Source: Bacteroidales bacterium (GTDB lineage Bacteria > Bacteroidota > Bacteroidia > Bacteroidales > Tenuifilaceae). Taken from it: a DNA stretch of 64,000 nucleotides. Below the pieces are notes generated by a model. That model was not told the origin of the DNA and did no database searches. It saw only the letters and a program-made list of their open reading frames with translations. Shown here piece after piece: positions 1 through 64,000 of this stretch; within the stretch, counting starts at the first letter, position 1, and each line of letters begins with the position of its first letter. The stretch covers positions 4,002 to 68,001 of the forward strand of contig JBBIRB010000010.1 in the NCBI GenBank assembly GCA_037442025.1, written 5' to 3'. The position numbers were made by a program, and so were the translations under genes.

Positions 1-222
1 GCCCTAAATGAATCGCTTCAAAATGCGCAGATTACTTTTATTGCAAACTCCGACCCTCTCCGCTCGCACCCCTACTTTTGGGCCTCCTATCAACTTATTG
101 GCAGTAGTGAAATGCTTATATTTCCGAGCGTAATAAAATGTTTTGTACTAGGGGCCACAGTTGTTTTGGGATTGCTATTAGCGTTATTTTTTCTGAAGCG
201 TAAATTTAAAGCAACTCGCTAA
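1..222 (+). CDS. CHAT-domain protein, C-terminal fragment (5' end lies outside the window)
   Basis: Frame 1 is open from the window edge to TAA at 220-222. The translation ALNESLQNAQITFIANSDPLRSHPYFWASYQLIGSS carries the HPYYWA-x-F-x-LIG-type motif typical of CHAT-domain C-termini, followed by a hydrophobic anchor VLGATVVLGLLLALFF. Confidence 0.5.
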   Translation, partial: ALNESLQNAQITFIANSDPLRSHPYFWASYQLIGSSEMLIFPSVIKCFVLGATVVLGLLLALFFLKRKFKATR

Positions 223-937
223 TTGCCTTTGCCTTTGCAGAGTAGTACCCATTACTGCTCGCAATGCTGGTAAATAGTTCCTTTGCTTCTATTGCCTTTT
301 CCTGCTTAAGTAGAGCAAAAGCCATGTACCATTGGGCCGTTTCTTCGTAAAATGGCTCATTATTACTTTCAATAATTTGTTTTAATAAACTTTCTGAAAG
401 TTCAAACTGTTCGGTTTCTAAATAGCAGCATGCTAGCATTAGCATTGCCTGAGTGTTGTTCGGGTTGTTCTTTAGAAATTCTTCGATAGAGGTAATGGCC
501 ACATTGCGTTCTTTTGTTGTGTATTGGCTCAAAATTTTGCTGTCAATTGTGGCAATATTGGGCCATTGGGCATTTCGAACCTCGCCCATGGGCTGAAAGG
601 GTTTGTAATACTGTGCAAAAATATGCGATGGCATTCTGCTGTTGCTGGCTATAAAATAAAAGCCAATAGCAATGAGAATACTGGCGGCGGCTACCGCCGA
701 AGCAACAAATAGTCGGATTCTTTTCGACCGCTTTTGTTGGGCATGCGCCCATTCCAGTTTCTTTCTCAGTTCCCGTTCATCAGATCCTAGTATGGCTTCA
801 CGAAGATTACGGGAGAATTCAACCTTCATTTGCAGGTTCTTATTAACGGCAAGTTCCTTCTCGAACTCTTTTAACTTTTCGCCATCCAGCCTACCAGTAA
901 TGTATTCGTCAATATATTTCGAAAGGTTCTTCTCCAT
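206..937 (-). CDS. Anti-sigma-factor-like single-pass membrane protein with TPR-like C-terminal domain
   Basis: 243-aa ORF whose start overlaps the end of the upstream ECF sigma gene by 29 nt. It has an N-terminal helical region, one TM segment (LFVASAVAAASILIAIGFYFIA) and TPR-like repeats at the C-terminus (AMLMLACCYLETEQFELSESLLKQII...). Confidence 0.6.
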   Translation of the reverse strand: MEKNLSKYIDEYITGRLDGEKLKEFEKELAVNKNLQMKVEFSRNLREAILGSDERELRKKLEWAHAQQKRSKRIRLFVASAVAAASILIAIGFYFIASNSRMPSHIFAQYYKPFQPMGEVRNAQWPNIATIDSKILSQYTTKERNVAITSIEEFLKNNPNNTQAMLMLACCYLETEQFELSESLLKQIIESNNEPFYEETAQWYMAFALLKQEKAIEAKELFTSIASSNGYYSAKAKAISELL

Positions 938-1514
938 AGCTGTTTATTATCTCATTGTAATTGGGATCGGTTTTAATGCTTTTTACCAAATACTCCTTGC
1001 AAAGGTATTTTCGCCGTCGGGCATATTCCTCCGAAGAAAAGTTTAGCTCCCTGGCAATTTCAGCAAACGATTTGCCCGAGAAGAATGCCATCAGAACTTT
1101 TTGGCACTCCTGATGCAACTTATTGAAGTGATTTTGAAACAATCGCCTTTTTTGTCCCTCTAAATACTCACCCATAATTACGCGAGGATCATCCACAATT
1201 TCTATAACATCCACTTCTACTTCCACTCCTCTTTTACGGGCGTTTTCTCGCAAAAGGTTTTGCATAATTATTTTGCACATTCCAAAAAGATAGCTCTCAA
1301 CCAATGTGTTTTCAGCAATCTCGCCCGCCTTCCCTTTCTTGTAAAGAATAATGATTGCTTCCTGAAAAATTTCATTGGCCGTATCATAGTCCAATCCGCT
1401 GCGCAGCATAACCTTCTTAACGCGTGGAAAGATTTCTCGATACAGGTAATTGAGGACAGCCTGATTCTGACCTAAAATCCCTTTGAGCAATTCATTATTA
1501 GTAAACGCAGGCAT
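909..1514 (-). CDS. ECF-type RNA polymerase sigma-70 family factor
   Basis: 201-aa ORF with a region-2-like segment (YLYREIFPRVKKVML...ANEIFQEAIIILYKK) and a region-4 HTH (CQKVLMAFFSGKSFAEIARELNFSSEEYARRRKYLCKEYL). It is coupled to the downstream anti-sigma-like gene. Confidence 0.8.
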   Translation of the reverse strand: MPAFTNNELLKGILGQNQAVLNYLYREIFPRVKKVMLRSGLDYDTANEIFQEAIIILYKKGKAGEIAENTLVESYLFGMCKIIMQNLLRENARKRGVEVEVDVIEIVDDPRVIMGEYLEGQKRRLFQNHFNKLHQECQKVLMAFFSGKSFAEIARELNFSSEEYARRRKYLCKEYLVKSIKTDPNYNEIINSYGEEPFEIY

Positions 1515-1895
1515 GAAGTTTAGTTGCTATTTGCAAATCTATTAAAAAAGCGCACAACGCAATGGTACTTGGTGCTAAATGCTACCTAAAACAGTTCTTA
1601 GCATTGAATACCCCCTTATATGTTGAAAGCGCCATTACTGATTATTGGAAGAAGACTCTGCTTTGAAAATTTTCAGGTTTGAAATCGAGTTCCTGGGATA
1701 GATTTTATATGTCAGATAATCAGGAACATGAAAAATATTTGTAAAAAAAATTAAAAATAGTTCAAAAAAGCTTGTCACGAAATGGCATTTCCTACCACTA
1801 TGGGTAGAGGGGGAGATGTTTTTTGTGCCTTTGGTTTGAGTTGAAAAAGGAAACAATAGAAAGAACCTATTTCATAACTAAAAAAATTGAATGCC

Positions 1896-2051
1896 ATGAG
1901 AACAAGTGTAAAAAAACTAAGCCTTGAACAATTCAAGGGAATGCTGGTAAACGCAGACTGCGAACTAACTATTTCTGAAATGAATCGCTTGAGGGGCGGT
2001 GAAGATAATCAAGGCGATGACCCTGATAGGCCCATTTACATTAAAGAGTAG
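1896..2051 (+). CDS. Small exported-peptide precursor with double-glycine leader (51 aa; below the ORF-track length cutoff)
   Basis: ATG at 1896, TAG at 2049-2051. The translation is MRTSVKKLSLEQFKGMLVNADCELTISEMNRLRGG-EDNQGDDPDRPIYIKE. LTISEMNRLRGG fits the L-x2-E-(L/M)-x2-(I/L)-x-GG leader pattern. An A-rich leader sits upstream of the ATG. Confidence 0.5.
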   Translation: MRTSVKKLSLEQFKGMLVNADCELTISEMNRLRGGEDNQGDDPDRPIYIKE

Positions 2052-2209
2052 GCTGAAGCAATTAATGGAAGATTTCGCCAGCAGCCCAATTAAGTCAGGC
2101 TGTTGGCTTAGTTTTTTGAATGCTCTAACTGAAAAAGTAGTATAACCATTCATGGTTAGCGGATTGTGAAGACATTGTAATGGACGTAGAATAAAATAAA
2201 ATCAACTAA

Positions 2210-2950
2210 ATGGAAACAAAAATATTGATTGAAAGGTATTTGGACTCCGAAATGGCAGAAAGTGAAAAAAATGCTTTGAGAGAAATTCTGAATGCCGATA
2301 CTAGCCTAACAAAGGAATTATCTCTTAGAAAGGATATTAACGAGTTTCTGACCGATTCTCAAGCTATTGAGTTTAGAAATAAGTTGGCCCTAGCAAGTTT
2401 GGGTATTGAGAAAAGGGGAACGTGGAACTCAAAGCGAACGTTCTATGCAGCCGCAACTCTGGCAGGAATTGCAATTGGTGGCTGGGCCACTTTTAATAGC
2501 CTTACTCCTAATGTTACAGCTCTCGATCTTTATAAGCAGAATCTGAAACCCTACCCAACGGTTCAAATATCACGTTTTGCGTTAACTCAAGCGCAAAGTT
2601 TAATGCTTCAACAGGCCCTGCAAAGCTATTCGGCATCCAACTTTTTTGAGGCATCGCAGCAGTTCGAGCAGATTCTGCTAACCGATCCCCAATCGGTTTC
2701 GGTTAAGTTTTATTTGGGAATCAGCTATTTGTATCTCGAACAATTCGACAAATCGTTCACCCTTTTAAACGAAGTTTCCCAGTCCGAAACCCTTCTGTCG
2801 CAGCAGGCATATTGGTACCTTGGGTTAGGTTTTCTGGCACAGAGCAACGTTCAGCAGGCTGAATACCATTTTACAAAGGTTGAATTATTGGGTGGGAAAC
2901 TTGCCGAAAGCGCATCTGAAATGAAGAGGAAACTGAAAAAGATTCATTAA
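2210..2950 (+). CDS. Anti-sigma-like single-pass membrane protein with TPR-like extracytoplasmic domain (paralog of 206..937)
   Basis: 246-aa ORF. The N-terminus METKILIERYLDSEMAESEKNALREIL resembles that of ORF 206..937. It has one TM segment (TFYAAATLAGIAIGGWATF) and TPR-like repeats (KFYLGISYLYLEQFDKSFTLLNEV, AYWYLGLGFLAQSNVQQAEYHFTKV). Confidence 0.6.
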   Translation: METKILIERYLDSEMAESEKNALREILNADTSLTKELSLRKDINEFLTDSQAIEFRNKLALASLGIEKRGTWNSKRTFYAAATLAGIAIGGWATFNSLTPNVTALDLYKQNLKPYPTVQISRFALTQAQSLMLQQALQSYSASNFFEASQQFEQILLTDPQSVSVKFYLGISYLYLEQFDKSFTLLNEVSQSETLLSQQAYWYLGLGFLAQSNVQQAEYHFTKVELLGGKLAESASEMKRKLKKIH

Positions 2951-2962
2951 TAACTTACTACA

Positions 2963-3424
2963 ATGAATAATAGTGGCAATAACAGTTTGAAGGGATCGGA
3001 GCTAGAGCATTTCGATGAAGCAATGGATGCCCGTGAACGTACGTTTGCAGCCTATTTGGTTAACCAACGACCCGACAGGATCTGCTTTGTTGAATCCGTT
3101 GGCGAAATGTTGCAGCTCGTTTTAACCGATGCCACCAATATTTGGGTTAGTACAACCCTTGCACAAATTTATAAGCTATTGCCTAACGATAAGTTCTTTT
3201 TTTGTGGGGCTACTTATATAGTAAATGTCGATCATATATACGAGTTCTGGGTTTCGAACCAGGCAATGCTCGTAATGACATGCGGAAATGTACTTCCCGT
3301 GCCCATTACCGATGTACATCAACTTAAGGATTTGCTAAGTAAACGGTTTAACCGAACCTTCCCCAATGGGCATAAGCCCAAGGGGAGCAAGCATATTGTG
3401 CCTCAGGTTCGCAATACTGTTTAA
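2963..3424 (+). CDS. Stand-alone LytTR-type DNA-binding protein (no receiver domain)
   Basis: 153-aa ORF starting 12 nt after the preceding gene. ICFVESVGEMLQLVLTDATNIWVSTTLAQIYKLLPNDKFFFCGATYIVNVDHIYEF...LVMTCGNVLPVPITDVHQLKDLL follows the LytTR consensus spacing (i-y-i-e...tL..le..Lp...F.r.hrsyiVN...I......l.l.ng..lPvsr). Confidence 0.6.
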   Translation: MNNSGNNSLKGSELEHFDEAMDARERTFAAYLVNQRPDRICFVESVGEMLQLVLTDATNIWVSTTLAQIYKLLPNDKFFFCGATYIVNVDHIYEFWVSNQAMLVMTCGNVLPVPITDVHQLKDLLSKRFNRTFPNGHKPKGSKHIVPQVRNTV

Positions 3425-3490
3425 GCAACAATGGATTTTTAATTCTTAACAAATATTTCGATTAATCTAGCCCTTTTAATGACTTGAATT

Positions 3491-3820
3491 ATGATTACAG
3501 TTTATAGAGATTTCAATTCAGAACTGAACGAGTGCTCCAACGGAAGTTGGCTTCAGCATTGGGAAAAATTTAGCGGGAAAAATGCCAGCTATTGTGCCAA
3601 TTGCAATTGCCTGTACTCCGAAAATTTAGTAGGTGCAATTGTAACTTTGCGTACCCATAAGTCGGATCATTTTGTTGTCCCCCTTTGCCCATACCATTAT
3701 TCCGAAACGGGATCAATTGATATATGCGATTCGTCGGTACTTGTGCTGGCAAAAAGAAAGCGGCCGCTAAGAAAGAGAAAGGAGCAAGAAATAGATGAGC
3801 TCTTTGCAATTCTGGTTTAA
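3491..3820 (+). CDS. Hypothetical Cys/His-rich small protein with basic C-terminal tail
   Basis: 109-aa ORF with candidate metal ligands in CSNGSW, YCANCNC and PLCPYHY, and a tail KRKRPLRKRKEQE. I do not recognise the family with confidence. Confidence 0.4.
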   Translation: MITVYRDFNSELNECSNGSWLQHWEKFSGKNASYCANCNCLYSENLVGAIVTLRTHKSDHFVVPLCPYHYSETGSIDICDSSVLVLAKRKRPLRKRKEQEIDELFAILV

Positions 3821-3959
3821 GTGTTCATTGTGTTTTCAATTGTATGTTAGCAACAGGGCGATACCGTTCCACAGCAAAAGAGTTGCAAATTTGTCAATGC
3901 ACAGCCCTACACAAATTTGTTACGCATTTGTTCTCGGCTAATTCGATAAAACAACAAAG

Positions 3960-4175
3960 ATGAAAAGGGACTATTTGACTTATGCAAAGAGACTTGATTA
4001 TTTGTTGGAACTAATAGAAAACGGGTGGATAAACACACCAAAACAAATAAGCGAAAAGTTTAGTTGCAGCGATAAAACTGCTAGAAACATGATAAATAGG
4101 CTAAGAGAAAGAGGACATTGTATTGTTTACTGCAAGTTTTCGAATAAATATTTCCTCAAAACCTTCAGACGGTAA
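3960..4175 (+). CDS. Small helix-turn-helix protein (HTH_11/DeoR-N-like)
   Basis: 71-aa ORF. TPKQISEKFSCSDKTARNMINRLRERG looks like a winged-HTH recognition region. Confidence 0.5.
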   Translation: MKRDYLTYAKRLDYLLELIENGWINTPKQISEKFSCSDKTARNMINRLRERGHCIVYCKFSNKYFLKTFRR

Positions 4176-4198
4176 TTATTTTACCGTCTGAAGGTTTT
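4158..4198 (+). terminator. Perfect 18-bp stem hairpin overlapping the stop codon of the HTH gene
   Basis: aaaaccttcagacggtaa (4158-4175), ttatt, then ttaccgtctgaaggtttt (4181-4198). The arms are exact reverse complements. The trailing T run is short (tttt). Confidence 0.5.
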
Positions 4199-4241
4199 AC
4201 TTTGTAGTTGACACCTCAATTATTAATTAAAAATTACTAAA

Positions 4242-5153
4242 ATGCGAAAATTTAAGTTAAAGATTCTATTGCTAGCTTTAATTCTTGTTGCTGGTGCGTG
4301 TTCCGAAAAAGAATCATTTTTTTATAGATTCGACTCAACGGCTGAATTGCTTAAAAGTTTAAGTGCCGACCAAACTATATCATGGATGGTTAGGCTTCCC
4401 AGGGGCACAACCTTTAAAGCAGAAAATGGAATGGTTAATATTTATCTGCCTACAGGGTATAAGATGATGGGTTATGATGCCACTACAAACCAATTGGTTT
4501 CTGTTAAGGGTTACACTTGTACCTGTTCAGACGACACTAAAAAATGTCAATCTTTTGTAGCTGGCGATATGGTTGGCTGTGCTACCAGCCAAACAGATCC
4601 CTGCCCAAAATGTACAGGTACTAATTCCTCATTGGAGAAAAAGAGCATGCAACAATTCGACATGCTGTATTTAATTCACCCCGAGGAAGCAACAGAAGAA
4701 GAAAAGAGATGGGCCATGTCCTGGGAGTGCCTAATCCCAATTAGGCAAATCCGTTCAGTTAAGGAACTTATTGAAATGCCTATGATTGATCAAACTGACT
4801 TGCATTCTGAAGTGTTTGTTAAAGCCCTTAAAACAGTCATAGAACATACTTTCCCTAATGGTTTTGAACCGGTTGAGTGTAATGTGATTCCAAAAGGAAC
4901 TTCGCTTTTTGCCATGCAATATAATGGCAAAAAGTTCTTTCTGTTGGGGCCCTCGGAGGCAGCAACACCCGGTATTATAGAACTGCTCCCAATGTTTACT
5001 AATATTAAGAGCCTGAAAAATGATGAAGAGATGGATGCGGCTGGTAAGGTGTATTGCTCGGGTTGCAGTGGCAAATGTAAAGTTAAGTCTGATTATGGTG
5101 GGTTGTTAAAATACTGCGATGGTTGTCCAAGTGGCTGTACAATTCATTACTAA
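4242..5153 (+). CDS. Cys-rich lipoprotein with two multi-Cys modules, function unknown
   Basis: 303-aa ORF with a lipoprotein signal MRKFKLKILLLALILVAGAC. Module 1 is YTCTCSDDTKKCQSFVAGDMVGCATSQTDPCPKCTG. Module 2, at the extreme C-terminus, is YCSGCSGKCKVKSDYGGLLKYCDGCPSGCTIHY. Confidence 0.6.
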   Translation: MRKFKLKILLLALILVAGACSEKESFFYRFDSTAELLKSLSADQTISWMVRLPRGTTFKAENGMVNIYLPTGYKMMGYDATTNQLVSVKGYTCTCSDDTKKCQSFVAGDMVGCATSQTDPCPKCTGTNSSLEKKSMQQFDMLYLIHPEEATEEEKRWAMSWECLIPIRQIRSVKELIEMPMIDQTDLHSEVFVKALKTVIEHTFPNGFEPVECNVIPKGTSLFAMQYNGKKFFLLGPSEAATPGIIELLPMFTNIKSLKNDEEMDAAGKVYCSGCSGKCKVKSDYGGLLKYCDGCPSGCTIHY

Positions 5154-5179
5154 ACAATCTTAATGAAGTTTATAATTTG

Positions 5180-5219
5180 CCCCTGAGTTTGTAGAAAAAC
5201 CCAGGGGTTTTTGTTTTTT
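5180..5219 (+). terminator. Rho-independent terminator after the Cys-rich lipoprotein gene
   Basis: Stem cccctg (5180-5185) pairs with cagggg (5202-5207), followed by tttttgtttttt. Confidence 0.6.
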
Positions 5220-5318
5220 CGAAACAAACTACTTTTATTTTTTCATCTGTCCGGTTTTTAACCTGCCATTAAACTTAATTCTTTTAACTTTGCCGAGTTA
5301 TTCCACCAGTTTGCATAA

Positions 5319-8300
5319 ATGTCGGCAACGCATTCGCTACAAGACCTTATACAATTTTTCAGTTCGCATCCGTTGGTTTGCGAGGTGGAGCAATTTATAA
5401 GGAGCACAAAATCCTTTAAGGTTCGTGTTAAGGGGCTTTCGGGTTCGGGCCTTTCGGTATTGGCCGCTACGGTTCGAAGCCAACTGAGAGTTCCCTTTAT
5501 TTTTATTGCAAACGATAAGGAAGAGGCATCCTATCTTTACAACGATTTAAATCAACTTCTGGGCGAAAGCAATTTATGCTACTTCCCCTCTTCCTTTAAA
5601 AGGGGCATTAATTATGCGCAGTTGCACCCCGACGCGCTCATTCAACGCACCGACACGCTAAACACTCTTGCCGACAAAAGCGATAATCCACTTATTATAG
5701 TAACCTACCCCGAAGCGTTGGGCGAGAAGGTGCTTTCGGGTGCTCAGTTAAATAAATGCTCCATGAAACTGTCGGTTGGCGAAAGGGTGTCGCTCGGTTT
5801 TGTAACGGAGTTCCTATACGAAGTGGGATTCGAGAGGGTCGATTTTGTTTATGAGCCAGGTCAGTTCGCTTTTCGTGGGGGCATAGTCGATATTTTTTCG
5901 TTTTCATCGTCTTTCCCCTACCGGGTCGATTTTTTTGGCGATGAAGTTGAATCCATTCGTTCCTTTGGCATTGAGGATCAACTTTCCAGAGACTCATTCA
6001 ACGAGATTACAATTATATCAAATACGCACGGCGAAGGGCTCAAGGGAAATCTGGTCCCTATTACTCATAGTATTCCTGCCAATTCAATTGTTTGGGTTCG
6101 CGATGCCGACTTGCTACAATCGAGAATGAATGAACTGTTTTCGCAAGCTACAAACCTCAACGATGCTAGCGAAAAATTTGTGCAAGGAAGCGTAATACTC
6201 GATTGGTTAAGAGATGTAGCTGTTGTTGAGGTTGGTATTCGGCAGTTTTTTAACACATCAAAAACTTTTGAGTTTAGTACTAGTCCCCAAATTGCATTTC
6301 AAAAGAACTTCGAATTGCTCTCGCAAAGCATTATGGAGCATACCGTAAATGGATACAAAACCTTCATACTCGCACAGAATCAAGCACAGCATAGCAGGCT
6401 TAGTCATATCTTTCAATCAATAAACCCATCGGTAGGGTATACTCCAATAAACCATACAATCCACGAGGGTTTTATCGACCATACATTAAAAGTATGTATA
6501 TACACCGATCATCAAATATTCGATCGTTACCACAAGTTCAAGGTAAAGCACGAACTTACGCATAGGGGAGCGGTTACCTTAAAAGAGCTGGTTAGCCTTC
6601 AGCATGGCGATTATGTTGTTCATATCGACCATGGTATTGGGCAGTTTGGTGGTTTAGTGAAAACAGAAGTAAATGGCAGAATTCAGGAAGCCGTAAGGCT
6701 TATTTATAAAGATGGCGATTCGCTGCTCGTGAGCATTCACAATCTGCATCGTATATCGAAGTATAGAGGGAAAGACTCCGAGCCTCCAAAGTCGCATAAG
6801 CTGGGGAGCGGTATATGGAATAGGGCAAAACAGTCGGCCAAAAAGAAAGTGAAGGATATTGCTCGCGAATTAATTGCATTGTACGCAAAGCGCAAAGCAG
6901 AGAGGGGGTTTGCTTTTTCGCCCGATTCCTATTTGCAGGAAGAATTGGAAGCTTCGTTCATTTACGAAGATACACCCGATCAGGTAAAAGCTACTGAAGC
7001 CATTAAGTTCGATATGCAAGCTACAATGCCCATGGACCGGCTAGTTTGTGGCGACGTTGGATTCGGTAAAACCGAACTTGCCGTTAGGGCAGCCTTTAAG
7101 GCGGTTGCCGATAGCAAGCAGGTTGCAATTCTGGTTCCAACTACCATACTTGCACTGCAGCACTACCATACTTTTTCCGATAGGCTAAGGGGTTTCCCTT
7201 GTTCCGTTGGATTTATAAGTAGAATGAAAACAGCCAAAGCCCAAAAGGAAACATTGGACCGTTTAGCCGAGGGCAAACTCGACATACTAATTGGTACGCA
7301 TGCCCTACTAGGACAAGGGGTTAAATTTAAGGATTTGGGCCTCCTCATTGTCGACGAGGAGCAGAAGTTTGGTGTGGCTGCCAAGGAGAAACTAAAAAAA
7401 ATGAAGCTCAATGTCGATACTTTAACCCTAACAGCAACGCCCATTCCTAGAACCCTGCAATTTTCGTTAATGGGAGCCCGCGACCTTTCGGTGCTTAATA
7501 CGCCACCTCCCAATAGGCACCCCATAATAACAGAACTGCACTCGTTTAATCACGATATTATTCGAGAAGCAATTGAGTTTGAAGTGAACAGGGGAGGGCA
7601 AGTTTTCTTTGTGCACAACAGGGTGCAAAATATTGGCGAGGTGCAAGTTCTTATAAATCGTATTTGCCCAAAGGTGAAAACAATTGTGGCCCACGGCCAA
7701 ATGGAACCCACCCAGCTCGAAAAGGCCATGATCGATTTTATCGACGGAAATTTCGACGTGCTCATATCAACAACCATCATCGAGTCGGGGCTCGATATCC
7801 CCAATGCCAATACAATTATTATTAACAATGCCCATATGTTTGGGCTTAGCGATTTACACCAAATGCGAGGCCGGGTTGGCCGCTCGAATCGCAAAGCCTT
7901 TTGTTACCTTTTGGCGCCTCCGCTCGATGCTCTTACTCCCGAGGCACGCCGACGCCTGAAGGCCATTGAGGAGTTCTCAGAACTGGGTAGCGGCTTCAGC
8001 ATCGCCATGCAGGATTTAGATATTCGCGGAGCAGGGAATTTGCTAGGGGGCGAGCAGAGTGGGTTCATAGCAGAAATTGGCTTCGAGGCGTACCACCGAA
8101 TTCTCGACGAAGCCATTCAGGAACTGAAAGAGGAGGAATTTCACGATTTATTTTCTCAAGCAACCACGTCGAGTTCAAGCTGGAAGGGGAATGTTAGCGA
8201 ATGCCATGTGGAGACCGATATGGAACTGCTAATCCCCGACAGCTACGTAAATAGCATTCCCGAGCGCATGAGGTTATATCGTGAAATTGACACAATAAAA

Positions 8301-8660
8301 ACTCTCGATGAATTGGAACAATTCAAGGTTCGTTTGCGCGACAGGTTCGGTCATCCTCCCATACAGGTGGTTCAGCTGCTTAGTGTTGTTGAATTGAGGT
8401 GGCTGGCCATTTCAATTGGTATTGAGAAGATTCTTCTGAAAAACCAGGGTTTTTTGGCTTACTTTATTACCAATCAGCAGTCGGCTTTCTACAAATCCGA
8501 TCTGTTTGCCTCAATTCTTGGTGCTATTCAGCAAGGTAAGGGCGTTTTCCAACTTCGCGAGGTGAAGGATAAGCTTACCCTTTCGGCAAAAAACGTTAAA
8601 TCCATCGACGATGGATTAAGGCTGCTGCAACAATTGCAACCAACCTCCGTTAAAGAGTAA
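5319..8660 (+). CDS. mfd: Transcription-repair coupling factor
   Basis: 1113-aa ORF. It has a CarD-like segment (GDYVVHIDHGIGQFGGL), superfamily-2 helicase motifs (GDVGFGKTE, LIVDEEQKFG, TATPIPRT, QMRGRVGRS) and a TRCF C-terminal domain. Confidence 0.95.
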   Translation: MSATHSLQDLIQFFSSHPLVCEVEQFIRSTKSFKVRVKGLSGSGLSVLAATVRSQLRVPFIFIANDKEEASYLYNDLNQLLGESNLCYFPSSFKRGINYAQLHPDALIQRTDTLNTLADKSDNPLIIVTYPEALGEKVLSGAQLNKCSMKLSVGERVSLGFVTEFLYEVGFERVDFVYEPGQFAFRGGIVDIFSFSSSFPYRVDFFGDEVESIRSFGIEDQLSRDSFNEITIISNTHGEGLKGNLVPITHSIPANSIVWVRDADLLQSRMNELFSQATNLNDASEKFVQGSVILDWLRDVAVVEVGIRQFFNTSKTFEFSTSPQIAFQKNFELLSQSIMEHTVNGYKTFILAQNQAQHSRLSHIFQSINPSVGYTPINHTIHEGFIDHTLKVCIYTDHQIFDRYHKFKVKHELTHRGAVTLKELVSLQHGDYVVHIDHGIGQFGGLVKTEVNGRIQEAVRLIYKDGDSLLVSIHNLHRISKYRGKDSEPPKSHKLGSGIWNRAKQSAKKKVKDIARELIALYAKRKAERGFAFSPDSYLQEELEASFIYEDTPDQVKATEAIKFDMQATMPMDRLVCGDVGFGKTELAVRAAFKAVADSKQVAILVPTTILALQHYHTFSDRLRGFPCSVGFISRMKTAKAQKETLDRLAEGKLDILIGTHALLGQGVKFKDLGLLIVDEEQKFGVAAKEKLKKMKLNVDTLTLTATPIPRTLQFSLMGARDLSVLNTPPPNRHPIITELHSFNHDIIREAIEFEVNRGGQVFFVHNRVQNIGEVQVLINRICPKVKTIVAHGQMEPTQLEKAMIDFIDGNFDVLISTTIIESGLDIPNANTIIINNAHMFGLSDLHQMRGRVGRSNRKAFCYLLAPPLDALTPEARRRLKAIEEFSELGSGFSIAMQDLDIRGAGNLLGGEQSGFIAEIGFEAYHRILDEAIQELKEEEFHDLFSQATTSSSSWKGNVSECHVETDMELLIPDSYVNSIPERMRLYREIDTIKTLDELEQFKVRLRDRFGHPPIQVVQLLSVVELRWLAISIGIEKILLKNQGFLAYFITNQQSAFYKSDLFASILGAIQQGKGVFQLREVKDKLTLSAKNVKSIDDGLRLLQQLQPTSVKE

Positions 8661-8676
8661 GTTAAATCCAAATACA

Positions 8677-9396
8677 TTGAATTTAATAGTCGATATTGGA
8701 AATACCCAAACCAAGGTTGCCGTTTTTAAAGGTACAACCCTGGAGCATTATGCACGAACAAACCAGCTTACCCAATCCGATTTGGATTCCCTTCTGAATA
8801 GTTTCACAATAAAAAGAGCCATCGTTTCGTGCGTTGGAAAAATGCCTTTTAATATTTCGGAATATTTACACCCGAAAATAAATATAATAGAGCTCAATTC
8901 GGGAACCCCTATACCCATTGCTAATAGCTACGAGTCGAAAAGTACCCTTGGTGCCGATAGGTTGGCTGCTGCGGTGGGTGCGTATAGCCTATTCCCTGGC
9001 CAAAATGTGCTTGCCATAGGTTGTGGAACAGCCATTACTTACGACTTTGTTACCCAAAAGGCCGAATACATAGGTGGAGCCATTTCACCGGGCATGTCAA
9101 TCCGATTCAGGGCTTTAAATAGTTATACAGCAAACCTACCTCTTATAGAATTTGATGAAAACTTCCCCATACTGGGCCAAACCACCCACCAGAGCGTTGT
9201 TTCTGGGGTTCAAAATGGAGTTGTATTTGAAATTGAAGGATTCATATCCGCATTGCAAAATAAATTTTCTGATTTCGAGGTGATTCTAACAGGCGGTGAT
9301 GCAAATTTTTTTGTAGGGAAATTAAAAAGTTCCATCTTTGTAAACCCAAATTTGGTGCTTATCGGATTAAATAGCATACTTAACTATAATGAATAG
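8677..9396 (+). CDS. coaX: Type III pantothenate kinase
   Basis: 239-aa ORF with a TTG start. The N-terminus NLIVDIGNTQTKVAVF, GADRLAAAVGA and ILTGGDA are typical of CoaX. Confidence 0.9.
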   Translation: MNLIVDIGNTQTKVAVFKGTTLEHYARTNQLTQSDLDSLLNSFTIKRAIVSCVGKMPFNISEYLHPKINIIELNSGTPIPIANSYESKSTLGADRLAAAVGAYSLFPGQNVLAIGCGTAITYDFVTQKAEYIGGAISPGMSIRFRALNSYTANLPLIEFDENFPILGQTTHQSVVSGVQNGVVFEIEGFISALQNKFSDFEVILTGGDANFFVGKLKSSIFVNPNLVLIGLNSILNYNE

Positions 9397-10663
9397 AATT
9401 TTAACACTTACCGCGCTCTTTTCACTGTTTCTTGCGCATTCGTCATTTTCTCAGGGCATTAACACTTACTCGCCATACTCACGTTATGGCCTGGGCGATT
9501 TAAGAGAAAGAGCAAATACTCAAAATAGAGCTATGGGTGGTATAGCCCAGGGGGTATATAACCCTTACGCAATTAATAACCTCAATCCGGCAACTTATGT
9601 TGCACAGGATTCAATGTCGTTCATACTCGATTTTGGATTGGAAGCATCTGGTACCTATTACAATTTGGGCAACCAGTCGTTGTATAACCCAACAGCCAAC
9701 TTTCACCACATTGCCGTTCAGTTTCCGCTTACAAAATGGTGGGGTGCAAGCTTGGGCATTCAACCCTATAGCGATTTGGGTTATAAACTTCGCTTTGTTG
9801 AAACCAACCCATACCTTTTGGCGCATATTGGCGCCATTAAGTATTATCACTACGGTCAGGGAGGTTTATCGCAAGCATATATAGGTAATGCATTCAAAAC
9901 CATAAAAAACTTATCAGTTGGATTCAACCTTTCATACTTTTTTGGTAGCCTCGATTACCATAGCGATGTGCTTTTTCCCTCAGGCTCTTCCTATAATAAT
10001 GTTTACAGAGTAAACAGCGTTTCAATTCGAAGTTTAGCTTATAGTTTTGGTGCCCAGTACAAACTCGATTTGGGTGCCGAAAAAGAACATAGGCTTATTT
10101 TTGGTTTTACGCTCGATAACGAAACCTCATTAGCCGCCGAAAGGGTTTTGCATGCATCTACTTATAGCGGAATGTACGATACCATTCAGTACGTTCATAC
10201 AAAAAATAAATCGATTGACATGCCCAGTAACTACTCGGGTGGGTTTACGTTCACCTACAAAAAAAGACTGACTGTTGGTGCCGACTATTCATATCAGGAT
10301 TGGACCAATGCAAGGTTTTTTGAAAATACTGATTCGCTAACTGCCAGCAGTACCTTCCGTGTTGGACTTGAGTATACCCCAAACCCCAACGACCTAAAAA
10401 GTTACCTGAATCGAATCAGCTATAGGGTTGGTTTGTACAAAAGCCAAACTTACCTGAAAATAGGCGGTGAGAATATTGTGGATAATGGCATAACTTTTGG
10501 AATAGGATTACCGCTCCGCAGAACCAACACGTCGTTTAATATTTCAGGAGGATTTGGAACTAGGGGCGTTAACAAAAACGGATTGATTAAAGAAAATTAC
10601 GGATTTGTGGGAATTGGAATAACATTTTACGATGTATGGTTTGTTAAAAGAAAGTATAACTAG
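9389..10663 (+). CDS. Outer-membrane beta-barrel protein, function unknown
   Basis: 424-aa ORF with signal peptide MNRILTLTALFSLFLAHSSFSQ. The sequence shows the alternating aromatic/Gly-rich pattern of beta strands. It overlaps coaX by 8 nt. Confidence 0.6.
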   Translation: MNRILTLTALFSLFLAHSSFSQGINTYSPYSRYGLGDLRERANTQNRAMGGIAQGVYNPYAINNLNPATYVAQDSMSFILDFGLEASGTYYNLGNQSLYNPTANFHHIAVQFPLTKWWGASLGIQPYSDLGYKLRFVETNPYLLAHIGAIKYYHYGQGGLSQAYIGNAFKTIKNLSVGFNLSYFFGSLDYHSDVLFPSGSSYNNVYRVNSVSIRSLAYSFGAQYKLDLGAEKEHRLIFGFTLDNETSLAAERVLHASTYSGMYDTIQYVHTKNKSIDMPSNYSGGFTFTYKKRLTVGADYSYQDWTNARFFENTDSLTASSTFRVGLEYTPNPNDLKSYLNRISYRVGLYKSQTYLKIGGENIVDNGITFGIGLPLRRTNTSFNISGGFGTRGVNKNGLIKENYGFVGIGITFYDVWFVKRKYN

Positions 10664-10693
10664 TAAAAAAATTTAAATCAAATTTATTAAGCA

Positions 10694-12028
10694 ATGAAAA
10701 CGATCTACAAACTCAGAATAGCACTGTACCTTTCTACTGCTATTTTCAGTTTTGAGGCTAGTGCCCAAGCCTATCTCTCGAACCCCAAGTATGGTCCCGA
10801 CGAGAAAACCCGTACCGAGTGCGCCACCAACCTTTCGCTATATCGCGAGCAATACAACCAGCGAAATTTTAACGATGCCAGAAAACCCTGGCAGCGGGTT
10901 TTGCAGGTTTGTCCAGCTGCTTCGCAAAATGCATACATTCATGGCATACAAATGCTAAAGTTCTGGATTGAGAACGAGAAGAACCCTACTCGTAAAAACC
11001 AACTCGAGGATTCGTTGATGATGGTTTACGATATGCGGATAGAGCATTTCAGTCAGAAAGGATTATTACTGGGGATGAAAGGAATGGACCTTTTTCAAAT
11101 TGATCCCGAAAGGTACGTGGAAGCCTATCGATACCTTGCCGAGTCGATAAATATTGAGAAAACCAACTCATCTACTTCGGCCATTTTCACCTACATGGTG
11201 CTCACCAAGGCCATGTACGATAATCGGAAAATTGAAGCTGATAAGGTAATTGAAACCTACTCGATGCTCTCAGATTACCTCGATGCCATGATTGCTGCCA
11301 AACCAGCCGACGATAAGTTGCCGCAGGCAAAAGATTCGGTAGACGAAATTTTTCGTGCTGCAGGCGTAGCCAATTGCGATAATTTGGTTCAAATTTTCGA
11401 GCCAAGAGTAAAGACGAACCCCAAGGATCTGGAGTTGGCAAAGAAGGTTCTATCGCTACTTACAGCAAGCAAATGCAATACCCTGCCTTTGTATCGAATG
11501 GTTGGAGCTACAGTGTTCGATTCTGAACCTGCTCCCCAGTTGGCCTACGAATTAGCTAGAATATTTTTAAATAACCGGGAGTTCAGAAATGCAGAAAGGT
11601 ATTATCAGGAGGCTATTAAACTTCAAGCCGACTCACTTCGCAAATCGATATACCTTTTTGAGTATGCTAACCTAACCTGGAGGGAGCTTAACAACCCCCA
11701 GCAAGCCCGATCTCTGGCGCTTCAAGCATTGAACTTCAATCCTGCTCTGGGACACGCATTTATGCTCATTGGTAACCTTTATGCATCGGAGAAGAACTGT
11801 GTCAAAGATGATTTTGAAAAGAGAACTGTATTTTGGGCTGCAGTTGATAAGTTCATTAGAGCCAAACAGGTTGATCCAAGTCTTGCAGCCGATTGCGACA
11901 AGTTAATTGAACTCTATTCAGGTTATTTCCCCGAGCAAAAAGACATTTTCTTTCAGGATTTAAACCCAGGGGCTTCATATACTGTTGGATGCTGGATTAA
12001 CGAAAAAACTACTATACGAGCACGCTAA
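10694..12028 (+). CDS. Secreted TPR-repeat protein
   Basis: 444-aa ORF with signal peptide MKTIYKLRIALYLSTAIFSFEASAQA and TPR-like helices (e.g. FRNAERYYQEAIKLQ, ALQALNFNPALGHAFMLIGNLY). Confidence 0.65.
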   Translation: MKTIYKLRIALYLSTAIFSFEASAQAYLSNPKYGPDEKTRTECATNLSLYREQYNQRNFNDARKPWQRVLQVCPAASQNAYIHGIQMLKFWIENEKNPTRKNQLEDSLMMVYDMRIEHFSQKGLLLGMKGMDLFQIDPERYVEAYRYLAESINIEKTNSSTSAIFTYMVLTKAMYDNRKIEADKVIETYSMLSDYLDAMIAAKPADDKLPQAKDSVDEIFRAAGVANCDNLVQIFEPRVKTNPKDLELAKKVLSLLTASKCNTLPLYRMVGATVFDSEPAPQLAYELARIFLNNREFRNAERYYQEAIKLQADSLRKSIYLFEYANLTWRELNNPQQARSLALQALNFNPALGHAFMLIGNLYASEKNCVKDDFEKRTVFWAAVDKFIRAKQVDPSLAADCDKLIELYSGYFPEQKDIFFQDLNPGASYTVGCWINEKTTIRAR

Positions 12029-12041
12029 TAAATTTTTTGAA

Positions 12042-12617
12042 TTGATTTATTTTCAATCAAAATACAACCGACTCTTATATTTCATAGTCCCTGCTTTAGC
12101 AGGGACTATGCTGCTTTTATCGTGTAAGTCCGACCTGGAAAGCATAAAAACCCTCGACGATACCGAAAGTACACCTGGTATGGTTGCGGTTAAAAGCGAG
12201 GTTATATACACTGAGAATGGTGTTCCGGTTGCAAAGGTTATAGCTCCAGTAACCAAGCATTTCCAATTTGCCAAGGAACCTTACACTGAGTTTCCCGAAG
12301 GAATTTCGGTTTATACTTTTACCGATGGCAAAGTTGTTGAATCGTACCTAACCGCTAAATACGCTCTGTATTACGACAAAAAGAAACTGTGGGATGTGCG
12401 TTACAACGTGGTAGCCATGAATCGTAAGGGTGAAATACTAAACACCGAGCAGTTGTATTGGGATGAACAAAAGAAACTAATTTATTCCGAAGCTTCGGTA
12501 AAAATAACTACAGCCGAAGGAGTTCTTTTTGGTGAAGGCTTCACAGCCGATGAGCAGCTGGAGGATATTGAAATTAAAAATTCGTCGGGTATTATTTATC
12601 TCAATGAGCAAAATTAA
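12042..12617 (+). CDS. lptC: LPS export periplasmic protein LptC-like lipoprotein
   Basis: OstA/LptC-like beta-jellyroll pattern (SEVIYTENGVPVAKVIAP...FPEGISVYTF...NTEQLYWDEQKKLIYSEASVKITTAEGVLFGEGF). I prefer the TTG at 12042 over the track start at 11985. It avoids overlap with the TPR gene and gives a lipoprotein signal ending LLLSC. The start remains uncertain. Confidence 0.7.
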   Translation: MIYFQSKYNRLLYFIVPALAGTMLLLSCKSDLESIKTLDDTESTPGMVAVKSEVIYTENGVPVAKVIAPVTKHFQFAKEPYTEFPEGISVYTFTDGKVVESYLTAKYALYYDKKKLWDVRYNVVAMNRKGEILNTEQLYWDEQKKLIYSEASVKITTAEGVLFGEGFTADEQLEDIEIKNSSGIIYLNEQN

Positions 12618-12652
12618 CTGTAAATTGCAAATTCATTGTAATAATTGATATT

Positions 12653-12826
12653 ATGAATGCATCGAAAATAATGGAGTATATTTGGCTTGTACTTGTGGTT
12701 GTATGTATGGTTTTAGGCGTTTTATCAACCATTGACAAGGGAATTGAAAATAGTTATCCTTTTTTTATTCTCTCAATACTCGCAATTGCCATGTTTTACC
12801 TTAGGCGAAAACGCAACCAGGCTTAA
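12653..12826 (+). CDS. Small two-TM membrane protein (57 aa; below the ORF-track cutoff)
   Basis: ATG at 12653, TAA at 12824-12826. The translation is MNASKIMEYIWLVLVVVCMVLGVLSTIDKGIENSYPFFILSILAIAMFYLRRKRNQA. It fills the gap between lptC and the CNNM-family gene. Confidence 0.4.
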   Translation: MNASKIMEYIWLVLVVVCMVLGVLSTIDKGIENSYPFFILSILAIAMFYLRRKRNQA

Positions 12827-12841
12827 GGCAATTAAAAGGTC

Positions 12842-14107
12842 ATGGACTCAGCAAGTACTTTTGTAATTCTAGTTTCAATTCTTTTCTCTGCTCTCTTTTC
12901 GGGCATGGAGATCGCTTTTATGTCGGCAAATAAATTGCGATTGGAGCTCGAAAGAAAGCGCGGAACTTTTAGTTCACACATTATAAGCATTTTTACATCT
13001 AACCCGGGCCAATACATTGCCACCATGTTGGTTGGTAATAATATCGCCCTGGTGGTTTATGGAATAACTACAGCAAGTATTCTCGAACCAATTATTTCGG
13101 GATATATTTCTAACGACATTGGCATTCTAGCAATTCAAACAGTTTTGTCAACTTCAGTAATTTTAATAACCGCCGAATTTTTACCCAAATCCATTTTCAG
13201 AATGCATCCCAATGCATTTCTGAATTTTTTTAGCATGCCCATGCTCCTTTTTTATGTTACTTTCTATCCTTTCAGCAAAGCAGGGTCGTGGGTTTCTGTA
13301 AAAATTATTCGACTATTTGTTAAGCACGAAGGTCAGTTATTCTCTAGAAAGCAATTTTTTGGCCGGGTCGATTTAGACGACCTGGTTGAAAGCGCTAGCA
13401 CCGCCAAAGAAGCCAACAATCAAGCGGGAAGTGAAATTCGGATATTTCAGAATGCGCTCGATTTCAATCAGGTAAGGGTTCGCGATTGTATGATCCCACG
13501 TACCGACATTGAAGCTATTGAGGTAAATAGTTCCATCCAAGAACTGCGTGAGCAGTTTATAGTTACTAACTATTCGAGGCTACCGGTATACCAGGGAAAT
13601 ATCGACAATGTAATTGGTTATGTAAACAGTAAAGATCTATTCCGTAAGCCCCAAAGTATTAAGTCGAAATTGATGCGGATTGAATTTGTCCCCGAAACCA
13701 TGCAGGCTCATAAACTGCTAACCCTTTTTATTAGGGAACATAGAAGCATGGCAATTGTAGTTGATGAGTTTGGAGGCACAGCAGGGCTTGTTACTATTGA
13801 GGATATTATTGAGGAAATTTTTGGGGAAATCGACGACGAGCACGATCAGTCGGAGTTTATAGAAAAGCATTTGGGTGGAGGTGAGTATATTTTTTCTGCC
13901 CGCCTTGAAGTTGACTACTTAAACGACAAGTATAATTTGACCATCCCACACTCGGAGGAATACGAAACGCTGGCAGGTTTTATACTTACAAACCACCAGA
14001 GCATTCCAACACCAAATACCGTTATACATATAAAAAACTTTAGGGTAAAGGTGATTAAAGTTGTGGGTAACCGAATTGAACTGATACACCTCAGTACTAC
14101 CAGCTAA
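12842..14107 (+). CDS. CNNM/DUF21-CBS-CorC_HlyC family membrane protein (GldE/hemolysin-like)
   Basis: 421-aa ORF with an N-terminal DUF21 TM region, a CBS pair (VRDCMIPRTDIEAIEV..., NYSRLPVYQGNIDNVIGYV) and a CorC_HlyC C-terminal domain (VVDEFGGTAGLVTIEDIIEEIFGEIDDEHD). Confidence 0.85.
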   Translation: MDSASTFVILVSILFSALFSGMEIAFMSANKLRLELERKRGTFSSHIISIFTSNPGQYIATMLVGNNIALVVYGITTASILEPIISGYISNDIGILAIQTVLSTSVILITAEFLPKSIFRMHPNAFLNFFSMPMLLFYVTFYPFSKAGSWVSVKIIRLFVKHEGQLFSRKQFFGRVDLDDLVESASTAKEANNQAGSEIRIFQNALDFNQVRVRDCMIPRTDIEAIEVNSSIQELREQFIVTNYSRLPVYQGNIDNVIGYVNSKDLFRKPQSIKSKLMRIEFVPETMQAHKLLTLFIREHRSMAIVVDEFGGTAGLVTIEDIIEEIFGEIDDEHDQSEFIEKHLGGGEYIFSARLEVDYLNDKYNLTIPHSEEYETLAGFILTNHQSIPTPNTVIHIKNFRVKVIKVVGNRIELIHLSTTS

Positions 14108-14226
14108 TCGTAAGATTGTTCAATTTATTTTCTAAAAAAAAATCGCATGGCACTTAGTGTCAATGGAAATTGCTATATTCGTAGCTTCAAAAAAAAAGAA
14201 AACCCAATATTAAAATTAATACGTAA

Positions 14227-16335
14227 ATGGCTACATTAGAAAGACTTAGGAATCGTTCCGGTATTTTAATAACGGTAGTTATTGGCTTAGCCCTTTTTGC
14301 TTTTATTCTGCAAGATTTCATTGGGGGTGGAGGGGCAAGCGATGGTTCCGACATTGAGATTGCCAAAATAGGTGGTAAATCCGTTTCATACCAGTTTTAT
14401 CAATCCAAAATGGATCACCTTATTAACCTCAATAAAGCACTAACCGGACAGGGTTCAGTAGATGAACAAACTGCTGAACAGATTAAGGAGGAGGTTTGGA
14501 CTGATATTGTTCGCGAACAGATACTTGGAAAAGGAATTGAAGATTTGGGAATCGTTATTTCGTCCGATGAACTGTTCGACATGGTACAGGGAGTTAACAT
14601 TCACCCTTTCATTCGCCAGCAATTTGGAAATAGGCAAACTGGAGAATTCGACAGAAACTTCATGATTCAGTTTCTGAAAAATAAAGATAACGACCCATCG
14701 GGATTGCAAAATTCATATTGGCTCTATATGGAAGACCTTATTCAGAAGGATCGTATTGGTGCCAAGTACAACAATTTGGTGAAGAAAGGAATGTTTGTTA
14801 CATCCCTTCAGGCTAAGCGTTCAGCTGCCGACAGAAGCCGCAAAGTAGATTTCGATTTTATTATGAAACGTTATACTACTATTGAGGATTCAACGATTGT
14901 TGTAACCGAAAAGGAACTAAAAGCATACTACGAGAAACTTAAAAATGAGTACGAGCAGAAAGCGTCGCGCGATATTGAGTACGTGCTTTTCCCAATAGAT
15001 CCTTCTACCGACGATTATCAGTTAGCAGAAAAGTGGATTAAAGAAATTGCTCCAGATTTTGCTGCTGCAACCGATGCTGGCCAATTTGCCAATTTGAACT
15101 CAGATATTCCGTTCAATTCAAAATACCTAAACCAATCGGAAATTTCAAACCCCGAATTGGCCAAATGGGCTTTCAATGCAAAGGTTGGCGAAATGTTTGG
15201 CCCCGCTTTCGATGGCGATTCGTATCTTCTATCTCGCATTACCGAAATTGTAACACTTTCAGATTCTGTTAAGGCGCGCCATATTCTTTTAGCAACTAAT
15301 GGGCAACCCGCCGACTCGAGCATTAAATTGAAGAACAAGGCAGATAGCATAATGAGGGTTTTGAAACGAGGCGAAAGTTTTGCCCGTTTGGCCAGCCGGT
15401 TTTCCGATGACCCCGGATCAGCCAGTAAAGGAGGCGATCTGGGTTGGTTTGGTGAGGGTATTATGGTGAAACCTTTCAACGATGCTTGCTTTAACGGCAA
15501 GAAGGGCGATATTACTTTAGTAGAAAGCCAATTCGGATTTCATATCATTGAAATTCTTGACAAAAGCAAGCCTTCGAAGAAAGTTCAACTTGCCAATTTA
15601 GAGCGTAAGGTTATTCCAAGTACCCGTACATATCAGCAAGTTTTTGCCCAAGCAAGTGAGTTTGCAGGCATGAATAATACTTTCGAAAAGTTTAACGAAG
15701 CATTGCAAGCAAACCGTAAGCTGGTTAAACGCTCTGCCCCAAACTTAAAACCTAGCGACCGAAAGATTGCCGGTTTAGAGAATCCGATTGAAATGATAAG
15801 GTGGGCATATAATGCTAAGAAACATCAGGTTTCTTCTGCCTTCGAAATTGGACAAAACTTTGTTGTGGCCGTTTTAACAGAGGTACGTGAGGATGGTTTT
15901 GCGCCTCTGGCCCAAATTGAGAATGATATTAAAGCCAAATTGATTCGCGATAAGAAAGCAGAAATGCTAATAGCCGAAATGAATGGCAAATTGGCTCCAG
16001 ATAAAAACCTTGAGGTTGTTGGACAGGAACTGGGAGTTACCGTTCAGAACGCTTCGAGGGTGTCGTTTGCTACCTTCTCATTACCTGCTGCAGGTTTCGA
16101 GCCTGTTGTTATTGCCAGTTCGCTGCAAGCCAAGGAAGGAAAATTGAGCGGCCCAATTAAAGGTAACTCGGGGGTGTTTGCGCTTATTGTTACATCAACC
16201 AACATTGAAGAGGTTGACGAAATTGGCGAGAAAAACCGAATAATTGGAGGCTACGTTTCGCGCGCCACCTACGAACCCTTTGAGGCACTTAAGAAAAGGG
16301 CCAAGATAGTTGACAAAAGGGCTAAATATTTTTAG
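14227..16335 (+). CDS. PpiD-like periplasmic chaperone / parvulin-type peptidyl-prolyl isomerase
   Basis: 702-aa ORF with an N-terminal anchor (ILITVVIGLALFAFIL) and a SurA-N-like region. The parvulin domain reads ARHILL...FARLASRFSDDPGSASKGGDLGWFGEGIMVKPFNDACF...SQFGFHIIEI. Confidence 0.85.
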   Translation: MATLERLRNRSGILITVVIGLALFAFILQDFIGGGGASDGSDIEIAKIGGKSVSYQFYQSKMDHLINLNKALTGQGSVDEQTAEQIKEEVWTDIVREQILGKGIEDLGIVISSDELFDMVQGVNIHPFIRQQFGNRQTGEFDRNFMIQFLKNKDNDPSGLQNSYWLYMEDLIQKDRIGAKYNNLVKKGMFVTSLQAKRSAADRSRKVDFDFIMKRYTTIEDSTIVVTEKELKAYYEKLKNEYEQKASRDIEYVLFPIDPSTDDYQLAEKWIKEIAPDFAAATDAGQFANLNSDIPFNSKYLNQSEISNPELAKWAFNAKVGEMFGPAFDGDSYLLSRITEIVTLSDSVKARHILLATNGQPADSSIKLKNKADSIMRVLKRGESFARLASRFSDDPGSASKGGDLGWFGEGIMVKPFNDACFNGKKGDITLVESQFGFHIIEILDKSKPSKKVQLANLERKVIPSTRTYQQVFAQASEFAGMNNTFEKFNEALQANRKLVKRSAPNLKPSDRKIAGLENPIEMIRWAYNAKKHQVSSAFEIGQNFVVAVLTEVREDGFAPLAQIENDIKAKLIRDKKAEMLIAEMNGKLAPDKNLEVVGQELGVTVQNASRVSFATFSLPAAGFEPVVIASSLQAKEGKLSGPIKGNSGVFALIVTSTNIEEVDEIGEKNRIIGGYVSRATYEPFEALKKRAKIVDKRAKYF

Positions 16336-16358
16336 CATAACAGATTGACATAATTCAA

Positions 16359-16387
16359 AGAGGGGCTCAAAAGCCCCTCTTTTTTTT
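16359..16387 (+). terminator. Rho-independent terminator after the ppiD-like gene
   Basis: agaggggct-caaa-agcccctct followed by ttttttt. Confidence 0.8.
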
Positions 16388-16531
16388 AAAGATTTAACCA
16401 ATAATTTGATTCGTTTTTAATGGGTTAAAAATACAATATCCCAAAATTTGATTTTACATTTAAACCCATTAATTTTATAGGTTTAGCATATTAAACTGAT
16501 TATAACTGTAAATATATAAATCAGGATAGCC

Positions 16532-18175
16532 ATGAAAGTCCTACGCTTAATAACGGTTGCCCTTGCGAGTTTTATACTTGCATCGTGCTACGACTTCTCG
16601 ATGTATGAGGAGTTAAAGGTTGAGCCAGTAACCCAAACCTGGGTTTTCCCTGTGCTTAAATCGACAATTACCTTTAAAGAACTGGTTGAGCGAAGCGAAG
16701 CCAATACACTGGTCGATGTGATACCCGGCACAACCCTTTTTTACATGTCGTTTCGCGACACCATTGACTTTGTTCAGGCATCGAGCATGTACTCCATGTC
16801 GCCAGCAACTTTTAATCAATCCATTGGCGTTCCTGGTGGGTTACCACCTGTATTTCCTGCCGGAGCCCAAGTTGCACATTCGCAAACATTCAGCCAGAGT
16901 TTCGAGGCAATTCCAGGGGTAGAGCTCAAACGCATCGATTTTGCAACTGGTACGGTTCGGATTAGGATTCAAAATAATTTTCAGCACACCATTTCTGGCC
17001 AGTTGACTGTTAACTCCCTTGAGAACGCAAGTGGGAATCCCCTAATTATCCCTTTTAACCTGACGGGCGGCAGTTCCATTACCGATAATTACTTCTTAAA
17101 CGATCTGTTCCTCAATCTTTATGTGCCAATCAGTACCTACAACTCTTTCCGTTTTGGGGCAGGTTTTACGGTTACTTCTTCGGGAAATCCTATCACATCG
17201 GGGGATGTTGGAATTCAAATTGAGTTTATAAATCCCGATTTCGAATTGTTCTCTGGTAAACTGAATGCAACGGTCAATACTGGTTTGCAAAATTATGTGA
17301 TTGCAGTATTTAACTCAACCCTTTTAGCCACACAGCATTTTGCCGAGCCATCTATTACATACAATATCCGGAATAGTTTTGGGGTGCCAGTTTCCTTTGC
17401 ATTCAGCCAATTTGAGGTGAAAAATAATGCTGGAACTACAATGCCATTGGTAAACGAGGGCTCCCTATCGGCTAGCGATTTAAATTTGTCGGGACCAAAT
17501 ATTCTTAATTATATAGGACAGGTAACGCAACCCTATGCCAATACCCCGTTTCTATTGAACCGATTGAACTCTAATATTGAGAACATTTTCGATATAGCAC
17601 CCAACCGCATGGCATATCAGTGTGCTATTACTCTGGGGGATAATACCAACAATCACGATTACTTCGTTCGGAAGAATAGTAATATAACTTTCTTTTCCGA
17701 TATCACATTACCGCTTAATGGTTGGGCTACAACCCACTTGCTTTCGGATACCTTAGATAATATTGAGTTACCCAGCATCGATTCTTTGGGTTATATCGAT
17801 TCAATAGAATATAAGGTAACGCTAAAGTTCAAGTTTCAGAACGAGTTGCCCATGAATATGGAGTTTCAGGTGAATTTTCTCGATGAAACAAACCAGCTAG
17901 TAGAGGCCCTATTCCCCGACGGTGAGCAGCAAATGGTACAGGCAGCTCCAGTTGGAACCAACGGAGAGAGTAACGGAAGCAATTCGAAATATACGCTGGT
18001 TGTGCTCGATAGGGAAAGGTACAACCGCATACGCCAATCGAAACGTATGATTCTGTATTATCGAATGAGCACCGGAGGCACTTCGCAGCAATCCGTGAAG
18101 GTTCTTTCTACCAACAAGGTAACTGTGCAGGTGAGTGCCATTGTAAAAGCCACTATTAATCCTCAAAATTTATAG
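16532..18175 (+). CDS. Lipoprotein, function unknown
   Basis: 547-aa ORF with lipoprotein signal MKVLRLITVALASFILASC. I recognise no catalytic motifs. Confidence 0.55.
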   Translation: MKVLRLITVALASFILASCYDFSMYEELKVEPVTQTWVFPVLKSTITFKELVERSEANTLVDVIPGTTLFYMSFRDTIDFVQASSMYSMSPATFNQSIGVPGGLPPVFPAGAQVAHSQTFSQSFEAIPGVELKRIDFATGTVRIRIQNNFQHTISGQLTVNSLENASGNPLIIPFNLTGGSSITDNYFLNDLFLNLYVPISTYNSFRFGAGFTVTSSGNPITSGDVGIQIEFINPDFELFSGKLNATVNTGLQNYVIAVFNSTLLATQHFAEPSITYNIRNSFGVPVSFAFSQFEVKNNAGTTMPLVNEGSLSASDLNLSGPNILNYIGQVTQPYANTPFLLNRLNSNIENIFDIAPNRMAYQCAITLGDNTNNHDYFVRKNSNITFFSDITLPLNGWATTHLLSDTLDNIELPSIDSLGYIDSIEYKVTLKFKFQNELPMNMEFQVNFLDETNQLVEALFPDGEQQMVQAAPVGTNGESNGSNSKYTLVVLDRERYNRIRQSKRMILYYRMSTGGTSQQSVKVLSTNKVTVQVSAIVKATINPQNL

Positions 18176-18180
18176 TAGCC

Positions 18181-19572
18181 ATGAAAAAACTAATTTCTCT
18201 ACTATCGATATTGGGGACCGTTGGGCTTTTGCAAGCACAATCCGATTTGAGTTTGCCCTTCATGAATAATGTTTTTCAAGCATCGTACCTTAACCCAACG
18301 GTTCGGTCGGAGCATACCCTGAGCATAGGCTTCCCATTTACTTCGTCCATTTCAACTCAGGTTATTCACAATGGGTTTGTGCCTGGCTCGGCATTTAAGT
18401 TTGTTAACGATACCCTTACCCTATTTCCCGATAAAATTCCCGCTGCACTAAACAAGCAGAGCATGCTTTATGCAGGGGTAGGATTAGAGTTCTTTCACCT
18501 TCGATTTAAAAGGCACAATTGGGATTTCTGGTTCTCGGTTCGTCAGGTTCACGAAATGTCGTTTTTTTACCCCAAGGACCTTGTAAATCTGGCCGTTTAT
18601 GGCAATGGCGAATTTGTTGGCCAAACTTTAGACCTGACGCCACTGGGAGCTAATTTGTCGCTTTACCGTGAATACTGTTTCGGAATGGCTGCCGAAACCA
18701 ACGATTGGGTATTTGGAGGTAGAATTAGCTTGCTGCAGGGGCTTTCCAATGCCTATTTAAAACCCAATTCGCTTAGCATCTCAATTGACGATGATATGTA
18801 TTCCCATACAGGTGATGCCCGTGGTACGCTTTACACTTCCGGAATACCACTCGACTCGACCAGAATGCCCAACTTCGAAAAATTTATACCCGACGACTTT
18901 TCACTGTCGACTGCAACCAAAACCTATGCCTTCGATTATCTTACCCGTTTTCGAAATCCTGGTGTTGCCCTAAGTGCCGGAGTAACTTATAAGTACGACC
19001 AGCGCACAACCTTCACCTTCGCCTTCAGCGATTTGGGTTTCATTTACTGGAGCGACAGCACGCGGAACTTCCTTCTAAAGGGTAACCATAGGTTTGAAGG
19101 TGCCGATTTGCTTGCCGACTTTTTGTATGGAAAAGATATGGATTATGATACCATTATGACTACCATTCTTAATAGCTTTTCCGACGAGGAGTATAGCGAA
19201 TCGTACTTGGTTTGGCTCTCGCCAAAATTTTACTTAAGGGGAAACTATAAAATTGCCAAGCGCACCGAACTGGGCTTTCAGCTTTACACTACATATAACC
19301 GAAGGTTCTATCCTGCTTTCACCGTTGGAATGCAGCAGGGTTTAGGACGCTTTTTCAATTTGCTGCTCACTGGCTCAGTAAACCAACGATCTTTTACCAA
19401 CTTGGGGCTGGGGCTCCTATTAAAGCCTGGAACCATGCAAATATATATTTTGGCAGACAACTATTTTTCGCCCGTTGTCGATCCGCTTTCGTTCACCAAT
19501 CTTAATTTGCGAGTTGGGATGAATATGGTGTTTGGGCGGGTTAAAAAGCCTCAGGGACTTCCTTACCGTTAA
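18181..19572 (+). CDS. Outer-membrane beta-barrel protein, uncharacterised (N-terminal motif loosely PorP/SprF-like)
   Basis: 463-aa ORF starting 5 nt after the lipoprotein gene. It has signal peptide MKKLISLLSILGTVGLLQAQ, then SDLSLPFMNNVFQASYLNPT. The sequence has beta-strand-rich aromatic periodicity. Confidence 0.55.
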   Translation: MKKLISLLSILGTVGLLQAQSDLSLPFMNNVFQASYLNPTVRSEHTLSIGFPFTSSISTQVIHNGFVPGSAFKFVNDTLTLFPDKIPAALNKQSMLYAGVGLEFFHLRFKRHNWDFWFSVRQVHEMSFFYPKDLVNLAVYGNGEFVGQTLDLTPLGANLSLYREYCFGMAAETNDWVFGGRISLLQGLSNAYLKPNSLSISIDDDMYSHTGDARGTLYTSGIPLDSTRMPNFEKFIPDDFSLSTATKTYAFDYLTRFRNPGVALSAGVTYKYDQRTTFTFAFSDLGFIYWSDSTRNFLLKGNHRFEGADLLADFLYGKDMDYDTIMTTILNSFSDEEYSESYLVWLSPKFYLRGNYKIAKRTELGFQLYTTYNRRFYPAFTVGMQQGLGRFFNLLLTGSVNQRSFTNLGLGLLLKPGTMQIYILADNYFSPVVDPLSFTNLNLRVGMNMVFGRVKKPQGLPYR

Positions 19573-19594
19573 AAAAACCGAAAACTTTACAACC

Positions 19595-21961
19595 ATGATA
19601 GGCAGAATTTTTCACAAAGCAGCAGTTGTAATCGCCCTGTTTGTTACTCTTGCTGCGCAATCGCAAACCTCGTTTGTGCCCAAGAACTTGGGACCTCAAG
19701 TCAATTCAGAGTATCCAGAGATTAATCCGGTACTTTCTTCCGATGGAAAAACACTCTTTTTTACTCGGGTTAACCATCCTGAAAATGGTTTCGGGCCGAA
19801 CGATAGCCAGGATATATGGTTTTCGAAGCAGAACGAAGATGGTACTTGGGCTCCCGCCCAAAGAGCGCCCGAACAATTGAATATTGGCCGCTATAATGCC
19901 ATTCTGGCTGCATTGGACGATGGTAAATCGTACTTGCTGTTGGGACGTTTCAATAAAAAGGGTACCCGGTGGCAAACCCGAGGGCTTTCAATTATTGAAC
20001 GCAAAAGCGAAATGGAGTGGGGTGATCCAATTCCTTTATCCGTTCGAGGTTTTAAGAGAATTAACCGAGGTAGGGTGGTTTCGGCCTATATTACTCCCGA
20101 CAGGCAACTCATTTTCTTGGCTTTTTCAACGTCAACCAATGGTAGAAAACTAAGGCTATATGTTTCGCAACATAAGGATGATTTCAGCTATTCCAAGCCC
20201 AAGTCGCTCAGAGGCGGAATTGAGGATGCTCGAAGCGCCGAAGCACCCTTTATTACCAACGATAAAAATAGGCTTTACTTTTCTGCCATGTTCGCATCGA
20301 GGGGCGATAACTACGATATTTACTATTCGCAACGCACCGACGAAACCTACCGCAATTGGTCGGAACCCATTAGGGTAACCGATACCATTAATTCCAAGAA
20401 TTGGGATTCGTACTTTAAATTGAATACAAAGGGGAGTTGGGCATATTTCAGCTCCATTTCAAATTCATTAGGAATGTCGGATATATTCAGAGTAAAAATT
20501 TTTGAAGAGTTTCCGTTTGTTCGTGTTTCGGGGCTGGTTCTTAATCAGGCCGACCAAACCTTGATGGTTAAGGATACTGCCTATAGCATTACGGTGAACG
20601 GTGAACGATTTGCTGATTTGAAACTCGATAAGGCTTCGGCTTCCTATGAAGTGCTACTTCCCCTAGGGGGAGCATACGTATTAAATCCTGAAATGGAGAA
20701 TTGGAATGGCCTTTCGTCAACAATCGACCTAACAAGCGTTCGGGAGTACTCCGAGGCCAACCTGAACCTCTATTTTTCAGCTATACCATTTGTTCAGGTA
20801 AGTGGTAGAATTATTGATACCCGCACCAACTTGCCCATTGCGCTCGATAAGAAGCCCCTTGTATGGATAAATGGTGCTCCATCGGATTCTATTAAATACG
20901 ACCAGTTCTCAGCGGCCTTTCAGGCACTCCTGCCTTTGGGTGTTTCGTATTCTTTCGAACCGAAAGTTGAAAACTTTACTGGTTCACCTGTAATTGTTGA
21001 TGTTTCAAACGAGACCGCTTTCCAAAAACGGGAAGCTGTTCTATACGTAACCTCCGTACCCTGGGTTGAAGTAAAGGGTACGGCGCTTGACAACAGTTCA
21101 TTTATACCCATTTTGGGCGATGCTAATCCCCAACTCCTTGTAAACGGGGTGGTTGCCGATACTGTTATAATCGATCCTGCCACTGGTGCATTTACCATTC
21201 GCTTACCCTTTGGGAAGGACTATAACCTCGCTGTTAAGGCAAAGGATTATAAACCCCTCCAAAATAAGATCGATTTGAAAGGCTATGTTGAATTTACCCA
21301 GCTATCCCAGAATGTTTTTGCCGAGCGTGAAGATGCTAATATGGCCATTCTGAGTGGGAAGGTTATAAACCTAAAAACAGGCAAACAACTCGAAGAGGGT
21401 TACGAGGTTCAAATGCGCATAAATGGGATGGAAACCAGAGCATTCGTGTACGACACAAAAAATGCCTCGTATACCCTGAAATTGCCCGTGGGTTACAACT
21501 ACGACCTAACGCCTAAAGTGGTTAATTTTTATAATAAGTTCGAGCCTGTTGATTTAACCAAGGTGGCTGCTCTATCTAAAATTCCTCGAAACTTTTATGT
21601 AACTCCCATAGAAGTGGGGCAATCGGTCGATATTGAGAATATCTACTTCGAAACCGGAAAGGCGGTGCTGAAACCCGAGTCATTCCGGTCGCTAAATGCA
21701 TTGGTGCAGTTCCTCAGCGAATACCCCAACGTGAAAGTTGAAATTGGTGGCCATACCGACGATGTTGGTTCTGCCTCGGTTAATCAGAAAATTTCTGAGG
21801 AACGTGCCATGTCGGTTGCTCAGTACGTAATGGCGCAGGGGGTTCCTGCTCATCGAATCGAATCGAAGGGTTATGGATTCTCGAAGCCTAAGGCTAGCAA
21901 TAAAACCGCCGATGGCAGAGCAAAGAACCGCAGGGTCGATTTTACAATAACTGGGATATAA
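19595..21961 (+). CDS. OmpA-family protein with TolB/PD40-like and carboxypeptidase-regulatory-like repeats
   Basis: I prefer the ATG at 19595 (MIGRIFHKAAVVIALFVTLAAQSQ signal) over the track start at 19532. The C-terminal OmpA_C domain reads IYFETGKAVLKPESFRSLNALVQFL...VEIGGHTDDVGSASVNQKISEERAMSV...NRRVDFTI. The N-terminus has PD40-like repeats (EINPVLSSDGKTLFFTR). Confidence 0.85.
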   Translation: MIGRIFHKAAVVIALFVTLAAQSQTSFVPKNLGPQVNSEYPEINPVLSSDGKTLFFTRVNHPENGFGPNDSQDIWFSKQNEDGTWAPAQRAPEQLNIGRYNAILAALDDGKSYLLLGRFNKKGTRWQTRGLSIIERKSEMEWGDPIPLSVRGFKRINRGRVVSAYITPDRQLIFLAFSTSTNGRKLRLYVSQHKDDFSYSKPKSLRGGIEDARSAEAPFITNDKNRLYFSAMFASRGDNYDIYYSQRTDETYRNWSEPIRVTDTINSKNWDSYFKLNTKGSWAYFSSISNSLGMSDIFRVKIFEEFPFVRVSGLVLNQADQTLMVKDTAYSITVNGERFADLKLDKASASYEVLLPLGGAYVLNPEMENWNGLSSTIDLTSVREYSEANLNLYFSAIPFVQVSGRIIDTRTNLPIALDKKPLVWINGAPSDSIKYDQFSAAFQALLPLGVSYSFEPKVENFTGSPVIVDVSNETAFQKREAVLYVTSVPWVEVKGTALDNSSFIPILGDANPQLLVNGVVADTVIIDPATGAFTIRLPFGKDYNLAVKAKDYKPLQNKIDLKGYVEFTQLSQNVFAEREDANMAILSGKVINLKTGKQLEEGYEVQMRINGMETRAFVYDTKNASYTLKLPVGYNYDLTPKVVNFYNKFEPVDLTKVAALSKIPRNFYVTPIEVGQSVDIENIYFETGKAVLKPESFRSLNALVQFLSEYPNVKVEIGGHTDDVGSASVNQKISEERAMSVAQYVMAQGVPAHRIESKGYGFSKPKASNKTADGRAKNRRVDFTITGI

Positions 21962-21975
21962 CATAGGTTTGGGAC

Positions 21976-22015
21976 AAAAAAGGGGAAGGCTGCTTAAAAG
22001 CAGCCTTCCCCTTTT
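21976..22015. terminator. Bidirectional rho-independent terminator between convergent genes
   Basis: aaaaa-aggggaaggctgc-ttaaaa-gcagccttcccct-ttt. The 13-bp GC-rich stem is flanked by an A run and a T run. Confidence 0.8.
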
Positions 22016-22028
22016 AAATTAAATACAA

Positions 22029-22484
22029 CTAACCCTGCGATAGCATGGTTTTTACCTTCTCCGAAACAGCTTTTCCATCGGCTTTGCCGGCGAGTGCCTT
22101 GGAGGCAACTCCCATTACCTTGCCCATGTCCGATGGTTGTTTGGCCCCAACCTGATCAATTATCTTTTTTAGTTCGAGGGTGAGCTCCTCATCGCTTAGC
22201 ATTTTGGGTAAATAGCACTCAATGGCTGCGGCTTCGGCTAGCTCCTTTTCAGCTAGTTCGGGCCTATTCTGTTGTATGTAAATTTCAGCCGATTCGCGGC
22301 GCTGTTTTACCTGCTTTTGCAGCAGTTTTGCTTCGGTGTCGGGAGTTAGGATATCCGACCCTCCCTTTTCGGTTTTGGCCAATAGAATAGCGCTTTTAAC
22401 AGCTCGGAGCGCTTCAAGTTTTACCTTTTCTTTAGCCAGCATGGCCAATTTAATATCCTGATTAATTTTTTCCTCGAGCGACAT
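22029..22484 (-). CDS. GatB/YqeY domain protein
   Basis: 151-aa ORF. MSLEEKINQDIKLAMLAKEKVKLEALRAVKSAILL...AEIYIQQNRPELAEKELAEAAAIECYLP matches the YqeY-like family pattern. Confidence 0.85.
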   Translation of the reverse strand: MSLEEKINQDIKLAMLAKEKVKLEALRAVKSAILLAKTEKGGSDILTPDTEAKLLQKQVKQRRESAEIYIQQNRPELAEKELAEAAAIECYLPKMLSDEELTLELKKIIDQVGAKQPSDMGKVMGVASKALAGKADGKAVSEKVKTMLSQG

Positions 22485-22495
22485 AGCATTTGAAT

Positions 22496-23965
22496 TTAGT
22501 CAACATTATCGTGTAGGTAAGCATTATCGGATTTCAGAAGATTATCATCGTCGTCCATTGAGAGTTTATACTTCGAAACCTTCGGGTTTAGCGAATGGGT
22601 ATAATCGTCGAGCTGTATGTTCTTTCGAACGTAAGCAGGCTGCCGTTCAATTAAATCAATATTGTCCTTGTGGACGATTGGTGATGGTTGAAGCAACGTT
22701 ATACGTGCGCTTTTATCGGGTTTGGGGTTAGTTCCCGGCGAAACCGTTTTAATTTGAAATGCCTCTTCGGTTTTTGTTTCTAAAGATACTTTGTTTTCCG
22801 ATGCGATTCCAAAACTATCGAACTCGATGGTTTTTTGGCGGGGATCGGGTTCGGAGAAACTTCGTTTTGGGGGTGCTGCAGGCTTCTCTTTAAATTCGAA
22901 AATAGGTTCTTTCACTTTCCTGTTTTCGCTCCTGTTCCCGTCGAGGGGGATTACATCTACCGTTCGCTGCCTATTGTAAAGTTCGGGAATGCTGTTTGTA
23001 CCAAATCCGGTTGCAATAACAGTTACGTTAAGGTGCTCGTTCAGGCTCGGGTCGGTTCCATTACCCCAAATCAGGTCGGCGTTTTCGCCAGCTGCCGACT
23101 GAATATAGTCGGTAATTTGGCCAATTTCGTCCATGGTTATTTCGTCGTCGCCCGATGTTACATTGAGCAGAATGTTTCGAGCTCCCGAAATATCGTTGTT
23201 GTTGAGCAGGGGCGATGAAAGGGCTTCCTTCACAGCCTTAATGGCTCGGTTTTCCCCCGAAGCTTTTGCCGATCCCATAATGGCTACCCCGCTGTTGCTC
23301 ATAACGGTTTCAACATCGGCAAAGTCGACGTTTATATAGCCATGTACAGTAATTATTTCGGCAATACCTTTTGCTGCAATGGCCAGCACATCGTCGGCCT
23401 TCGAGAATGCATCGGAAACCCTGAGGTCGCCATACATTTCACGAATTTTTTCGTTGTTAATAACAAGCAACGAATCGACGTGCTTCTCAATTTTTTCGAT
23501 CCCCTCGAGGGCTTGCTGTATTCTTCGTTTGCCCTCGTTTCGGAACGGAATGGTAACAATTGCAACGGTAAGAATACCAAGGTCTTTGGCTGCTTTTGCT
23601 ATAATGGGGGCTGCGCCTGTGCCTGTGCCGCCGCCCATTCCGGCAGTAATAAAAACCATTTTGGTGCTATCTTCCAGAACCTTAGTAACATCGTTAAGGC
23701 TTTCAATAGCAGCTTGCCTGCCAATTTCGGGTTTATTACCGGCTCCTCTTCCCTCGGTGAGCGAGGCGCCCAGCTGAATTTTTATGGGTACCTTGCTGCT
23801 GGCTAGTGCTTGGGCATCAGTATTGCATACCACAAAGTCAACATCTTTAATTCCTAAGCGGTGCATATGGTTTATAGCATTGCTGCCGCCACCTCCAACT
23901 CCAATAACTTTAATTATTGATTGGTTGTCGATGGGAATATCGAAAGGTATGAGTTCGTCGTACAT
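22496..23965 (-). CDS. ftsZ: Cell division protein FtsZ
   Basis: IKVIGVGGGGSNAINHM, the tubulin signature GGGTGTGAAP, and a long low-complexity C-terminal linker. I prefer the ATG at 23965 (MYDELIP...) because the track start at 24016 would overlap ftsA. Confidence 0.95.
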   Translation of the reverse strand: MYDELIPFDIPIDNQSIIKVIGVGGGGSNAINHMHRLGIKDVDFVVCNTDAQALASSKVPIKIQLGASLTEGRGAGNKPEIGRQAAIESLNDVTKVLEDSTKMVFITAGMGGGTGTGAAPIIAKAAKDLGILTVAIVTIPFRNEGKRRIQQALEGIEKIEKHVDSLLVINNEKIREMYGDLRVSDAFSKADDVLAIAAKGIAEIITVHGYINVDFADVETVMSNSGVAIMGSAKASGENRAIKAVKEALSSPLLNNNDISGARNILLNVTSGDDEITMDEIGQITDYIQSAAGENADLIWGNGTDPSLNEHLNVTVIATGFGTNSIPELYNRQRTVDVIPLDGNRSENRKVKEPIFEFKEKPAAPPKRSFSEPDPRQKTIEFDSFGIASENKVSLETKTEEAFQIKTVSPGTNPKPDKSARITLLQPSPIVHKDNIDLIERQPAYVRKNIQLDDYTHSLNPKVSKYKLSMDDDDNLLKSDNAYLHDNVD

Positions 23966-23990
23966 GGCTTTTGGTGTTTTTACCTTACAG

Positions 23991-25334
23991 TTACAATTCA
24001 GAGTCGTTCTCTTCAAAAATTTCGGTGAACTTGTTTTTGAGTATATCGATTAGTTTCGACTTGCGTACCTCTTTCTTCTTCTCCTCGGGGGTGCTAAGCT
24101 TCTGCTCTTTTTTGGTAATGTTTTGTTCTGGCTCGCGTGTTACCTCAGCAATGCTTTCATTCTGCTCGAAGCCTTTAAGCACAAGGCCTATTGCTGTAGA
24201 GTAGTTGGGTTCGTTAACTCCCTCAGGCGAATCGGCCGAGAGGTGCTCTGAGGGGAAGCCAATGCGTACATCGAACCCCGTTTTGTATTTTACAAGCTGA
24301 GGAAGGTTACGAAGTAAAGCGCCTCCGCCAGTAATTACAACACCTGCTCCCATTTTTTCGGCATAACCCGAATTTTCAATTTCGTACGAAACGGCATCAA
24401 TAATCTCCTCCATTCGGCTTTGAATGATGTAAGCGAGCGTTTTGAAGGAAATTTCTTTGGGGTCGCGGCCACTAATTCCGGGAATGGTAACAATTTTATC
24501 GTCGGGGGCCATGTCGCCCAGTGCAGAGCCAAACTGAACTTTCAACTGTTCGGCTTGACGTTGTAAGATTTGGCAGCCCTCTTTAATGTCGGTAGTAACC
24601 ACATTGCCCCCAAGGGGAATAACGGCGGTATGCCTAACAATACCATCGTAATAAACGGCAACGTCGGTAGTGCCACCGCCTATGTCGACAAGTGCAACGC
24701 CTGCTTCCTTTTCATCATCGGTTAGAACGGCCTCAGAGGAGGCAAGAGGCTCAAGAATGAGGTCGCTAACTTTTAAGCCAACCCTTTCAACGCATCGTTC
24801 GATGTTTTTGGCCGATAGCGTATTGCCAATTACAATATGGAAATTGGCTTCGAGCCTTCGACCCGACATGCCAATGGGGCTTTTTACGCCAGCCTCATTG
24901 TCGACGATGAAGTTTTGCGGAAGCACGTGGAGAATCTCCTCGCCCACCTCCACTGGAATTTTGTGCATGTCTTCTATTAGCTTCTTAACATCGAAGGTGG
25001 TTATTACTTCTTCGGCCGATGTTCGGTTTATGTAGCCACGGTTTCTAACGCTTCGGATGTGCTGACCAGCAATGCCCACAAAAACCTCGTCGAAAATTAC
25101 CCCCGATTTGGCTTGGGCTTCCTCAACAGTACGTTGAATGGAGGCAACAGTTTCTTCGATATTTGAAACTACCCCGCGCTTTATTCCTGTAGATGGTGCC
25201 TTGCTGAAGGCAACCACCTGTAGCTTTTTATTGGCATTAATTTTCCCGACAATGGTAACAATTTTGGTTGTTCCCAAGTCGATTGCGGCTACGTAATGAT
25301 TTTGGTTCGTCATGATTTCTATCGTTTTGTGCAA
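23991..25334 (-). CDS. ftsA: Cell division protein FtsA
   Basis: Actin-fold motifs (AIDLGTTKIVTIVG, VALVDIGGGTTDVAVY, GVVITGGGALL) and a C-terminal amphipathic tail. The start may be the internal ATG at 25313. Confidence 0.93.
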   Translation of the reverse strand: MHKTIEIMTNQNHYVAAIDLGTTKIVTIVGKINANKKLQVVAFSKAPSTGIKRGVVSNIEETVASIQRTVEEAQAKSGVIFDEVFVGIAGQHIRSVRNRGYINRTSAEEVITTFDVKKLIEDMHKIPVEVGEEILHVLPQNFIVDNEAGVKSPIGMSGRRLEANFHIVIGNTLSAKNIERCVERVGLKVSDLILEPLASSEAVLTDDEKEAGVALVDIGGGTTDVAVYYDGIVRHTAVIPLGGNVVTTDIKEGCQILQRQAEQLKVQFGSALGDMAPDDKIVTIPGISGRDPKEISFKTLAYIIQSRMEEIIDAVSYEIENSGYAEKMGAGVVITGGGALLRNLPQLVKYKTGFDVRIGFPSEHLSADSPEGVNEPNYSTAIGLVLKGFEQNESIAEVTREPEQNITKKEQKLSTPEEKKKEVRKSKLIDILKNKFTEIFEENDSEL

Positions 25335-26119
25335 ACTACCTGATTTTTATATTTTAAGTTTATTCTTTTGTACTTGTTCCAACCTTCGTATGGGAGCGCT
25401 TTTTCGTAGAAAATTCGCAGTTTCTCCATTTTCTCGGGATATTCGTCGAGGCTTCCGAGTTGAATTATATGGCCCCCCACTCGGGGTATAATTTCAATAC
25501 TGTTTGTGTTTGCCACATAAACCTGAGCAATTTGGGCATTCCAGAAACGATTGCTTGTAATGAATTGTGCAAACTCGTAGAGTTTGTATATGAAAAGTAC
25601 CGTATCGGTTGGGCTGTCGGGCCTCCATTGCATTAAGTTTAGGTTGTTTGTAATGGGGAAAGGCTCGTTGATATTGCCATTTATAACCAGTACGTGCGAA
25701 GTGTAACGGCTCGACCATGGGAAAATCTTCCCTTCTTCGTCGAAGTAGTAGCTAAGCTGCTCCCTATTAATGACCCGAGCAATGGGGCGGCGTTGAGTAA
25801 TTCGAACCGCCAGTCTGCCGTTAATTGTTTTGTATGCATCGACCTGTTTAACGGTATTGAACTGGGCAATTTTTTCTTCCAGTTTGAGGGTGTTTATTTC
25901 GTGTAGAGGTTTTCCTTTTGGCGATTCCCCTTTTTTCTCAATTAGTTTTACTACATCTTTTTTAGTTATAAATGCATTGGATAGGCTATCCTCAATGTAC
26001 ACATCTATTTGATTACACACTACCTTTCGGCTTGCATCGCGGGCAAACGATAATGAAGCTACTATGTATACCGTAATCAGTATCCATTTGAGAAAGTTTA
26101 TAATAGCATTCCTTTTCAT
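25319..26119 (-). CDS. ftsQ: Cell division protein FtsQ
   Basis: 266-aa ORF with an N-terminal TM (ILITVYIVASLSFA) and POTRA-like region. It sits between murC and ftsA and has a 4-nt overlap with murC. Confidence 0.8.
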   Translation of the reverse strand: MKRNAIINFLKWILITVYIVASLSFARDASRKVVCNQIDVYIEDSLSNAFITKKDVVKLIEKKGESPKGKPLHEINTLKLEEKIAQFNTVKQVDAYKTINGRLAVRITQRRPIARVINREQLSYYFDEEGKIFPWSSRYTSHVLVINGNINEPFPITNNLNLMQWRPDSPTDTVLFIYKLYEFAQFITSNRFWNAQIAQVYVANTNSIEIIPRVGGHIIQLGSLDEYPEKMEKLRIFYEKALPYEGWNKYKRINLKYKNQVVCTKR

Positions 26120-27510
26120 TGCCTTTCCTTGTTCTTCAGTGTTTCAGTTATTGAGTATGCCAGTTTATCGATATTGCCTGCACCCATGGTTAGGAGAATA
26201 TCGATTGGGTTTTCTTTTACAAAGGTTTCAATACCATTAAATGCACAATAACCCTTTTGGGGGCTTGTAACAGCATGGAGAATTAGCTGGGGTGTAACCC
26301 CTTCAATGGGCTCTTCGCGGGCCGGATATATATCGGTTACAACAGCATAATCTAAAATGCTTAAACTCTCAGCAAATTCTTTGGCAAAATCGCGAGTACG
26401 GGAGTACAAGTGGGGTTGAAATATGCCCGTAATTTTCCTGTTGGGGAACATTCGACGCGCCGACCCAATGGCGGCTTTCAGTTCTTCAGGGTGGTGAGCA
26501 TAATCGTCGATATATATGCTTTTTCTTCCCCAATGCCTCAGGTCGAAGCGACGATTTACTCCCTTAAAACTTTCGAGGCCACTCATAATTTGTTCCGCAT
26601 TTGCCCCTAGAATGCTTGCAACTGCTGAAGCGGCTACCGCATTTTCAACATTGTACAGACCCAAAACGCCCAACGAAATTTCTTCGATTGTTTGGCTCGG
26701 TATTTCGAGAGAGAAGGAGCTGAGGCCGTTTGTAAGCTTCAGATCTGTTGCCCTAAAATTTGCGTCGAGGTCGACAGCGTATGTGTAAACTTTTAAATCG
26801 TTGCGGTGGGCAGCAACCCATTCGAGGCCCTGTTTTACAATCAGAACCCCATTTGGTTTAAGATTGCTTACAAAATCTCTGAAAGCCTCCTGAACCTGCT
26901 TGTAGGTTCCAAAAACATCGAGGTGGTCGGCATCAATTGAGGTTATAATGGCAATATTGGGCATTAGCTGCAGAAAACTCCGGTCGAATTCGTCGGCCTC
27001 AACAACCAGAATGTTGCTCCCCCTGTCGTTCAGTATAAGATTTGACCCATAGTTTTTCGAAATTCCACCCAAAAAAGCATCGCAGCCCCCCAGGGTGTGG
27101 CATAGCAAATGTGCAAGCATGGTAGAAGTGGTGGTTTTACCATGGGTGCCAGCAACAGCAGCAGTAAAGCGGCTACCCGAAAGGATTCCAAGAGCCTGAG
27201 AACGTTTTACCACGTTGAAACCATGGGTTCTGAAAAAACTCAGTTCGCTATGGTTGTCAGAAACAGCTGGGGTGTAAACCACCAGCGTTTCTGTATCGGG
27301 CGTTCTGAATTCCTTCGGAATAAGGTCTATGCTGTCGGTATAATGTATTGCCATTCCCTCCTTTTCGAGTTGGGTGGTGAGTTCGGTTTGCGTGCTGTCG
27401 AATCCTGCAACGTCTAGTTGATGCTTACGGAAATAGCGCGCAAGGGCACTCATACCAATACCTCCAATACCTACAAGGTAAACCCTACTTATCCTTTCCA
27501 TTTCGTACAT
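26116..27510 (-). CDS. murC: UDP-N-acetylmuramate--L-alanine ligase
   Basis: VYLVGIGGIGMSALA and GTHGKTTTSTMLAH are Mur ligase motifs. The gene sits in the dcw cluster. Confidence 0.95.
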   Translation of the reverse strand: MYEMERISRVYLVGIGGIGMSALARYFRKHQLDVAGFDSTQTELTTQLEKEGMAIHYTDSIDLIPKEFRTPDTETLVVYTPAVSDNHSELSFFRTHGFNVVKRSQALGILSGSRFTAAVAGTHGKTTTSTMLAHLLCHTLGGCDAFLGGISKNYGSNLILNDRGSNILVVEADEFDRSFLQLMPNIAIITSIDADHLDVFGTYKQVQEAFRDFVSNLKPNGVLIVKQGLEWVAAHRNDLKVYTYAVDLDANFRATDLKLTNGLSSFSLEIPSQTIEEISLGVLGLYNVENAVAASAVASILGANAEQIMSGLESFKGVNRRFDLRHWGRKSIYIDDYAHHPEELKAAIGSARRMFPNRKITGIFQPHLYSRTRDFAKEFAESLSILDYAVVTDIYPAREEPIEGVTPQLILHAVTSPQKGYCAFNGIETFVKENPIDILLTMGAGNIDKLAYSITETLKNKERQ

Positions 27511-27618
27511 ACACCTATTGCTTTATTTCCAATTTGTTACAAATTTTAAAACTAACCTGCTCTTTTTAAGTCTACTGACAATAAAGTTATTACCAAGATT
27601 TCAACAAGTACAGTATGC

Positions 27619-28725
27619 CTAGCAAAGTTTCAGGGCCATTTGAGCTATGCTTTGGGCTGCATTTGGTTTTGCTAAGTGCCTGATATTTTGAGACAATGAA
27701 TTCAATCGGTTAGGGTTATTTAGTAGTTCAATAGCGCTCTTAACCAGAATGCTTCTTGCCTGCGAATCGGCAATAAGTACGGCTGCTCCTTTTTCGCTTA
27801 GTGCCTGGGCATTTTTAGTTTGATGGTCTTCTGCCACATTAGGCGAAGGTACCAATATTGCGGGCTTGCCAACCAAGCAAAGTTCCGAAATGGTTCCGGC
27901 GCCTGCTCTCGAAATTACCATGCTGGCAACCGAAAAAGCCAAATCCATTCGGTTAATAAAGTCGAAAACCTTAACGTTGCCAACTTTGTATTTATTAACT
28001 TCTTCAATAACTTCGTTGTGGTAAAGTTTGCCGGTTTGCCAAAGCAAGGTGAGGTTATTCTCAATAGCAATGCTGGTTATGTTTTCTAAGATGCTCTGGT
28101 TTATGGTTCGTGCTCCCAAGCTGCCCCCAATAACCAAAATGACACTGTTTCCTTGGGGAATATTGAAAAACTCACGGGCCTCGGCTTCCAATGGGCCAAC
28201 GTTGTCGAGACCCTGCCGTACGGGATTGCCAGTAATAACAATTTTTTCCTTTTGGAAAAAGCGCTCCATACCCTCGTAAGCTACACATATGAGGTTTGCT
28301 TTTTTGGCAAGCAACTTATTGGTAATTCCGGCGTATGAGTTTTGTTCCTGAATAATTGTTGGAATACCTTGGCTTTGTGAGGCGCGGAGTATGGGCCCGC
28401 TAGCGTATCCGCCAACTCCTATTGCCAATTGGGGCTTGAATTCGCGAACAATTCGCTTGGCTTGGGCCATGCTTTTCATCAGTTTGAATGGGAAGGCCAG
28501 ATTTTTCAATGTTAATTTGCGCTGAAGACCAACTACAGGTAACCCAACAATTTTATAGCCAGCAGCCGGCACGCGTTCCATCTCCATTCGGCCTTCGGCA
28601 CCAACAAAAAGTATGTTGGCATCGGGCGAAATTTCCTTAATTGCGTTAGCAATGGATATGGCAGGGAAAATATGCCCCCCCGTTCCACCACCACTAATTA
28701 TTATTCTTGGGCTCTTCTTCTCCAT
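27619..28725 (-). CDS. murG: UDP-GlcNAc:lipid I N-acetylglucosaminyltransferase
   Basis: IIISGGGTGGHIFPAISIA and the C-terminal motif ISRAGAGTISELCLVGKPAILVP...DHQTKNA. Confidence 0.95.
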   Translation of the reverse strand: MEKKSPRIIISGGGTGGHIFPAISIANAIKEISPDANILFVGAEGRMEMERVPAAGYKIVGLPVVGLQRKLTLKNLAFPFKLMKSMAQAKRIVREFKPQLAIGVGGYASGPILRASQSQGIPTIIQEQNSYAGITNKLLAKKANLICVAYEGMERFFQKEKIVITGNPVRQGLDNVGPLEAEAREFFNIPQGNSVILVIGGSLGARTINQSILENITSIAIENNLTLLWQTGKLYHNEVIEEVNKYKVGNVKVFDFINRMDLAFSVASMVISRAGAGTISELCLVGKPAILVPSPNVAEDHQTKNAQALSEKGAAVLIADSQARSILVKSAIELLNNPNRLNSLSQNIRHLAKPNAAQSIAQMALKLC

Positions 28726-29863
28726 TGTAAATTTCTTCTTTGTTTTGGCTACGGCTAATACTTAGAAGTATTCCGAAAGCTGCGCTAGTAAATAGTACCG
28801 AGGTTCCGCCCATGCTTACAAGAGGCAGGGGCTGGCCTGTAACCGGAAAAAGGTTAACTGCCACTGCCATATTTATCATGGCCTGAAATACCAAAAGGAG
28901 GGTTAGTCCTATGGCCAGAAAGGCTGGGAATGTTCGTTGCGATTTTTTTACAATCATTCGTCCTCGGTATAGTAAAACCAAGTACGCAAAAAGCATGGCA
29001 AAAGCACCGAACAGTCCGTATTCCTCAATAATAATGGCATAAATAAAGTCGGAGTAAGGGTGTGGCAAAAAGTTGCGCTGGGTGCTATTGCCGGGGCCTT
29101 TCCCAAAAGGACCACCGGTAGCAACTGCAATTTTCGATTGAACAGCTTGGTAGTTCTCGCCGCCCTCGTCGCCACTCGCAAAGTTTTCAATCCTATTTTT
29201 CCATGTTTTTGCTCGTCCACCCGCATTGGTTTCGAGTAAAACGAAAATACCTACTCCAAGCAGAACCACCCCAATGCCAGTAAACCCCAATAGGTATTTA
29301 AGGTTAATGCGACCAATAAAAAGGAGAATCCAGCATGTGGCACCTAGCAGCGCGGCTGTTGAGAAGTTGGCAGGTAAAATGAGCAGGCAAATAATGGCAA
29401 TAGGAATTATTAAAGGCAGAAAGGTGGTTTTAAAATCCTTAATAGTATCCTGTTTCTGCGAAAGTAAGCGGGCCACATACATAATAAGGGCCAACTTGGC
29501 AAAGTCCGATGTTTGAATAGTTATTCCCAATCCTGGTATTGTAAGCCACCTTGCAGCCTCATTCAGGCTGGTTCCGAAAACCAGAGTAATTGCAAGCAAT
29601 GGAATGGAAAGAAGCATAAGTATTTGAGAAATGGGGGAATAGACTTTGTATGGGATTAAATGCGTAATGAAAATTATACCCAATCCGGCTAGCAGGAACC
29701 CCATTTGCTTTAAAAAATAGTATGCGGTATTGCCTCCCTGAAAACGGTAAGCCAGCGAACCCGTTGAACTGTACACTGCCAGCAGCGAAAATACCGATAG
29801 TCCCATAACGATTAACCAAATCGTTCGGTCGCCCTTCAGGTATTTTCCAAATAGTCCGTTCAT
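28694..29863 (-). CDS. ftsW: Peptidoglycan glycosyltransferase FtsW (SEDS family)
   Basis: 389-aa multi-TM protein with SEDS motifs (TDFIYAIIIEEYGLFG, GQPLPLVSMGGTS). The gene sits in the dcw cluster. Confidence 0.9.
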   Translation of the reverse strand: MNGLFGKYLKGDRTIWLIVMGLSVFSLLAVYSSTGSLAYRFQGGNTAYYFLKQMGFLLAGLGIIFITHLIPYKVYSPISQILMLLSIPLLAITLVFGTSLNEAARWLTIPGLGITIQTSDFAKLALIMYVARLLSQKQDTIKDFKTTFLPLIIPIAIICLLILPANFSTAALLGATCWILLFIGRINLKYLLGFTGIGVVLLGVGIFVLLETNAGGRAKTWKNRIENFASGDEGGENYQAVQSKIAVATGGPFGKGPGNSTQRNFLPHPYSDFIYAIIIEEYGLFGAFAMLFAYLVLLYRGRMIVKKSQRTFPAFLAIGLTLLLVFQAMINMAVAVNLFPVTGQPLPLVSMGGTSVLFTSAAFGILLSISRSQNKEEIYNGEEEPKNNN

Positions 29864-29875
29864 TTTTTGGTAGCT

Positions 29876-31228
29876 TTATAGTTCGCGAACCGCTTGTTTG
29901 AATTGTCGTCCACGGTCCTCATAATTTTCAAACAGATCGAAGCTGGCACAGGCAGGCGAAAGCAGAACGGTATCGCCGGGTTGCGAGAGTTTATAGGCAT
30001 GCTGAACGGCCTCAAGGGCCGAACGGGCATCGACCATTATTGGAACAATTTCTCCAAACTCCTTATGGAGTTTTTTGTTATCGACACCAAGACAAACTAT
30101 TGCCTTTACCTTTTCCTTGGCAAGCTCAATAAGGTCGGTGTAGTCGTTGCCCTTATCGGTTCCACCTGCAATCCATACTACCGGGGTAGTCATGCTTTCG
30201 AGAGCATACCAGGCCGAGTTAACATTGGTGGCTTTCGAGTCGTTAATGTAAAGAACACCCCTTACCGATAGTACTTTCTCGAGCCGGTGCTCAACCCCTT
30301 GGAAGTCGGCCAAACTTTCGCGAATCACATCCTTTCGGATGTTTAGGGCGTGCCCTGCAATACCAGCAGCCATTGAGTTGTAAACATTGTGCTTGCCTTT
30401 AAGCGAAAGGTCTTCGATTGACATGTTGAAATCGCTATTGTTATATGTAATGAACATTTTATTCCCTTCGAGGTAGGCAGCCTGCCTCTCTTTTACTTTA
30501 TGCGAAAATGGGAGCTGCTTTGCGCGAAGTACAATTTGGTTCAGGTGGTCCATAGTTACCTCGTCGTCGGAGCAGAAAATGAAGCAATCGTCCTCCTCGA
30601 GGTTTCTGGTTATTCGAAACTTCGACTCAACATAGTTCTGCATTTTAAAGTCGTAACGATCGAGGTGATCGGGGGTAATATTCAGCAGAATGGCAATGTC
30701 GGCTTTGAAGGTGTACATGCCGTCGAGCTGAAAGCTGCTGATTTCGAGCACATAATAATCGTAATTGCCCTCGGCAACTGCCTGTGCGAAGCTGATCCCG
30801 ATGTTTCCGGCTAGGCAAACGTTCAGCCCAGCTTTCTTCATCATATGGTATATAAGCGAAGTGGTAGTAGTTTTTCCGTTGGTTCCCGTTATGCACACTT
30901 TAGTAGCAGTGGTGTACCTGCCAGCAAACTCAATTTCCGAAATAACAGGAATACCATTTTTGCGAATCTCCTCAATTAGTGGAATTCGGTCGGGGATACC
31001 CGGCGACTTTATCACCTCGCCCGCATTCAGAATGAGTTCGGGAGTATGCTTGCTTTCCTCCCAGGCAATGCCGTATTTTGTAAGGGTTTGCTTGTATTTT
31101 GGTTTAAGCGTTCCGCTATCGGATAAAAAAACATCGAAGCCCTGCTTTTGGGCCAGAATGGCCGATCCTACGCCGCTTTCGCCACCCCCCAGAACCACAA
31201 TTCGGTTTGCATTTCGAGCAGTTGCCAT
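29876..31228 (-). CDS. murD: UDP-N-acetylmuramoylalanine--D-glutamate ligase
   Basis: RIVVLGGGESGVGSAIL and [15 protein letters not shown] prefer the ATG at 31228 (MATARNANR...), 2 nt after the mraY stop. The track's 75-aa N-terminal extension overlaps mraY. Confidence 0.93.
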   Translation of the reverse strand: MATARNANRIVVLGGGESGVGSAILAQKQGFDVFLSDSGTLKPKYKQTLTKYGIAWEESKHTPELILNAGEVIKSPGIPDRIPLIEEIRKNGIPVISEIEFAGRYTTATKVCITGTNGKTTTTSLIYHMMKKAGLNVCLAGNIGISFAQAVAEGNYDYYVLEISSFQLDGMYTFKADIAILLNITPDHLDRYDFKMQNYVESKFRITRNLEEDDCFIFCSDDEVTMDHLNQIVLRAKQLPFSHKVKERQAAYLEGNKMFITYNNSDFNMSIEDLSLKGKHNVYNSMAAGIAGHALNIRKDVIRESLADFQGVEHRLEKVLSVRGVLYINDSKATNVNSAWYALESMTTPVVWIAGGTDKGNDYTDLIELAKEKVKAIVCLGVDNKKLHKEFGEIVPIMVDARSALEAVQHAYKLSQPGDTVLLSPACASFDLFENYEDRGRQFKQAVREL

Positions 31229-31230
31229 AA

Positions 31231-32481
31231 CTAACGGATTTTTAGGGTTACTACGGTTATTACTGCAAGCATTATAGCTACAATCCAGAATCGGGTAACG
31301 ATTTTGGGTTCTGGGTAGCCCTTTATTTGGTAATGATGATGCAATGGCGACATTTTGAAGATTCTGCGACCCTCGCCGTACCTGCGTTTGGTGTACTTGA
31401 AGTACGAAACCTGTATAACAACCGACAGGCTTTCGACAAAGAAAATTCCGCAAAGAATGGGTATGAGAAGTTCCTTACGGATTAGGATGGCGTAAACAGC
31501 AATAATTCCACCAATAGCTAAGCTGCCTGTGTCACCCATGAAAACCTGAGCGGGGTAACTGTTATACCACAAAAAGCCAATGGCAGCACCAATAAAGGCG
31601 CTCATGAAAATTACCATTTCCCCAGTATTGGGAATGTACATTATATTAAGGTACTCCGAGTAGATTACGTTACCCGAAAGGTAGGCGAAAATCCCAAGCG
31701 TTGTGCCTATTACAACGCTTACTCCGGTAGCCAAGCCGTCGAGCCCATCGGTTAGGTTGGCCCCGTTCGATACAGCTGTTACTATTAGTATAACAGCTGC
31801 AATAAAAACAATCCATGTTAACCTTTCCTTCCAGGGCCCCTTAAAGGGAACAAGGAAAGAGTACTCAAACTCGTTGTCCTTAAAAAAGGGTATGGTGGTT
31901 TTGGTTGTTTTTTGGTTAGGGCTTAGAATTACTTGCTTTCCGCCCGTTTGGTCGTTTCCTCCAACAATTTCGGTTCCTTCGGTGGCTACATGCTTTAAAA
32001 CTCGCTCGCGTACAACAATATCGGGGCTGAGGTAAATGGTTATGCCAACAAATAGTCCCAGAGTAATTTGCCCCAGTATTTTCAATCGGCCCGAGAGCCC
32101 CTTCTTGTTTTTCAGGAAAACCTTTATGTAATCGTCGGCAAAACCCACCAAGCCCAACCAAACGGTTGTAACCAGAAGAATGATAACGTAAATATTTTTA
32201 AGGTTGGCAAAGAGCAGAACCGGAATGAGGATAGATGCCAGAATTATAATTCCGCCCATGGTGGGAGTTCCCTTCTTCTGCATTTGACCCTCGAGCCCCA
32301 GGTTCCGAATCTCTTCTCCAATCTGCTTCTTTTGGAGGTAAACAATAATGCGTTTACCAATAAGCAGGGCAAATGCAAGCGCGGTAATGACCGCCATTGC
32401 CGAACGGAACGAAATGTACTGGTAGAGCCCGGCTCCCGGCACATCGTATTGATCGAGATATTTAAGCAGATAGTATATCAT
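31231..32481 (-). CDS. mraY: Phospho-N-acetylmuramoyl-pentapeptide transferase
   Basis: 416-aa multi-TM protein with [19 protein letters not shown] and [11 protein letters not shown]. An extra insertion follows TM5. Confidence 0.95.
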
Positions 32482-33941
32482 GGTTTTAGGGTTTTGAATA
32501 TTTCTGCAACTTCTTCCTTATCGTCGAAATGGTGCTTAACGCCCTTTATTTCCTGGTAGGTTTCGTGGCCCTTGCCAGCAATAAGTACAATATCGCCGGG
32601 GGCTGCCAGTAGGCAGGCGGTGCGAATGGCCTCGCGCCTGTCGGTTATAGAAAGCACCTTGCCCACCATGCCGGGTTCAATGCCCTGTTTCATATCGGCA
32701 ATTATGGCATCCGGCTCCTCGGAGCGCGGATTGTCTGAGGTGAGTATAACCAAACTGCTTCCTGAGGCAGCGACCTTGGCCATAGCAGGGCGTTTGGTTT
32801 TGTCGCGGTCGCCCCCAGCGCCCAGAACGGTAATGAGTTTTTCGTTTTCCTTCAGCAGTTCGTTTATGGTGCCAATAACATTCTCAACGGCATCGGGTGT
32901 ATGAGCATAGTCAACAATAGCAATTACACCGTTGGGTGCTCGTAGGTGTTCGAAACGACCTATTACTGGCTCCATAGCACTCAGGTTGGTAAGCACCTCT
33001 TGTTTGTCGAAATTCATCAATAGCGCAGCAGCATAAACTGCTGTAAGGTTGTAGGCATTAAATTGACCAATGAGGCGGCACCACATTTCGGTGCCATCAA
33101 TATTCAGCTGCATACCGTAGAGTTGATGGTCGACAATGCGGCACTTGAAATTGGCCATGGAACGAAGCGAGTAGGTGTGAACTTTCGCCTTGGTATTCTG
33201 CACCATTACCCGCCCATTGCGGTCGTCGATATTGGTAAGGGCAAAGGCGCTTGAGGGAAGCAGGTCGAAAAACCGCTTTTTGGCCTTCAGGTACTCATCG
33301 AAGGTTTTGTGGTAGTCGAGATGGTCGTGGGTTATGTTGGAGAAAATTCCACCAAAAAAATGCAGACCGGCAATGCGGTTCTGTGCTATGGCATGCGAAC
33401 TAACCTCCATAAAACAATGGGAGCATCCGCCGCTCACCATTTCGGCCAGCAGCTTATTCAAACTAATTGGGTCGGGTGTGGTATGGGTGCTGGGTACTTC
33501 GGTTTTGTGGATGTAGTTGGTAACAGTTGAGAGCAACCCAGATTTAAAGCCCAACGATTGGGCCAAACGGTACAGCAAAGTTGCCGTAGTGGTTTTACCA
33601 TTAGTTCCGGTAATACCCACAAGCGTCAAACTCTTCGATGGGTTTCCGTAAAACTCAGAGGCCATAACACCTGCTAGATACGAGCAATCGGCCACCCTTA
33701 CGTACGTAACATTGGGATCGGATTGCATTGGAAGTGTTTCGCAAACAATGGCCGAGGCACCCTTCTCAATGGCGCTGGCAATATAGTTGTGCCCGTCGGA
33801 TTGGGTTCCCTTTATAGCTATGAAAGCCGAGTGGGGGGCAACTGCTCTCGAGTCGATGCAAAGTTGGTCAATGCTAACGCACAGGTTACCCTTAACCTCC
33901 AGAACCTCGCTTTGAGGTATTATGCTTTCAAGTTTCACCAT
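32478..33941 (-). CDS. murE: UDP-MurNAc-L-Ala-D-Glu--2,6-diaminopimelate ligase
   Basis: [14 protein letters not shown] and DNPRSEEP are MurE motifs. There is a 4-nt overlap with mraY. Confidence 0.95.
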
Positions 33942-33942
33942 T

Positions 33943-36057
33943 CTAGTTGCTCATTTCAATATGAATTCTTTCGCCCTTTTCAACCCTGCTGCCGGGCGTA
34001 ATGCTTTGGCTGCGAACAAAACCCCTGCCTGTTACCCTAACCCGAAGTCCCGAGTTTTCTAAAAGGAAAAGGGCGTCCTTGAGGCTCATCCCAGTAACAT
34101 CGGGAACCAAATTGGGAATAATCGATTTTTTGCGCATTTCAACCTTCTCGTCGGTGCGAACTGTAGCCACCCAAGGGAAATCCTTACTTTTGTCGGCGAG
34201 GGGTACACCCAATTCGCGGAGCGCATACCCAAGTTCGGGCTTAAAACCACTTTTCGATTCGGGCAGTTCGGGCATTTCGCCCCTTTCAATTTCTGGAAAC
34301 CACTCCTTGCTAGTAGCGTAAACCTTGTCGGAAATTTCCTTGAAAATGGGACCTGCAACCAGATTGCCGTAGTAAACGCTGTTCGATGGCGAGTTAACTA
34401 CCACAATGCACGAGTACTTGGGGTCTTCGGCAGGGAAGTAGCCTGCAAACGAAGCCTGATAACTTATCCCTCTTTCGCCCCTGTAGCCTCGTGTGCCCCT
34501 TGCTATTTGGGCCGTTCCGGTTTTGCCCGCAATTTTATAGTTGGGGTTTTTCAGGTTCTTTGCAGTTCCGTTCTCCACAACCCCCTCGAGTATTTCGCGA
34601 ACCTTGCGTAGGGTGCTGCGTGAGCAAATGGAGTGCGAAATTACTTGGGTTGGGAACTCCCTGTCCACGGCTCCGTGGGTACGTATGGCCTTTACAAATC
34701 GGGGTTTCACCATGCGCCCATTGTTGGCAATGGCATTGTATAGTGTGAGAATTTGAATGGGTGCCAACTTTATTTCGTAGCCAATGCTCATCATGGGCAT
34801 GGAAATACCCGACCAGAGTTTATCGCCCGGGTACTTAATGTATGGGGCCGATTCACCTTTTATTTCGAGGTTCAGCGGTTTGTTCAGGTTCAGGTCGTAT
34901 ATGCGATCGATGAACTGCCTCTCTTTCCCTTTGTAATATTTTGTTACCAGTTCAGTTACGCCAACATTCGACGAGTACTCAAATACCTCCTTCACGCTAA
35001 TTCGGCCGTAGCCACCCTCCTTGGTATCTGTAACTGTTTTGTCGTAGTATTTCACCTTGCCGTTACGGGTATTCACTGTATCGGTTAGCGAAATGTGCCC
35101 ATCCTCGAGCAGTGCTATAAGTGCTGCTATTTTAAATGTCGAGCCCGGTTCGTTGGCTTCGCCAATGGCGTAGTTGAACATTTCGGTGTAGCTTCCGTCG
35201 CCATTCTTTTTCAGGTTGGCAATGGCTTTTATGTCGCCCGTTTTTACCTCCATCAGAATTACTGTGCCGTGTTCGGCATCGTGGCGGTTCAACTGTCTGC
35301 GTAGAGCCCCTTCGGCAACATCCTGCAGGGAAACATCGAGCGTGGTAATAATATCGTGGCCATCTTCGGGAGCCACCTGCATGGAACTACCCACTTCAAC
35401 CCACATGTTGCCCGGCACCCTTTGCTTAATGCTAACGCCAGCCTTGCCCCGCAAAATATGGTCGTATGCGCCCTCAATGCCCACGGCAACTCCATCCTCG
35501 TTAATATTACCAATGGTACGAGCGGCAAGGCTGGCGTGAGGTTTAATTCGACGGTTCACCTGAACCGGAATGAATCCACCCTTGTTTTCACCCAGCCTGA
35601 AAAGCGGGAATTTTTTAACTTCCTGCAGTTCAATATAGTTTATTTGGCGGCTGCCAATGGGGTAGTATCTTTTGTTGCGGGCGTGCTTACGGGCATTTAC
35701 CAGCTCCGATTTGTACGAGTAGTGCGATTTATCCCTGAAAAACTGCGAAAGGCATAGGGCCAGCGAATCGACTTTGTTGTTAAACAGGGCATCGCTAAGG
35801 CCAGCGGCTTTCAGGTCCATTCGAATTTCGAAATAAGGAACCGAAGTGGCCAGAATGCGCCCGTCGGTGGAACAAATGTCGCCGCGGTTGGGTTCAATGG
35901 TAATGTCGCGGTATGTAACCGAGCGGGCCATGCTGCGTAGCTTTGCTCCCTCAATAAATTGAAGGTAAATGATTTGGCCAAAAATAGCAATGGCCAGTAG
36001 AAGGAAGAAAGCGTAAACCAACCCAACTCGAAACAGTATTTCCTTTTTTACCGACAT
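33943..36057 (-). CDS. ftsI: Penicillin-binding protein 3-type transpeptidase (FtsI), with C-terminal PASTA-like domain
   Basis: The three transpeptidase motifs are STFK (PGSTFKIAAL), SSN (YSSNVG) and KTG (GKTGTAQ). I prefer the ATG at 36057 (MSVKKEILF...). The track extension to 36099 overlaps the ftsL 3' part in another frame. Confidence 0.92.
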   Translation of the reverse strand: MSVKKEILFRVGLVYAFFLLLAIAIFGQIIYLQFIEGAKLRSMARSVTYRDITIEPNRGDICSTDGRILATSVPYFEIRMDLKAAGLSDALFNNKVDSLALCLSQFFRDKSHYSYKSELVNARKHARNKRYYPIGSRQINYIELQEVKKFPLFRLGENKGGFIPVQVNRRIKPHASLAARTIGNINEDGVAVGIEGAYDHILRGKAGVSIKQRVPGNMWVEVGSSMQVAPEDGHDIITTLDVSLQDVAEGALRRQLNRHDAEHGTVILMEVKTGDIKAIANLKKNGDGSYTEMFNYAIGEANEPGSTFKIAALIALLEDGHISLTDTVNTRNGKVKYYDKTVTDTKEGGYGRISVKEVFEYSSNVGVTELVTKYYKGKERQFIDRIYDLNLNKPLNLEIKGESAPYIKYPGDKLWSGISMPMMSIGYEIKLAPIQILTLYNAIANNGRMVKPRFVKAIRTHGAVDREFPTQVISHSICSRSTLRKVREILEGVVENGTAKNLKNPNYKIAGKTGTAQIARGTRGYRGERGISYQASFAGYFPAEDPKYSCIVVVNSPSNSVYYGNLVAGPIFKEISDKVYATSKEWFPEIERGEMPELPESKSGFKPELGYALRELGVPLADKSKDFPWVATVRTDEKVEMRKKSIIPNLVPDVTGMSLKDALFLLENSGLRVRVTGRGFVRSQSITPGSRVEKGERIHIEMSN

Positions 36058-36064
36058 GTTTGCA

Positions 36065-36453
36065 CTACAGCCTTGCTTTAATTTTTTTGGGTGGCACAAC
36101 CGATTCCTTCAGGCCCAGGCCTTTTTCTTCAACCATGCATGCCACCTGAGTTTGCTTGCTAATATTCATGAGTTCAGCGGCCGTTGTTATCGATTCGGCC
36201 CTTAGATTCTTCACTTCAATCTAATTTCTTGGCTTTGCCTAACCAACTTCTCGTATCGGTAGCGGTTGGCAATGTATATAATGGCCAGCAGTGCCAGAAA
36301 AAAGAAGTAGGGCACCTGCGAGGTAACGCTGTCGCGGCTCAGAATATTTCCGCTGAGTAGTTCGCCCAGGCTGCTCCCCTTTTTTTTGTCGGGTTTTGCT
36401 GCCTTGCCGTCTTTCTCGTCAATGAATTCGACCCGTTGGTTTTCAGTGCTCAT
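36065..36453 (-). pseudogene. ftsL: ftsL-like cell division gene interrupted by an apparent 1-nt frameshift
   Basis: The N-terminal part (36211..36453, 80 aa, TM YFFFLALLAIIYIA) stops at TGA 36211-36213. An adjacent frame (36065..36220) continues as IEVKNLRAESITTAAELMNISKQTQVACMVEEKGLGLKESVVPPKKIKARL. This is the expected FtsL coiled-coil/C-terminal half, and it ends 7 nt before the ftsI ATG. Confidence 0.7.
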
Positions 36454-37349
36454 AGTTTTTCGGCAATTCGTAATTTAGCGCTCCGTGCGCGCGTGTTTGC
36501 TTGATTCTCCTCGTCGGAGGGAACAATTACCTTGCGCGATATCAGCTTAAAGGGCGAGGAGGTATTCCCGTAGAAATCGGTCTCCACCTTTCCTTCAAAG
36601 TTTCCAGTTTTCATAAAGTTTTTCACCAGCCTGTCCTCCAGCGAATGATAGGCAATAACCACTAGCCTTCCTTGGGGTGCCAGCAGGGTTTGTGCTTGGC
36701 TCAGCATTTGCTCAAGGGCCCGCATTTCGCCATTCACCTCAATGCGAAGCGCCTGAAATGCTTGCGCCATCATTTTGTTCTGAACCTTTTGCGGGAAGAA
36801 CTTCTGAAGCAAACCGAACAGTTCCTCCACCGTTTCAATGGGTTTAATTTGGCGAGCCTTCACCATTTCGTGGGCCAGCTTGCCGGCATTGGAAAGCTCG
36901 CCGTAGAGCCTTAGCAGTTCGGCCAGCTTTTCGGTGGGGTAGGTGTTTACCACGGTGGCGGCGCTAACGGGGCTGGCCTGGTTCATGCGCATATCTAGCG
37001 GACCCTTATGCCTAAACGAAAAGCCCCTGTTGGGGCTATCGAAGTGGTGCGAAGAAACGCCCAAATCGGCCAGAATGCCATCGACCCTTTGAACCCCTTG
37101 GTATCGAAGGAAGTTGCCAACGAAACGGAAATTTCCCCGCACAAAGATGAACCGCTTGTCGGCAGGTGCGTTAGCGGCAGCATCCTCGTCCTGGTCGAAC
37201 CCAAAAAGGCGGCCCTTGGCCGAGAGTTTTTCGAGAATGGCCCGTGAGTGGCCACCCCCACCGAAGGTAAGGTCGACATAGGTTCCGTTGGGCTTAATGT
37301 TAAGCCCCTCGATGCTCTCGTTTAGCAGCACGGGTACGTGGTACGCCAT
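36450..37349 (-). CDS. rsmH: 16S rRNA (cytosine1402-N4)-methyltransferase
   Basis: MAYHVPVLLNESIEGL...YVDLTFGGGGHS...DLGVSSHHFD...SLEDR are RsmH/MraW signatures. Confidence 0.95.
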   Translation of the reverse strand: MAYHVPVLLNESIEGLNIKPNGTYVDLTFGGGGHSRAILEKLSAKGRLFGFDQDEDAAANAPADKRFIFVRGNFRFVGNFLRYQGVQRVDGILADLGVSSHHFDSPNRGFSFRHKGPLDMRMNQASPVSAATVVNTYPTEKLAELLRLYGELSNAGKLAHEMVKARQIKPIETVEELFGLLQKFFPQKVQNKMMAQAFQALRIEVNGEMRALEQMLSQAQTLLAPQGRLVVIAYHSLEDRLVKNFMKTGNFEGKVETDFYGNTSSPFKLISRKVIVPSDEENQANTRARSAKLRIAEKL

Positions 37350-37352
37350 ATC

Positions 37353-37817
37353 CTACTCCTCCCTAAGTTGCGACGAACCAAGAATTTTCTCGGCCAGCGA
37401 TGCGAACCGATTCTCGTCGAGGCCGTTGCTGTCGTATAGTTCTTTACTCCAAATTTCAATTTTGTTATCCTGGGCGCTCAGCACCGCATCCTTGGTAATG
37501 CGTACCATATCGAGCAGCCGTTTGGGTATGAGCAGCCTACCGTTGGAGTCGAGGCTAATTTCGGCGGTGCCTCGGTAGAATTCCCTGAGGAATTGTGCCT
37601 GCTCCTTGCTGTATGGGTTTGTGTTACGCCTAATAAGGGCGTTTTGGCGCTCCCACTCCTCCATGGGGAAAAGCACCAAACAGCTTTCGTAAATGTCCTT
37701 TTTCACCACAAAGCGATCGGGGGAGGCAGATCGGCTCTGCTTCCGAAGGGCTGCGGGAAAGAGCAAGCGCCCCTTCTCGTCCACCCTGCATTCGTAATCG
37801 CCAATAAATGAGGTCAT
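37353..37817 (-). CDS. mraZ: Transcriptional regulator MraZ
   Basis: The 154-aa ORF has two SpoVT/AbrB-like repeats carrying the DxxxR motifs (VDEKGRLLFP and LDSNGRLLIP). It is the first gene of the dcw cluster. Confidence 0.95.
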   Translation of the reverse strand: MTSFIGDYECRVDEKGRLLFPAALRKQSRSASPDRFVVKKDIYESCLVLFPMEEWERQNALIRRNTNPYSKEQAQFLREFYRGTAEISLDSNGRLLIPKRLLDMVRITKDAVLSAQDNKIEIWSKELYDSNGLDENRFASLAEKILGSSQLREE

Positions 37818-37857
37818 TCGTTTTCAGCTATTCAAAAGGTAAAATTAAATATTTTTT

Positions 37858-37892
37858 CCCACTTCGTTCCATATTTTTCCATATTTTCCCAC
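37858..37892 (-). promoter_or_regulatory. Candidate MraZ operator: four pentamers phased at exactly 10 bp
   Basis: The minus strand reads GTGGGaaaatATGGAaaaatATGGAacgaaGTGGG. The plus-strand pentamers start at 37858, 37868, 37878 and 37888. The array lies 41-75 nt upstream of the mraZ ATG. Confidence 0.55.
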
Positions 37893-38355
37893 TTTGTTAA
37901 TAACTTTTTTAGAATCCGTTGCAAATGGCAGAATAGCAATAGGTTAGGTGGGCATAAAGGTAGCCCTGTCTCAATGGCCATCGCCCGAGCGGAATGGGTT
38001 GTGAAAAACAAAAGGGAGGATAGGGGGAGGAGGTGCCTTTGGATTCATCGGTTACCAAACGGCTTGCTTGTTGGTAGGAGCATGGGACTATGCTAATTGG
38101 CTAGGATTATTTCAATAGCCCTTTCAAATATTACATATCTAACTATCTATATTAAAAAGGGCTTGGGTTAGCAAAATTGGAAAACCAGTGGTGTACCTTC
38201 CACTAGTATGCCCTACTCAAAAGTTCGCGAATGGCACTCTTAACCTCCGTGGTGCTCTGTGGCTCCTTTGTGATGCTCTGCGTAATAAATGCGTTTACAC
38301 AGAGATAGTTGGAGTAATACATTGTTAAAATGAGAATATATAGCCTCTCAGTTCC

Positions 38356-39525
38356 CTAAAGTGCCTGCCGGAGTATTTTTTCAATTTGGTGGCAAATTCT
38401 TTCGAAAACTTCATTTTCGGATCCCTCGCCCGAAACGGCATGAATAAGGTTGCGCTTTGCATAAAAGTCGCGGGCCAGAACGGTTTTCTGTTCGTACTCC
38501 TCGAGCCGCGAAACAATGGTTTCGGTGTCCTTGTCGTAGTTGCGGCTGCGGTCGGTTTTGCTCCTGTGGGCAAGCCTTTTCATGGCTTCTAAGGGGCTAA
38601 CCTGTATTTCAATGGCCGAGGTAATGGTGCTATTCATTTTTTTAAGCATGCCATCAACAATGTAGGCCTGCACAATGGTTCGGGGGAAGCCCTTAAATAT
38701 AAAGCCCCGGGAGCCCGGACTGGCCTGAATTTTTTCTTCAATAAGCTTAATGGCAATTTCGTCGGGAACAATAATCCCCTTGTCCATGTAGGGTTTGGCA
38801 ATTTGTCCAACCTCTGTATTCCTTTTAATTTCTTGCCGCAACAGGTTACCGGTTGAAATGTAAACCATATTGTACTTCTCGGCAATTTTTTTGGCCTGCG
38901 TACCCTTGCCAGAGCCCGGGTAACCAAAAATTATTATGTTGGCCCAGCGGTTCTCGAGCGATTTCTGCACCGCCTTGTCGAGCCGCGACTGAACCTCATC
39001 AATACTGCCAGTGCCATCAATGGGGAAACAAATGCCCTTGTCCTGATAGTACTTGGCAACAGGTACCGTTTTGGAGTAGTACTCGTTTAACCGAACCTGA
39101 ATAACATCGTCGTTATCGTCCTTGCGGTTGCTAACCTGTGCGCGCGATTTTAGCCTGCGAACCAGCTCATCGTCGGGAACCTCGAGGCTAAGCATGCAGG
39201 TTAACGAGGTGTTCATGTTCATTAATAGCCCATCGAGAATATAGCACTGTACGGTGGTGCGGGGGAACCCGTCGAACAGGAAACCGTTGGTGTCGGTTTT
39301 CTTCTGAATTTTATTTTCGATTATCTGAACCACCAGCTCGTCGGAAACCAAACCGCCCTTTTCAATAATGTTTTTTGCTTTAATTCCTAGCGGCGAACCT
39401 TCGGCAATCTCTTCGCGAAGAATTTCGCCGGTGGATATGTAGGTAAGGTTGTATTTCTTTATCAACCAATCGCTTTGGGTACCTTTCCCTGCACCCGGAG
39501 GACCAAATAGGGCAATGTTGAGCAT
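38356..39525 (-). CDS. adk: Tandem (fused double) adenylate kinase
   Basis: Two complete short-LID AK modules lie in one ORF. Module 1 has FGPPGAGKGTQ, ISTGEILREE, FDGFPRT and RKDDNDDVIQVRLNEY. Module 2 has FGYPGSGKGTQ, ISTGNLLRQE, FKGFPRT and RNYDKDTETIVSRLEEY. I prefer the ATG at 39525 (MLNIALFG). Confidence 0.85.
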   Translation of the reverse strand: MLNIALFGPPGAGKGTQSDWLIKKYNLTYISTGEILREEIAEGSPLGIKAKNIIEKGGLVSDELVVQIIENKIQKKTDTNGFLFDGFPRTTVQCYILDGLLMNMNTSLTCMLSLEVPDDELVRRLKSRAQVSNRKDDNDDVIQVRLNEYYSKTVPVAKYYQDKGICFPIDGTGSIDEVQSRLDKAVQKSLENRWANIIIFGYPGSGKGTQAKKIAEKYNMVYISTGNLLRQEIKRNTEVGQIAKPYMDKGIIVPDEIAIKLIEEKIQASPGSRGFIFKGFPRTIVQAYIVDGMLKKMNSTITSAIEIQVSPLEAMKRLAHRSKTDRSRNYDKDTETIVSRLEEYEQKTVLARDFYAKRNLIHAVSGEGSENEVFERICHQIEKILRQAL

Positions 39526-39794
39526 GAATCGATTTATTTTTTTCACTAAAGTAATAAAAATTATATTCCACATTCATATCCACCCTAAATTTGCTGAATT
39601 ATTAAGACGAGTATTTCATATTTATTTTGCTTGAAATAACATTACTTTTAAGTCCTGTTTTTCAATCGTAAAGCAACCTGTTACCCATATGCTATGGTGT
39701 TGGTTTTGCTAAAATTCATTGGGTACTCTTTCATAAGTCGATAATTTTATGGTAATTAGCTTCTGATTTGAAATTATAAGTTTAATTATTTTGT

Positions 39795-40562
39795 ATGAAA
39801 AAGAAGCAGTGGTACGAACAGATGTTCGAAAATAGCGCCCAGCAGTATGAAAAAGAAATGTTTACGCAGGGTACTCAGGGCGAGTGCAATTTTATTGAGC
39901 AGGAACTGGGTTTTAATAAGTCGCTTCGCATTCTCGATGTGGGCTGTGGTACAGGACGCCACGCCATTGAGTTGACCAAGCGAGGCTACAACGTTACTGG
40001 GGCCGATTTGTCCGAAGCCCAATTGGCGCTTGCGCGCCAAAGGGCAGCAGCGCAAAATGTTTTGGTGCCTTTTGTACAGGCCGATGCCCGCAGCTTGCCC
40101 TTTAGCAACGAGTTCGACGTGGCCATTATGATTTGCGAAGGGGGCTTTCCGCTCATGGAAACCGACGAAATGAATTTTCAAATTCTCAGAAGCGTTGCAG
40201 GCTCGTTGCGACCGCAAGGGAAATTAATATTTACCACCCTCAACGGGCTTTTCCCCATTTTCAACTCTATAAACGAGTTCCACTCGCAAACCCATCAGGA
40301 GGGAAATGCTGCATACCATAGCACATCGTTCGACCTAATGACCTTTCGCGACCATAACATAACCACTTTTACCGACGATAATGGAATTGAGAGCCAAGTG
40401 GAATGCAACGAGCGATATTACATCCCTTCAGAAATTACTTGGTTACTCAAGAGTTTGGGCTTCCAAACCATCGATATTTATGGGGCTACACTGGGCGCTT
40501 TTAGCCGTAACGACAAATTAACGACAAGCGATTTTGAAATGCTGGTAATTGCTCATCTCTAA
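39795..40562 (+). CDS. Class I SAM-dependent methyltransferase
   Basis: 255-aa ORF with motif I ILDVGCGTGRHAIEL and a post-I acidic residue (VTGADLS). Confidence 0.8.
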   Translation: MKKKQWYEQMFENSAQQYEKEMFTQGTQGECNFIEQELGFNKSLRILDVGCGTGRHAIELTKRGYNVTGADLSEAQLALARQRAAAQNVLVPFVQADARSLPFSNEFDVAIMICEGGFPLMETDEMNFQILRSVAGSLRPQGKLIFTTLNGLFPIFNSINEFHSQTHQEGNAAYHSTSFDLMTFRDHNITTFTDDNGIESQVECNERYYIPSEITWLLKSLGFQTIDIYGATLGAFSRNDKLTTSDFEMLVIAHL

Positions 40563-40646
40563 ATTCATTCATTTTTGTTAAGCCAAACTAAACCTTTAAC
40601 GCTCGTTTCAATCAAAAAATGCAAACTAACATAATCTGTTTTGTGT

Positions 40647-42755
40647 ATGAAAAAACTATTAGTTGTATTTATTCCTTTGGCCATGCTAACCATTGGTTGT
40701 AGCCAGAAACCCGAACATGAAAATCCATTTTTTAATGAATGGAAAACACCCTTTGGGGTTCCGCCCTTCGATAAAATTCTGAATGCACACTACCTCCCTG
40801 CATACGAGGAGGCTGTGGTGCAGCACAAGGCCGAAATTGAAGCAATTATTGCCAACACCGACGAGCCTACCTTTAAAAATACAATTATTGCTTACGATGC
40901 TTCGGGTGAAATGCTGAAAAAAGTGAGCGCAGTTTTTGGTGGGCTTCGTGGAGCCAATACCAACGACGAAATGCAGGCAATAGCTAAGGAGGTTACACCA
41001 AAAATTACTGCTCACTACAACGAAATAACTCTTAACCAGGACCTATTTGGACGCATAAAGAAGGTTTACGACAACCGCGCCAATCTAAAACTCGACGTGG
41101 AGCAAATGCGTTTGGTTGAAAAAATGTACAGAGACTTTGAACGCAATGGTGCTGCACTTCCCGAGGATAAACGCATTGAGTTGAAGGCCCTCAATGAGCG
41201 CATGGCCATGATTTCGCTTACGCTCAACCAAAACCTTCTTAAAGAAAATAACGGATTCAAACTGGTTGTTGATAAAAAGGAGGACCTTGTTGGGCTTCCC
41301 GAGAACTTAGTTAGTACCGCAGCCGAACTGGCCAAAAAGGCGGGAATGGAAGGTAAGTGGGTTTTCGATTTGTCGAAACCCAGCTGGATTCCTTTCCTTC
41401 AGTCGTCTCCCCGTCGCGACCTGCGCGAAAAACTTTACAGGGGCTACTTTATGCGTGGCGACAATAATAACGAGTTCGATAACAAAAAACTTTTTGCCGA
41501 GCTGCTTACTCTGCGTCAGCAAATGGCTAAAATGCTCGGTTACGAAACCTATGCGCACTACTTCACCGACGACCAAATGGCCAAAACGCCTGAAAACGTG
41601 TACGACTTTTTAACAAAAGTATGGACTCCCGCTCTTGAACGTGCAAAAACGGAACGTGCCGATATGCAAGCCATTATCGACCGCGAAGGGGGTAAGTTCA
41701 AACTCGAATCGTGGGACTGGTGGTACTATGCCGAAAAGGTTCGTAAAGAGAAATACGACCTCGACGAGGAGCAAATAAAACCCTACTTAACGCTCGATAA
41801 CGTAAAGAACGGTTGCTTCTATTTGGCTAACAAATTGTACGGCCTCACATTTAAGAAACGCCCCGAAATACCCGTTTACCACCCCGAAGTGGAAGCTTAC
41901 GAGGTAATCGATAATGACGGAAAGCATCTTTCAATACTCTATATCGACCCACATCCACGCCCCGGAGCTAAAGGAGGTGGAGCATGGTGCGGTACGTATC
42001 GTTCGGGTTCGTGGGAAAAAGGAAAACGCGTAAGTCCTGTTGTTACTATTGTTATGAACTTTACCCGTCCTGCTGGCGATAAGCCCGCAATGCTTACCTG
42101 GGACGAAACGGAAACCTATTTCCACGAGTTTGGCCATGCGCTTCATAACTTCTTTGCCAACGGCAGGTATAATCGTACCGCTCGCAGCGTTCCCCGCGAT
42201 TTTGTAGAGCTTCCCTCGCAGGTTTGCGAAAGTTGGGCTGGCGAACCCGAAGTGCTAAAAGTGTATGCCAAGCATTACGAAACCGGTGAGCCGATGCCCG
42301 ACGAGCTGATTGCCAAACTTCAAAATGCTTCGCATTTCAATCAGGGCTTTGCCACTGTTGAGTACACTGCTGCAGCTATATTGGATATGGATTGGCATAC
42401 CAATAAAAGTGTAACCAACGATATTGACGTGAACGCTTTTGAAAAAGCCTCGTTGGACCGCATTGGCTTAATAAACGAAATTATTCCCCGTTACCGCACT
42501 TCAAACTTCGGTCATATATTCGGTAGCGGTTACGCCTCGGGTTACTACGTTTACATGTGGGCTGGCGTTCTCGATGCCGATGCATACCAGGCGTTTGTTG
42601 AGAGCGGCGATTTGTTTAACCAGGATTTGGCTGCCAAATTCCGTAAGCACATCATGGCCGAAAACTCAATGGGCGAAGGAATGGAGCAATACCTAAAGTT
42701 CCGTGGTCAAGAGCCTTCTATCGATGCTTTGCTAAAGCAAAGAGGACTGAAATAG
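40647..42755 (+). CDS. dcp: M3-family peptidyl-dipeptidase (Dcp-like) lipoprotein
   Basis: Zinc motif HEFGHALH with the downstream E (FVELPSQ). The lipoprotein signal is MKKLLVVFIPLAMLTIGC. I prefer the ATG at 40647 over the TTG at 40641. Confidence 0.9.
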   Translation: MKKLLVVFIPLAMLTIGCSQKPEHENPFFNEWKTPFGVPPFDKILNAHYLPAYEEAVVQHKAEIEAIIANTDEPTFKNTIIAYDASGEMLKKVSAVFGGLRGANTNDEMQAIAKEVTPKITAHYNEITLNQDLFGRIKKVYDNRANLKLDVEQMRLVEKMYRDFERNGAALPEDKRIELKALNERMAMISLTLNQNLLKENNGFKLVVDKKEDLVGLPENLVSTAAELAKKAGMEGKWVFDLSKPSWIPFLQSSPRRDLREKLYRGYFMRGDNNNEFDNKKLFAELLTLRQQMAKMLGYETYAHYFTDDQMAKTPENVYDFLTKVWTPALERAKTERADMQAIIDREGGKFKLESWDWWYYAEKVRKEKYDLDEEQIKPYLTLDNVKNGCFYLANKLYGLTFKKRPEIPVYHPEVEAYEVIDNDGKHLSILYIDPHPRPGAKGGGAWCGTYRSGSWEKGKRVSPVVTIVMNFTRPAGDKPAMLTWDETETYFHEFGHALHNFFANGRYNRTARSVPRDFVELPSQVCESWAGEPEVLKVYAKHYETGEPMPDELIAKLQNASHFNQGFATVEYTAAAILDMDWHTNKSVTNDIDVNAFEKASLDRIGLINEIIPRYRTSNFGHIFGSGYASGYYVYMWAGVLDADAYQAFVESGDLFNQDLAAKFRKHIMAENSMGEGMEQYLKFRGQEPSIDALLKQRGLK

Positions 42756-42764
42756 TATTGATAT

Positions 42765-42800
42765 ATATTTTAAAAGAAACCGTCCCAATTTCTCGGGACG
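42765..42800. terminator. Bidirectional terminator between dcp and katG
   Basis: agaaaccgtccc-aatttctc-gggacggtttct followed by tttt. An A-rich run precedes the stem. Confidence 0.7.
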
Positions 42801-42842
42801 GTTTCTTTTTATAATATGCTACTAGTTCGATGCCGTTGAATA

Positions 42843-45058
<2,216 letters not shown>

Positions 45059-45067
45059 TTATTAGTG

Positions 45068-45490
45068 TTAGTTTGTGTCAGTAAATTTTCCAATTACCTG
45101 TAGCCTAATGTCTTCAATATGAAAATTAGGAATACCCTTGTTTTTAAAAAACTCTGAGAGCAAATGGTTCAGCTCTTCATCGTTATAATTCTCAATGCGA
45201 TCCGATTTTGAGCAATATAGGTGATGATGGTTTTCGAGAATTGCATCGTACCGCATAATATCCTTTTCGGTTTTTACCCTTTTTATCAAACCGCTTTCGG
45301 TTAAGGCATCTAAAACTTTGTAAACGGTAGCAGTAGAAATGTTTGGATGGCTCTTTCTGATGAAATCAATAATGTTATCAGCGCTCGGATGATTATTAAG
45401 CTTAAGTATTGCTTCAAAAATGGCTATCCGCTGGGGTGTAACTTTTAGTCCCTTCTCTTCAATTTTTCGACTTATATCTTCAACGCTCAT
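45068..45490 (-). CDS. Fur-family transcriptional regulator (PerR-like by context)
   Basis: The 140-aa ORF has LKVTPQRIAIFEAIL...HPSADNI...ISTATVYKVLDALTESGLI and an HHHLYC motif. It ends 18 nt upstream of katG. It lacks the two CxxC structural-zinc motifs. Confidence 0.85.
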   Translation of the reverse strand: MSVEDISRKIEEKGLKVTPQRIAIFEAILKLNNHPSADNIIDFIRKSHPNISTATVYKVLDALTESGLIKRVKTEKDIMRYDAILENHHHLYCSKSDRIENYNDEELNHLLSEFFKNKGIPNFHIEDIRLQVIGKFTDTN

Positions 45491-45506
45491 AAAATAATTA
45501 TCAAAA

Positions 45507-45519
45507 GAGAATAATTCTC
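45507..45519. promoter_or_regulatory. Fur/PerR-box-like palindrome upstream of the Fur-family gene
   Basis: GAGAAT-A-ATTCTC is a perfect 6-1-6 inverted repeat. It lies 17 nt upstream of the regulator start codon. Confidence 0.45.
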
Positions 45520-45643
45520 GTTAGAAAACAAATATAATCTATTTGTAACACAAAGTCAATAGGGTGGACTTTTTATAATCAATGTTTTCAATGGTTTCTC
45601 ATTAATTCCCTTTCAAAATTAGAGTCGTAGTCACTAAAAAATA

Positions 45644-45660
45644 TTTAGAACAATTCTAAA
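45644..45660. promoter_or_regulatory. Second related palindrome upstream of the DUF417-like gene
   Basis: TTTAGAA-CAA-TTCTAAA is a 7-3-7 inverted repeat. It shares the core AGAAnAATTCT with the 45507 site and lies 46-62 nt upstream of the ATG at 45706. Confidence 0.4.
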
Positions 45661-45705
45661 CAAATCTTTCAAGGGTGTGTTATTTATGTAACACAAGAGA
45701 AGGTT

Positions 45706-46173
45706 ATGGATAACATCAATAATATTCAACAATCGGTTGAGCGGAGCGCTCAACAGTGGATGCAGCGCAATGGGGTTAACTTGCTGCGCATAAGTATAGG
45801 GGTTGTCTTTTTTTGGTTTGGCATGCTCAAGTTTTTTCCCGGTGTAAGCCCTGCGCAGGATTTGGCTGCCCGAACCATTACCCAATTAACCTTTGGGTTG
45901 CTTACTCCATCCGTTGCAGTAACTATACTGGCTCTTTGGGAATGCCTTATAGGAATAGGTTTTATTTTGGGAAAATTCCAAAAGGCAACCCTTTTACTTC
46001 TGTTTTTACAAATGATAGGTACCTTCACTCCCGTGTTTCTTTTCCCAAACGAAGTTTTTACTGCCATCCCTTTTGCTCCAACACTTGAGGGACAATATAT
46101 TATTAAAAACATTGTAATTGTGAGTGCGGGGTTTGTATTGGGTGCCACAGTTTTTGGGAAAAAGCACCGATGA
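45706..46173 (+). CDS. DUF417 (YkgB/RclC-like) or DoxX-like membrane protein
   Basis: 155-aa ORF with 4 predicted TM segments. NLLRISIGVVFFWFGMLKFFP resembles the LIRLSIAIVFMWIGLLKFVP motif as I recall it from E. coli YkgB/RclC. Confidence 0.5.
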   Translation: MDNINNIQQSVERSAQQWMQRNGVNLLRISIGVVFFWFGMLKFFPGVSPAQDLAARTITQLTFGLLTPSVAVTILALWECLIGIGFILGKFQKATLLLLFLQMIGTFTPVFLFPNEVFTAIPFAPTLEGQYIIKNIVIVSAGFVLGATVFGKKHR

Positions 46174-46234
46174 ATTGGAGTAGGGTATATTTAACTTCCA
46201 GTTTCATTATCTTTGCGGTTGTAATAAAAATGAA

Positions 46235-47407
46235 ATGCAAAGAGTAGTTGTTGGACTTTCCGGTGGAGTTGATTCGAGCGTTGCGGCTTATTTGCTAAAG
46301 CAGCAAGGTTTCGAAGTGGTTGCTTTGTTTATGAAGAACTGGCACGATAAAACAGGTCTGCTAAAGGCCGAATGCCCGTTTGATGAGGATGTAGACTTTG
46401 CGAAAATGGTTGCCCGAAAACTGGAAATGCCATTTCATATCGTCGATTTGAGCGAGCAGTATCGCAAGCGTGTAGTCGATTATATGTTTAGTGAGTATCA
46501 GCAGGGTCGAACTCCAAATCCCGATGTGCTATGCAATCGCGAAATAAAATTCGACGAATTTTTAAAAGCCGCCCTGGCTTTAGGTGCCGACTTTGTTGCA
46601 ACTGGCCACTATTGCCGAAAAGAAGTTATTAATGTAAATGGCGATGAAACGTATAGGTTGCTTGCCGGTGTCGACCCTAATAAGGATCAAAGCTACTTTT
46701 TATGCCAGTTAAGCCAGCAACAGCTTGCAAAAGCCCTTTTTCCTGTTGGAGGCCTCTTAAAACCCGAGGTGCGCGAAATTGCCTCTTTACTTGGCTTGGC
46801 TACCGCCGAGCGGAAGGATTCACAAGGAATTTGCTTTGTCGGTAAAGTTGATTTACCTGTGTTTCTTCAACAAAAATTGGCTGCGAAAAAGGGGAGCATA
46901 ATTGAAATTCCAACTTCACGCTATAGTACGTTGAACGCGCCTGCCGAGGGAGACTTTAAAGCCCTTTCAGCTCCTGTTAAATACAAACCCACCGATGGTA
47001 AGATTGTTGGCACTCATAACGGAGCCCATTTCTTTACCATTGGACAGCGAAAGGGTTTAAATGTGGGTGGCACGCCCGAACCCCTGTTTGTAATCGATAC
47101 CGATGTGGAGAGTAATGTTGTTTACGTAGGCCAAGGACAGGAACATCCTGGTTTGTTTCGTAAGGGGTTGTTAGTACCAACTGATCAAATTCATTGGGTT
47201 CGCCCCGATTTACAGCTCGAAAATGGCCAAACCATCGAACTGCTTGTTCGAATTCGTTACCGTCAGCCCTTGCAAGCGGCAACATTGATTATGAAAACCG
47301 AAGGGCTTTATATTCTTTTTGCTGAACCTCAGAGGGGAATCACTCCCGGCCAGTTTGCCGCATGGTATGCCAACGACGAACTGATTGGGTCGGGTGTAAT
47401 TTTGTAG
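46235..47407 (+). CDS. mnmA: tRNA 2-thiouridine(34) synthase
   Basis: PP-loop [35 protein letters not shown] and KDQSYFL. Confidence 0.95.
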
Positions 47408-47631
47408 GGTTTAATGTTATTCATTATCTGCTGAAAACAAGTATATTTTTTCGAGTATTTGTAATTAATATTCATTAGTGTCCGATTAAATTTTTTGAAT
47501 TTACATGAATACGTTTGTATATAAGGAAATCGGTAGTTTTCTGCTTATTGGGGGGTCGCTTTCCGCCTCAGAGAAACGTTAGTTCTTTGATTCCATAAGA
47601 AATTATAATGATATCAAAAATTTCCGTTAAG

Positions 47632-47714
47632 AAAATCAGATTAATGGACGTTAAGAAATCCGGGCTGTTTGAGCGAAGCGAGTTCCCGGATTTTAGTCAA
47701 TTAATCTGATTTTT
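47632..47714. repeat. Composite nested hairpin (14-bp outer stem plus 9-10-bp inner stem)
   Basis: The outer arms are aaaatcagattaat (47632-47645) and attaatctgatttt (47700-47713), which are exact complements. The inner arms are gaaatccggg (47655-47664) and cccggatttt (47685-47694). The loop is 20 nt, ctgtttgagcgaagcgagtt. Confidence 0.6.
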
Positions 47715-47744
47715 AGGAAATTATCTGCCGCGGCGGCATTTTTT

Positions 47745-47776
47745 CTTACTTTTTTTTGCTGTAGAAAAAAAGTAAG
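47745..47776. repeat. AT-rich 12-bp hairpin
   Basis: cttacttttttt (47745-47756), an 8-nt loop, then aaaaaaagtaag (47765-47776). The arms are exact complements. Confidence 0.55.
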
Positions 47777-47944
47777 AGCCCGTGCGGCTTGAGCGCTAAA
47801 ACCAGCAATGATTTTTTATCGGACAATAGTGATTAATATTAAAAGTTTGAAAAGCCATAGAAAGAAATCCTGCAGTTAAAAAATCTTCTTTATAAATACC
47901 AGCGAATCCTTCAGAAGTTTATTATCGTTCTGCTTCTGCTTGTT

Positions 47945-48337
47945 ATGTCGTTAATTCTGCTTGTTGCAACGTTCGATTTGGCGCTATATATCATTAAGAA
48001 CATGTTTCAGCAGGATTTCATGCTGTTTTCAGTGGATGCCCTTGGTGAACTGTTCGGAATATTTCTAGTTATTCTTATTGGAGTTGAATTGCTTCAGGCG
48101 GTTAAGGCGTTTCTCGAGGAGGAAATAGTTCCTGTTGAAATTGTAGTTTTGGTTGCCATTATTGCAATTGCACGCAAGGTAATTGTGTGGGAATTCAAGG
48201 AACTTTCGGCCATGGAAACTTTTGCCCTATCGGGCATGATGCTGGTTTTAGCAATTACATACTTCCTTATTAAGCACACCGACCATAAGTGCCGAATTAG
48301 TTTAAAGAGCGAAAAGAAGGAATTAGAGCAGAAGTAG
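47945..48337 (+). CDS. PsiE-family (phosphate-starvation-inducible E-like) membrane protein
   Basis: 130-aa ORF with 4 TM segments. The pattern LGELFGIFLVILIGVELLQAVKAFL...VEIVVLVAIIAIARKVIV is typical of the PsiE family. The frame stays open 84 nt upstream without a canonical start codon. Confidence 0.6.
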   Translation: MSLILLVATFDLALYIIKNMFQQDFMLFSVDALGELFGIFLVILIGVELLQAVKAFLEEEIVPVEIVVLVAIIAIARKVIVWEFKELSAMETFALSGMMLVLAITYFLIKHTDHKCRISLKSEKKELEQK

Positions 48338-48345
48338 TAAACTGT

Positions 48346-49074
48346 TTAAACCCTTTGGCTGTTGGCAAATTCTATTGCCTTCTCGAAATTTTTTGGTTTA
48401 CCAACGTCAATCACAAAGTTGTTGGTAGTATCGTACCCGTAAATTAGGTTTTTGCTGCAAAGGCTAAGGTAGGCGTCTACTATTGAAAAGGGGCCGCTAG
48501 CGTGTATGTATTCAAAAATTTGGGGCGAAATTACATGGATACCAGCAAAGGCAAACGCTTTTAGTTCGCCTCGGTCCTTTGTGGGAATTATTTCCTTGCC
48601 CGTAAGGTTGTTTCGCCATCCAGAGAGCATCATGCGCCCATCGAACAGAAAGTGCCTCGAAGAGTCTCTTTGGCCAACGGCCAATGTGGCTAGTGCCATT
48701 TTTTGCGAATGGGCATTAATCAGTTCGCGCAAATCGATATCCGACAGAATGTCGACATTATGAACCAGGAATGGTTCCTCACCATCGAGAAACGACTTTG
48801 CTTTTAAAAGGCCTCCGCCAGTGTCGAGCAGCCGGTTGCGTTCGTCCGATATTGTAATACGGCAGTTGAAAGTATTGCGGTTCAAATACTCCTCCACCAT
48901 GTCGGCAAAATGGTGAACATTAATGATAATATCGGTAATCCCCGATGTCGATAATTTTTCGATCACATGAGCAATGAGCGGTTTGCCTGCAACCTCAACA
49001 AGCGCCTTAGGCCTATCGATGGTATAAGGCTGAAGTCGGGTACCCAAACCTGCTGCCAAAATCATTGCCTTCAT
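48346..49074 (-). CDS. MurU-like sugar-1-phosphate nucleotidylyltransferase
   Basis: The 242-aa ORF begins MKAMILAAGLGTRLQPYTIDRPKALVEVAGKPLI, an NTP-transferase fold. Its size and its neighbour, an AmgK-like kinase, fit MurNAc-1-P uridylyltransferase. Confidence 0.7.
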   Translation of the reverse strand: MKAMILAAGLGTRLQPYTIDRPKALVEVAGKPLIAHVIEKLSTSGITDIIINVHHFADMVEEYLNRNTFNCRITISDERNRLLDTGGGLLKAKSFLDGEEPFLVHNVDILSDIDLRELINAHSQKMALATLAVGQRDSSRHFLFDGRMMLSGWRNNLTGKEIIPTKDRGELKAFAFAGIHVISPQIFEYIHASGPFSIVDAYLSLCSKNLIYGYDTTNNFVIDVGKPKNFEKAIEFANSQRV

Positions 49075-49084
49075 GGGAATATGT

Positions 49085-49216
49085 CTATTTATTCTTTTCG
49101 GGTTTGCAAAGTTTCTTCGATTTGTCGGACAGTAAACCGCACTTTTTACAAACGTAGTCGTTTTTTTTCGAATCGTTTTTTTTCAGTTCCCCCTTTTCGC
49201 AAAGTTTTTTTGCCAT
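49085..49216 (-). CDS. Small Cys4 protein (43 aa; below the ORF-track cutoff)
   Basis: The ATG at 49216 lies 2 nt after the stop of the upstream kinase gene. The translation is MAKKLCEKGELKKNDSKKNDYVCKKCGLLSDKSKKLCKPEKNK, with four Cys in a C...CxxC...C pattern. TAG is at 49085-49087, 10 nt before the murU-like start. Confidence 0.45.
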   Translation of the reverse strand: MAKKLCEKGELKKNDSKKNDYVCKKCGLLSDKSKKLCKPEKNK

Positions 49217-49218
49217 TT

Positions 49219-50652
49219 TTAACCCTCCAGTTCTCGGTGCTTAACTAGAACCCTTACTCCTTCCTGATTGTTAAAAAGTTCAGCCAGCCGGCTTGCCATA
49301 TAAACCGAACGGTGCTGCCCGCCAGTGCAACCAAATGCAATTTCTAAATGCTCAAATCCTCGCGATTTGTACACATCAATTGTGGCGCGAATTAAACTTA
49401 GGGTTGTATCGAAGAATTTTTCTACTTCCCTGTGCTTTGCCAAAAAATTGGCTGTTTTCTTGTCGAGACCCGTGAGTGTGGCAAATTCGGCTAGCCTACC
49501 GGGGTTTGGTAATCCGCGGCAATCGAATACAAATCCGCCTCCATGCACAGGGTGCTCACTGGGATAGCCCTTTTTGAATGAGAAACTCGATATGTGAATT
49601 GTTAATCCTTTAAAATTTGATTGCTCCGCTTCATTTAAGGTGTAATTATTCTGAAGTATTCTGCCAATGTTAGCCAAATGGGGCAACTCGTTTGCTAGGT
49701 TTTCGAGCAGTTCGTTTAGGTTCATTACAGCATTGGGAATGCTAAGTAGAAAATGGCTCTTTCTCTCGAAGAAACCTCTGTAGCCGTAAGCCCCCAGAAC
49801 CTGCAGGGTTCTGAAAAGGGCAAAGTATGGCATGAGCGACACGTATTTGTAAATATCAACCTCTCTCTTGCCGGCCAATTGTTCGAGGTAGCGCTGAAAT
49901 AATTCGTTTCGGATTTCCTTTGGAAAATTGGCTCTGGCCTGGTAAATAAACGATGCTATGTCGTATAGTGCTGGCCCAATTCGCCCCCCCTGGTAGTCGA
50001 TAAAATGGGGTAATCCACTTAAAATAATCACATTACGCGACTGGAAATCGCGATACATGAAGTAATCGGCAGGAGCCTGCAACAGTTTTTTGGAAAGGGT
50101 TTCAAAATCATTTTCCAAAGCATCGTCGTTAAATAGCGTGCCTGTGGGTTTCAGAAAGGAGTACTTGAAGTAGTTCAGATCCCAGAATATGCTTCGATTA
50201 TCGAATGGCCTATGCGAGTATAGCCTAGTAGAGTCGATGCCTTCGAAACCTTCGGTTTGAAACTTTACCAATTCATCAACGGTAAATAAAAGTAACTTTT
50301 TGGTCGGCAAAGCCGAGGGTTCATTCCAATTAACCACGTGCGATACCAAATCGAAAAGCGATTGATTGCCTAAGTCGTTTTGAAGGTAGTATAACCTATT
50401 GGACGAAACTGCCAATATTTGCGGAACTTTTAACCCAGCGTTCGCGAAATGGCTGGAGAGATAAATGAATGCCTCATTTTCTTCGGTAATAGGGTTGTAA
50501 ACCCCAATTAATGTTGTATCGCCATTGGTAAGTCTGTAATATTTTCTGTTTGAGCCCGACTCGGCAAGGGGAGAAATAGCCAACGGATTTAAGCCCGTTA
50601 CCTTTCGGAATAGTTTGCTTAACTCATCGGTTGCTTGCAATTGTATAGCCAT
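49219..50652 (-). CDS. AmgK-like anomeric amino-sugar kinase (APH fold) fused to a RapZ C-terminal domain
   Basis: The N-terminal ~335 aa have phosphotransferase motifs YRDFQSRNVII and FIDYQGGRIGPALYDIASF. The C-terminal ~135 aa read FDCRGLPNPGRL...LTGLDKKTANFL...EIAFGCTGGQHRSVYMASRLAELF, matching the RapZ/YvcJ C-terminal domain signature GCTGGxHRSV. Confidence 0.75.
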   Translation of the reverse strand: MAIQLQATDELSKLFRKVTGLNPLAISPLAESGSNRKYYRLTNGDTTLIGVYNPITEENEAFIYLSSHFANAGLKVPQILAVSSNRLYYLQNDLGNQSLFDLVSHVVNWNEPSALPTKKLLLFTVDELVKFQTEGFEGIDSTRLYSHRPFDNRSIFWDLNYFKYSFLKPTGTLFNDDALENDFETLSKKLLQAPADYFMYRDFQSRNVIILSGLPHFIDYQGGRIGPALYDIASFIYQARANFPKEIRNELFQRYLEQLAGKREVDIYKYVSLMPYFALFRTLQVLGAYGYRGFFERKSHFLLSIPNAVMNLNELLENLANELPHLANIGRILQNNYTLNEAEQSNFKGLTIHISSFSFKKGYPSEHPVHGGGFVFDCRGLPNPGRLAEFATLTGLDKKTANFLAKHREVEKFFDTTLSLIRATIDVYKSRGFEHLEIAFGCTGGQHRSVYMASRLAELFNNQEGVRVLVKHRELEG

Positions 50653-50655
50653 GGT

Positions 50656-51336
50656 TTATCCGAAAAAGTAGTATAATGGAATAATGAACAGCAAGGCTGG
50701 AATAAGGTTCATGACCTCAATTTTCTTAATATTTAGAATGCTAAGAGATAAACCAATAAGCATGATTCCACCGGTAGCTTCAATTTCGTTAATAAAAGGT
50801 TCGCTTATGGATGCACCAATCCAGAAACTTAGCAAACTTATGCTTCCCTGATATAAAATGAGAGGAATGGCCGAAAACAGAACCCCTATGCCCAGAGAGG
50901 CAGCAAGGGCAACTGCTGTAAATCCATCCATTAAACTTTTTATTAGTAGAAGCTGGGGGTGATTACCCATTCCTTCCTGAATCGCACCAAGTATAGCCAT
51001 CGATCCAACACAGTAAATAAGAAAAGCGGTCATTAATCCCTCGTTAAATTTTCCGCTTTGCATTTTCAATTTAATCTGCAAGAACGAACCGCTTTTTTCC
51101 ATCCTTTCCTGAAGGTTCAGAACAGTGCCTAAGAGCCCACCCAGAATTAAACTGAATACAACAAGTAGCGGATTCTGGGTTTTTATACTCATGGCAACCC
51201 CCAGAAACATAGTAAACAGCCCAATAACGTTGAAGAAAGTATTCGAAACCTTTGTGGGAATTCTCGAGCCCAGTAGCAATCCTATTGCCCCTCCCACCAC
51301 TATGGCTCCCGCATTTATTAACGTGCCAAAAATCAT
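50656..51336 (-). CDS. DUF554-family membrane protein
   Basis: 226-aa ORF. MIFGTLINAGAIVVGGAIGLLLG... and the repeated Gly-rich TM pattern are typical of DUF554 (YdfK/YqgA-like). Confidence 0.7.
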   Translation of the reverse strand: MIFGTLINAGAIVVGGAIGLLLGSRIPTKVSNTFFNVIGLFTMFLGVAMSIKTQNPLLVVFSLILGGLLGTVLNLQERMEKSGSFLQIKLKMQSGKFNEGLMTAFLIYCVGSMAILGAIQEGMGNHPQLLLIKSLMDGFTAVALAASLGIGVLFSAIPLILYQGSISLLSFWIGASISEPFINEIEATGGIMLIGLSLSILNIKKIEVMNLIPALLFIIPLYYFFG

Positions 51337-51443
51337 TGTAAGTAAATTTTTGTGCGAACTTAGTGATTTTTCGAATACTAAATTCGGTTGCTGTAAAAAG
51401 CACGTACTACGAGCAGCTCAATTATTTTTTCTATAGAATAAAA

Positions 51444-52493
51444 TTACATCTGGTTTTCTGCCGCAATAAATTCCTCGGCCTTTTCAACCATTGCTTTCGA
51501 ACCTACAACGAAGGGCACTCTTTGATGAAGGCCGATTGGCTTAATGTCGAGAATGCGTTGGGTTCCAGTTGAAGCCTTTCCTCCGGCTTGCTCGGCAAGG
51601 TATGCAATGGGATTGCATTCGTATATGAGACGGAGTTTCCCGTTGGGTGCCGATTTGGTTTCAGGGTACAGGAATATTCCGCCCTTAAGCAGGTTCCTAT
51701 GAAAGTCAGATACCAACGAGCCAATGTAACGCCCCGAGTAGGGTCGGTTCGTGGGTGTGTCGTCCTCCTGGCAGTATTTCACATACTTTTGAATGCCCAC
51801 GGGCATTTTACTTAGGTTTCCTTCGTTTACCGAATAAATAGTTCCGTTTTCAGGTGTTTTAATATTGAAGTGCGAGAGGCAAAATTCGCCAATCGATGTG
51901 TCGAGCGTAAAGCCGAAAACTCCTCGACCCGTAGTGTAAACCAATACGGTCGACGAGCCGTAAAGGATATAACCCGCTGCAACCTGCTTCGATCCTTCCT
52001 GTAAAAAGTCGGCCTCAGTGGCTGGAGTGCCCCTTGGTGAAACTCTCCGAAAAATGCTGAAAATGGTACCTATCGATACGTTAACATCAATATTCGACGA
52101 CCCGTCGAGGGGGTCCATACAAACAATGTAGTTCCCATCAACCGAAGGCTTGTCAGTAAGCACAATATATCCCTCGTCCTCTTCTGAACCTATTCCGCAG
52201 CATTCGCCCGATACTATGAGCGATTGCTTAAACCGCCAGTTAGCAAACACATCGAGTTTTTGCTGCTCTTCTCCCTGTATGTTAACATCGCCTGCTCGCC
52301 CAATAATATCAATAAGTCCGGCCTTGTTCACCTTTTTATTTACAACCTTAGCGGCTACTCCAATATGGTAAAGCAAACGGGTAAATTCTCCCGTTGCGTA
52401 AGGAACATTGGCCTGGCTTTCAATAATGAACTGCGTGAGCGTTTTAATGGTGTAGCCCTGAAGGCGCGAAACGATTTCGTGATCTTGCGACAT
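51444..52493 (-). CDS. fbp: Fructose-1,6-bisphosphatase class 1
   Basis: Metal/AMP motifs [13 protein letters not shown] and [22 protein letters not shown] prefer the ATG at 52493 (MSQDHEIV...) over the track start at 52553. Confidence 0.92.
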
Positions 52494-52715
52494 ATAATTA
52501 GGGTTTGGCAAGTTGATGTTTGTGCTTAAAAAGTGAACTTGTCGAAATAACAATTATACAAAAATTATTGCTTTGCTCGCTAATTTTTCAGAATTAAAAC
52601 GTTTGCAAACATAGCTCATTGTATAAAAATGAAAAAGAGTTGCGTAAATATTTGCTTAAAATTGCCAATGTCGAAACTGTATAATAAGTTTGTTTCATCT
52701 TTATTTTTCGTAAAC

Positions 52716-53996
52716 ATGTCAACAAATAAAAATCTTCGAGTTTATAAGTTTGGAGGAGCTTCTGTAAAATCGGGCGAAGGCGTTAAGAACCTTGCCCAAA
52801 TTTTAAAGTTAACTTCAAATAACCTGATAGTGGTAGTTTCTGCAATGGGCAAAACTACGAATGCTCTCGAAAGGTTGTTAGACCATTATTTAACTTCAAC
52901 AGAAGGCCTTTGGGATAGTTTTGATGCATTGAAACAGTACCACTTGCAAATTGTAGAGGATCTCTTTCCTGCAGATACTACCAAATCAGTTCTAGATAGA
53001 ATAGGTAACTCATTTCGTGAGTTGGAATTAATGCTAAAAACAAAACCGCAGGGCGATTATAACTTCTATTACGACCAGGTAGTTTCGTATGGAGAGATTT
53101 TATCGACTCAAATTGTCTTTGAATATCTTAAAAACAAAGGTTTTAATATTCAATGGATTGATGCCCGAAAGGTACTGCGTTCCAACCCAAATTTTCGAGA
53201 AGGGATTATCGACATGGAACAGTCGCAGGCTTTTTGCAAAAGTACTTTCACTTTCGAAGGAGCTAGTGTTTATATTACCCAGGGATTTATTGCCGGAACG
53301 GCAAGTGGGCACACCACAACCCTTGGGCGCGAAGGATCGGACTATACCGCAGCACTACTAGCCAACCTTCTCGATGCAAGCGATGTAACAATTTGGAAGG
53401 ACGTGGAAGGGGTGCTGAATGCCGACCCTCGTATTTTCCCTAATACAGTGAAACTTAACGAAGTGTCGTTTAAGGAGGCGGTTGAGTTGGCTTACTGCGG
53501 AGCACAAATTATTCACCCAAAAACCATTAAGCCTCTTCAAAATAAAGGAATTCCGTTATACGTAAAATCTTTTTTAAATCCCTCCGCCAGTGGGTCTCGC
53601 ATCGTACCCGATGTTGAGGTGGAACAACTTCCTCCTATACTGGTATTAAAAACCAATCAGGTACTAATTTCGCTTACTCCCCGCGACTACTCATTTGTTA
53701 TTGAGGATTGCCTTAGCCGAATTTTTGCCATTTTCTACAAACAAAGGGTTAAGGTGAACATTGTGCAGAGTTCGGCCATTAGTTTCACAGTATGTGTTGA
53801 TAACGAGAAACACTTTTTACCGGGAGCAATGGCCGAGTTGGCCATCGATTTTACGGTACGTTACAACGAAAAGCTCGAATTGCTTACCATAAGGCATTAC
53901 ACCCGCGAGGTTATAAGCGAACTAACTCAAGGTAAAACCATATACCTACAGCAGCTTACCCGTAGCACTGCGCGTTTTGTGCTCGACGAGAGGTAG
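52716..53996 (+). CDS. Aspartate kinase
   Basis: VYKFGGASVKS, VVVSAMGKTTNAL, TLGREGSDYTAA and C-terminal ACT-like repeats. I prefer the ATG at 52716 (MSTNKNLR...). Confidence 0.88.
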   Translation: MSTNKNLRVYKFGGASVKSGEGVKNLAQILKLTSNNLIVVVSAMGKTTNALERLLDHYLTSTEGLWDSFDALKQYHLQIVEDLFPADTTKSVLDRIGNSFRELELMLKTKPQGDYNFYYDQVVSYGEILSTQIVFEYLKNKGFNIQWIDARKVLRSNPNFREGIIDMEQSQAFCKSTFTFEGASVYITQGFIAGTASGHTTTLGREGSDYTAALLANLLDASDVTIWKDVEGVLNADPRIFPNTVKLNEVSFKEAVELAYCGAQIIHPKTIKPLQNKGIPLYVKSFLNPSASGSRIVPDVEVEQLPPILVLKTNQVLISLTPRDYSFVIEDCLSRIFAIFYKQRVKVNIVQSSAISFTVCVDNEKHFLPGAMAELAIDFTVRYNEKLELLTIRHYTREVISELTQGKTIYLQQLTRSTARFVLDER

Positions 53997-54002
53997 TGGC
54001 AA

Positions 54003-54353
54003 TTAGCTATTGTTTTCCTTTACCCTAAAGCTTACAATTTTCGATATGAGTTTTAAGGGCAACGGTTTATTATGTGGAAATTGAACCGACCCTTTGGCCC
54101 ATTTGTACTCCAATAGTTCGGTGCGAAATGCTTCAACGCCCGATGGCGTGGGGTAAAATCCGATATGATTTTTATAGGCAGCAAAGTGAACCAGATTGCC
54201 ATTAAGGTAGAACGTTGGCATTCCGTAACTTATCTTCTCGCTTGCATTTGGGGCTTCGTTGCTTATAGCTGCCCGAAGCTCGTGTAACCGAACCTGAACC
54301 TCGGGAGGGAAAGTGCTAATGTATTCGTCGATAGTATGAAAGGGCATTGGCAT
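54003..54353 (-). CDS. DUF1801 (YdhG-like) domain protein
   Basis: 116-aa ORF. IDEYISTFPPEVQVRLHELRAAI...ISYGMPTFYLNGNLVHFAAYKNHIGFYP is the family pattern. Confidence 0.7.
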   Translation of the reverse strand: MPMPFHTIDEYISTFPPEVQVRLHELRAAISNEAPNASEKISYGMPTFYLNGNLVHFAAYKNHIGFYPTPSGVEAFRTELLEYKWAKGSVQFPHNKPLPLKLISKIVSFRVKENNS

Positions 54354-54389
54354 GATTATCCATTATTGTTTTTTTTCGCTGAATAATTA

Positions 54390-54884
54390 TTAGTTGGGTT
54401 TTACAGTGAAAAGCGCTTTATGACCAATAAAAGTGTTTTGGTTACTGTACGCCTCTATGCCTAAGGTGTAACTATGAACATGCTTTTGAAGGGTGCCAAG
54501 CGAATCCACATACCAAAGTTCTTTAAACTGAACTTTGCTAACCTTTTCGCGAGCAAAACCCTCGGTGGCTTCAATTTTTTTAACTTCATCGGTTGACAGC
54601 GGCTTCCCGTTGTAATAGTCGAATGCCCTAAACCGATTGGAATAAATACCATCGAAAATAAACGAAACAAACGCTTCGCGGTTAAGGTGTTTTAGCTGCT
54701 CAACTTCCCAAATATTCCCCTCATCGAGGGCACGAAGCATTACGTCGTATGTAATGGTGTCGGCAAGGGTAATTTGCGACTGAAGCAAGGTGGGTTTTTT
54801 ATCAGCCGTTGGGCTATTGTTACTACAGCATGAGTGTAGAAAGGTAAGAACGATAATTAAAAAGAACAATGGAATTCGATTCAT
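54390..54884 (-). CDS. Hypothetical lipoprotein
   Basis: The ATG at 54884 gives MNRIPLFFLIIVLTFLHSCC, a lipobox-type signal. I recognise no domain. Confidence 0.5.
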   Translation of the reverse strand: MNRIPLFFLIIVLTFLHSCCSNNSPTADKKPTLLQSQITLADTITYDVMLRALDEGNIWEVEQLKHLNREAFVSFIFDGIYSNRFRAFDYYNGKPLSTDEVKKIEATEGFAREKVSKVQFKELWYVDSLGTLQKHVHSYTLGIEAYSNQNTFIGHKALFTVKPN

Positions 54885-55063
54885 AGTTTTACTGTTTGTT
54901 GCCAATAAATTTATGACGAAATCGTTTTAAATCAAAATTGGTAAGAACTGAATTTGCTTAAATGGAAGTTGGTATACCTAAGTAGATATGAGCATTTTTA
55001 TACGCATTCCTTAATGATTTGGGCGCTAGCATATCTTTCAAGGTTCAACTTTTTACAAGTTAA

Positions 55064-55528
55064 ATGTTGAGGGAAAGAATATATATGGTAAAAATAAAAT
55101 CGACAGAAAATATGAAAAAAAGAATGCTAAAATCAACTATTCCTGTAATATTGGCTATAATGGAAGTGGTTATCCTGCTTGCAATTGCCAATTATATAAT
55201 TGACCCAAATGCATTTTTGAATATTTCAAAATGCGAAAACCAACAATTCTTTTTCGTAATTATTCCAATTGTTGCAGTATTGGGAATACTTGTTCAATTT
55301 TTTATTGCAATTCCTTTGTGGAATAGGTTTCGTGTAGAAAAAAAGGTAATTGGTATAAATCTTTTTCAATTCATTTTACTAATTACTCTGATTGGTGGGC
55401 TTGTCTTCGGGTTTTTATTTTGGGAAAGAGATTATGGTATTATTGAGTTCTGGCTTGTAACAGCCACTGGGGTTTCTGCAATTGGTGTGTATTGGGTGGC
55501 GAATGCTCTGGTAATGAGTCGGCTATAG
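55064..55528 (+). CDS. Hypothetical multi-pass membrane protein
   Basis: 154-aa ORF with four hydrophobic segments. The start is uncertain, since several in-frame Met codons are present. Confidence 0.4.
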   Translation: MLRERIYMVKIKSTENMKKRMLKSTIPVILAIMEVVILLAIANYIIDPNAFLNISKCENQQFFFVIIPIVAVLGILVQFFIAIPLWNRFRVEKKVIGINLFQFILLITLIGGLVFGFLFWERDYGIIEFWLVTATGVSAIGVYWVANALVMSRL

Positions 55529-56197
55529 TATACCCTGTTGTTCTGTAACACTAGGAAAATCATTTATTGAGGGTGTTGTTCTAATTGTGAAGTCGAAGTG
55601 AATAATTATTTCATTATTTACCCTAATGAACCCTAATGCAGCAACGGGAGCGTTTATTTCAAAATCGGACATCAGGAATTGCCTTGAACCCGTAAAACGA
55701 TACTCGTTTTCTTTTACCTTGTTCCAATCAACTTCAATTTCAACAATTTTGCATTTTCCACTTATTGTTATCGCAACGGTGGTTTTTAATGATCCTTTAT
55801 AAGAGGCCTTCGAATCGCCTAAAGGTTTGGCACTTATCAGTTCGGCTTCAATATTGGGAAATTTATCCGACTTCAACGCCTTTTGTAAATCTCTGCTCAT
55901 CAAGGGATTCTTACAGTCGAACGATGCAACTTTAATCCTTAACAAAGCATTTTTAAAATTTATATTACTCGTTTTGTCGTCATGGCTAATTGATAATAAA
56001 CCACTTGTTGAGTTGCTGTTTACTACACATTGAAAATCATTAAGATTGCTTGAGCCCGATAATACAATTGAACTGTTATCTCTAATGGAGTACTTTAGCA
56101 TACTGCTGGTTTTTGTTGCTGTATTGCTAACTAACAGAAGTATTAAAAGGCTATTAAGCATCGTTTTAATAATTAAAAAAAGAATGAGCATTCTCAC
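55523..56197 (-). CDS. YceI-like domain protein (divergent)
   Basis: 224-aa ORF with a signal peptide. It shows a YceI-like layout: SIVLSGSSNLNDFQC..., LRIKVASFDCKNPLMSRDLQKALKSDKFPNIEAEL and RFTGSRQFLMSDFEI. Confidence 0.5.
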   Translation of the reverse strand: MRMLILFLIIKTMLNSLLILLLVSNTATKTSSMLKYSIRDNSSIVLSGSSNLNDFQCVVNSNSTSGLLSISHDDKTSNINFKNALLRIKVASFDCKNPLMSRDLQKALKSDKFPNIEAELISAKPLGDSKASYKGSLKTTVAITISGKCKIVEIEVDWNKVKENEYRFTGSRQFLMSDFEINAPVAALGFIRVNNEIIIHFDFTIRTTPSINDFPSVTEQQGIL

Positions 56198-56231
56198 AAT
56201 TCCGAGAGAGTGCTCATTCTTTTAAAGGAGG

Positions 56232-57551
56232 TTAAAATCCAATAGCTGCTTCAATCATAAATCCGCTGAACTTAGCACCGTTTCGAATATCAGTTGCAGC
56301 AAAGTCCTTATAACTTTGCGTTACATACTCAAGTTTTAATAGCATGTTTTTAGTGGGAAACCAACCTGCAGCAAATTGCATACGGTCGATAGAAATGTCG
56401 TAGGGTGTTGTGGCATCTAATGTTCCGCTAACCATGTTATATCTTGCACCAACAAATACTTGTTCTCTTGGCATAAAGCGGTAAACAACCTCGCCTGCAA
56501 GTTGATTAAAACTGCGCGAAGGGGGATTTGGAGCTGCAGTAGTTAGCTGTCTAACACCGCTGGCAATCTCGTAAGTTCCAAAAATCTCTAACCCTTTAAA
56601 CTTTACAAATGGGTTAATTGAAATGGCAGTTACTTTATGTTGGAATGCAGGGTTAATTTGTCCCGATGTAAAGTTGTTTGCGGGAGTGGCAGTTTCTCCT
56701 TCAATAACCATGTAGTAACGCGAACCAGTTCTGTCGCCAGCATACAGTGTGTTACGGGTGGTACCGGCATTTGTGTAAATGCTTGCGGTAAGGCGTAGGC
56801 GTAAATCTTCGTTAATTTGCGAATCGTAACCAGCTTTTGCATAAATCGATGGGCTTTTTTTAAGTACATCGCCAGCATTTGGGTTGCCATTTGGGTAGTA
56901 GGCTTCTCTAACATCACCATTTATAAGCCCTCCGTTAATTCCAAGCATTACAAACACATTATTAATAGGGCGAACGTAAACTTCACCACCAATTTCGGTG
57001 GTAAATGCGTCCATAATGTAGTTGCCCACAAATGCATTCATAATAGTATTGCCATTGTCGCTGCGGCGGAAATGCTGGTCGCCGTAATTGGGCATGAAAT
57101 GACCAATTTTTACTGTTAGGTACTTGGAAAACCAGTCGGGGTTGCCAAACATGGGCAGTTTATCTACCTGAATGTAACCTCCCTTTACCCAAAATTCAGG
57201 ATGGTGGCGCGACGACATGTAATTCTCCAACGATACGCGAATTCCATCAGCCAGCTGAATGTCGAAGTTGAGGTTAGCTGTTGCTAAATTAAAACCAGCT
57301 GCCAAAGGATAAAGGTTAACCGCTGGCGTTGAAGTGTTACTATGCTTTAGCGATTGAAACTGCTGGGTGAAATTTCCGCCTACCTTCACTTTTAAACCTG
57401 TAAAATCAACCGTATCGGACTTATCTGTTTCAATAACATTTATCCCTTTTTGGTCGGCGGGACGTGCAAACTGAATTTTCTGCTTTTGAGCAAAAACTGG
57501 AAGCGAAAGCGTAGCAATTGCAATAATTGCCGAAAGAAATTTAATTTTCAT
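56232..57551 (-). CDS. Porin-like outer-membrane beta-barrel protein
   Basis: 439-aa ORF with signal MKIKFLSAIIAIATLSLPVFAQ. It has alternating beta-strand patterning and a C-terminal aromatic residue (...EAAIGF). Confidence 0.6.
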   Translation of the reverse strand: MKIKFLSAIIAIATLSLPVFAQKQKIQFARPADQKGINVIETDKSDTVDFTGLKVKVGGNFTQQFQSLKHSNTSTPAVNLYPLAAGFNLATANLNFDIQLADGIRVSLENYMSSRHHPEFWVKGGYIQVDKLPMFGNPDWFSKYLTVKIGHFMPNYGDQHFRRSDNGNTIMNAFVGNYIMDAFTTEIGGEVYVRPINNVFVMLGINGGLINGDVREAYYPNGNPNAGDVLKKSPSIYAKAGYDSQINEDLRLRLTASIYTNAGTTRNTLYAGDRTGSRYYMVIEGETATPANNFTSGQINPAFQHKVTAISINPFVKFKGLEIFGTYEIASGVRQLTTAAPNPPSRSFNQLAGEVVYRFMPREQVFVGARYNMVSGTLDATTPYDISIDRMQFAAGWFPTKNMLLKLEYVTQSYKDFAATDIRNGAKFSGFMIEAAIGF

Positions 57552-57594
57552 TGTAGTAGTTTTAGTTAGTTAATTTTTATTATTTGTTGGGAAC

Positions 57595-58179
57595 TTACTT
57601 TGCTTTTAGAACCACTTTGAAATTGAGGGTTACCTCATCGCCAGTTGTGAGCGCTCCAAACATGGCTGTTGGTGGCTCAACTTTATAATCGGTCATTTTT
57701 ATTTTTTTTGTGCCCGAAAACTCGATGTAGCCATTCGACATTACTTTGCCGGTTGCTTCGAGGCTAACAGTTTGGTTTACTCCGGCAATGGTCAATATGC
57801 CAGTCGTATTCACTTTGTACCCGGAAGCACTTTCCGATATTTTGTCTACTTTAGAAAGTTTATAGGTAATTCGTGGGTGTTTCTTCGAATTAAGCGCATC
57901 GTTAATTTTCGAGTTCATTATGCTCCCCTTCGAACTTTTAAACGATTGAGCATCAACTGTTACCTGAAGGTCTTGTATGTTGACAAGTTTCCCTCCCTCA
58001 ACTGTTACTTTAAAGGTTCCGTTTATTTTTTCGACTTCAGCAGTCCAATCGTGAAGATTCGATGTACCTGCTACCGACATGCTATGAGACGAAATTTCGA
58101 AAAGTGCTTGAGCCCTGATGCTAATGGGGAGAAATGCAACTGATACCAATAGCACCCATTTGAAAAAGGTGAGTTTCAT
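57595..58179 (-). CDS. YceI-family periplasmic (polyisoprenoid/lipid-binding-type) protein
   Basis: 194-aa ORF with signal peptide. HSMSVAGTSNLHDWTAEVEKINGTF, VDAQSFKSSKGSIMNSKINDALNSKKHPRITY and LTIAGVNQTV fit the YceI domain. Confidence 0.8.
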   Translation of the reverse strand: MKLTFFKWVLLVSVAFLPISIRAQALFEISSHSMSVAGTSNLHDWTAEVEKINGTFKVTVEGGKLVNIQDLQVTVDAQSFKSSKGSIMNSKINDALNSKKHPRITYKLSKVDKISESASGYKVNTTGILTIAGVNQTVSLEATGKVMSNGYIEFSGTKKIKMTDYKVEPPTAMFGALTTGDEVTLNFKVVLKAK

Positions 58180-58243
58180 ATTGTTTGTGTTTTGTTTTTG
58201 TTTAAATCCTGAAATGAAAATTGTTCAAAACGGTTCTATATAA

Positions 58244-58259
58244 AGCAACAAGCGAACCA
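58244..58259 (-). promoter_or_regulatory. Sigma-54 (-24/-12) promoter upstream of the YceI-porin-YceI operon
   Basis: The minus strand reads TGGTTCGCTTGTTGCT. The GG and GC dinucleotides have the canonical TGGCAC-N5-TTGCW spacing. The element lies about 65-80 nt upstream of the ATG at 58179. Confidence 0.6.
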
Positions 58260-58348
58260 TTTGTTCAGAACAAAGGTTCGCTTTTGTAGTAAGTAACAGT
58301 AATTCAATGGTATAAAAAGTTAGCGCGATGGTTTTATACCAGAAAAAA

Positions 58349-58386
58349 TCGACGGAAGTTCGTCGATTTCGACGAGAATTCGTCGG
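58349..58386. promoter_or_regulatory. Two tandem 18-bp palindromes, a candidate enhancer (UAS) for the adjacent sigma-54 activator
   Basis: TCGACGgaagttCGTCGA (58349-58366) and TCGACGagaattCGTCGg (58369-58386). Their centres are 20 bp apart and they lie about 90-130 bp upstream of the -24 element. Confidence 0.5.
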
Positions 58387-58389
58387 TGC

Positions 58390-59748
58390 TTAGTCGAAAT
58401 TTAACCCTAACTTCTCAATTCGCGATTTCAGGGTCGATGCTGGTATACTCAGAATTTGGGCTGCCTTAGCTTTATTTCCCCCCGACCGCATAAGGGCATC
58501 GCGAATCGCGTTAACTTCAACTTCTTTTAAAATTTCGTCGAGGGGTTTATTTTCGAAATAGAAGCAGGTGTGTGGTTTCCCGGGGAAGCGCACATCAATA
58601 GGGATGGTTGTTTTGTCTATTGCTCCATTTTTCGAGAGTAGTACCAGGCGCTCCATTAAATTTTTTATCTCCCTTACGTTTCCATGAAATGGGTACTGTT
58701 TTAAAATTTCAATCACTTCTGAATCGATGGTTATGGGAGTGCCGCCGGCAAACTCGCTGGCAAAGTGCTTTGCAAGCACTGCAATGTCGCCGGGCCGTTC
58801 GCGCAAAGGGGGAAGGTTGATTGGGAAAACATTTAGCCTGTAAAAAAGGTCCTCGCGAAATTTGCCTTCGGCAACCATATCCTTCAGGTTCTTTTTGGTC
58901 GACGCAATTACCCTCACATCTAACTTAATGGTTTCGGAGCCACCAACCCTTTCTATTTCGCCTTCTTCTAATGCCCTAAGGAGCTTAACCTGAAGGTCGT
59001 AAGGAATGTCGTCAATGTCGTCGAGGTAAAGTGTGCCCGAATGGGCCATTTCGAATCGACCAATTTTGGCCTTTTCGGCTCCGGTAAATGCCCCCTTTTC
59101 GTGGCCAAAAAGTTCGCTTTCGAATAATTCGCGCGACAGAATGGCGCAGCTAACTTTAATAAGGGGCTTGTGGCTTCGATTGCTATTAAAATGGATAATG
59201 TTGGTGAGCAACTCTTTACCGGTTCCGGTTTCACCAACAATAAGTACTGTTGTCGATTTGTCGGCAATAATTTTTACTAAATCGAAAACCTTATTGGTGG
59301 CTTCACTTAGGCCAATAAACGAGGTTAGGTCGAACTGTTTGCGAACCTGAAAACGTAGTTGGCGGTTTTCGTCTTTAACTTCCTTTATCTCTTTAATTCG
59401 GGCAATGGTAAGGAGCAGTTCGTCAATTTCGAAAGGTTTCGAAATGTAGTCGTAAGCCCCTAGCTTCATGGCCGATACTGCCGTTTGCACTGTAGCGTGG
59501 GCTGTCATTAGCAAAACAAAAATATCGGGATTAATTTTCTTTATGCGCGCCAGAAACTCGAGCCCATCCATATTGGGCATCTTTAGGTCGGTTATTACAA
59601 TGTCGACACTCGAATCGGTTTCGCTCAGGTGCTGAAGAGCCGCCTGTGCCGATGAGAACTCGCGAACATTGTAGCCCGCATCGCGCAGGTCGTCGGCAGT
59701 GGTTACGCGCACAATGCGCTCATCGTCAACAATTAGTATTTTTAGCAT
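58390..59748 (-). CDS. Sigma-54-dependent response regulator (NtrC family)
   Basis: It has a receiver domain (ILIVDDE...VITDLKMPNMDG), an AAA+ domain with VGETGTGKE and the GAFTGA loop (ESELFGHEKGAFTGA), and a C-terminal Fis-type HTH (GGNKAKAAQILSIPASTLKSRIEKL). Confidence 0.92.
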   Translation of the reverse strand: MLKILIVDDERIVRVTTADDLRDAGYNVREFSSAQAALQHLSETDSSVDIVITDLKMPNMDGLEFLARIKKINPDIFVLLMTAHATVQTAVSAMKLGAYDYISKPFEIDELLLTIARIKEIKEVKDENRQLRFQVRKQFDLTSFIGLSEATNKVFDLVKIIADKSTTVLIVGETGTGKELLTNIIHFNSNRSHKPLIKVSCAILSRELFESELFGHEKGAFTGAEKAKIGRFEMAHSGTLYLDDIDDIPYDLQVKLLRALEEGEIERVGGSETIKLDVRVIASTKKNLKDMVAEGKFREDLFYRLNVFPINLPPLRERPGDIAVLAKHFASEFAGGTPITIDSEVIEILKQYPFHGNVREIKNLMERLVLLSKNGAIDKTTIPIDVRFPGKPHTCFYFENKPLDEILKEVEVNAIRDALMRSGGNKAKAAQILSIPASTLKSRIEKLGLNFD

Positions 59749-59754
59749 GGTGCT

Positions 59755-61281
59755 TTAGTGTAGTTTTGGTAGGGAGATTATTGTGATAAATCCTCCCTTT
59801 GGAGCATTTTTTCCAGCAATTTGGCCCAAATGGTTCTGAATTATATTGAAACTAACTGCCATGCCCAAACCGGTTCCCTGTCGAATTTTTTTTAGAGTAA
59901 AAAACGGGTCGAATAGCGAGGCAACTTTGTCGTCGGGCATGCCAATGCCGTTGTCGGTAAACGAAATGCAAACTTCGGTGCTGTTTTGCTTTACGTTAAT
60001 TCGAATTAAACCCCAGTGATTAGGGGTACTCAACCTTTTTTCGTTAATGGCATCGATACTGTTCAGTATAATATTAACAAAAACCTGCTCCAAATGGTTT
60101 GGACTTCCTGAAATAAGAATTTTCGTTTGTTCGAAAGACTTTTCAATAGTAATTTTCGAACTCTCTAGCTGAAAGTTTGCAAGGGCCAACGAGTTTTCGA
60201 TGTGTTTTATTACATCCATTTCAACGAAAGTGAGCTCCTGTTTTCGCGAGAAGTTAAGCAGCCCCTCAACAACAACCTCAATTTTGCCAATAGCCTCCTT
60301 CATCATTTCAATGTACTCTTGGTTCTGCTTTATGTTTTCGGGTTTTTCGGCAATTCTTCGAAGGCAACTTCTAACTCCGGCAATGGGATTGTTAATTTCG
60401 TGCGCCAATCCTGCGGCAAGGGTTCCTACCGATGCCAATTTTTCGGTTTGTGAAAGCGACTCCTGAGTTTTTTTTAGTTCGGCGTAGGCCAATCGAAGGC
60501 GATTTAGCATTTGGCTAAAGGTAGAGTTTAGCACATCAATCTCATCGGTTAAATTGAATAAGTTTTTAATCCTATTGGCGTACGAATTGGTGATTGGGTT
60601 GGTTATGCCATCCTCATTGCTAAGCAGGTCGAAATTTACTCGCGAAGCCCGGTCGCTAATAGCCTTTACCGGACTAGAAATTATGAACGAAATAATTAAT
60701 GCCAAAGCAACCCCCAGGGCAAGTAATGCAAATACCATAAACAGGAAAAGGCGAGTTGTTTTCGATATTTCTTCGGAAAATGCATCCTCATTAAGCCCAA
60801 CTCTAACTGTACCTAATCTTTTGTCGAATATTGGGGTTGCAATGTCGCGTATGGTTCTCTTCCTTTGGAAGATATCGTGAATTAGTACAGTGCTTTTAAG
60901 TACGCTATCGGGTAAATTGTTGGCATTAATTATTTCGCGCGGTAAATAGTTCGAAAAGGTATGTGCTATAATTTCGTTCGTGTTCGAAAGTAAAAAAATG
61001 TACTCAACATCGGGGTTTGTCGATTTGGTTTGGATTAGCAACTTGTTAAGGGCTGCAATATCGTTGAAAAGCAACGGGTCAATGGCTGTCTCGGCAATCC
61101 CAATAGCTATGCTAATACCCTGTTTCTCTATTTGATTCTCGAAGGTTTTGTAAACTCTATTCCGAATAAACAACAGGTTTAGTGAACCAAAAAACAAAAC
61201 CATGGAGGTAATGGCAATGGTAAATTTCCAGAAAAGTGGAAGTTGTCTCGACTTGAAAAAACGCAACATTACAAGTTTCAT
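59755..61281 (-). CDS. Sensor histidine kinase (two TM segments, HAMP, HisKA, HATPase_c)
   Basis: H-box AAGLAHEINNP, N-box VFVNIILNSIDA and G-boxes DNGIGM and GTGLGMAV. It ends 6 nt upstream of the response regulator. Confidence 0.88.
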   Translation of the reverse strand: MKLVMLRFFKSRQLPLFWKFTIAITSMVLFFGSLNLLFIRNRVYKTFENQIEKQGISIAIGIAETAIDPLLFNDIAALNKLLIQTKSTNPDVEYIFLLSNTNEIIAHTFSNYLPREIINANNLPDSVLKSTVLIHDIFQRKRTIRDIATPIFDKRLGTVRVGLNEDAFSEEISKTTRLFLFMVFALLALGVALALIISFIISSPVKAISDRASRVNFDLLSNEDGITNPITNSYANRIKNLFNLTDEIDVLNSTFSQMLNRLRLAYAELKKTQESLSQTEKLASVGTLAAGLAHEINNPIAGVRSCLRRIAEKPENIKQNQEYIEMMKEAIGKIEVVVEGLLNFSRKQELTFVEMDVIKHIENSLALANFQLESSKITIEKSFEQTKILISGSPNHLEQVFVNIILNSIDAINEKRLSTPNHWGLIRINVKQNSTEVCISFTDNGIGMPDDKVASLFDPFFTLKKIRQGTGLGMAVSFNIIQNHLGQIAGKNAPKGGFITIISLPKLH

Positions 61282-61285
61282 TTAT

Positions 61286-62227
61286 TTACAGTTGACAAGC
61301 TTGCTGAACTGCTCGAACGTTTTCGTAATCCGATCCTTTAACCGCTACGTATTTGTCTATAATTAACCCTTTTAAAATGGCCATCCCTTCGTTGTTTTGG
61401 TTCAAATTTAGTAGTAAAGTTAAAAGTTCATTCTTCAGTTCGTTATCAATTCCCATCGATACTACAATAGGGGGCATGGCGTACCATTCCGATTTTTCGA
61501 TAATCCTTAGTGCCTTAAGAGTTTCAGGACTGTGCTTTAATTGGTAATCGTATATAAAGCTGTTTACGGTTGCAGCGTCTACAGTTTTTGTACGTACCAG
61601 CTCAATGGAATTGTCGTGTGCATTTGAAAAATATACATTCGAAAAAAAATCTTCGGCTGTTACTCCTAATTCGGTTAATTTTTTTTGAGGGTAAATCATT
61701 CCGGTTTTCGAGAGCGAATCGGTAAATGAGAATTTTTTCCCGCGTAAATCTGAGAACCTTTTAATTTCGGAGTCTTTATGAACAATTAGGTAGGCTCGGT
61801 ATTTCTTTTTGCCATTTCGAATCGGGGCAACAAGAGGAGTAAAGGCTGTGTCGCTATACCCATGCAAAAAAGCACCTGTGCAAATGAAAGCCAAATCTAC
61901 TTCGTTTTTTTTAAGCAGGTTATTAATTTCTTTATAAGTTTTTCTTTGAACCAGAACGATTTGTCTTCCCGTTTTGCTTTCAATATGGTTTAAAAGGGTG
62001 TTGTATTGTGTAAATGTTTTTCTTGGCGATGTCATCGACGAGATGGCAATACGCAACGTGTTTGGGTTCTGTTTTGTTAACGGACGAATATCCTCAACCC
62101 GAATGGTGTCAGTGAAATTTATTGAAACATGCCTGTTTGTCGACGAAGTATTTACACAGCCCTGAGCAATGTAAAAGACTAATACCAGCATTGCGAACCC
62201 CCTAAGGCATTTCCGATTGAGTCTCAT
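61286..62227 (-). CDS. PhnD-like periplasmic substrate-binding lipoprotein (sensor-associated)
   Basis: The 313-aa ORF has a lipoprotein-type signal (...VFYIAQGC). LRIAISSMTSPRKTFTQYNTLLNHIESKTGRQIVLVQRKTYKEINNLLKKNEVDLAFICTGAFL fits the phosphonate-bd (PhnD) fold pattern. It ends 4 nt upstream of the kinase gene. Confidence 0.65.
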   Translation of the reverse strand: MRLNRKCLRGFAMLVLVFYIAQGCVNTSSTNRHVSINFTDTIRVEDIRPLTKQNPNTLRIAISSMTSPRKTFTQYNTLLNHIESKTGRQIVLVQRKTYKEINNLLKKNEVDLAFICTGAFLHGYSDTAFTPLVAPIRNGKKKYRAYLIVHKDSEIKRFSDLRGKKFSFTDSLSKTGMIYPQKKLTELGVTAEDFFSNVYFSNAHDNSIELVRTKTVDAATVNSFIYDYQLKHSPETLKALRIIEKSEWYAMPPIVVSMGIDNELKNELLTLLLNLNQNNEGMAILKGLIIDKYVAVKGSDYENVRAVQQACQL

Positions 62228-62321
62228 TTTTCCTCAAGTATATTTAATACATAACAAAGCCTAAAAAGCAAAGTTTACATGCGTTTAAAAAATCAAAAAT
62301 GATTTGGGCTCTATTACCGAA

Positions 62322-63674
62322 TTATTCTGATGGATTGAATTCTAAAAGAACCCCCATAATAGTTTCATTGAATGTTCCATTTTCATACACAATCCTGCCA
62401 TTTACAATGGTATGGGTAACACGAGTGGTAAATGCGGCACCCTCAAAGGGCGACCAGCCACAGTGGTAAAGAATGTTGTTTTTATCTACCTCCCAACGGG
62501 AGTTTGGATTAATAAGTACCAAATCGGCATGGTATCCCCTTCGAATAAACCCGCGCTTTTCAATCCTGAAAAGTTTGGCGGGGGCATGGCACATCTTATC
62601 AACCACCATCTCTATTGGGAAAATTCCACGTTTGGCCATTTCAATTATGGAAATTAGCGAATGCTGAACCGATGGACCGCCCGAGGGACATGTTAAGTAG
62701 GGTTTACCTTTCTCTTCAAGAGTATGGGGCGCATGATCTGTTGCAACCACGTCTAGTTTGCCACTTTTAAGTCCTGCAATAAGCCCAAGCCTATCGGTTT
62801 CGGTTTTTATAGAAGGGTTCCATTTTATTCGCCAGCCCAACTTTTCATAATCCTTGTCGGAAAACCAAAGGTGATGAATGCAAACTTCACCTGTAATTTT
62901 CTTCATTTCGAGGGGCAGGGTATGGTCGAGTAGTTCCAATTCCTTTTGAGTTGAAATATGAAGAATATGCAGGCGAGCACCATTTTCTGTTGCCAGTTTT
63001 ACTGCCAATTTACTGCTTAAATAGCACGCCTCCTCGCTTCGTATTACTGAGTGAAGGTGTAGTGGAATGTTTTCGTTGAACTTTTGTTTTGCAAGGTTAA
63101 GATTTGATTGAATGGTTGCTTCGTCTTCGCAATGAGTGGCAACCAAAACGGGCGAATGCCTAAAAATTTGGTTCAACAATTCAATTTGGTCAATCAGCAT
63201 ATTTCCCGTTGACGAGCCCATGAATACTTTTACACCGCAAACCCTTTTGGGGTCAACTCTCCTAATTTCTTCAATGTTGTAGTTGGTTGCACCAAAGTAA
63301 AACGAAAAGTTTGCAAGCGAGGTTCTGCTTGCTATCTCAAACTTTTTATCGAGTTCTTCAATTGTTGTGGTTTGCGGGTTGGTGTTGGGCATTTCCATGT
63401 ACGAAGTTACGCCCCCAGCAACTGCTGCCTTAGCTTCGCTGTATATACTCCCTTTGTGTGTAAGCCCTGGTTCTCGAAAGTGAACGTGATCGTCAATAAC
63501 GCCAGGTATTAACAGGCGACCTCGAGCATCGATTATTCTATCGGCTTTAGGGGTGTTTATTGGTTGAGAAACCTCCCAAATATCTTCTATTATGCCATTT
63601 TTAACATGCACGCTACCTTCAAAGCGCCTTCCTTCGTTTATTATTTGTGCGTTGGTAATAAGTAGACTGCTCAC
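62322..63674 (-). CDS. pyrC: Dihydroorotase (amidohydrolase, long form)
   Basis: PGVIDDHVHFREPG is the HxH metal motif. NPQTT, VATHCEDE and ATDHAPH are also present. Confidence 0.85.
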   Translation of the reverse strand: MSSLLITNAQIINEGRRFEGSVHVKNGIIEDIWEVSQPINTPKADRIIDARGRLLIPGVIDDHVHFREPGLTHKGSIYSEAKAAVAGGVTSYMEMPNTNPQTTTIEELDKKFEIASRTSLANFSFYFGATNYNIEEIRRVDPKRVCGVKVFMGSSTGNMLIDQIELLNQIFRHSPVLVATHCEDEATIQSNLNLAKQKFNENIPLHLHSVIRSEEACYLSSKLAVKLATENGARLHILHISTQKELELLDHTLPLEMKKITGEVCIHHLWFSDKDYEKLGWRIKWNPSIKTETDRLGLIAGLKSGKLDVVATDHAPHTLEEKGKPYLTCPSGGPSVQHSLISIIEMAKRGIFPIEMVVDKMCHAPAKLFRIEKRGFIRRGYHADLVLINPNSRWEVDKNNILYHCGWSPFEGAAFTTRVTHTIVNGRIVYENGTFNETIMGVLLEFNPSE

Positions 63675-63692
63675 GGGATTTATTTTAATAGT

Positions 63693-64000
63693 TTATGCCA
63701 GATGTCTTTTGTAGTTTATAAAGAAACTTTTGAACTTCAGACCAATTACACCCCAGAAAGCTTCGTTAAAAATACCACCACTCATTTTCGATATCCCAAC
63801 CCTACGTTCAGTAAAAACAATGGGAACCTCTTTAATGTTGAAGCCCATCTTCCACGCAGTAAACTTCATTTCAATCTGAAAACCATAACCCTTCATTCGT
63901 ATCGAATCGAGGTTCATGCTTTCAAGAACAATGCGTTTGTAGCATTTAAAACCCGCAGTAGTATCCATTATTTTCATTCGGGTAATAAACCGAACATAAG
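63693..64000 (-). CDS. GT2-family polyprenol-phosphate glycosyltransferase, C-terminal part (5' end outside the window)
   Basis: The frame is open to the window edge. TAGFKCYKR...GYGFQIEMKF...EVPIVFTERRVGISKMS is typical of dolichol/polyprenol-phosphate mannosyl- and glucosyltransferases. Confidence 0.65.
   Translation of the reverse strand, partial: YVRFITRMKIMDTTAGFKCYKRIVLESMNLDSIRMKGYGFQIEMKFTAWKMGFNIKEVPIVFTERRVGISKMSGGIFNEAFWGVIGLKFKSFFINYKRHLA

Follow-up and report, generated by a model that had tools for sequence, protein, structure and literature searches.

A double-glycine-leader peptide, a TPR membrane protein and a stand-alone LytTR regulator form a candidate peptide-sensing module in Bacteroidales

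Background

Quorum sensing through peptides is viewed as a trait of Gram-positive bacteria, and to our knowledge the regulation of the many double-glycine (GG)-leader peptides in Bacteroidota is poorly understood. The locus analyzed here raises the question of whether a GG-leader peptide, a single-pass membrane protein with a TPR domain and a LytTR protein lacking a receiver domain, encoded one after another on the same strand, together make up a peptide-sensing circuit. A preliminary description of the window—that is, the whole 64-kb stretch of DNA under analysis—had proposed this interpretation, which the comparisons below support, with the signalling function itself being the part that we infer. 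Judged from sequence, the peptide-TPR-LytTR unit looks like an undescribed cell-to-cell signalling circuit in Bacteroidota. The features on which the analysis draws are collected in Table 1.

Table 1 Features of the locus, with positions counted from the first letter of the window
Feature	Position	Strand	Details
TM/TPR anti-sigma-type protein, 243 aa	206..937	-	overlaps sigma gene by 29 nt; paralog of 246-aa sensor
ECF-type sigma factor, 201 aa	909..1514	-	divergent from peptide operon; TIGR02937 44.1 bits vs. cutoff 42.9
Sigma-A -7 box (TAnnTTTG)	1534..1541	-	TAGATTTG; ~20 nt upstream of sigma ATG
Conserved cis-regulatory element (candidate)	1725..1814	+	phased A-tracts, TTGTCAC 1772..1778, 17 nt, CACTAT 1796..1801, then GGGTAGAGGGGG
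GG-leader precursor peptide gene, 51 aa	1896..2051	+	ATG start; product MRTSVKKLSLEQFKGMLVNADCELTISEMNRLRGG followed by EDNQGDDPDRPIYIKE
Peptide leader, codons 1-35	1896..2000	+	GG at its end
Peptide core, 16 aa	2001..2048	+	EDNQGDDPDRPIYIKE; acidic, Cys-free
Stem-loop	2077..2117	+	10-bp stem GCCAGCAGCC / GGCTGTTGGC, then TTAGTTTTTT; between peptide and sensor genes
Single-pass membrane sensor, 246 aa	2210..2950	+	N-domain ~1-68, TM helix ~74-97, 3-repeat TPR ~127-245
Stand-alone LytTR DNA-binding protein, 153 aa	2963..3424	+	no receiver domain; PF04397 match
HTH_11-like protein, 71 aa	3960..4175	+	HTH_11 E 2e-4, below cutoff; downstream of LytTR gene

Results

A GG-leader peptide gene with a core under coding selection

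The coordinates and sequences of the peptide, sensor, LytTR and sigma genes are all as first described; for the peptide ORF, there is additionally a TTG-extended form that starts at 1887, and a gene call on a Logan contig gives a product identical to the 51-aa peptide of the window. Its assignment as a double-glycine-leader peptide is borne out by the leader (as LTISEMNRLRGG), which carries every position of the consensus L(-12), E(-8), L/M(-7), I/L(-4), G(-2), G(-1). Of the ORFs in the 64-kb window that start with ATG and span 30-90 aa, 257 in all, only the peptide ORF matched the leader pattern [EQ][MLI]xx[LIFM]xGG, and the presence of the peptide-TPR-LytTR set in the window is correct and far beyond chance. 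In the proposed profile check, the window peptide alone scores 13.2 bits against TIGR04149 (E 0.061), below the cutoff of 25; 12 of the 18 family peptides match this model at E<=1 (best 4.7e-6). Weak matches to ComC and Mersacidin leaders also occur.

Throughout the 18 family peptides the M at -7 and the GG are invariant and L at -4 is found in at least 90%, with the leader positions L-12, E/Q-8, M/L-7, L/I-4 and GG agreeing with the classical double-glycine consensus. The cores are acidic, Cys-free and of low complexity, and their conservation is confined to the last 6-8 residues, where they have in common a C-terminal motif P-Phi-Phi-Phi-[KR]-[EK] (proline, three hydrophobic residues, K/R and E/K) that varies lineage by lineage in step with the TPR protein.

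Conservation and a coding signature of the small ORF in orthologous loci (numbered L002 onward), on which the original claim had been staked, are both present, with the ORF at the same position. For instance, L003 carries two peptide copies whose leaders differ and whose core is the same (9 synonymous and 0 nonsynonymous changes), and the duplicated peptide genes of L026 likewise have an identical core (4 synonymous and 0 nonsynonymous changes). The peptide genes of the window and of L002 differ by an in-frame 3-codon indel, and their dN/dS is 0.44, a value based on 18 substitutions only and weakly informative. The peptide core is, by direct observation, under coding selection. For this purpose, comparison of the paralog cores is more decisive than the window-L002 dN/dS.

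A membrane sensor related to anti-sigma factors and a LytTR protein of the AgrA/ComE fold

The 246-aa sensor begins after a gap of 158 nt, and the architecture attributed to it—an anti-sigma-like N-terminus, one TM helix and a TPR-like outer domain—fits its structural model and its homologies. Although its TPR Pfam matches fall below the cutoffs, the AF2 model (pLDDT 81 overall, >90 in the TPR part) contains a confident 3-repeat TPR domain, for which Foldseek retrieves the YbgF TPR, PcrH/SycD/IpgC and a designed Hsp90-peptide-binding TPR. We are confident from the model that this domain is of the peptide-binding 3-repeat kind, and peptide binding is predicted. A K/R cluster ahead of the TM helix predicts an N-in topology and hence a periplasmic TPR domain. 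Full-length homology links the sensor both with the 243-aa protein coupled to the sigma factor and with anti-sigma-type proteins of class C. Its N-domain is helical in the AF2 model, at lower confidence; 4 of 14 N-domains of the sensor family match zf-HC2 PF13490 (best 2.8e-4), and an N-domain profile gives insignificant matches only against PDB sequences.

The reading of the next ORF as a LytTR protein without receiver was likewise upheld, since PF04397 matches residues 37-125 with 36.1 bits against a gathering score of 22.6 (E 7.5e-9). A long N-terminal helix (~11-35) precedes the LytTR beta fold (~37-125), and a profile of the family finds, among PDB sequences, 3d6w (2.3e-16), AgrA (1.7e-6) and ComE (3.4e-4). 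Modelling with AF2 gives a pLDDT of ~90 over residues 30-130, and Foldseek places this model closest to 3d6w, 4g4k, 3bs1 and 4cbv (AgrA, ComE; TM(target) ~0.71, rmsd 1.7-1.9 A), so that the modelled fold agrees with the ten-stranded beta fold of AgrA/ComE type. Relatives of the LytTR protein are 121-156 aa long, and the family is rare, with 28 matches at E<=1e-3 among 1.84 billion representatives. A search for related loci with a 4-member LytTR alignment gave one genome locus only. Known examples are mostly metagenomic.

Deep synteny of the triad and exchange of the sensor's partner

The triad is syntenic over deep divergence, an observation made directly across distant Bacteroidales. It is present in 7 or more lineages in which the TPR protein shares just 30-43% identity with that of the window, including Williamwhitmania taraxaci (genome record GCA_900096565.1). 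Wherever a close sensor homolog is followed by a stand-alone LytTR gene and the DNA ahead of it is available, a GG-leader ORF lies 4-415 nt upstream, as seen in the window, L002, L003, L004, L006, L007, L010, L012/13, L018/19, L020-22, L040 and L047. L049 retains a C-terminal peptide fragment, ...DKPIYIKE*, at its cut end. The sensor and LytTR genes are adjacent or overlapping in all relatives, separated by 12 nt in the window and by 12-30 nt or overlapping elsewhere in this sensor branch.

Homologous TM/TPR proteins are found with three types of partner—LytTR, a soluble histidine kinase and an ECF sigma factor. The GG peptide is present where the partner is LytTR and also where it is a soluble HisKA/HATPase protein (L025, L026), while pairings with ECF sigma lack it. 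Since peptide and TPR protein also stay together in the sister branch that has the soluble histidine kinase, the peptide is linked to the TPR sensor and not to LytTR in itself.

We also searched for a route of export. As the preliminary description had it, a C39-peptidase ABC exporter is absent from the 64-kb window, in which no ORF combines a Walker A motif with an LSGG[QE] signature; a 718-aa ORF considered as the missing exporter was rejected as a PBP in a dcw cluster. Nor does a C39 exporter lie next to any LytTR-type triad. The sigma/TPR pair of L045 is directly followed by a C39 ABC exporter, and L006 encodes a non-catalytic C39-like-VKOR-thioredoxin protein.

A conserved element ahead of the peptide operon

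Upstream of the peptide operon lies a directly observed conserved element with the consensus TTGTCAC-N17-CAyATA. It is almost invariant between the window and L002, with the 80 nt nearer the ATG divergent, and it recurs in loci whose proteins are just 30-44% identical. The window holds a single copy (chance expectation 0), and additional copies are found ahead of other genes in L047, L018/19, L040 and L010/12. For instance, a downstream HTH gene in L047 has its own TTGTCAC element copy, and in W. taraxaci a second copy precedes an HTH gene together with a Cys-rich GG-leader bacteriocin-like gene cluster. Conservation of the element is restricted to LytTR-type loci, as it is absent from class B and class C (sigma-only) loci. 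On sequence grounds we regard it as a candidate promoter or operator through which LytTR would control the peptide operon.

Other identities for the element fared less well. A small protein encoded across it on the minus strand was rejected, since distant loci are near-identical there in their DNA, third positions included, and do not preserve the ORF. Since Rfam yields no match at E<=1 in 1400..4300, the element does not correspond to a described non-coding RNA. LytTR proteins bind paired direct repeats (~9 bp with an 11-13 bp spacer) upstream of target promoters. Within the element there is an imperfect TTGnCAy repeat at a 20-nt offset, the best of offsets 12-29 but weak at 4.6/9 matches vs. 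4.1 at offset 18. For the peptide operon no canonical sigma-A promoter could be located, as the + strand of 1400..2300 contains no TAnnTTTG box.

Between the peptide and sensor genes, the region 2052..2130 folds at -26.1 kcal/mol in RNAfold, and the stem-loop it contains was missed by a terminator scan because its loop is 11 nt. In L002 the stem is kept, with a G.U to G-C change, and the T-run is not. The structure may act as a terminator or attenuator of partial effect and in this way set the ratio of peptide to receptor.

The neighboring sigma factor and small HTH gene

The preliminary description also pointed to a divergently transcribed ECF sigma factor coupled to a paralog of the sensor. 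The sigma protein matches TIGR02937 above its cutoff (Table 1), and the 243-aa paralog aligns end to end with the sensor family (E 2e-22 vs. the sensor HMM), with TPR_6 and TPR_19 above cutoff and a weak NF052375 'antisigma' match. An intergenic region of 381 nt separates the sigma gene from the peptide operon, and the sigma protein is 31% identical over its full length to that of L045. Divergent sigma genes are also found in L002, L003, L007, L010, L012-17, L018/19 and L040.

This neighborhood suggests an alternative in which the 246-aa protein would be a second, peptide-responsive anti-sigma for the divergent ECF sigma, the sigma would itself read the element, and LytTR would be a co-transcribed regulator or repressor. 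The full-length paralogy of the sensor with the sigma-coupled 243-aa protein fits such an arrangement, as does the presence of a homologous divergent sigma in most LytTR-type lineages; the element moreover resembles a sigma-70-type -35/-10 pair with a fixed 17-nt spacing and lacks the sigma-A TAnnTTTG box, so that an alternative sigma is plausible. However, L004, L006, L020-22 and L047 (the Williamwhitmania group) have triad and element with no sigma adjacent, and the LytTR gene is the invariable partner of the sensor branch. The habit of anti-sigma genes to adjoin their own sigma gene is followed by the 243-aa paralog and not by the 246-aa sensor.

Promoter comparisons also bear on this alternative. 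TAnnTTTG is the Bacteroidota sigma-A -7 box consensus (PMC9723704), and boxes of this type lie upstream of the sigma genes not only in the window but likewise in L002, L003 and L014; sigma genes in LytTR-type loci have ordinary sigma-A boxes. The sigma-only loci, which lack the element, include two (L030, L038) with AAC-N16-CGTA ECF-type promoters at their sigma genes. From these two sets of promoters it follows that TTGTCAC is not the usual promoter type of the sigma family, and that the element should be the sigma family's own promoter, with class A sigma genes carrying sigma-A boxes, is unlikely. We consider a sigma-centered circuit unlikely, if still credible, and the ECF sigma pair is a lineage-specific neighbor outside the core module.

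Downstream of the LytTR gene, the 71-aa HTH_11-like protein is 29% identical to an L047 protein (E 1e-6). Small HTH genes, a recurrent accessory, are likewise found at this position in L002, L004, L006 and L047.

Discussion

A proposed autoinducing circuit

The observed genes and folds, the leader consensus, the deep synteny, the selection on the core and the conserved element would all be joined by a circuit of three genes that is autoinducing through its peptide and has an anti-sigma factor as its chassis, and in which freed LytTR would activate the TTGTCAC element; on balance, we think this explanation probable. The 51-aa precursor would be exported, and a C39-peptidase ABC exporter, with its gene at another site in the genome, would cut the double-glycine leader. 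What is released, an acidic and disordered peptide or a shorter C-terminal piece of it with the conserved tail ...P-I-Y-I-K-E, would then bind the periplasmic 3-repeat TPR domain, a binding suggested by the way in which peptide and TPR protein strictly co-occur and vary together. At rest, the anti-sigma-like N-domain of the sensor would retain LytTR at the membrane in an inactive state, by analogy with HdrM and BrsM, which do so with HdrR and BrsR; the gene pairing and the homology to sigma-sequestering paralogs both point to this. Ligand binding, or proteolysis triggered by the ligand, would release LytTR, and the free protein would activate TTGTCAC-N17-CAyATA upstream of the peptide operon, producing positive feedback. 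In relatives it may also activate the further element copies ahead of bacteriocin-like and other genes.

A different role for the peptide would be that of a RiPP or bacteriocin-type product or decoy and not a signal, with the TM/TPR protein having a part in immunity, in maturation or in the quality control of export, and LytTR being an ordinary cluster regulator. The leader does resemble that of TIGR04149, whose members are RiPP precursors modified by rSAM enzymes; RiPP clusters of Bacteroidales have been noted to contain TPR genes (PMC10352776); ATP-grasp and SPASM genes are present in L004, and Cys-rich GG peptides, thioredoxin/VKOR and C39-like genes lie just downstream in L006 and L047. 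Yet no modifying enzyme is conserved with the triad, and none is adjacent in the window, L002, L003, L007, L018 or L049; the acidic, Cys-free, low-complexity cores are unlike the neighboring Cys-rich bacteriocin-like peptides. The peptide also follows the sensor into the histidine kinase branch, which fits a ligand and its receptor better than a toxin-immunity pair, and we find this second alternative quite unlikely.

Acidic, highly charged peptides of 16-41 aa are too large for the general porins of the outer membrane, which makes cell-to-cell signalling, as opposed to periplasmic self-sensing, uncertain. That the peptide is exported to the periplasm only, the circuit reporting GG-peptide export activity or capacity or the envelope state cell-autonomously, is very unlikely in our view. 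In its favor, the hosts are diderm, a related sigma/TPR pair shares an operon with a C39 ABC exporter in L045 and an outer-membrane export component is not seen near any triad. Against it, the anatomy is the same as in the favored circuit, the site of ligand action being the only difference, and lineage-specific, pherotype-like cores are more typical of intercellular discrimination.

Relation to known systems

The autoinducing circuit that we favor has elements in common with several described systems. One parallel in layout is offered by the LytTR regulatory systems (LRS) HdrRM and BrsRM of Streptococcus mutans (PMC6193735), in which a receiver-less LytTR is likewise encoded next to a co-oriented, presumed inhibitory membrane protein; autoregulation via a conserved element upstream of the operon would be expected in both, and bacteriocin-type targets are likely in some relatives of our module. 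The partner in our module, however, crosses the membrane once and combines an anti-sigma-like N-domain with a TPR domain on the predicted periplasmic side, whereas LRS partners are polytopic DUF3021/DUF2154 proteins, and the 246-aa sensor gives no DUF3021/DUF2154-type Pfam match. The module further differs in having the membrane protein gene first, a dedicated GG-leader peptide gene and a diderm Bacteroidales host. Operons termed 'LRS-like' in Bacteroides pair NfeD/DUF2154 proteins with membrane-anchored LytTR proteins (PMC6193735), and both of these components set them apart from the module. By its type of partner the module lies outside the described LRS families, but it may work like one.

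With ComCDE, BlpCHR and Agr of Firmicutes the module shares a double-glycine-leader precursor with a LytTR-family factor and, as proposed, a layout for positive feedback and bacteriocin-like loci as targets. In contrast to these, it has no linked exporter, the presumed receptor is the TPR domain of an anti-sigma-like protein and, because it has neither a membrane histidine kinase nor a receiver domain, it contains no phosphorelay. RRNPP systems (Rap, Rgg, NprR, PlcR, PrgX) likewise have a TPR domain as the presumed receptor, a conserved precursor C-terminus that is presumably recognized and a peptide gene beside the receptor gene. Their receptors, found in Firmicutes and their phages and plasmids, are cytoplasmic, usually have their own HTH and respond to re-imported peptides, whereas the TPR domain of the module is predicted to be periplasmic, the 246-aa sensor has no HTH and DNA binding resides on a separate protein.

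Pairs of ECF sigma factors and single-pass anti-sigma factors resemble the module in the putative ASD-like N-domain, the one TM helix and the extracytoplasmic sensor, with homology over the full length; what differs is that the sensor's partner is LytTR, or a soluble histidine kinase in the sister branch, and that a peptide gene is added. Finally, TIGR04149-type GG-leader RiPP precursors of Bacteroidota have the same leader type (KK.. L..EM..L.GG), but the window peptide scores below their cutoff, lacks a conserved rSAM/SPASM maturase and has an acidic, Cys-free core with a conserved C-terminal tail.

Conclusions

The preliminary description knew of no Bacteroidota module that combines these three parts, and our literature search agreed with it, as we found no paper describing such a module or a peptide pheromone system in Bacteroidota. 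Our best reading, each mechanistic step of which we infer, is that the module would add a new form to two known classes, peptide quorum sensing and LytTR regulatory systems. More tentatively, it could be the first dedicated peptide-autoinducer system of Bacteroidota, in which a PCAT-exported, unmodified peptide would act, beyond the cytoplasmic membrane, on a TPR receptor that evolved from an anti-sigma factor and was rewired to sequester a LytTR activator or, in the sister branch, a soluble histidine kinase, giving a modular chassis with pherotype-like, lineage-specific pairs. Because Williamwhitmania taraxaci, one of its carriers, is a cultured species, the module lends itself to direct testing. 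If the reading is true, it would show that an anti-sigma protein of single-pass type can be directed to a new partner, a LytTR protein or a histidine kinase, and the compact three-gene sensor module would be usable in Bacteroidales engineering. It would also provide a ligand-receptor pair for a LytTR regulatory system, a class for which no ligand or signal is known (PMC6193735).

The peptide-sensor-LytTR locus and its relatives

The locus consists of a double-glycine (GG) leader peptide gene, a membrane sensor gene and a stand-alone LytTR gene, with a divergent gene pair upstream. Re-reading the sequence bore out the ORF coordinates and gene order of the preliminary description, along with its divergent ECF sigma gene coupled to a paralog of the TM/TPR protein (the sigma factor passes TIGR02937 in a profile search) and its statement that an exporter is missing, none of the genes of the 64-kb window encoding an ABC exporter. 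The stem-loop between the peptide and sensor genes could increase the peptide:receptor ratio. The three genes 3' of the LytTR gene may be local cargo of the circuit; profile search gave no family match for the 109-aa protein, and the 303-aa protein likewise has none.

Features of the locus and of neighboring parts of the window (L002, metagenomic relative)
Feature	Coordinates	Strand	Remarks
TM/TPR gene, 243 aa	206..937	-	Overlaps sigma gene
ECF-type sigma gene	909..1514	-	Divergent from peptide operon across 381-nt intergenic region
Sigma-A box of sigma gene, TAGATTTG	1541..1534		Perfect
Conserved element	1725..1814		5' of peptide gene; almost the same in window and L002, in contrast to the divergent 80 nt on the ATG side
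Stretch after CAyATA	1802..1814		G-rich, without obvious hairpin
Peptide ORF, 51 codons, ATG start	1896..2051	+	Product MRTSVKKLSLEQFKGMLVNADCELTISEMNRLRGG followed by EDNQGDDPDRPIYIKE
Stem-loop with T-run	2077..2117		Between peptide and sensor genes
Membrane sensor ORF, 246 aa	2210..2950	+	Starts 158 nt 3' of peptide ORF
LytTR ORF, 153 aa	2963..3424	+	12 nt after sensor ORF
ECF-type motif TTAAC-N15-CGTA	3040..3063	-	Antisense within LytTR coding region; identical in L002
Cys-rich protein, 109 aa	3491..3820		3' of LytTR gene; conserved in L002
HTH_11-like protein, 71 aa	3960..4175		3' of LytTR gene; conserved in L002
Hairpin, 18-bp stem	4158..4198		Overlaps 3' end of HTH gene
Cys-rich lipoprotein-like protein, 303 aa	4242..5153		3' of LytTR gene
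mraZ-mraW-PBP-mur dcw cluster	29876..37817
ORF, 405 aa, tandem pair of adenylate-kinase (ADK) domains	38356..39573	-	Unusual duplication/fusion; adjoins dcw cluster

The LytTR family is rare, with 28 proteins at E<=1e-3 among 1.84 billion representatives, about a dozen of them stand-alone proteins of 121-156 aa. We obtained related loci by a genome scan (L003, Bacteroidales bacterium UBA2287), by exact-protein look-ups (L004, L006, L007, L049 and L047, the last from Williamwhitmania taraxaci, GCA_900096565.1) and by a metagenome scan with sensor alignment (38 loci), and analyzed all of them with local HMMs. L002 has the same gene order and a LytTR protein 89% identical to that of the window. 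Wherever a close sensor homolog is followed by a LytTR gene of the stand-alone type and the locus includes upstream DNA, there is a GG-leader ORF 4-415 nt 5' of the sensor gene, and across these lineages the sensors are only 30-43% identical to that of the window. The closest non-trivial relative is L049 (Logan ERR14788459, 1..10819; sensor 43% identical), whose downstream side matches the window in gene order (mfd, followed by a gene resembling pantothenate kinase); where the window has its Cys-rich genes, L049 has, between LytTR and mfd, an unknown gene of 241 aa and a gene for a hybrid sensor of 1017 aa (Y_Y_Y/His_kinase).

Selection on the core of the GG-leader peptide

The GG leader proposed in the preliminary description stood in part: its positions fit the consensus, but the window peptide alone scored 13.2 bits against TIGR04149 (the Bacteroidota GG-leader family), below the cutoff of 25. 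Within the family, 12 of 18 peptides match this model (best E 4.7e-6), and the leaders have in common L-12, E/Q-8, M/L-7, L/I-4 and a classical double glycine. The leader pattern [EQ][MLI]xx[LIFM]xGG occurs in just one of the 257 small ORFs in the window, namely the peptide ORF. The cores comprise a linker of 8-35 residues, variable, acidic and rich in Gly, Thr and Pro, followed by a conserved tail (...PDRPIYIKE, ...PDTPIYIKE(D), ...DPPVVIKED, ...NPPPIVKED, ...DPPIYNED, ...DPVIVIRK or ...NPIILIKK), and the product of cleavage at GG is predicted to be, for example, DGPYTTSTDGTTCPNPIILIKK or a shorter C-terminal fragment. The L002 peptide has the same leader and a core with an in-frame 3-codon insertion.

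Duplicated gene copies provide the strongest coding evidence for the small ORF. In L003 the leaders of the two copies are unlike each other but the core is the same, and the 19 codons compared show 9 synonymous substitutions and 0 nonsynonymous ones; the two copies in L026, a locus of the kinase branch described below, are separated by 4 synonymous changes and again 0 nonsynonymous ones. Selection therefore acts on the mature peptide at the amino-acid level. The small ORF is conserved in position and coding in relatives, so that the absence of such a signature, named in the preliminary description as a refutation, does not apply.

Architecture of the sensor and the LytTR protein

The AF2 model of the 246-aa sensor (mean pLDDT 81) comprises a helical N-domain at 3-68, the TM helix at 74-97 and, modeled with very high confidence, a C-terminal domain of paired helices at 127-245. 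By Foldseek, this last domain resembles 3-repeat TPR domains, including several that bind peptides: YbgF, PcrH/SycD/IpgC (type III secretion chaperones, in peptide complexes) and a designed TPR with an Hsp90 C-terminal peptide. The TPR-like domain described earlier is upheld by both model and search, and a K/R cluster before the TM helix would, by the positive-inside rule, make it periplasmic. The sensor aligns end to end with its sigma-coupled 243-aa paralog and with proteins whose genes overlap ECF sigma genes, and 4 of 14 family N-domains match the anti-sigma zf-HC2 model; we term the N-domain anti-sigma-like because of this homology and context rather than a strong profile match.

The 153-aa protein scores 36.1 bits against the LytTR domain (Pfam gathering score 22.6), in agreement with its earlier assignment. 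Its model consists of a long N-terminal helix (11-35) and a LytTR beta fold, with no receiver domain, again as first described. The model can be superposed on those of 3d6w, AgrA and ComE to within 1.7-1.9 A, and the sequence profile agrees with this.

One sensor family with three proposed outputs

The sensor family is found with three kinds of partner.

Partners of the sensor family
Class	Partner	GG-leader peptide	Loci
A	Stand-alone LytTR	Always present	Window, L002, L003, L004, L006, L007, L010, L012-19, L020-22, L040, L047
B	Soluble HisKA + HATPase_c protein, ~285 aa	Present, shorter cores, e.g. GTDNPIDLVVHPK, GADSPIDLIIPPDARG	L025, L026 (kinase gene seen); L023, L024, L028, L031 (placed here on sensor score and type of peptide)
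C	ECF sigma, its gene immediately 5' of the TM/TPR gene or overlapping it	None	L030, L033, L038, L041, L044-46

The class B loci L025 (483..2122) and L026 (1653..3841) represent a sister sensor branch with GG peptides 230-400 nt 5' of the TM/TPR gene, the short peptide gene of L026 being present in two copies; no response regulator gene is adjacent to either kinase gene. In the class C locus L045 (Ga0172366_10008727, 3337..6970), whose sigma factor is 31% identical to that of the window over its full length, an ABC exporter of 729 aa with a C39 peptidase domain (QHDAMDCGPSCL, Walker A, LSGGE) is encoded immediately 3' of the sigma and anti-sigma genes, an arrangement that links the sensor family to GG-peptide export.

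The divergent sigma/anti-sigma pair recurs in many class A loci, but in the Williamwhitmania group (L004, L006, L020-22, L047) the triad has no such pair beside it; the pair is therefore a frequent neighbor rather than part of the core. The sensor might nevertheless be a second anti-sigma factor for the neighboring ECF sigma, with the conserved element being sigma-dependent. We consider this unlikely, as the Williamwhitmania loci have the triad without sigma and two sigma-only loci carry another promoter type. It is distinctly improbable that the peptide is a RiPP or bacteriocin with the TPR protein as accessory factor: no modifying enzyme is conserved with the triad, the core is acidic and Cys-free, and the peptide accompanies the sensor into the kinase branch. 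That the peptide stays with the TPR sensor across two outputs, LytTR and kinase, is in our view the best indication so far that the peptide and the TPR domain would form a functional pair.

A conserved element upstream of the peptide operon

In the element, phased A-tracts are followed by TTGTCAC and, after a 17-nt spacer, by CAyATA, which reads CACTAT in the window; next comes a stretch rich in G that often folds as a short hairpin. The element is recognizable in loci with proteins only 30-44% identical. It occurs once in the window, where none is expected by chance, has no match in Rfam and is absent from class B and class C loci. Transcripts starting just 3' of CAyATA would often open with a short GC hairpin such as GAAGGGCTACCCTTC or GGAGGCACACCTCC (stretches compared: the window, L004 at about 6980..7000, and minus-strand copies in L010 and L012).

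No sigma-A box (Bacteroidota consensus TAnnTTTG; PMC9723704) was found on the + strand of the element region. The sigma genes have other promoter types, with perfect sigma-A boxes in class A and classical AAC-N16-CGTA ECF promoters in the class C loci L030 and L038, so that the element would most simply be a candidate LytTR-dependent site. A weakly supported, imperfect direct repeat within it (TTGnCAy, offset 20 nt) would be compatible with the way LytTR proteins bind DNA. The antisense motif within the LytTR coding region has the same layout as the L030 and L038 promoters and could be due to chance.

Additional element copies lie near other genes. In L047 (FMYP01000052.1, 11401..16029), an 87-aa HTH gene has a second copy in front of it and heads a cluster with three genes for Cys-rich, bacteriocin-like peptides with GG leaders, one for an S41 peptidase and one for a thioredoxin/AhpC-type protein of 483 aa; similar clusters occur in L006, with a C39-like-VKOR-thioredoxin fusion, and in L004, with ATP-grasp and SPASM genes. 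In the class A loci L018, L019 and L040, copies lie 5' of an MCP-like gene and a divergent HGD-D/BcrAD fusion gene. In L014, also class A, an IS630/DDE-type transposase fragment (3889..4071, minus strand; ...YLPPYSPDSNPIERAWW..., identified by eye from its motif) separates the divergent sigma gene from the peptide operon and lies 3' of an orphaned minus-strand TTGTCAC element copy.

Proposed circuit and relation to known systems

We propose that the precursor would be exported and cut at GG by a PCAT encoded elsewhere, and that the mature peptide, or a C-terminal fragment, would bind the periplasmic TPR domain. The cytoplasmic N-domain of the sensor would then free the LytTR protein, held sequestered until then, and this protein would activate the element, so that the peptide operon would be under positive feedback and lineage-specific target genes would be expressed. 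Gene content, folds, leader consensus, synteny, selection on the core and the conserved element with its additional copies are direct observations, whereas export, binding, sequestration and activation are predicted steps. That the circuit instead senses the cell's own periplasmic peptide, as export monitoring and not quorum sensing, seems very improbable, even though the peptides exceed the size limit of general porins.

As a peptide-responsive LytTR circuit, the triad would work most like two known systems, yet it fails the defining features of both. LytTR regulatory systems (LRS) pair a membrane inhibitor with a receiver-less LytTR protein (PMC6193735), and the triad likewise has a membrane protein and a receiver-less LytTR, but its membrane partner is not a DUF3021/DUF2154 protein. 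With ComCDE/Blp-type quorum sensing it has in common a GG peptide, a predicted LytTR output and, in some relatives, putative bacteriocin-type targets, but it is without kinase and receiver. The idea of a TPR receptor is common to RRNPP systems, although the TPR domain of the triad is predicted to lie on the other side of the membrane. The preliminary description knew of no Bacteroidota module combining the three parts, and our literature search likewise found no published description of the triad; the nearest remark found concerns certain RiPP clusters of Bacteroidales, which contain TPR genes that might bind pheromones (PMC10352776). Though tempered by the rarity of the family, the module is of interest for bacterial signaling.

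Follow-up and report, generated by a model that had tools for sequence, protein, structure and literature searches.

The locus analysed here raises the question of what the C-terminal domain known from RapZ, a protein best understood as an enterobacterial RNA adaptor, is doing at the end of a sugar kinase. The first-pass annotation of the window, by which we mean the whole 64,000-nt stretch of DNA that was analysed, had placed an AmgK-like kinase fused to such a domain at 49219..50652 on the minus strand. We recovered this 477-aa open reading frame at exactly those coordinates, together with all of the motifs that had been cited for it, and YRDFQSRN, FIDYQGGR, LPNPG and GCTGGQHRS could be given verified positions. 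The features of the locus are as follows:

50656..51336, minus strand: gene for a DUF554 membrane protein, whose end lies 3 nt ahead of the start codon of the kinase
49219..50652, minus strand: full open reading frame for the AmgK-like kinase with RapZ C-terminal domain; 477 aa, 54.5 kDa, ATG start
49648..50652, minus strand: N-terminal APH-fold kinase domain, aa 1-335 (Pfam, NCBIfam, PDB, AF2)
50032..50049, minus strand: kinase catalytic loop D202-F-Q-S-R-N207; D202 and N207 invariant in 125/125
49996..49998, minus strand: D219 in the IDYQGGR motif, presumed metal-binding Asp and DFG equivalent; invariant in 125/125
49606..49647, minus strand: interdomain linker, aa 336-349, with the hinge at aa 341-343 (AF2 pLDDT)
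49225..49605, minus strand: RapZ-type C-terminal domain, aa 350-476 (PF22740, model of the domain)
49534..49545, minus strand: [H/N]-G-G-G loop, aa 370-373, inside an insertion relative to E. coli RapZ (family conservation, alignment gap)
49498..49506, minus strand: N383-P384-G385, with G385 at the position of the RapZ pocket His190; Gly in 125/125
49306..49329, minus strand: putative phosphate-binding loop C442-T-G-G-Q-H-R-S449, corresponding to E. coli RapZ C247-S254, with C-x5-R-S spacing (conservation, E. coli pocket residues)
49075..49218, minus strand: 144-bp spacer that separates the kinase gene from the murU-like gene, containing TACGTTTG at 49149-49156
48346..49074, minus strand: MurU-like sugar-1-phosphate uridylyltransferase, 242 aa (Pfam NTP_transferase, NCBIfam, PDB)

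The N-terminal part of the protein had been predicted to be an APH-fold, AmgK-like kinase with an intact catalytic loop, and database searches, fold comparison and residue conservation all agreed with this. PF01636 (APH) matched aa 26-264 (E 3.5e-12) and was the only Pfam family found over aa 1-349, and PDB entry 3csv was the top match by both phmmer and Foldseek, followed by other small-molecule kinases of the APH fold. The kinase domain was modelled with pLDDT >90 in the full-length AF2 model, and D202, N207 and D219 were invariant in all 125 fusion-family members; by analogy with the APH/protein-kinase-like fold in general, we take D219 to be the metal-binding Asp. AmgK was the sole NCBIfam kinase family matched, with NF045759 spanning aa 21-311 at near full-length profile coverage and with scores below the equivalog cut-offs (61.3 bits versus 550 for NF045759, and 27.3 versus 500 for NF045698). 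These models appear to have been built on single-domain proteobacterial enzymes. The fusion protein has in common with AmgK an APH-fold kinase whose catalytic loop is intact and whose partner is a MurU-like uridylyltransferase; it differs from the proteobacterial enzyme, a single-domain protein of ~38 kDa, in its mass of 54.5 kDa, in its extra RapZ-type domain of 130 aa, in scoring far under the AmgK equivalog cut-off, and in having some relatives that carry MurU as well.

The uridylyltransferase gene that had been reported downstream is present on the same strand, 144 bp beyond the kinase gene. Its product contains PF00483 and has P. putida MurU (4y7t, E 1.5e-23) as its best PDB match, with 8hhd, also named MurU, matched as well; its best NCBIfam matches are two MurU models, at 148.4 bits against a cut-off of 370 and 134.9 against 250. 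Of 80 genomes, drawn from several phyla, about 66 have a MurU gene directly downstream of the fusion. The two genes have even become one in places, nine cluster representatives and L048 being single APH-RapZ_C-NTP_transferase polypeptides, and three-domain fusions occur in at least nine lineages. When the open reading frames within 5 kb were clustered across 80 loci, nothing was recurrent besides MurU except antisense shadow ORFs; the kinase/MurU pair sits in housekeeping surroundings that have no conserved glycan-synthesis neighbours.

Since both domains occur in one reading frame in all of the 125 homologues examined, which come from many phyla, we could exclude that two genes had been joined by mis-assembly or by a frameshift, as well as a split-gene artefact, and the protein is a genuine single polypeptide rather than a pair of separate genes. 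No record of the identical protein was found; the closest relative in the homologue search, from a Logan assembly, is 94% identical, and 682 cluster representatives were obtained at E<=1e-30. The fusion is present in Bacteroidota and, far more widely, in several phyla: full-length copies were found in Bacteroides, Prevotella, Parabacteroides and Tannerella, including Tannerella MAGs with the AmgK-RapZ_C fusion, and in MAGs of about seven other phyla. In the literature searched, no paper links AmgK and RapZ, and the architecture is apparently undescribed there. Some database entries call the fusion protein 'RNase adapter RapZ', a name that is probably misleading.

The C-terminal part was identified as a RapZ C-terminal domain, as had been proposed, and it is complete. 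PF22740 covered aa 350-476 over its entire profile (positions 1-121 of 121, E 2.4e-34), E. coli RapZ residues 158-280 were matched in a PDB sequence search (E 5e-21), and a model of the domain (pLDDT 90.8) superimposed on RapZ 5o5s with a TMt of 0.91 and an rmsd of 1.9 Å at 41% identity by Foldseek. The P-loop N-domain of RapZ is gone, its position being taken by a kinase of the amino-sugar type, as the annotation had also suggested: the NCBIfam RapZ model aligned from profile position 153 onward only (110.9 bits versus a cut-off of 244), and aa 1-349 matched only APH. In the full-length AF2 model (pTM 0.75), the sole segment with pLDDT <50 was the linker with its hinge at aa 341-343, and neither this disordered hinge nor the pTM suggests a fixed interface between the two domains. 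The sugar-phosphate-binding subdomain of 6-phosphofructokinase is a fold relative of the RapZ C-terminal domain, and its pocket is reportedly unconserved in RapZ (PMC5737377). The fusion resembles that enzyme in setting a small alpha/beta module of the sugar-phosphate-binding kind next to a kinase domain that uses ATP (PMC5737377), but the relation is distant: a Foldseek search of our model against the PDB gave no classical phosphofructokinase at a meaningful score, with PFKFB3 entries listed at E 0.18 or worse. A PTP-like phosphatase fold for the C-terminal domain was rejected, as this search returned no cysteine phosphatase, LMW-PTP, arsenate reductase (ArsC) or rhodanese, leaving a motif-level lead.

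In E. coli RapZ, sulphate or malonate occupies a pocket formed by H190, T248, G249, H252 and R253 (PMC5737377), and the C-terminal domain binds GlcN6P by itself (PMC7073468). This pocket is widely conserved, whereas the RNA-binding region is confined to Enterobacteriaceae (PMC7073468; PMC7525490). Counting C247 with these residues, five of the six are kept and essentially invariant in the fusion family, and 125/125 members have Gly at the position of H190. Within the phosphate-binding loop, C442, G444, G445, H447, R448 and S449 are present in every one of the 125 members and T443 in 124, so that the loop is near-invariant despite an overall identity among fusion members of 39-50%, and the conservation suggests a phosphate pocket under selection. 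The fused domain also retains D377, which corresponds to E. coli RapZ Asp182 and is invariant, and K360, the equivalent of K170. It is homologous to the domain of RapZ and YvcJ from end to end, with equivalents of C247, T248, G249, H252, R253, D182 and K170 kept, and differs from RapZ in the changes His190 to Gly and Lys251 to Gln and in the addition of the [H/N]GGG loop and of a second conserved Cys (C378). In this loop, G372 and G373 are found in 125/125 members and G371 in 124/125, while 75 have N and 49 have H at position 370. The fusion differs from both RapZ and YvcJ in having an APH kinase instead of the P-loop N-domain and in lacking the RNA-binding tail.

We consider it probable that the protein is the salvage kinase of an AmgK/MurU route and that its RapZ-type domain, rather than acting as an RNase adaptor, binds an amino sugar in phosphorylated form and either tunes the pathway or assists it. 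As the AmgK, MurU and RapZ scores all fall far under the equivalog cut-offs, the case for orthology is built on gene pairing and on the logic of best hits, and the pathway was assigned because AmgK is the only kinase family matched, the neighbour is MurU-like, the pairing recurs across genomes and triple fusions exist. On this assignment, the fusion would be the usual form of AmgK in Bacteroidia and in several further phyla; its APH-fold domain would phosphorylate MurNAc, and possibly GlcNAc, at the anomeric carbon, and MurU would turn the sugar-1-phosphate into a UDP-sugar that could enter cell-wall synthesis without MurA/MurB. The RapZ-type domain, carried on a short flexible hinge and apparently keeping the phosphate pocket with its essential cysteine, would most likely bind such a phosphorylated sugar or a related metabolite of the pathway. 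Ligand binding may then adjust or assist the kinase/MurU pair and link the flux through salvage to the pool of amino-sugar phosphates. Which sugar is the substrate, which ligand is bound and in which direction any regulatory effect would act are all inferred here. With His190 changed to Gly in every member, the ligand may be something other than GlcN6P. For B. subtilis YvcJ to bind UDP-GlcNAc, the Walker-A lysine of its N-domain is needed (PMC7525490), and because this lysine is missing from the fusion, UDP-sugar sensing cannot simply be transferred to the fused domain. YvcJ of Firmicutes is encoded in synteny with GlmR, a uridylyltransferase that makes UDP-GlcNAc, and binds to it (PMC7525490); this linkage provides a parallel to the RapZ_C domain beside MurU in the fusion loci, as in both cases there is a link to a gene for a UDP-amino-sugar-forming uridylyltransferase.

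The RapZ-type domain could instead be catalytic itself, either as a cysteine-dependent MurNAc-6P phosphatase analogous to MupP that feeds the attached kinase or through other amino-sugar-phosphate chemistry, a reading that we regard as unlikely but not negligible. The invariant C-x5-R-S loop (C442-TGGQH-R448-S449) lies on a strand-loop-helix, and C-x5-R-[ST] is the spacing of the phosphate-binding loop of cysteine phosphatases. The Pseudomonas-type route requires a MurNAc-6P phosphatase upstream of AmgK, and in the triple fusions the RapZ-type domain sits between two pathway enzymes. The C247A and C247S variants of E. coli RapZ are each inactive, for which the authors suggested a 'specialised catalytic function' of the thiol, and crystals of the C-terminal domain with GlcN6P were described as containing a 'chemically transformed product' (PMC9841335). 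Phosphatase activity was also reported for B. subtilis YvcJ, although it was not assigned to a domain (PMC7525490). Against the catalytic reading, Foldseek of our model against the PDB found only RapZ structures, with nothing else better than E 0.03. Any likeness to MupP, the HAD-type MurNAc-6P phosphatase of Pseudomonas, would be a functional analogy only, at the step immediately upstream of AmgK; its fold is unrelated to that of the RapZ-type domain and we do not claim homology. A more general version, in which the RapZ C-terminal domain goes back to an ancient module that resembles an enzyme acting on amino-sugar phosphates, is not primarily RNA-binding and supplies a missing step of MurNAc salvage in the fusion, e.g. 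cysteine-dependent dephosphorylation of MurNAc-6P, seems to us distinctly unlikely. If true, the kinase-RapZ_C(-MurU) polypeptide would convert MurNAc-6P to UDP-MurNAc, and this would account both for the puzzling behaviour of C247S and for the GlcN6P density described as 'transformed' in E. coli RapZ.

Three further explanations give the domain no metabolite to sense, a nucleic acid to bind, or the pathway a different sugar. A purely structural domain, which dimerises or tetramerises the kinase or docks MurU without ligand sensing, would fit the MurU adjacency and the triple fusions, and the RapZ C-terminal domain is a stable homodimer that requires Asp182 (PMC5737377; PMC7073468), whose equivalent D377 is invariant. 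We nevertheless think such a role quite improbable, as near-absolute conservation of the whole phosphate loop, plus G385 and the GGG loop, at ~40% identity across phyla exceeds what an interface needs, and proteobacterial AmgK functions as a 38-kDa single-domain enzyme. It is highly improbable that the domain acts as in E. coli, binding regulatory RNA and possibly recruiting a ribonuclease, so that the protein would be both kinase and RNA adaptor. Where the E. coli pocket touches the RNA backbone, most of the residues involved are kept, as is K170 (K360), the domain is basic (pI 9.0, versus 8.8 for the E. coli C-terminal domain), and there are the entries bearing the RapZ name. However, of the enterobacterial consensus RxRxKNxQxRHRTxxKRK just H-R is kept, the protein ends three residues after HRE, and the K281-R282-K283 tail of E. 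coli RapZ is missing, the tails of the fusion family being short and not basic. H190A inactivates E. coli RapZ, in which His190 is essential for GlmZ processing (PMC9841335), yet this position is always Gly in the fusion; the tetramer-forming N-domain is absent, the RNA-binding region was reported as restricted to Enterobacteriaceae (PMC7073468), and an Rfam search of the whole 64,000-nt window matched no family, GlmY/GlmZ included. No second RapZ-like gene was found within the window. Of the RapZ-type sensing suggested in the first-pass annotation, the RNA side is unlikely here, given the missing tail and the replaced histidine; the residues of the metabolite pocket are largely retained, and wall-sugar salvage may be coupled to such sensing. 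That the kinase and nucleotidyltransferase activate a sugar other than MurNAc, e.g. for a surface glycan, appears decidedly doubtful. The missed AmgK and MurU equivalog thresholds would allow it, and Bacteroides has APH-fold anomeric kinases of other specificity, such as the GalNAc kinase BT4240; against this, it is AmgK and MurU in particular that head the curated and the structural matches, the housekeeping contexts hold no conserved glycan-synthesis genes, and the AmgK/MurU route was reported to be functional in Tannerella forsythia.

For a salvage kinase with a metabolite-binding domain, the fusion would bear on RapZ proteins in general. The ancestral biochemical role of RapZ/YvcJ is open, only the enterobacterial RNA-adaptor function being well understood, and conservation of the pocket with its cysteine extends far beyond organisms with GlmY/GlmZ. 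Here a RapZ domain without P-loop domain or RNA tail is joined to a kinase, and often to the following enzyme too, and strong selection appears to maintain it in hundreds of lineages, some of them dominant genera of the human gut. The fusion is therefore a good natural test case for the original role of the domain, one in which metabolite handling is testable in a simple enzymatic setting. Tannerella AmgK/MurU is in use as a peptidoglycan-labelling tool, and the salvage route influences fosfomycin susceptibility in MurA-bearing bacteria and is a proposed drug target. Both uses would be affected if a regulatory or catalytic domain is built into the enzyme of Bacteroidia.

With respect to transcription, the DUF554 gene may share a transcript with the kinase gene, but the partnership is not conserved. 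A scan of the 144-bp spacer before the murU-like gene revealed no terminator-like site; the promoter scan of the operon was a sigma-70 scan, with Bacteroidota promoters outside its coverage. Within this spacer, TACGTTTG at 49149-49156 is a TAnnTTTG-type motif, which we regard as a weak lead for an internal promoter.

The open reading frame at 49219-50652 (-) proved genuine: it starts with ATG and encodes a protein of 477 aa (54.5 kDa), in which the motifs quoted in the first-pass annotation lie where they had been placed. Domain searches recovered both of the domains proposed there:

aa 26-264, APH domain PF01636 (Pfam E 3.5e-12)
aa 350-476, RapZ C-terminal domain PF22740 (Pfam E 2.4e-34; 121/121 profile positions covered)

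Two AmgK equivalogs were the sole NCBIfam kinase families matched, one aligning nearly end to end (17-301 of 324), which together with PF01636 bears out an APH-fold, AmgK-type kinase, as the whole-profile PF22740 match does the RapZ C-terminal signature. The NCBIfam RapZ equivalog aligned to the C-terminal half only (profile positions 153-278), and all AmgK and RapZ scores were far under the equivalog cut-offs. In a PDB sequence search, the C-terminal 130 residues matched E. coli RapZ residues 158-280 (E 5e-21) and the N-terminal part matched the structural-genomics APH-fold protein 3csv. The full-length AlphaFold2 model (mean pLDDT 92.2, pTM 0.75) is confident inside each domain, whereas aa 341-343 form a disordered hinge. 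Its neighbours in the PDB are kinases of the APH fold that act on small molecules (3csv, corramycin kinase, choline kinases and methylthioribose kinase). When the C-domain was modelled by itself (pLDDT 90.8, pTM 0.86), RapZ structures were the sole PDB matches (5o5s: TMt 0.91, rmsd 1.9 Å, 41% identity), the next ones all having E above 0.03. Unlike canonical AmgK, a single-domain enzyme of ~38 kDa, the window protein has an additional RapZ-type domain.

This fusion is a large, old family. Among 8000 scored homologues returned by a word-indexed search, each of the top 120 (464-502 aa) contains both PF22740 and PF01636. When 1.84 billion cluster representatives (50% identity) were searched exhaustively, 682 matched at E<=1e-30, and the best 150 of these all cover both domains. 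A GTDB scan of one genome per species gave at least 600 matches, and the best 80 loci, which we analysed, all align across residues ~1-476 at 39-46% identity. Mapping across Bacteroidota, as the first-pass annotation had proposed, placed the fusion within these best 80 loci in Bacteroides, Phocaeicola, Parabacteroides, Tannerella sp., Prevotella, Alloprevotella and Paludibacter, and in Muribaculaceae, Prolixibacteraceae, Chitinophagales and Saprospirales. The same 80 include MAGs labelled Ignavibacteriales, Acidobacteriota/Terriglobales (many), Elusimicrobia, Gemmatimonadota, Spirochaetales, Opitutaceae and Eremiobacteraceae, a list that binning errors could lengthen; the many long Acidobacteriota contigs nevertheless argue for a real spread beyond Bacteroidota. 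In MAGs assigned to Acidobacteriota, Elusimicrobia, Gemmatimonadota, Spirochaetales and Eremiobacteraceae, full-length copies of the fusion precede MurU (loci L029, L031, L044, L047, L051-L053, L056, L061, L065, L068, L069, L073 and L076-L079). Their identity to the window protein (41-45%) is similar to that of the Bacteroides copies, which suggests either an ancient origin or horizontal spread.

The genes and candidate sites around the fusion are as follows:

47945-48337 (+), PsiE-family (phosphate-starvation-inducible) membrane protein gene, convergent with the murU-like gene
48346-49074 (-), MurU-like nucleotidyltransferase gene (242 aa), 144 bp downstream of the kinase gene
49149-49156 (-), TAnnTTTG motif (Bacteroidota -7 box type) in the spacer, 75 nt before the murU-like start
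50656-51336 (-), DUF554 membrane protein gene, stopping 3 nt upstream of the kinase start codon
upstream of the DUF554 gene, class-I fructose-1,6-bisphosphatase gene (Pfam)
52606-52613 (-), TAnnTTTG motif (Bacteroidota -7 box type) upstream of the fructose-bisphosphatase gene

A MurU-like uridylyltransferase downstream of the kinase had been predicted, and the same-strand gene found there has two MurU models as its best NCBIfam matches, under cut-off, and P. putida MurU as its closest solved structure (4y7t, E 1.5e-23); it also matches PDB entry 8hhd, named MurU. No terminator-like sites were found in the kinase-murU spacer, and no TAnnTTTG motif lies immediately upstream of the DUF554 or kinase gene. 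The spacer motif is, as a weak lead, a candidate internal promoter, and that at 52606-52613 is an equally tentative candidate promoter. The 64-kb window contains no Rfam matches, and no second RapZ-like ORF was found in it.

By a strict test, 51 of the 80 loci have a same-strand MurU-like ORF immediately after the fusion, and ~14 more have one where the stop-to-stop ORFs overlap (~66/80 in total). There are no other recurrent neighbours in these loci, and neither the PsiE-family nor the DUF554 gene is conserved beside the fusion in other genomes. In nine of the ten longest representatives (712-793 aa) all three domains are joined in the order APH, RapZ_C, NTP_transferase; these triple fusions (P0258, P0267, P0271, P0288, P0313, P0339, P0348, P0371 and P0373) represent at least nine 50%-identity clusters, and locus L048 (5959-8277) has the arrangement at the DNA level. 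A RapZ-type domain is thus repeatedly locked between two pathway enzymes. Since the fusion recurs in many independent sequences and in triple fusions, the two-domain protein is not an assembly artefact, an origin excluded by homologues, cluster representatives and loci spanning both domains. The 718-aa protein P0370 has a 3'-5' exonuclease domain (PF01612) N-terminal to the kinase-RapZ_C unit, which may be a merged gene call.

When 125 members (80 loci and 45 proteins) were aligned with the E. coli RapZ C-domain, no variation was seen at D202, N207 and D219, the catalytic residues of the kinase, or at C442, G444, G445, H447, R448 and S449 of the C-domain, and T443 was present in 124/125. The E. 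coli counterparts of these seven C-domain residues are C247, G249, G250, H252, R253, S254 and T248, respectively, in the sulphate/malonate pocket, the proposed GlcN6P site, and its nearby cysteine (PMC5737377; PMC9841335). D377 is also invariant and equals E. coli D182, which is required for CTD dimerisation. This conservation indicates that the predicted phosphate-binding pocket is under very strong selection. The fused domain thus retains a phosphate-binding pocket, but it has none of the features by which RapZ serves as an RNA adaptor. It differs from the E. coli domain in three respects: Gly replaces pocket His190 (125/125), Gln replaces Lys251 (120/125), and a short insertion contains an invariant [H/N]GGG loop, after which comes another conserved cysteine, C378 (109/125). 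Replacement of His190 and the extra GGG loop suggest that the ligand is not GlcN6P. RapZ-like RNA binding appears highly improbable: K170 is kept and the domain is as basic as its E. coli counterpart (pI 9.0 vs 8.8), but only H-R is left of the enterobacterial consensus RxRxKNxQxRHRTxxKRK (PMC7525490), the window protein stops three residues past HRE, and tails across the family are short and non-basic.

The kinase and MurU would form the AmgK/MurU shortcut, which turns MurNAc into UDP-MurNAc via MurNAc-alpha-1-P and has been demonstrated in Pseudomonas, Legionella, Caulobacter and Tannerella forsythia (PMC13046382; PMC7670621) and predicted for other Bacteroidetes (PMC5790795). The E. coli C-domain on its own binds GlcN6P; the RapZ pocket is widely conserved, and the RNA-binding region is not. 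The Firmicutes RapZ homologue YvcJ is encoded beside, and interacts with, GlmR, a uridylyltransferase making UDP-GlcNAc; similarly, the fused domain adjoins or is joined to another UDP-amino-sugar-forming uridylyltransferase. Given GlcN6P binding, the YvcJ-GlmR link and the linkage to MurU here, we think that the fused domain would bind one of the pathway's phosphorylated amino sugars and modulate or assist the kinase/MurU pair, thereby coupling salvage to the status of the amino-sugar-phosphate pool. The architecture in the first-pass reading is supported, and the domain identities, the intact sites, the linkage to MurU and the distribution were observed directly, while for its ligand and effect we reason by analogy, and from the family matches we infer MurNAc specificity of the kinase.

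That the C-domain is itself catalytic seems unlikely, although C247S inactivates E. coli RapZ, whose authors raise a catalytic role, chemically transformed GlcN6P has been raised for the E. coli crystals, phosphatase activity is reported for YvcJ, and the pathway requires a MurNAc-6P phosphatase upstream of AmgK. Cysteine phosphatases have a loop with C-x5-R-S spacing, as here, but the fold of the C-domain model resembles no phosphatase in the PDB. A purely oligomerisation or docking module is quite unlikely, as it would leave the invariant pocket unexplained. We consider it very unlikely that the pair acts on a different sugar; AmgK/MurU equivalog thresholds are not reached and Bacteroides has other APH-fold anomeric kinases, but the best matches are specifically AmgK and MurU and the context is housekeeping.

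Thousands of these proteins are already in databases, where naming is inconsistent ('phosphotransferase', 'RNase adapter RapZ', 'hypothetical'). Despite identical architecture, P0020, P0034 and P0052 are 'RNase adapter RapZ', whereas P0021, P0060, P0077 and P0121 are 'phosphotransferase' or 'hypothetical protein'; the RapZ label probably spread as a misannotation from the match to the C-terminal domain. The fusion, followed by MurU, is present in Tannerella MAGs, so the T. forsythia AmgK that has been studied biochemically probably shares this architecture. In the literature searched, which omits most subscription journals, no paper relevantly treats AmgK or MurU jointly with RapZ, links RapZ or YvcJ to Bacteroides, or describes PF22740 in another architecture. 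The fusion represents a widespread, apparently undescribed combination of known domains in a known pathway. It is chiefly valuable as a clean test, provided by nature, of what the RapZ C-terminal domain does apart from RNA binding, and as a caution to users and annotators of Bacteroidia AmgK.

Elsewhere in the window, a complete dcw (division and cell-wall) cluster (22499-37352, -) comprises rsmH/mraW, ftsI with a PASTA domain, murE, mraY, murD, ftsW, murG, murC, ftsA and ftsZ, with a 274-aa ORF (25322-26143, -) in the ftsQ position; its closeness to the salvage genes (~12 kb) is probably coincidence. A katG-like catalase-peroxidase gene (42843-45049, -), with a Fur-family regulator gene immediately upstream (45068-45490, -), is broken into a 143-aa N-terminal ORF, which leaves frame after ...FIRMAWHSA, and a 596-aa ORF. 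The two overlap around 44.6-44.75 kb, which indicates one frameshift: the gene is a pseudogene, or it was misread in sequencing.
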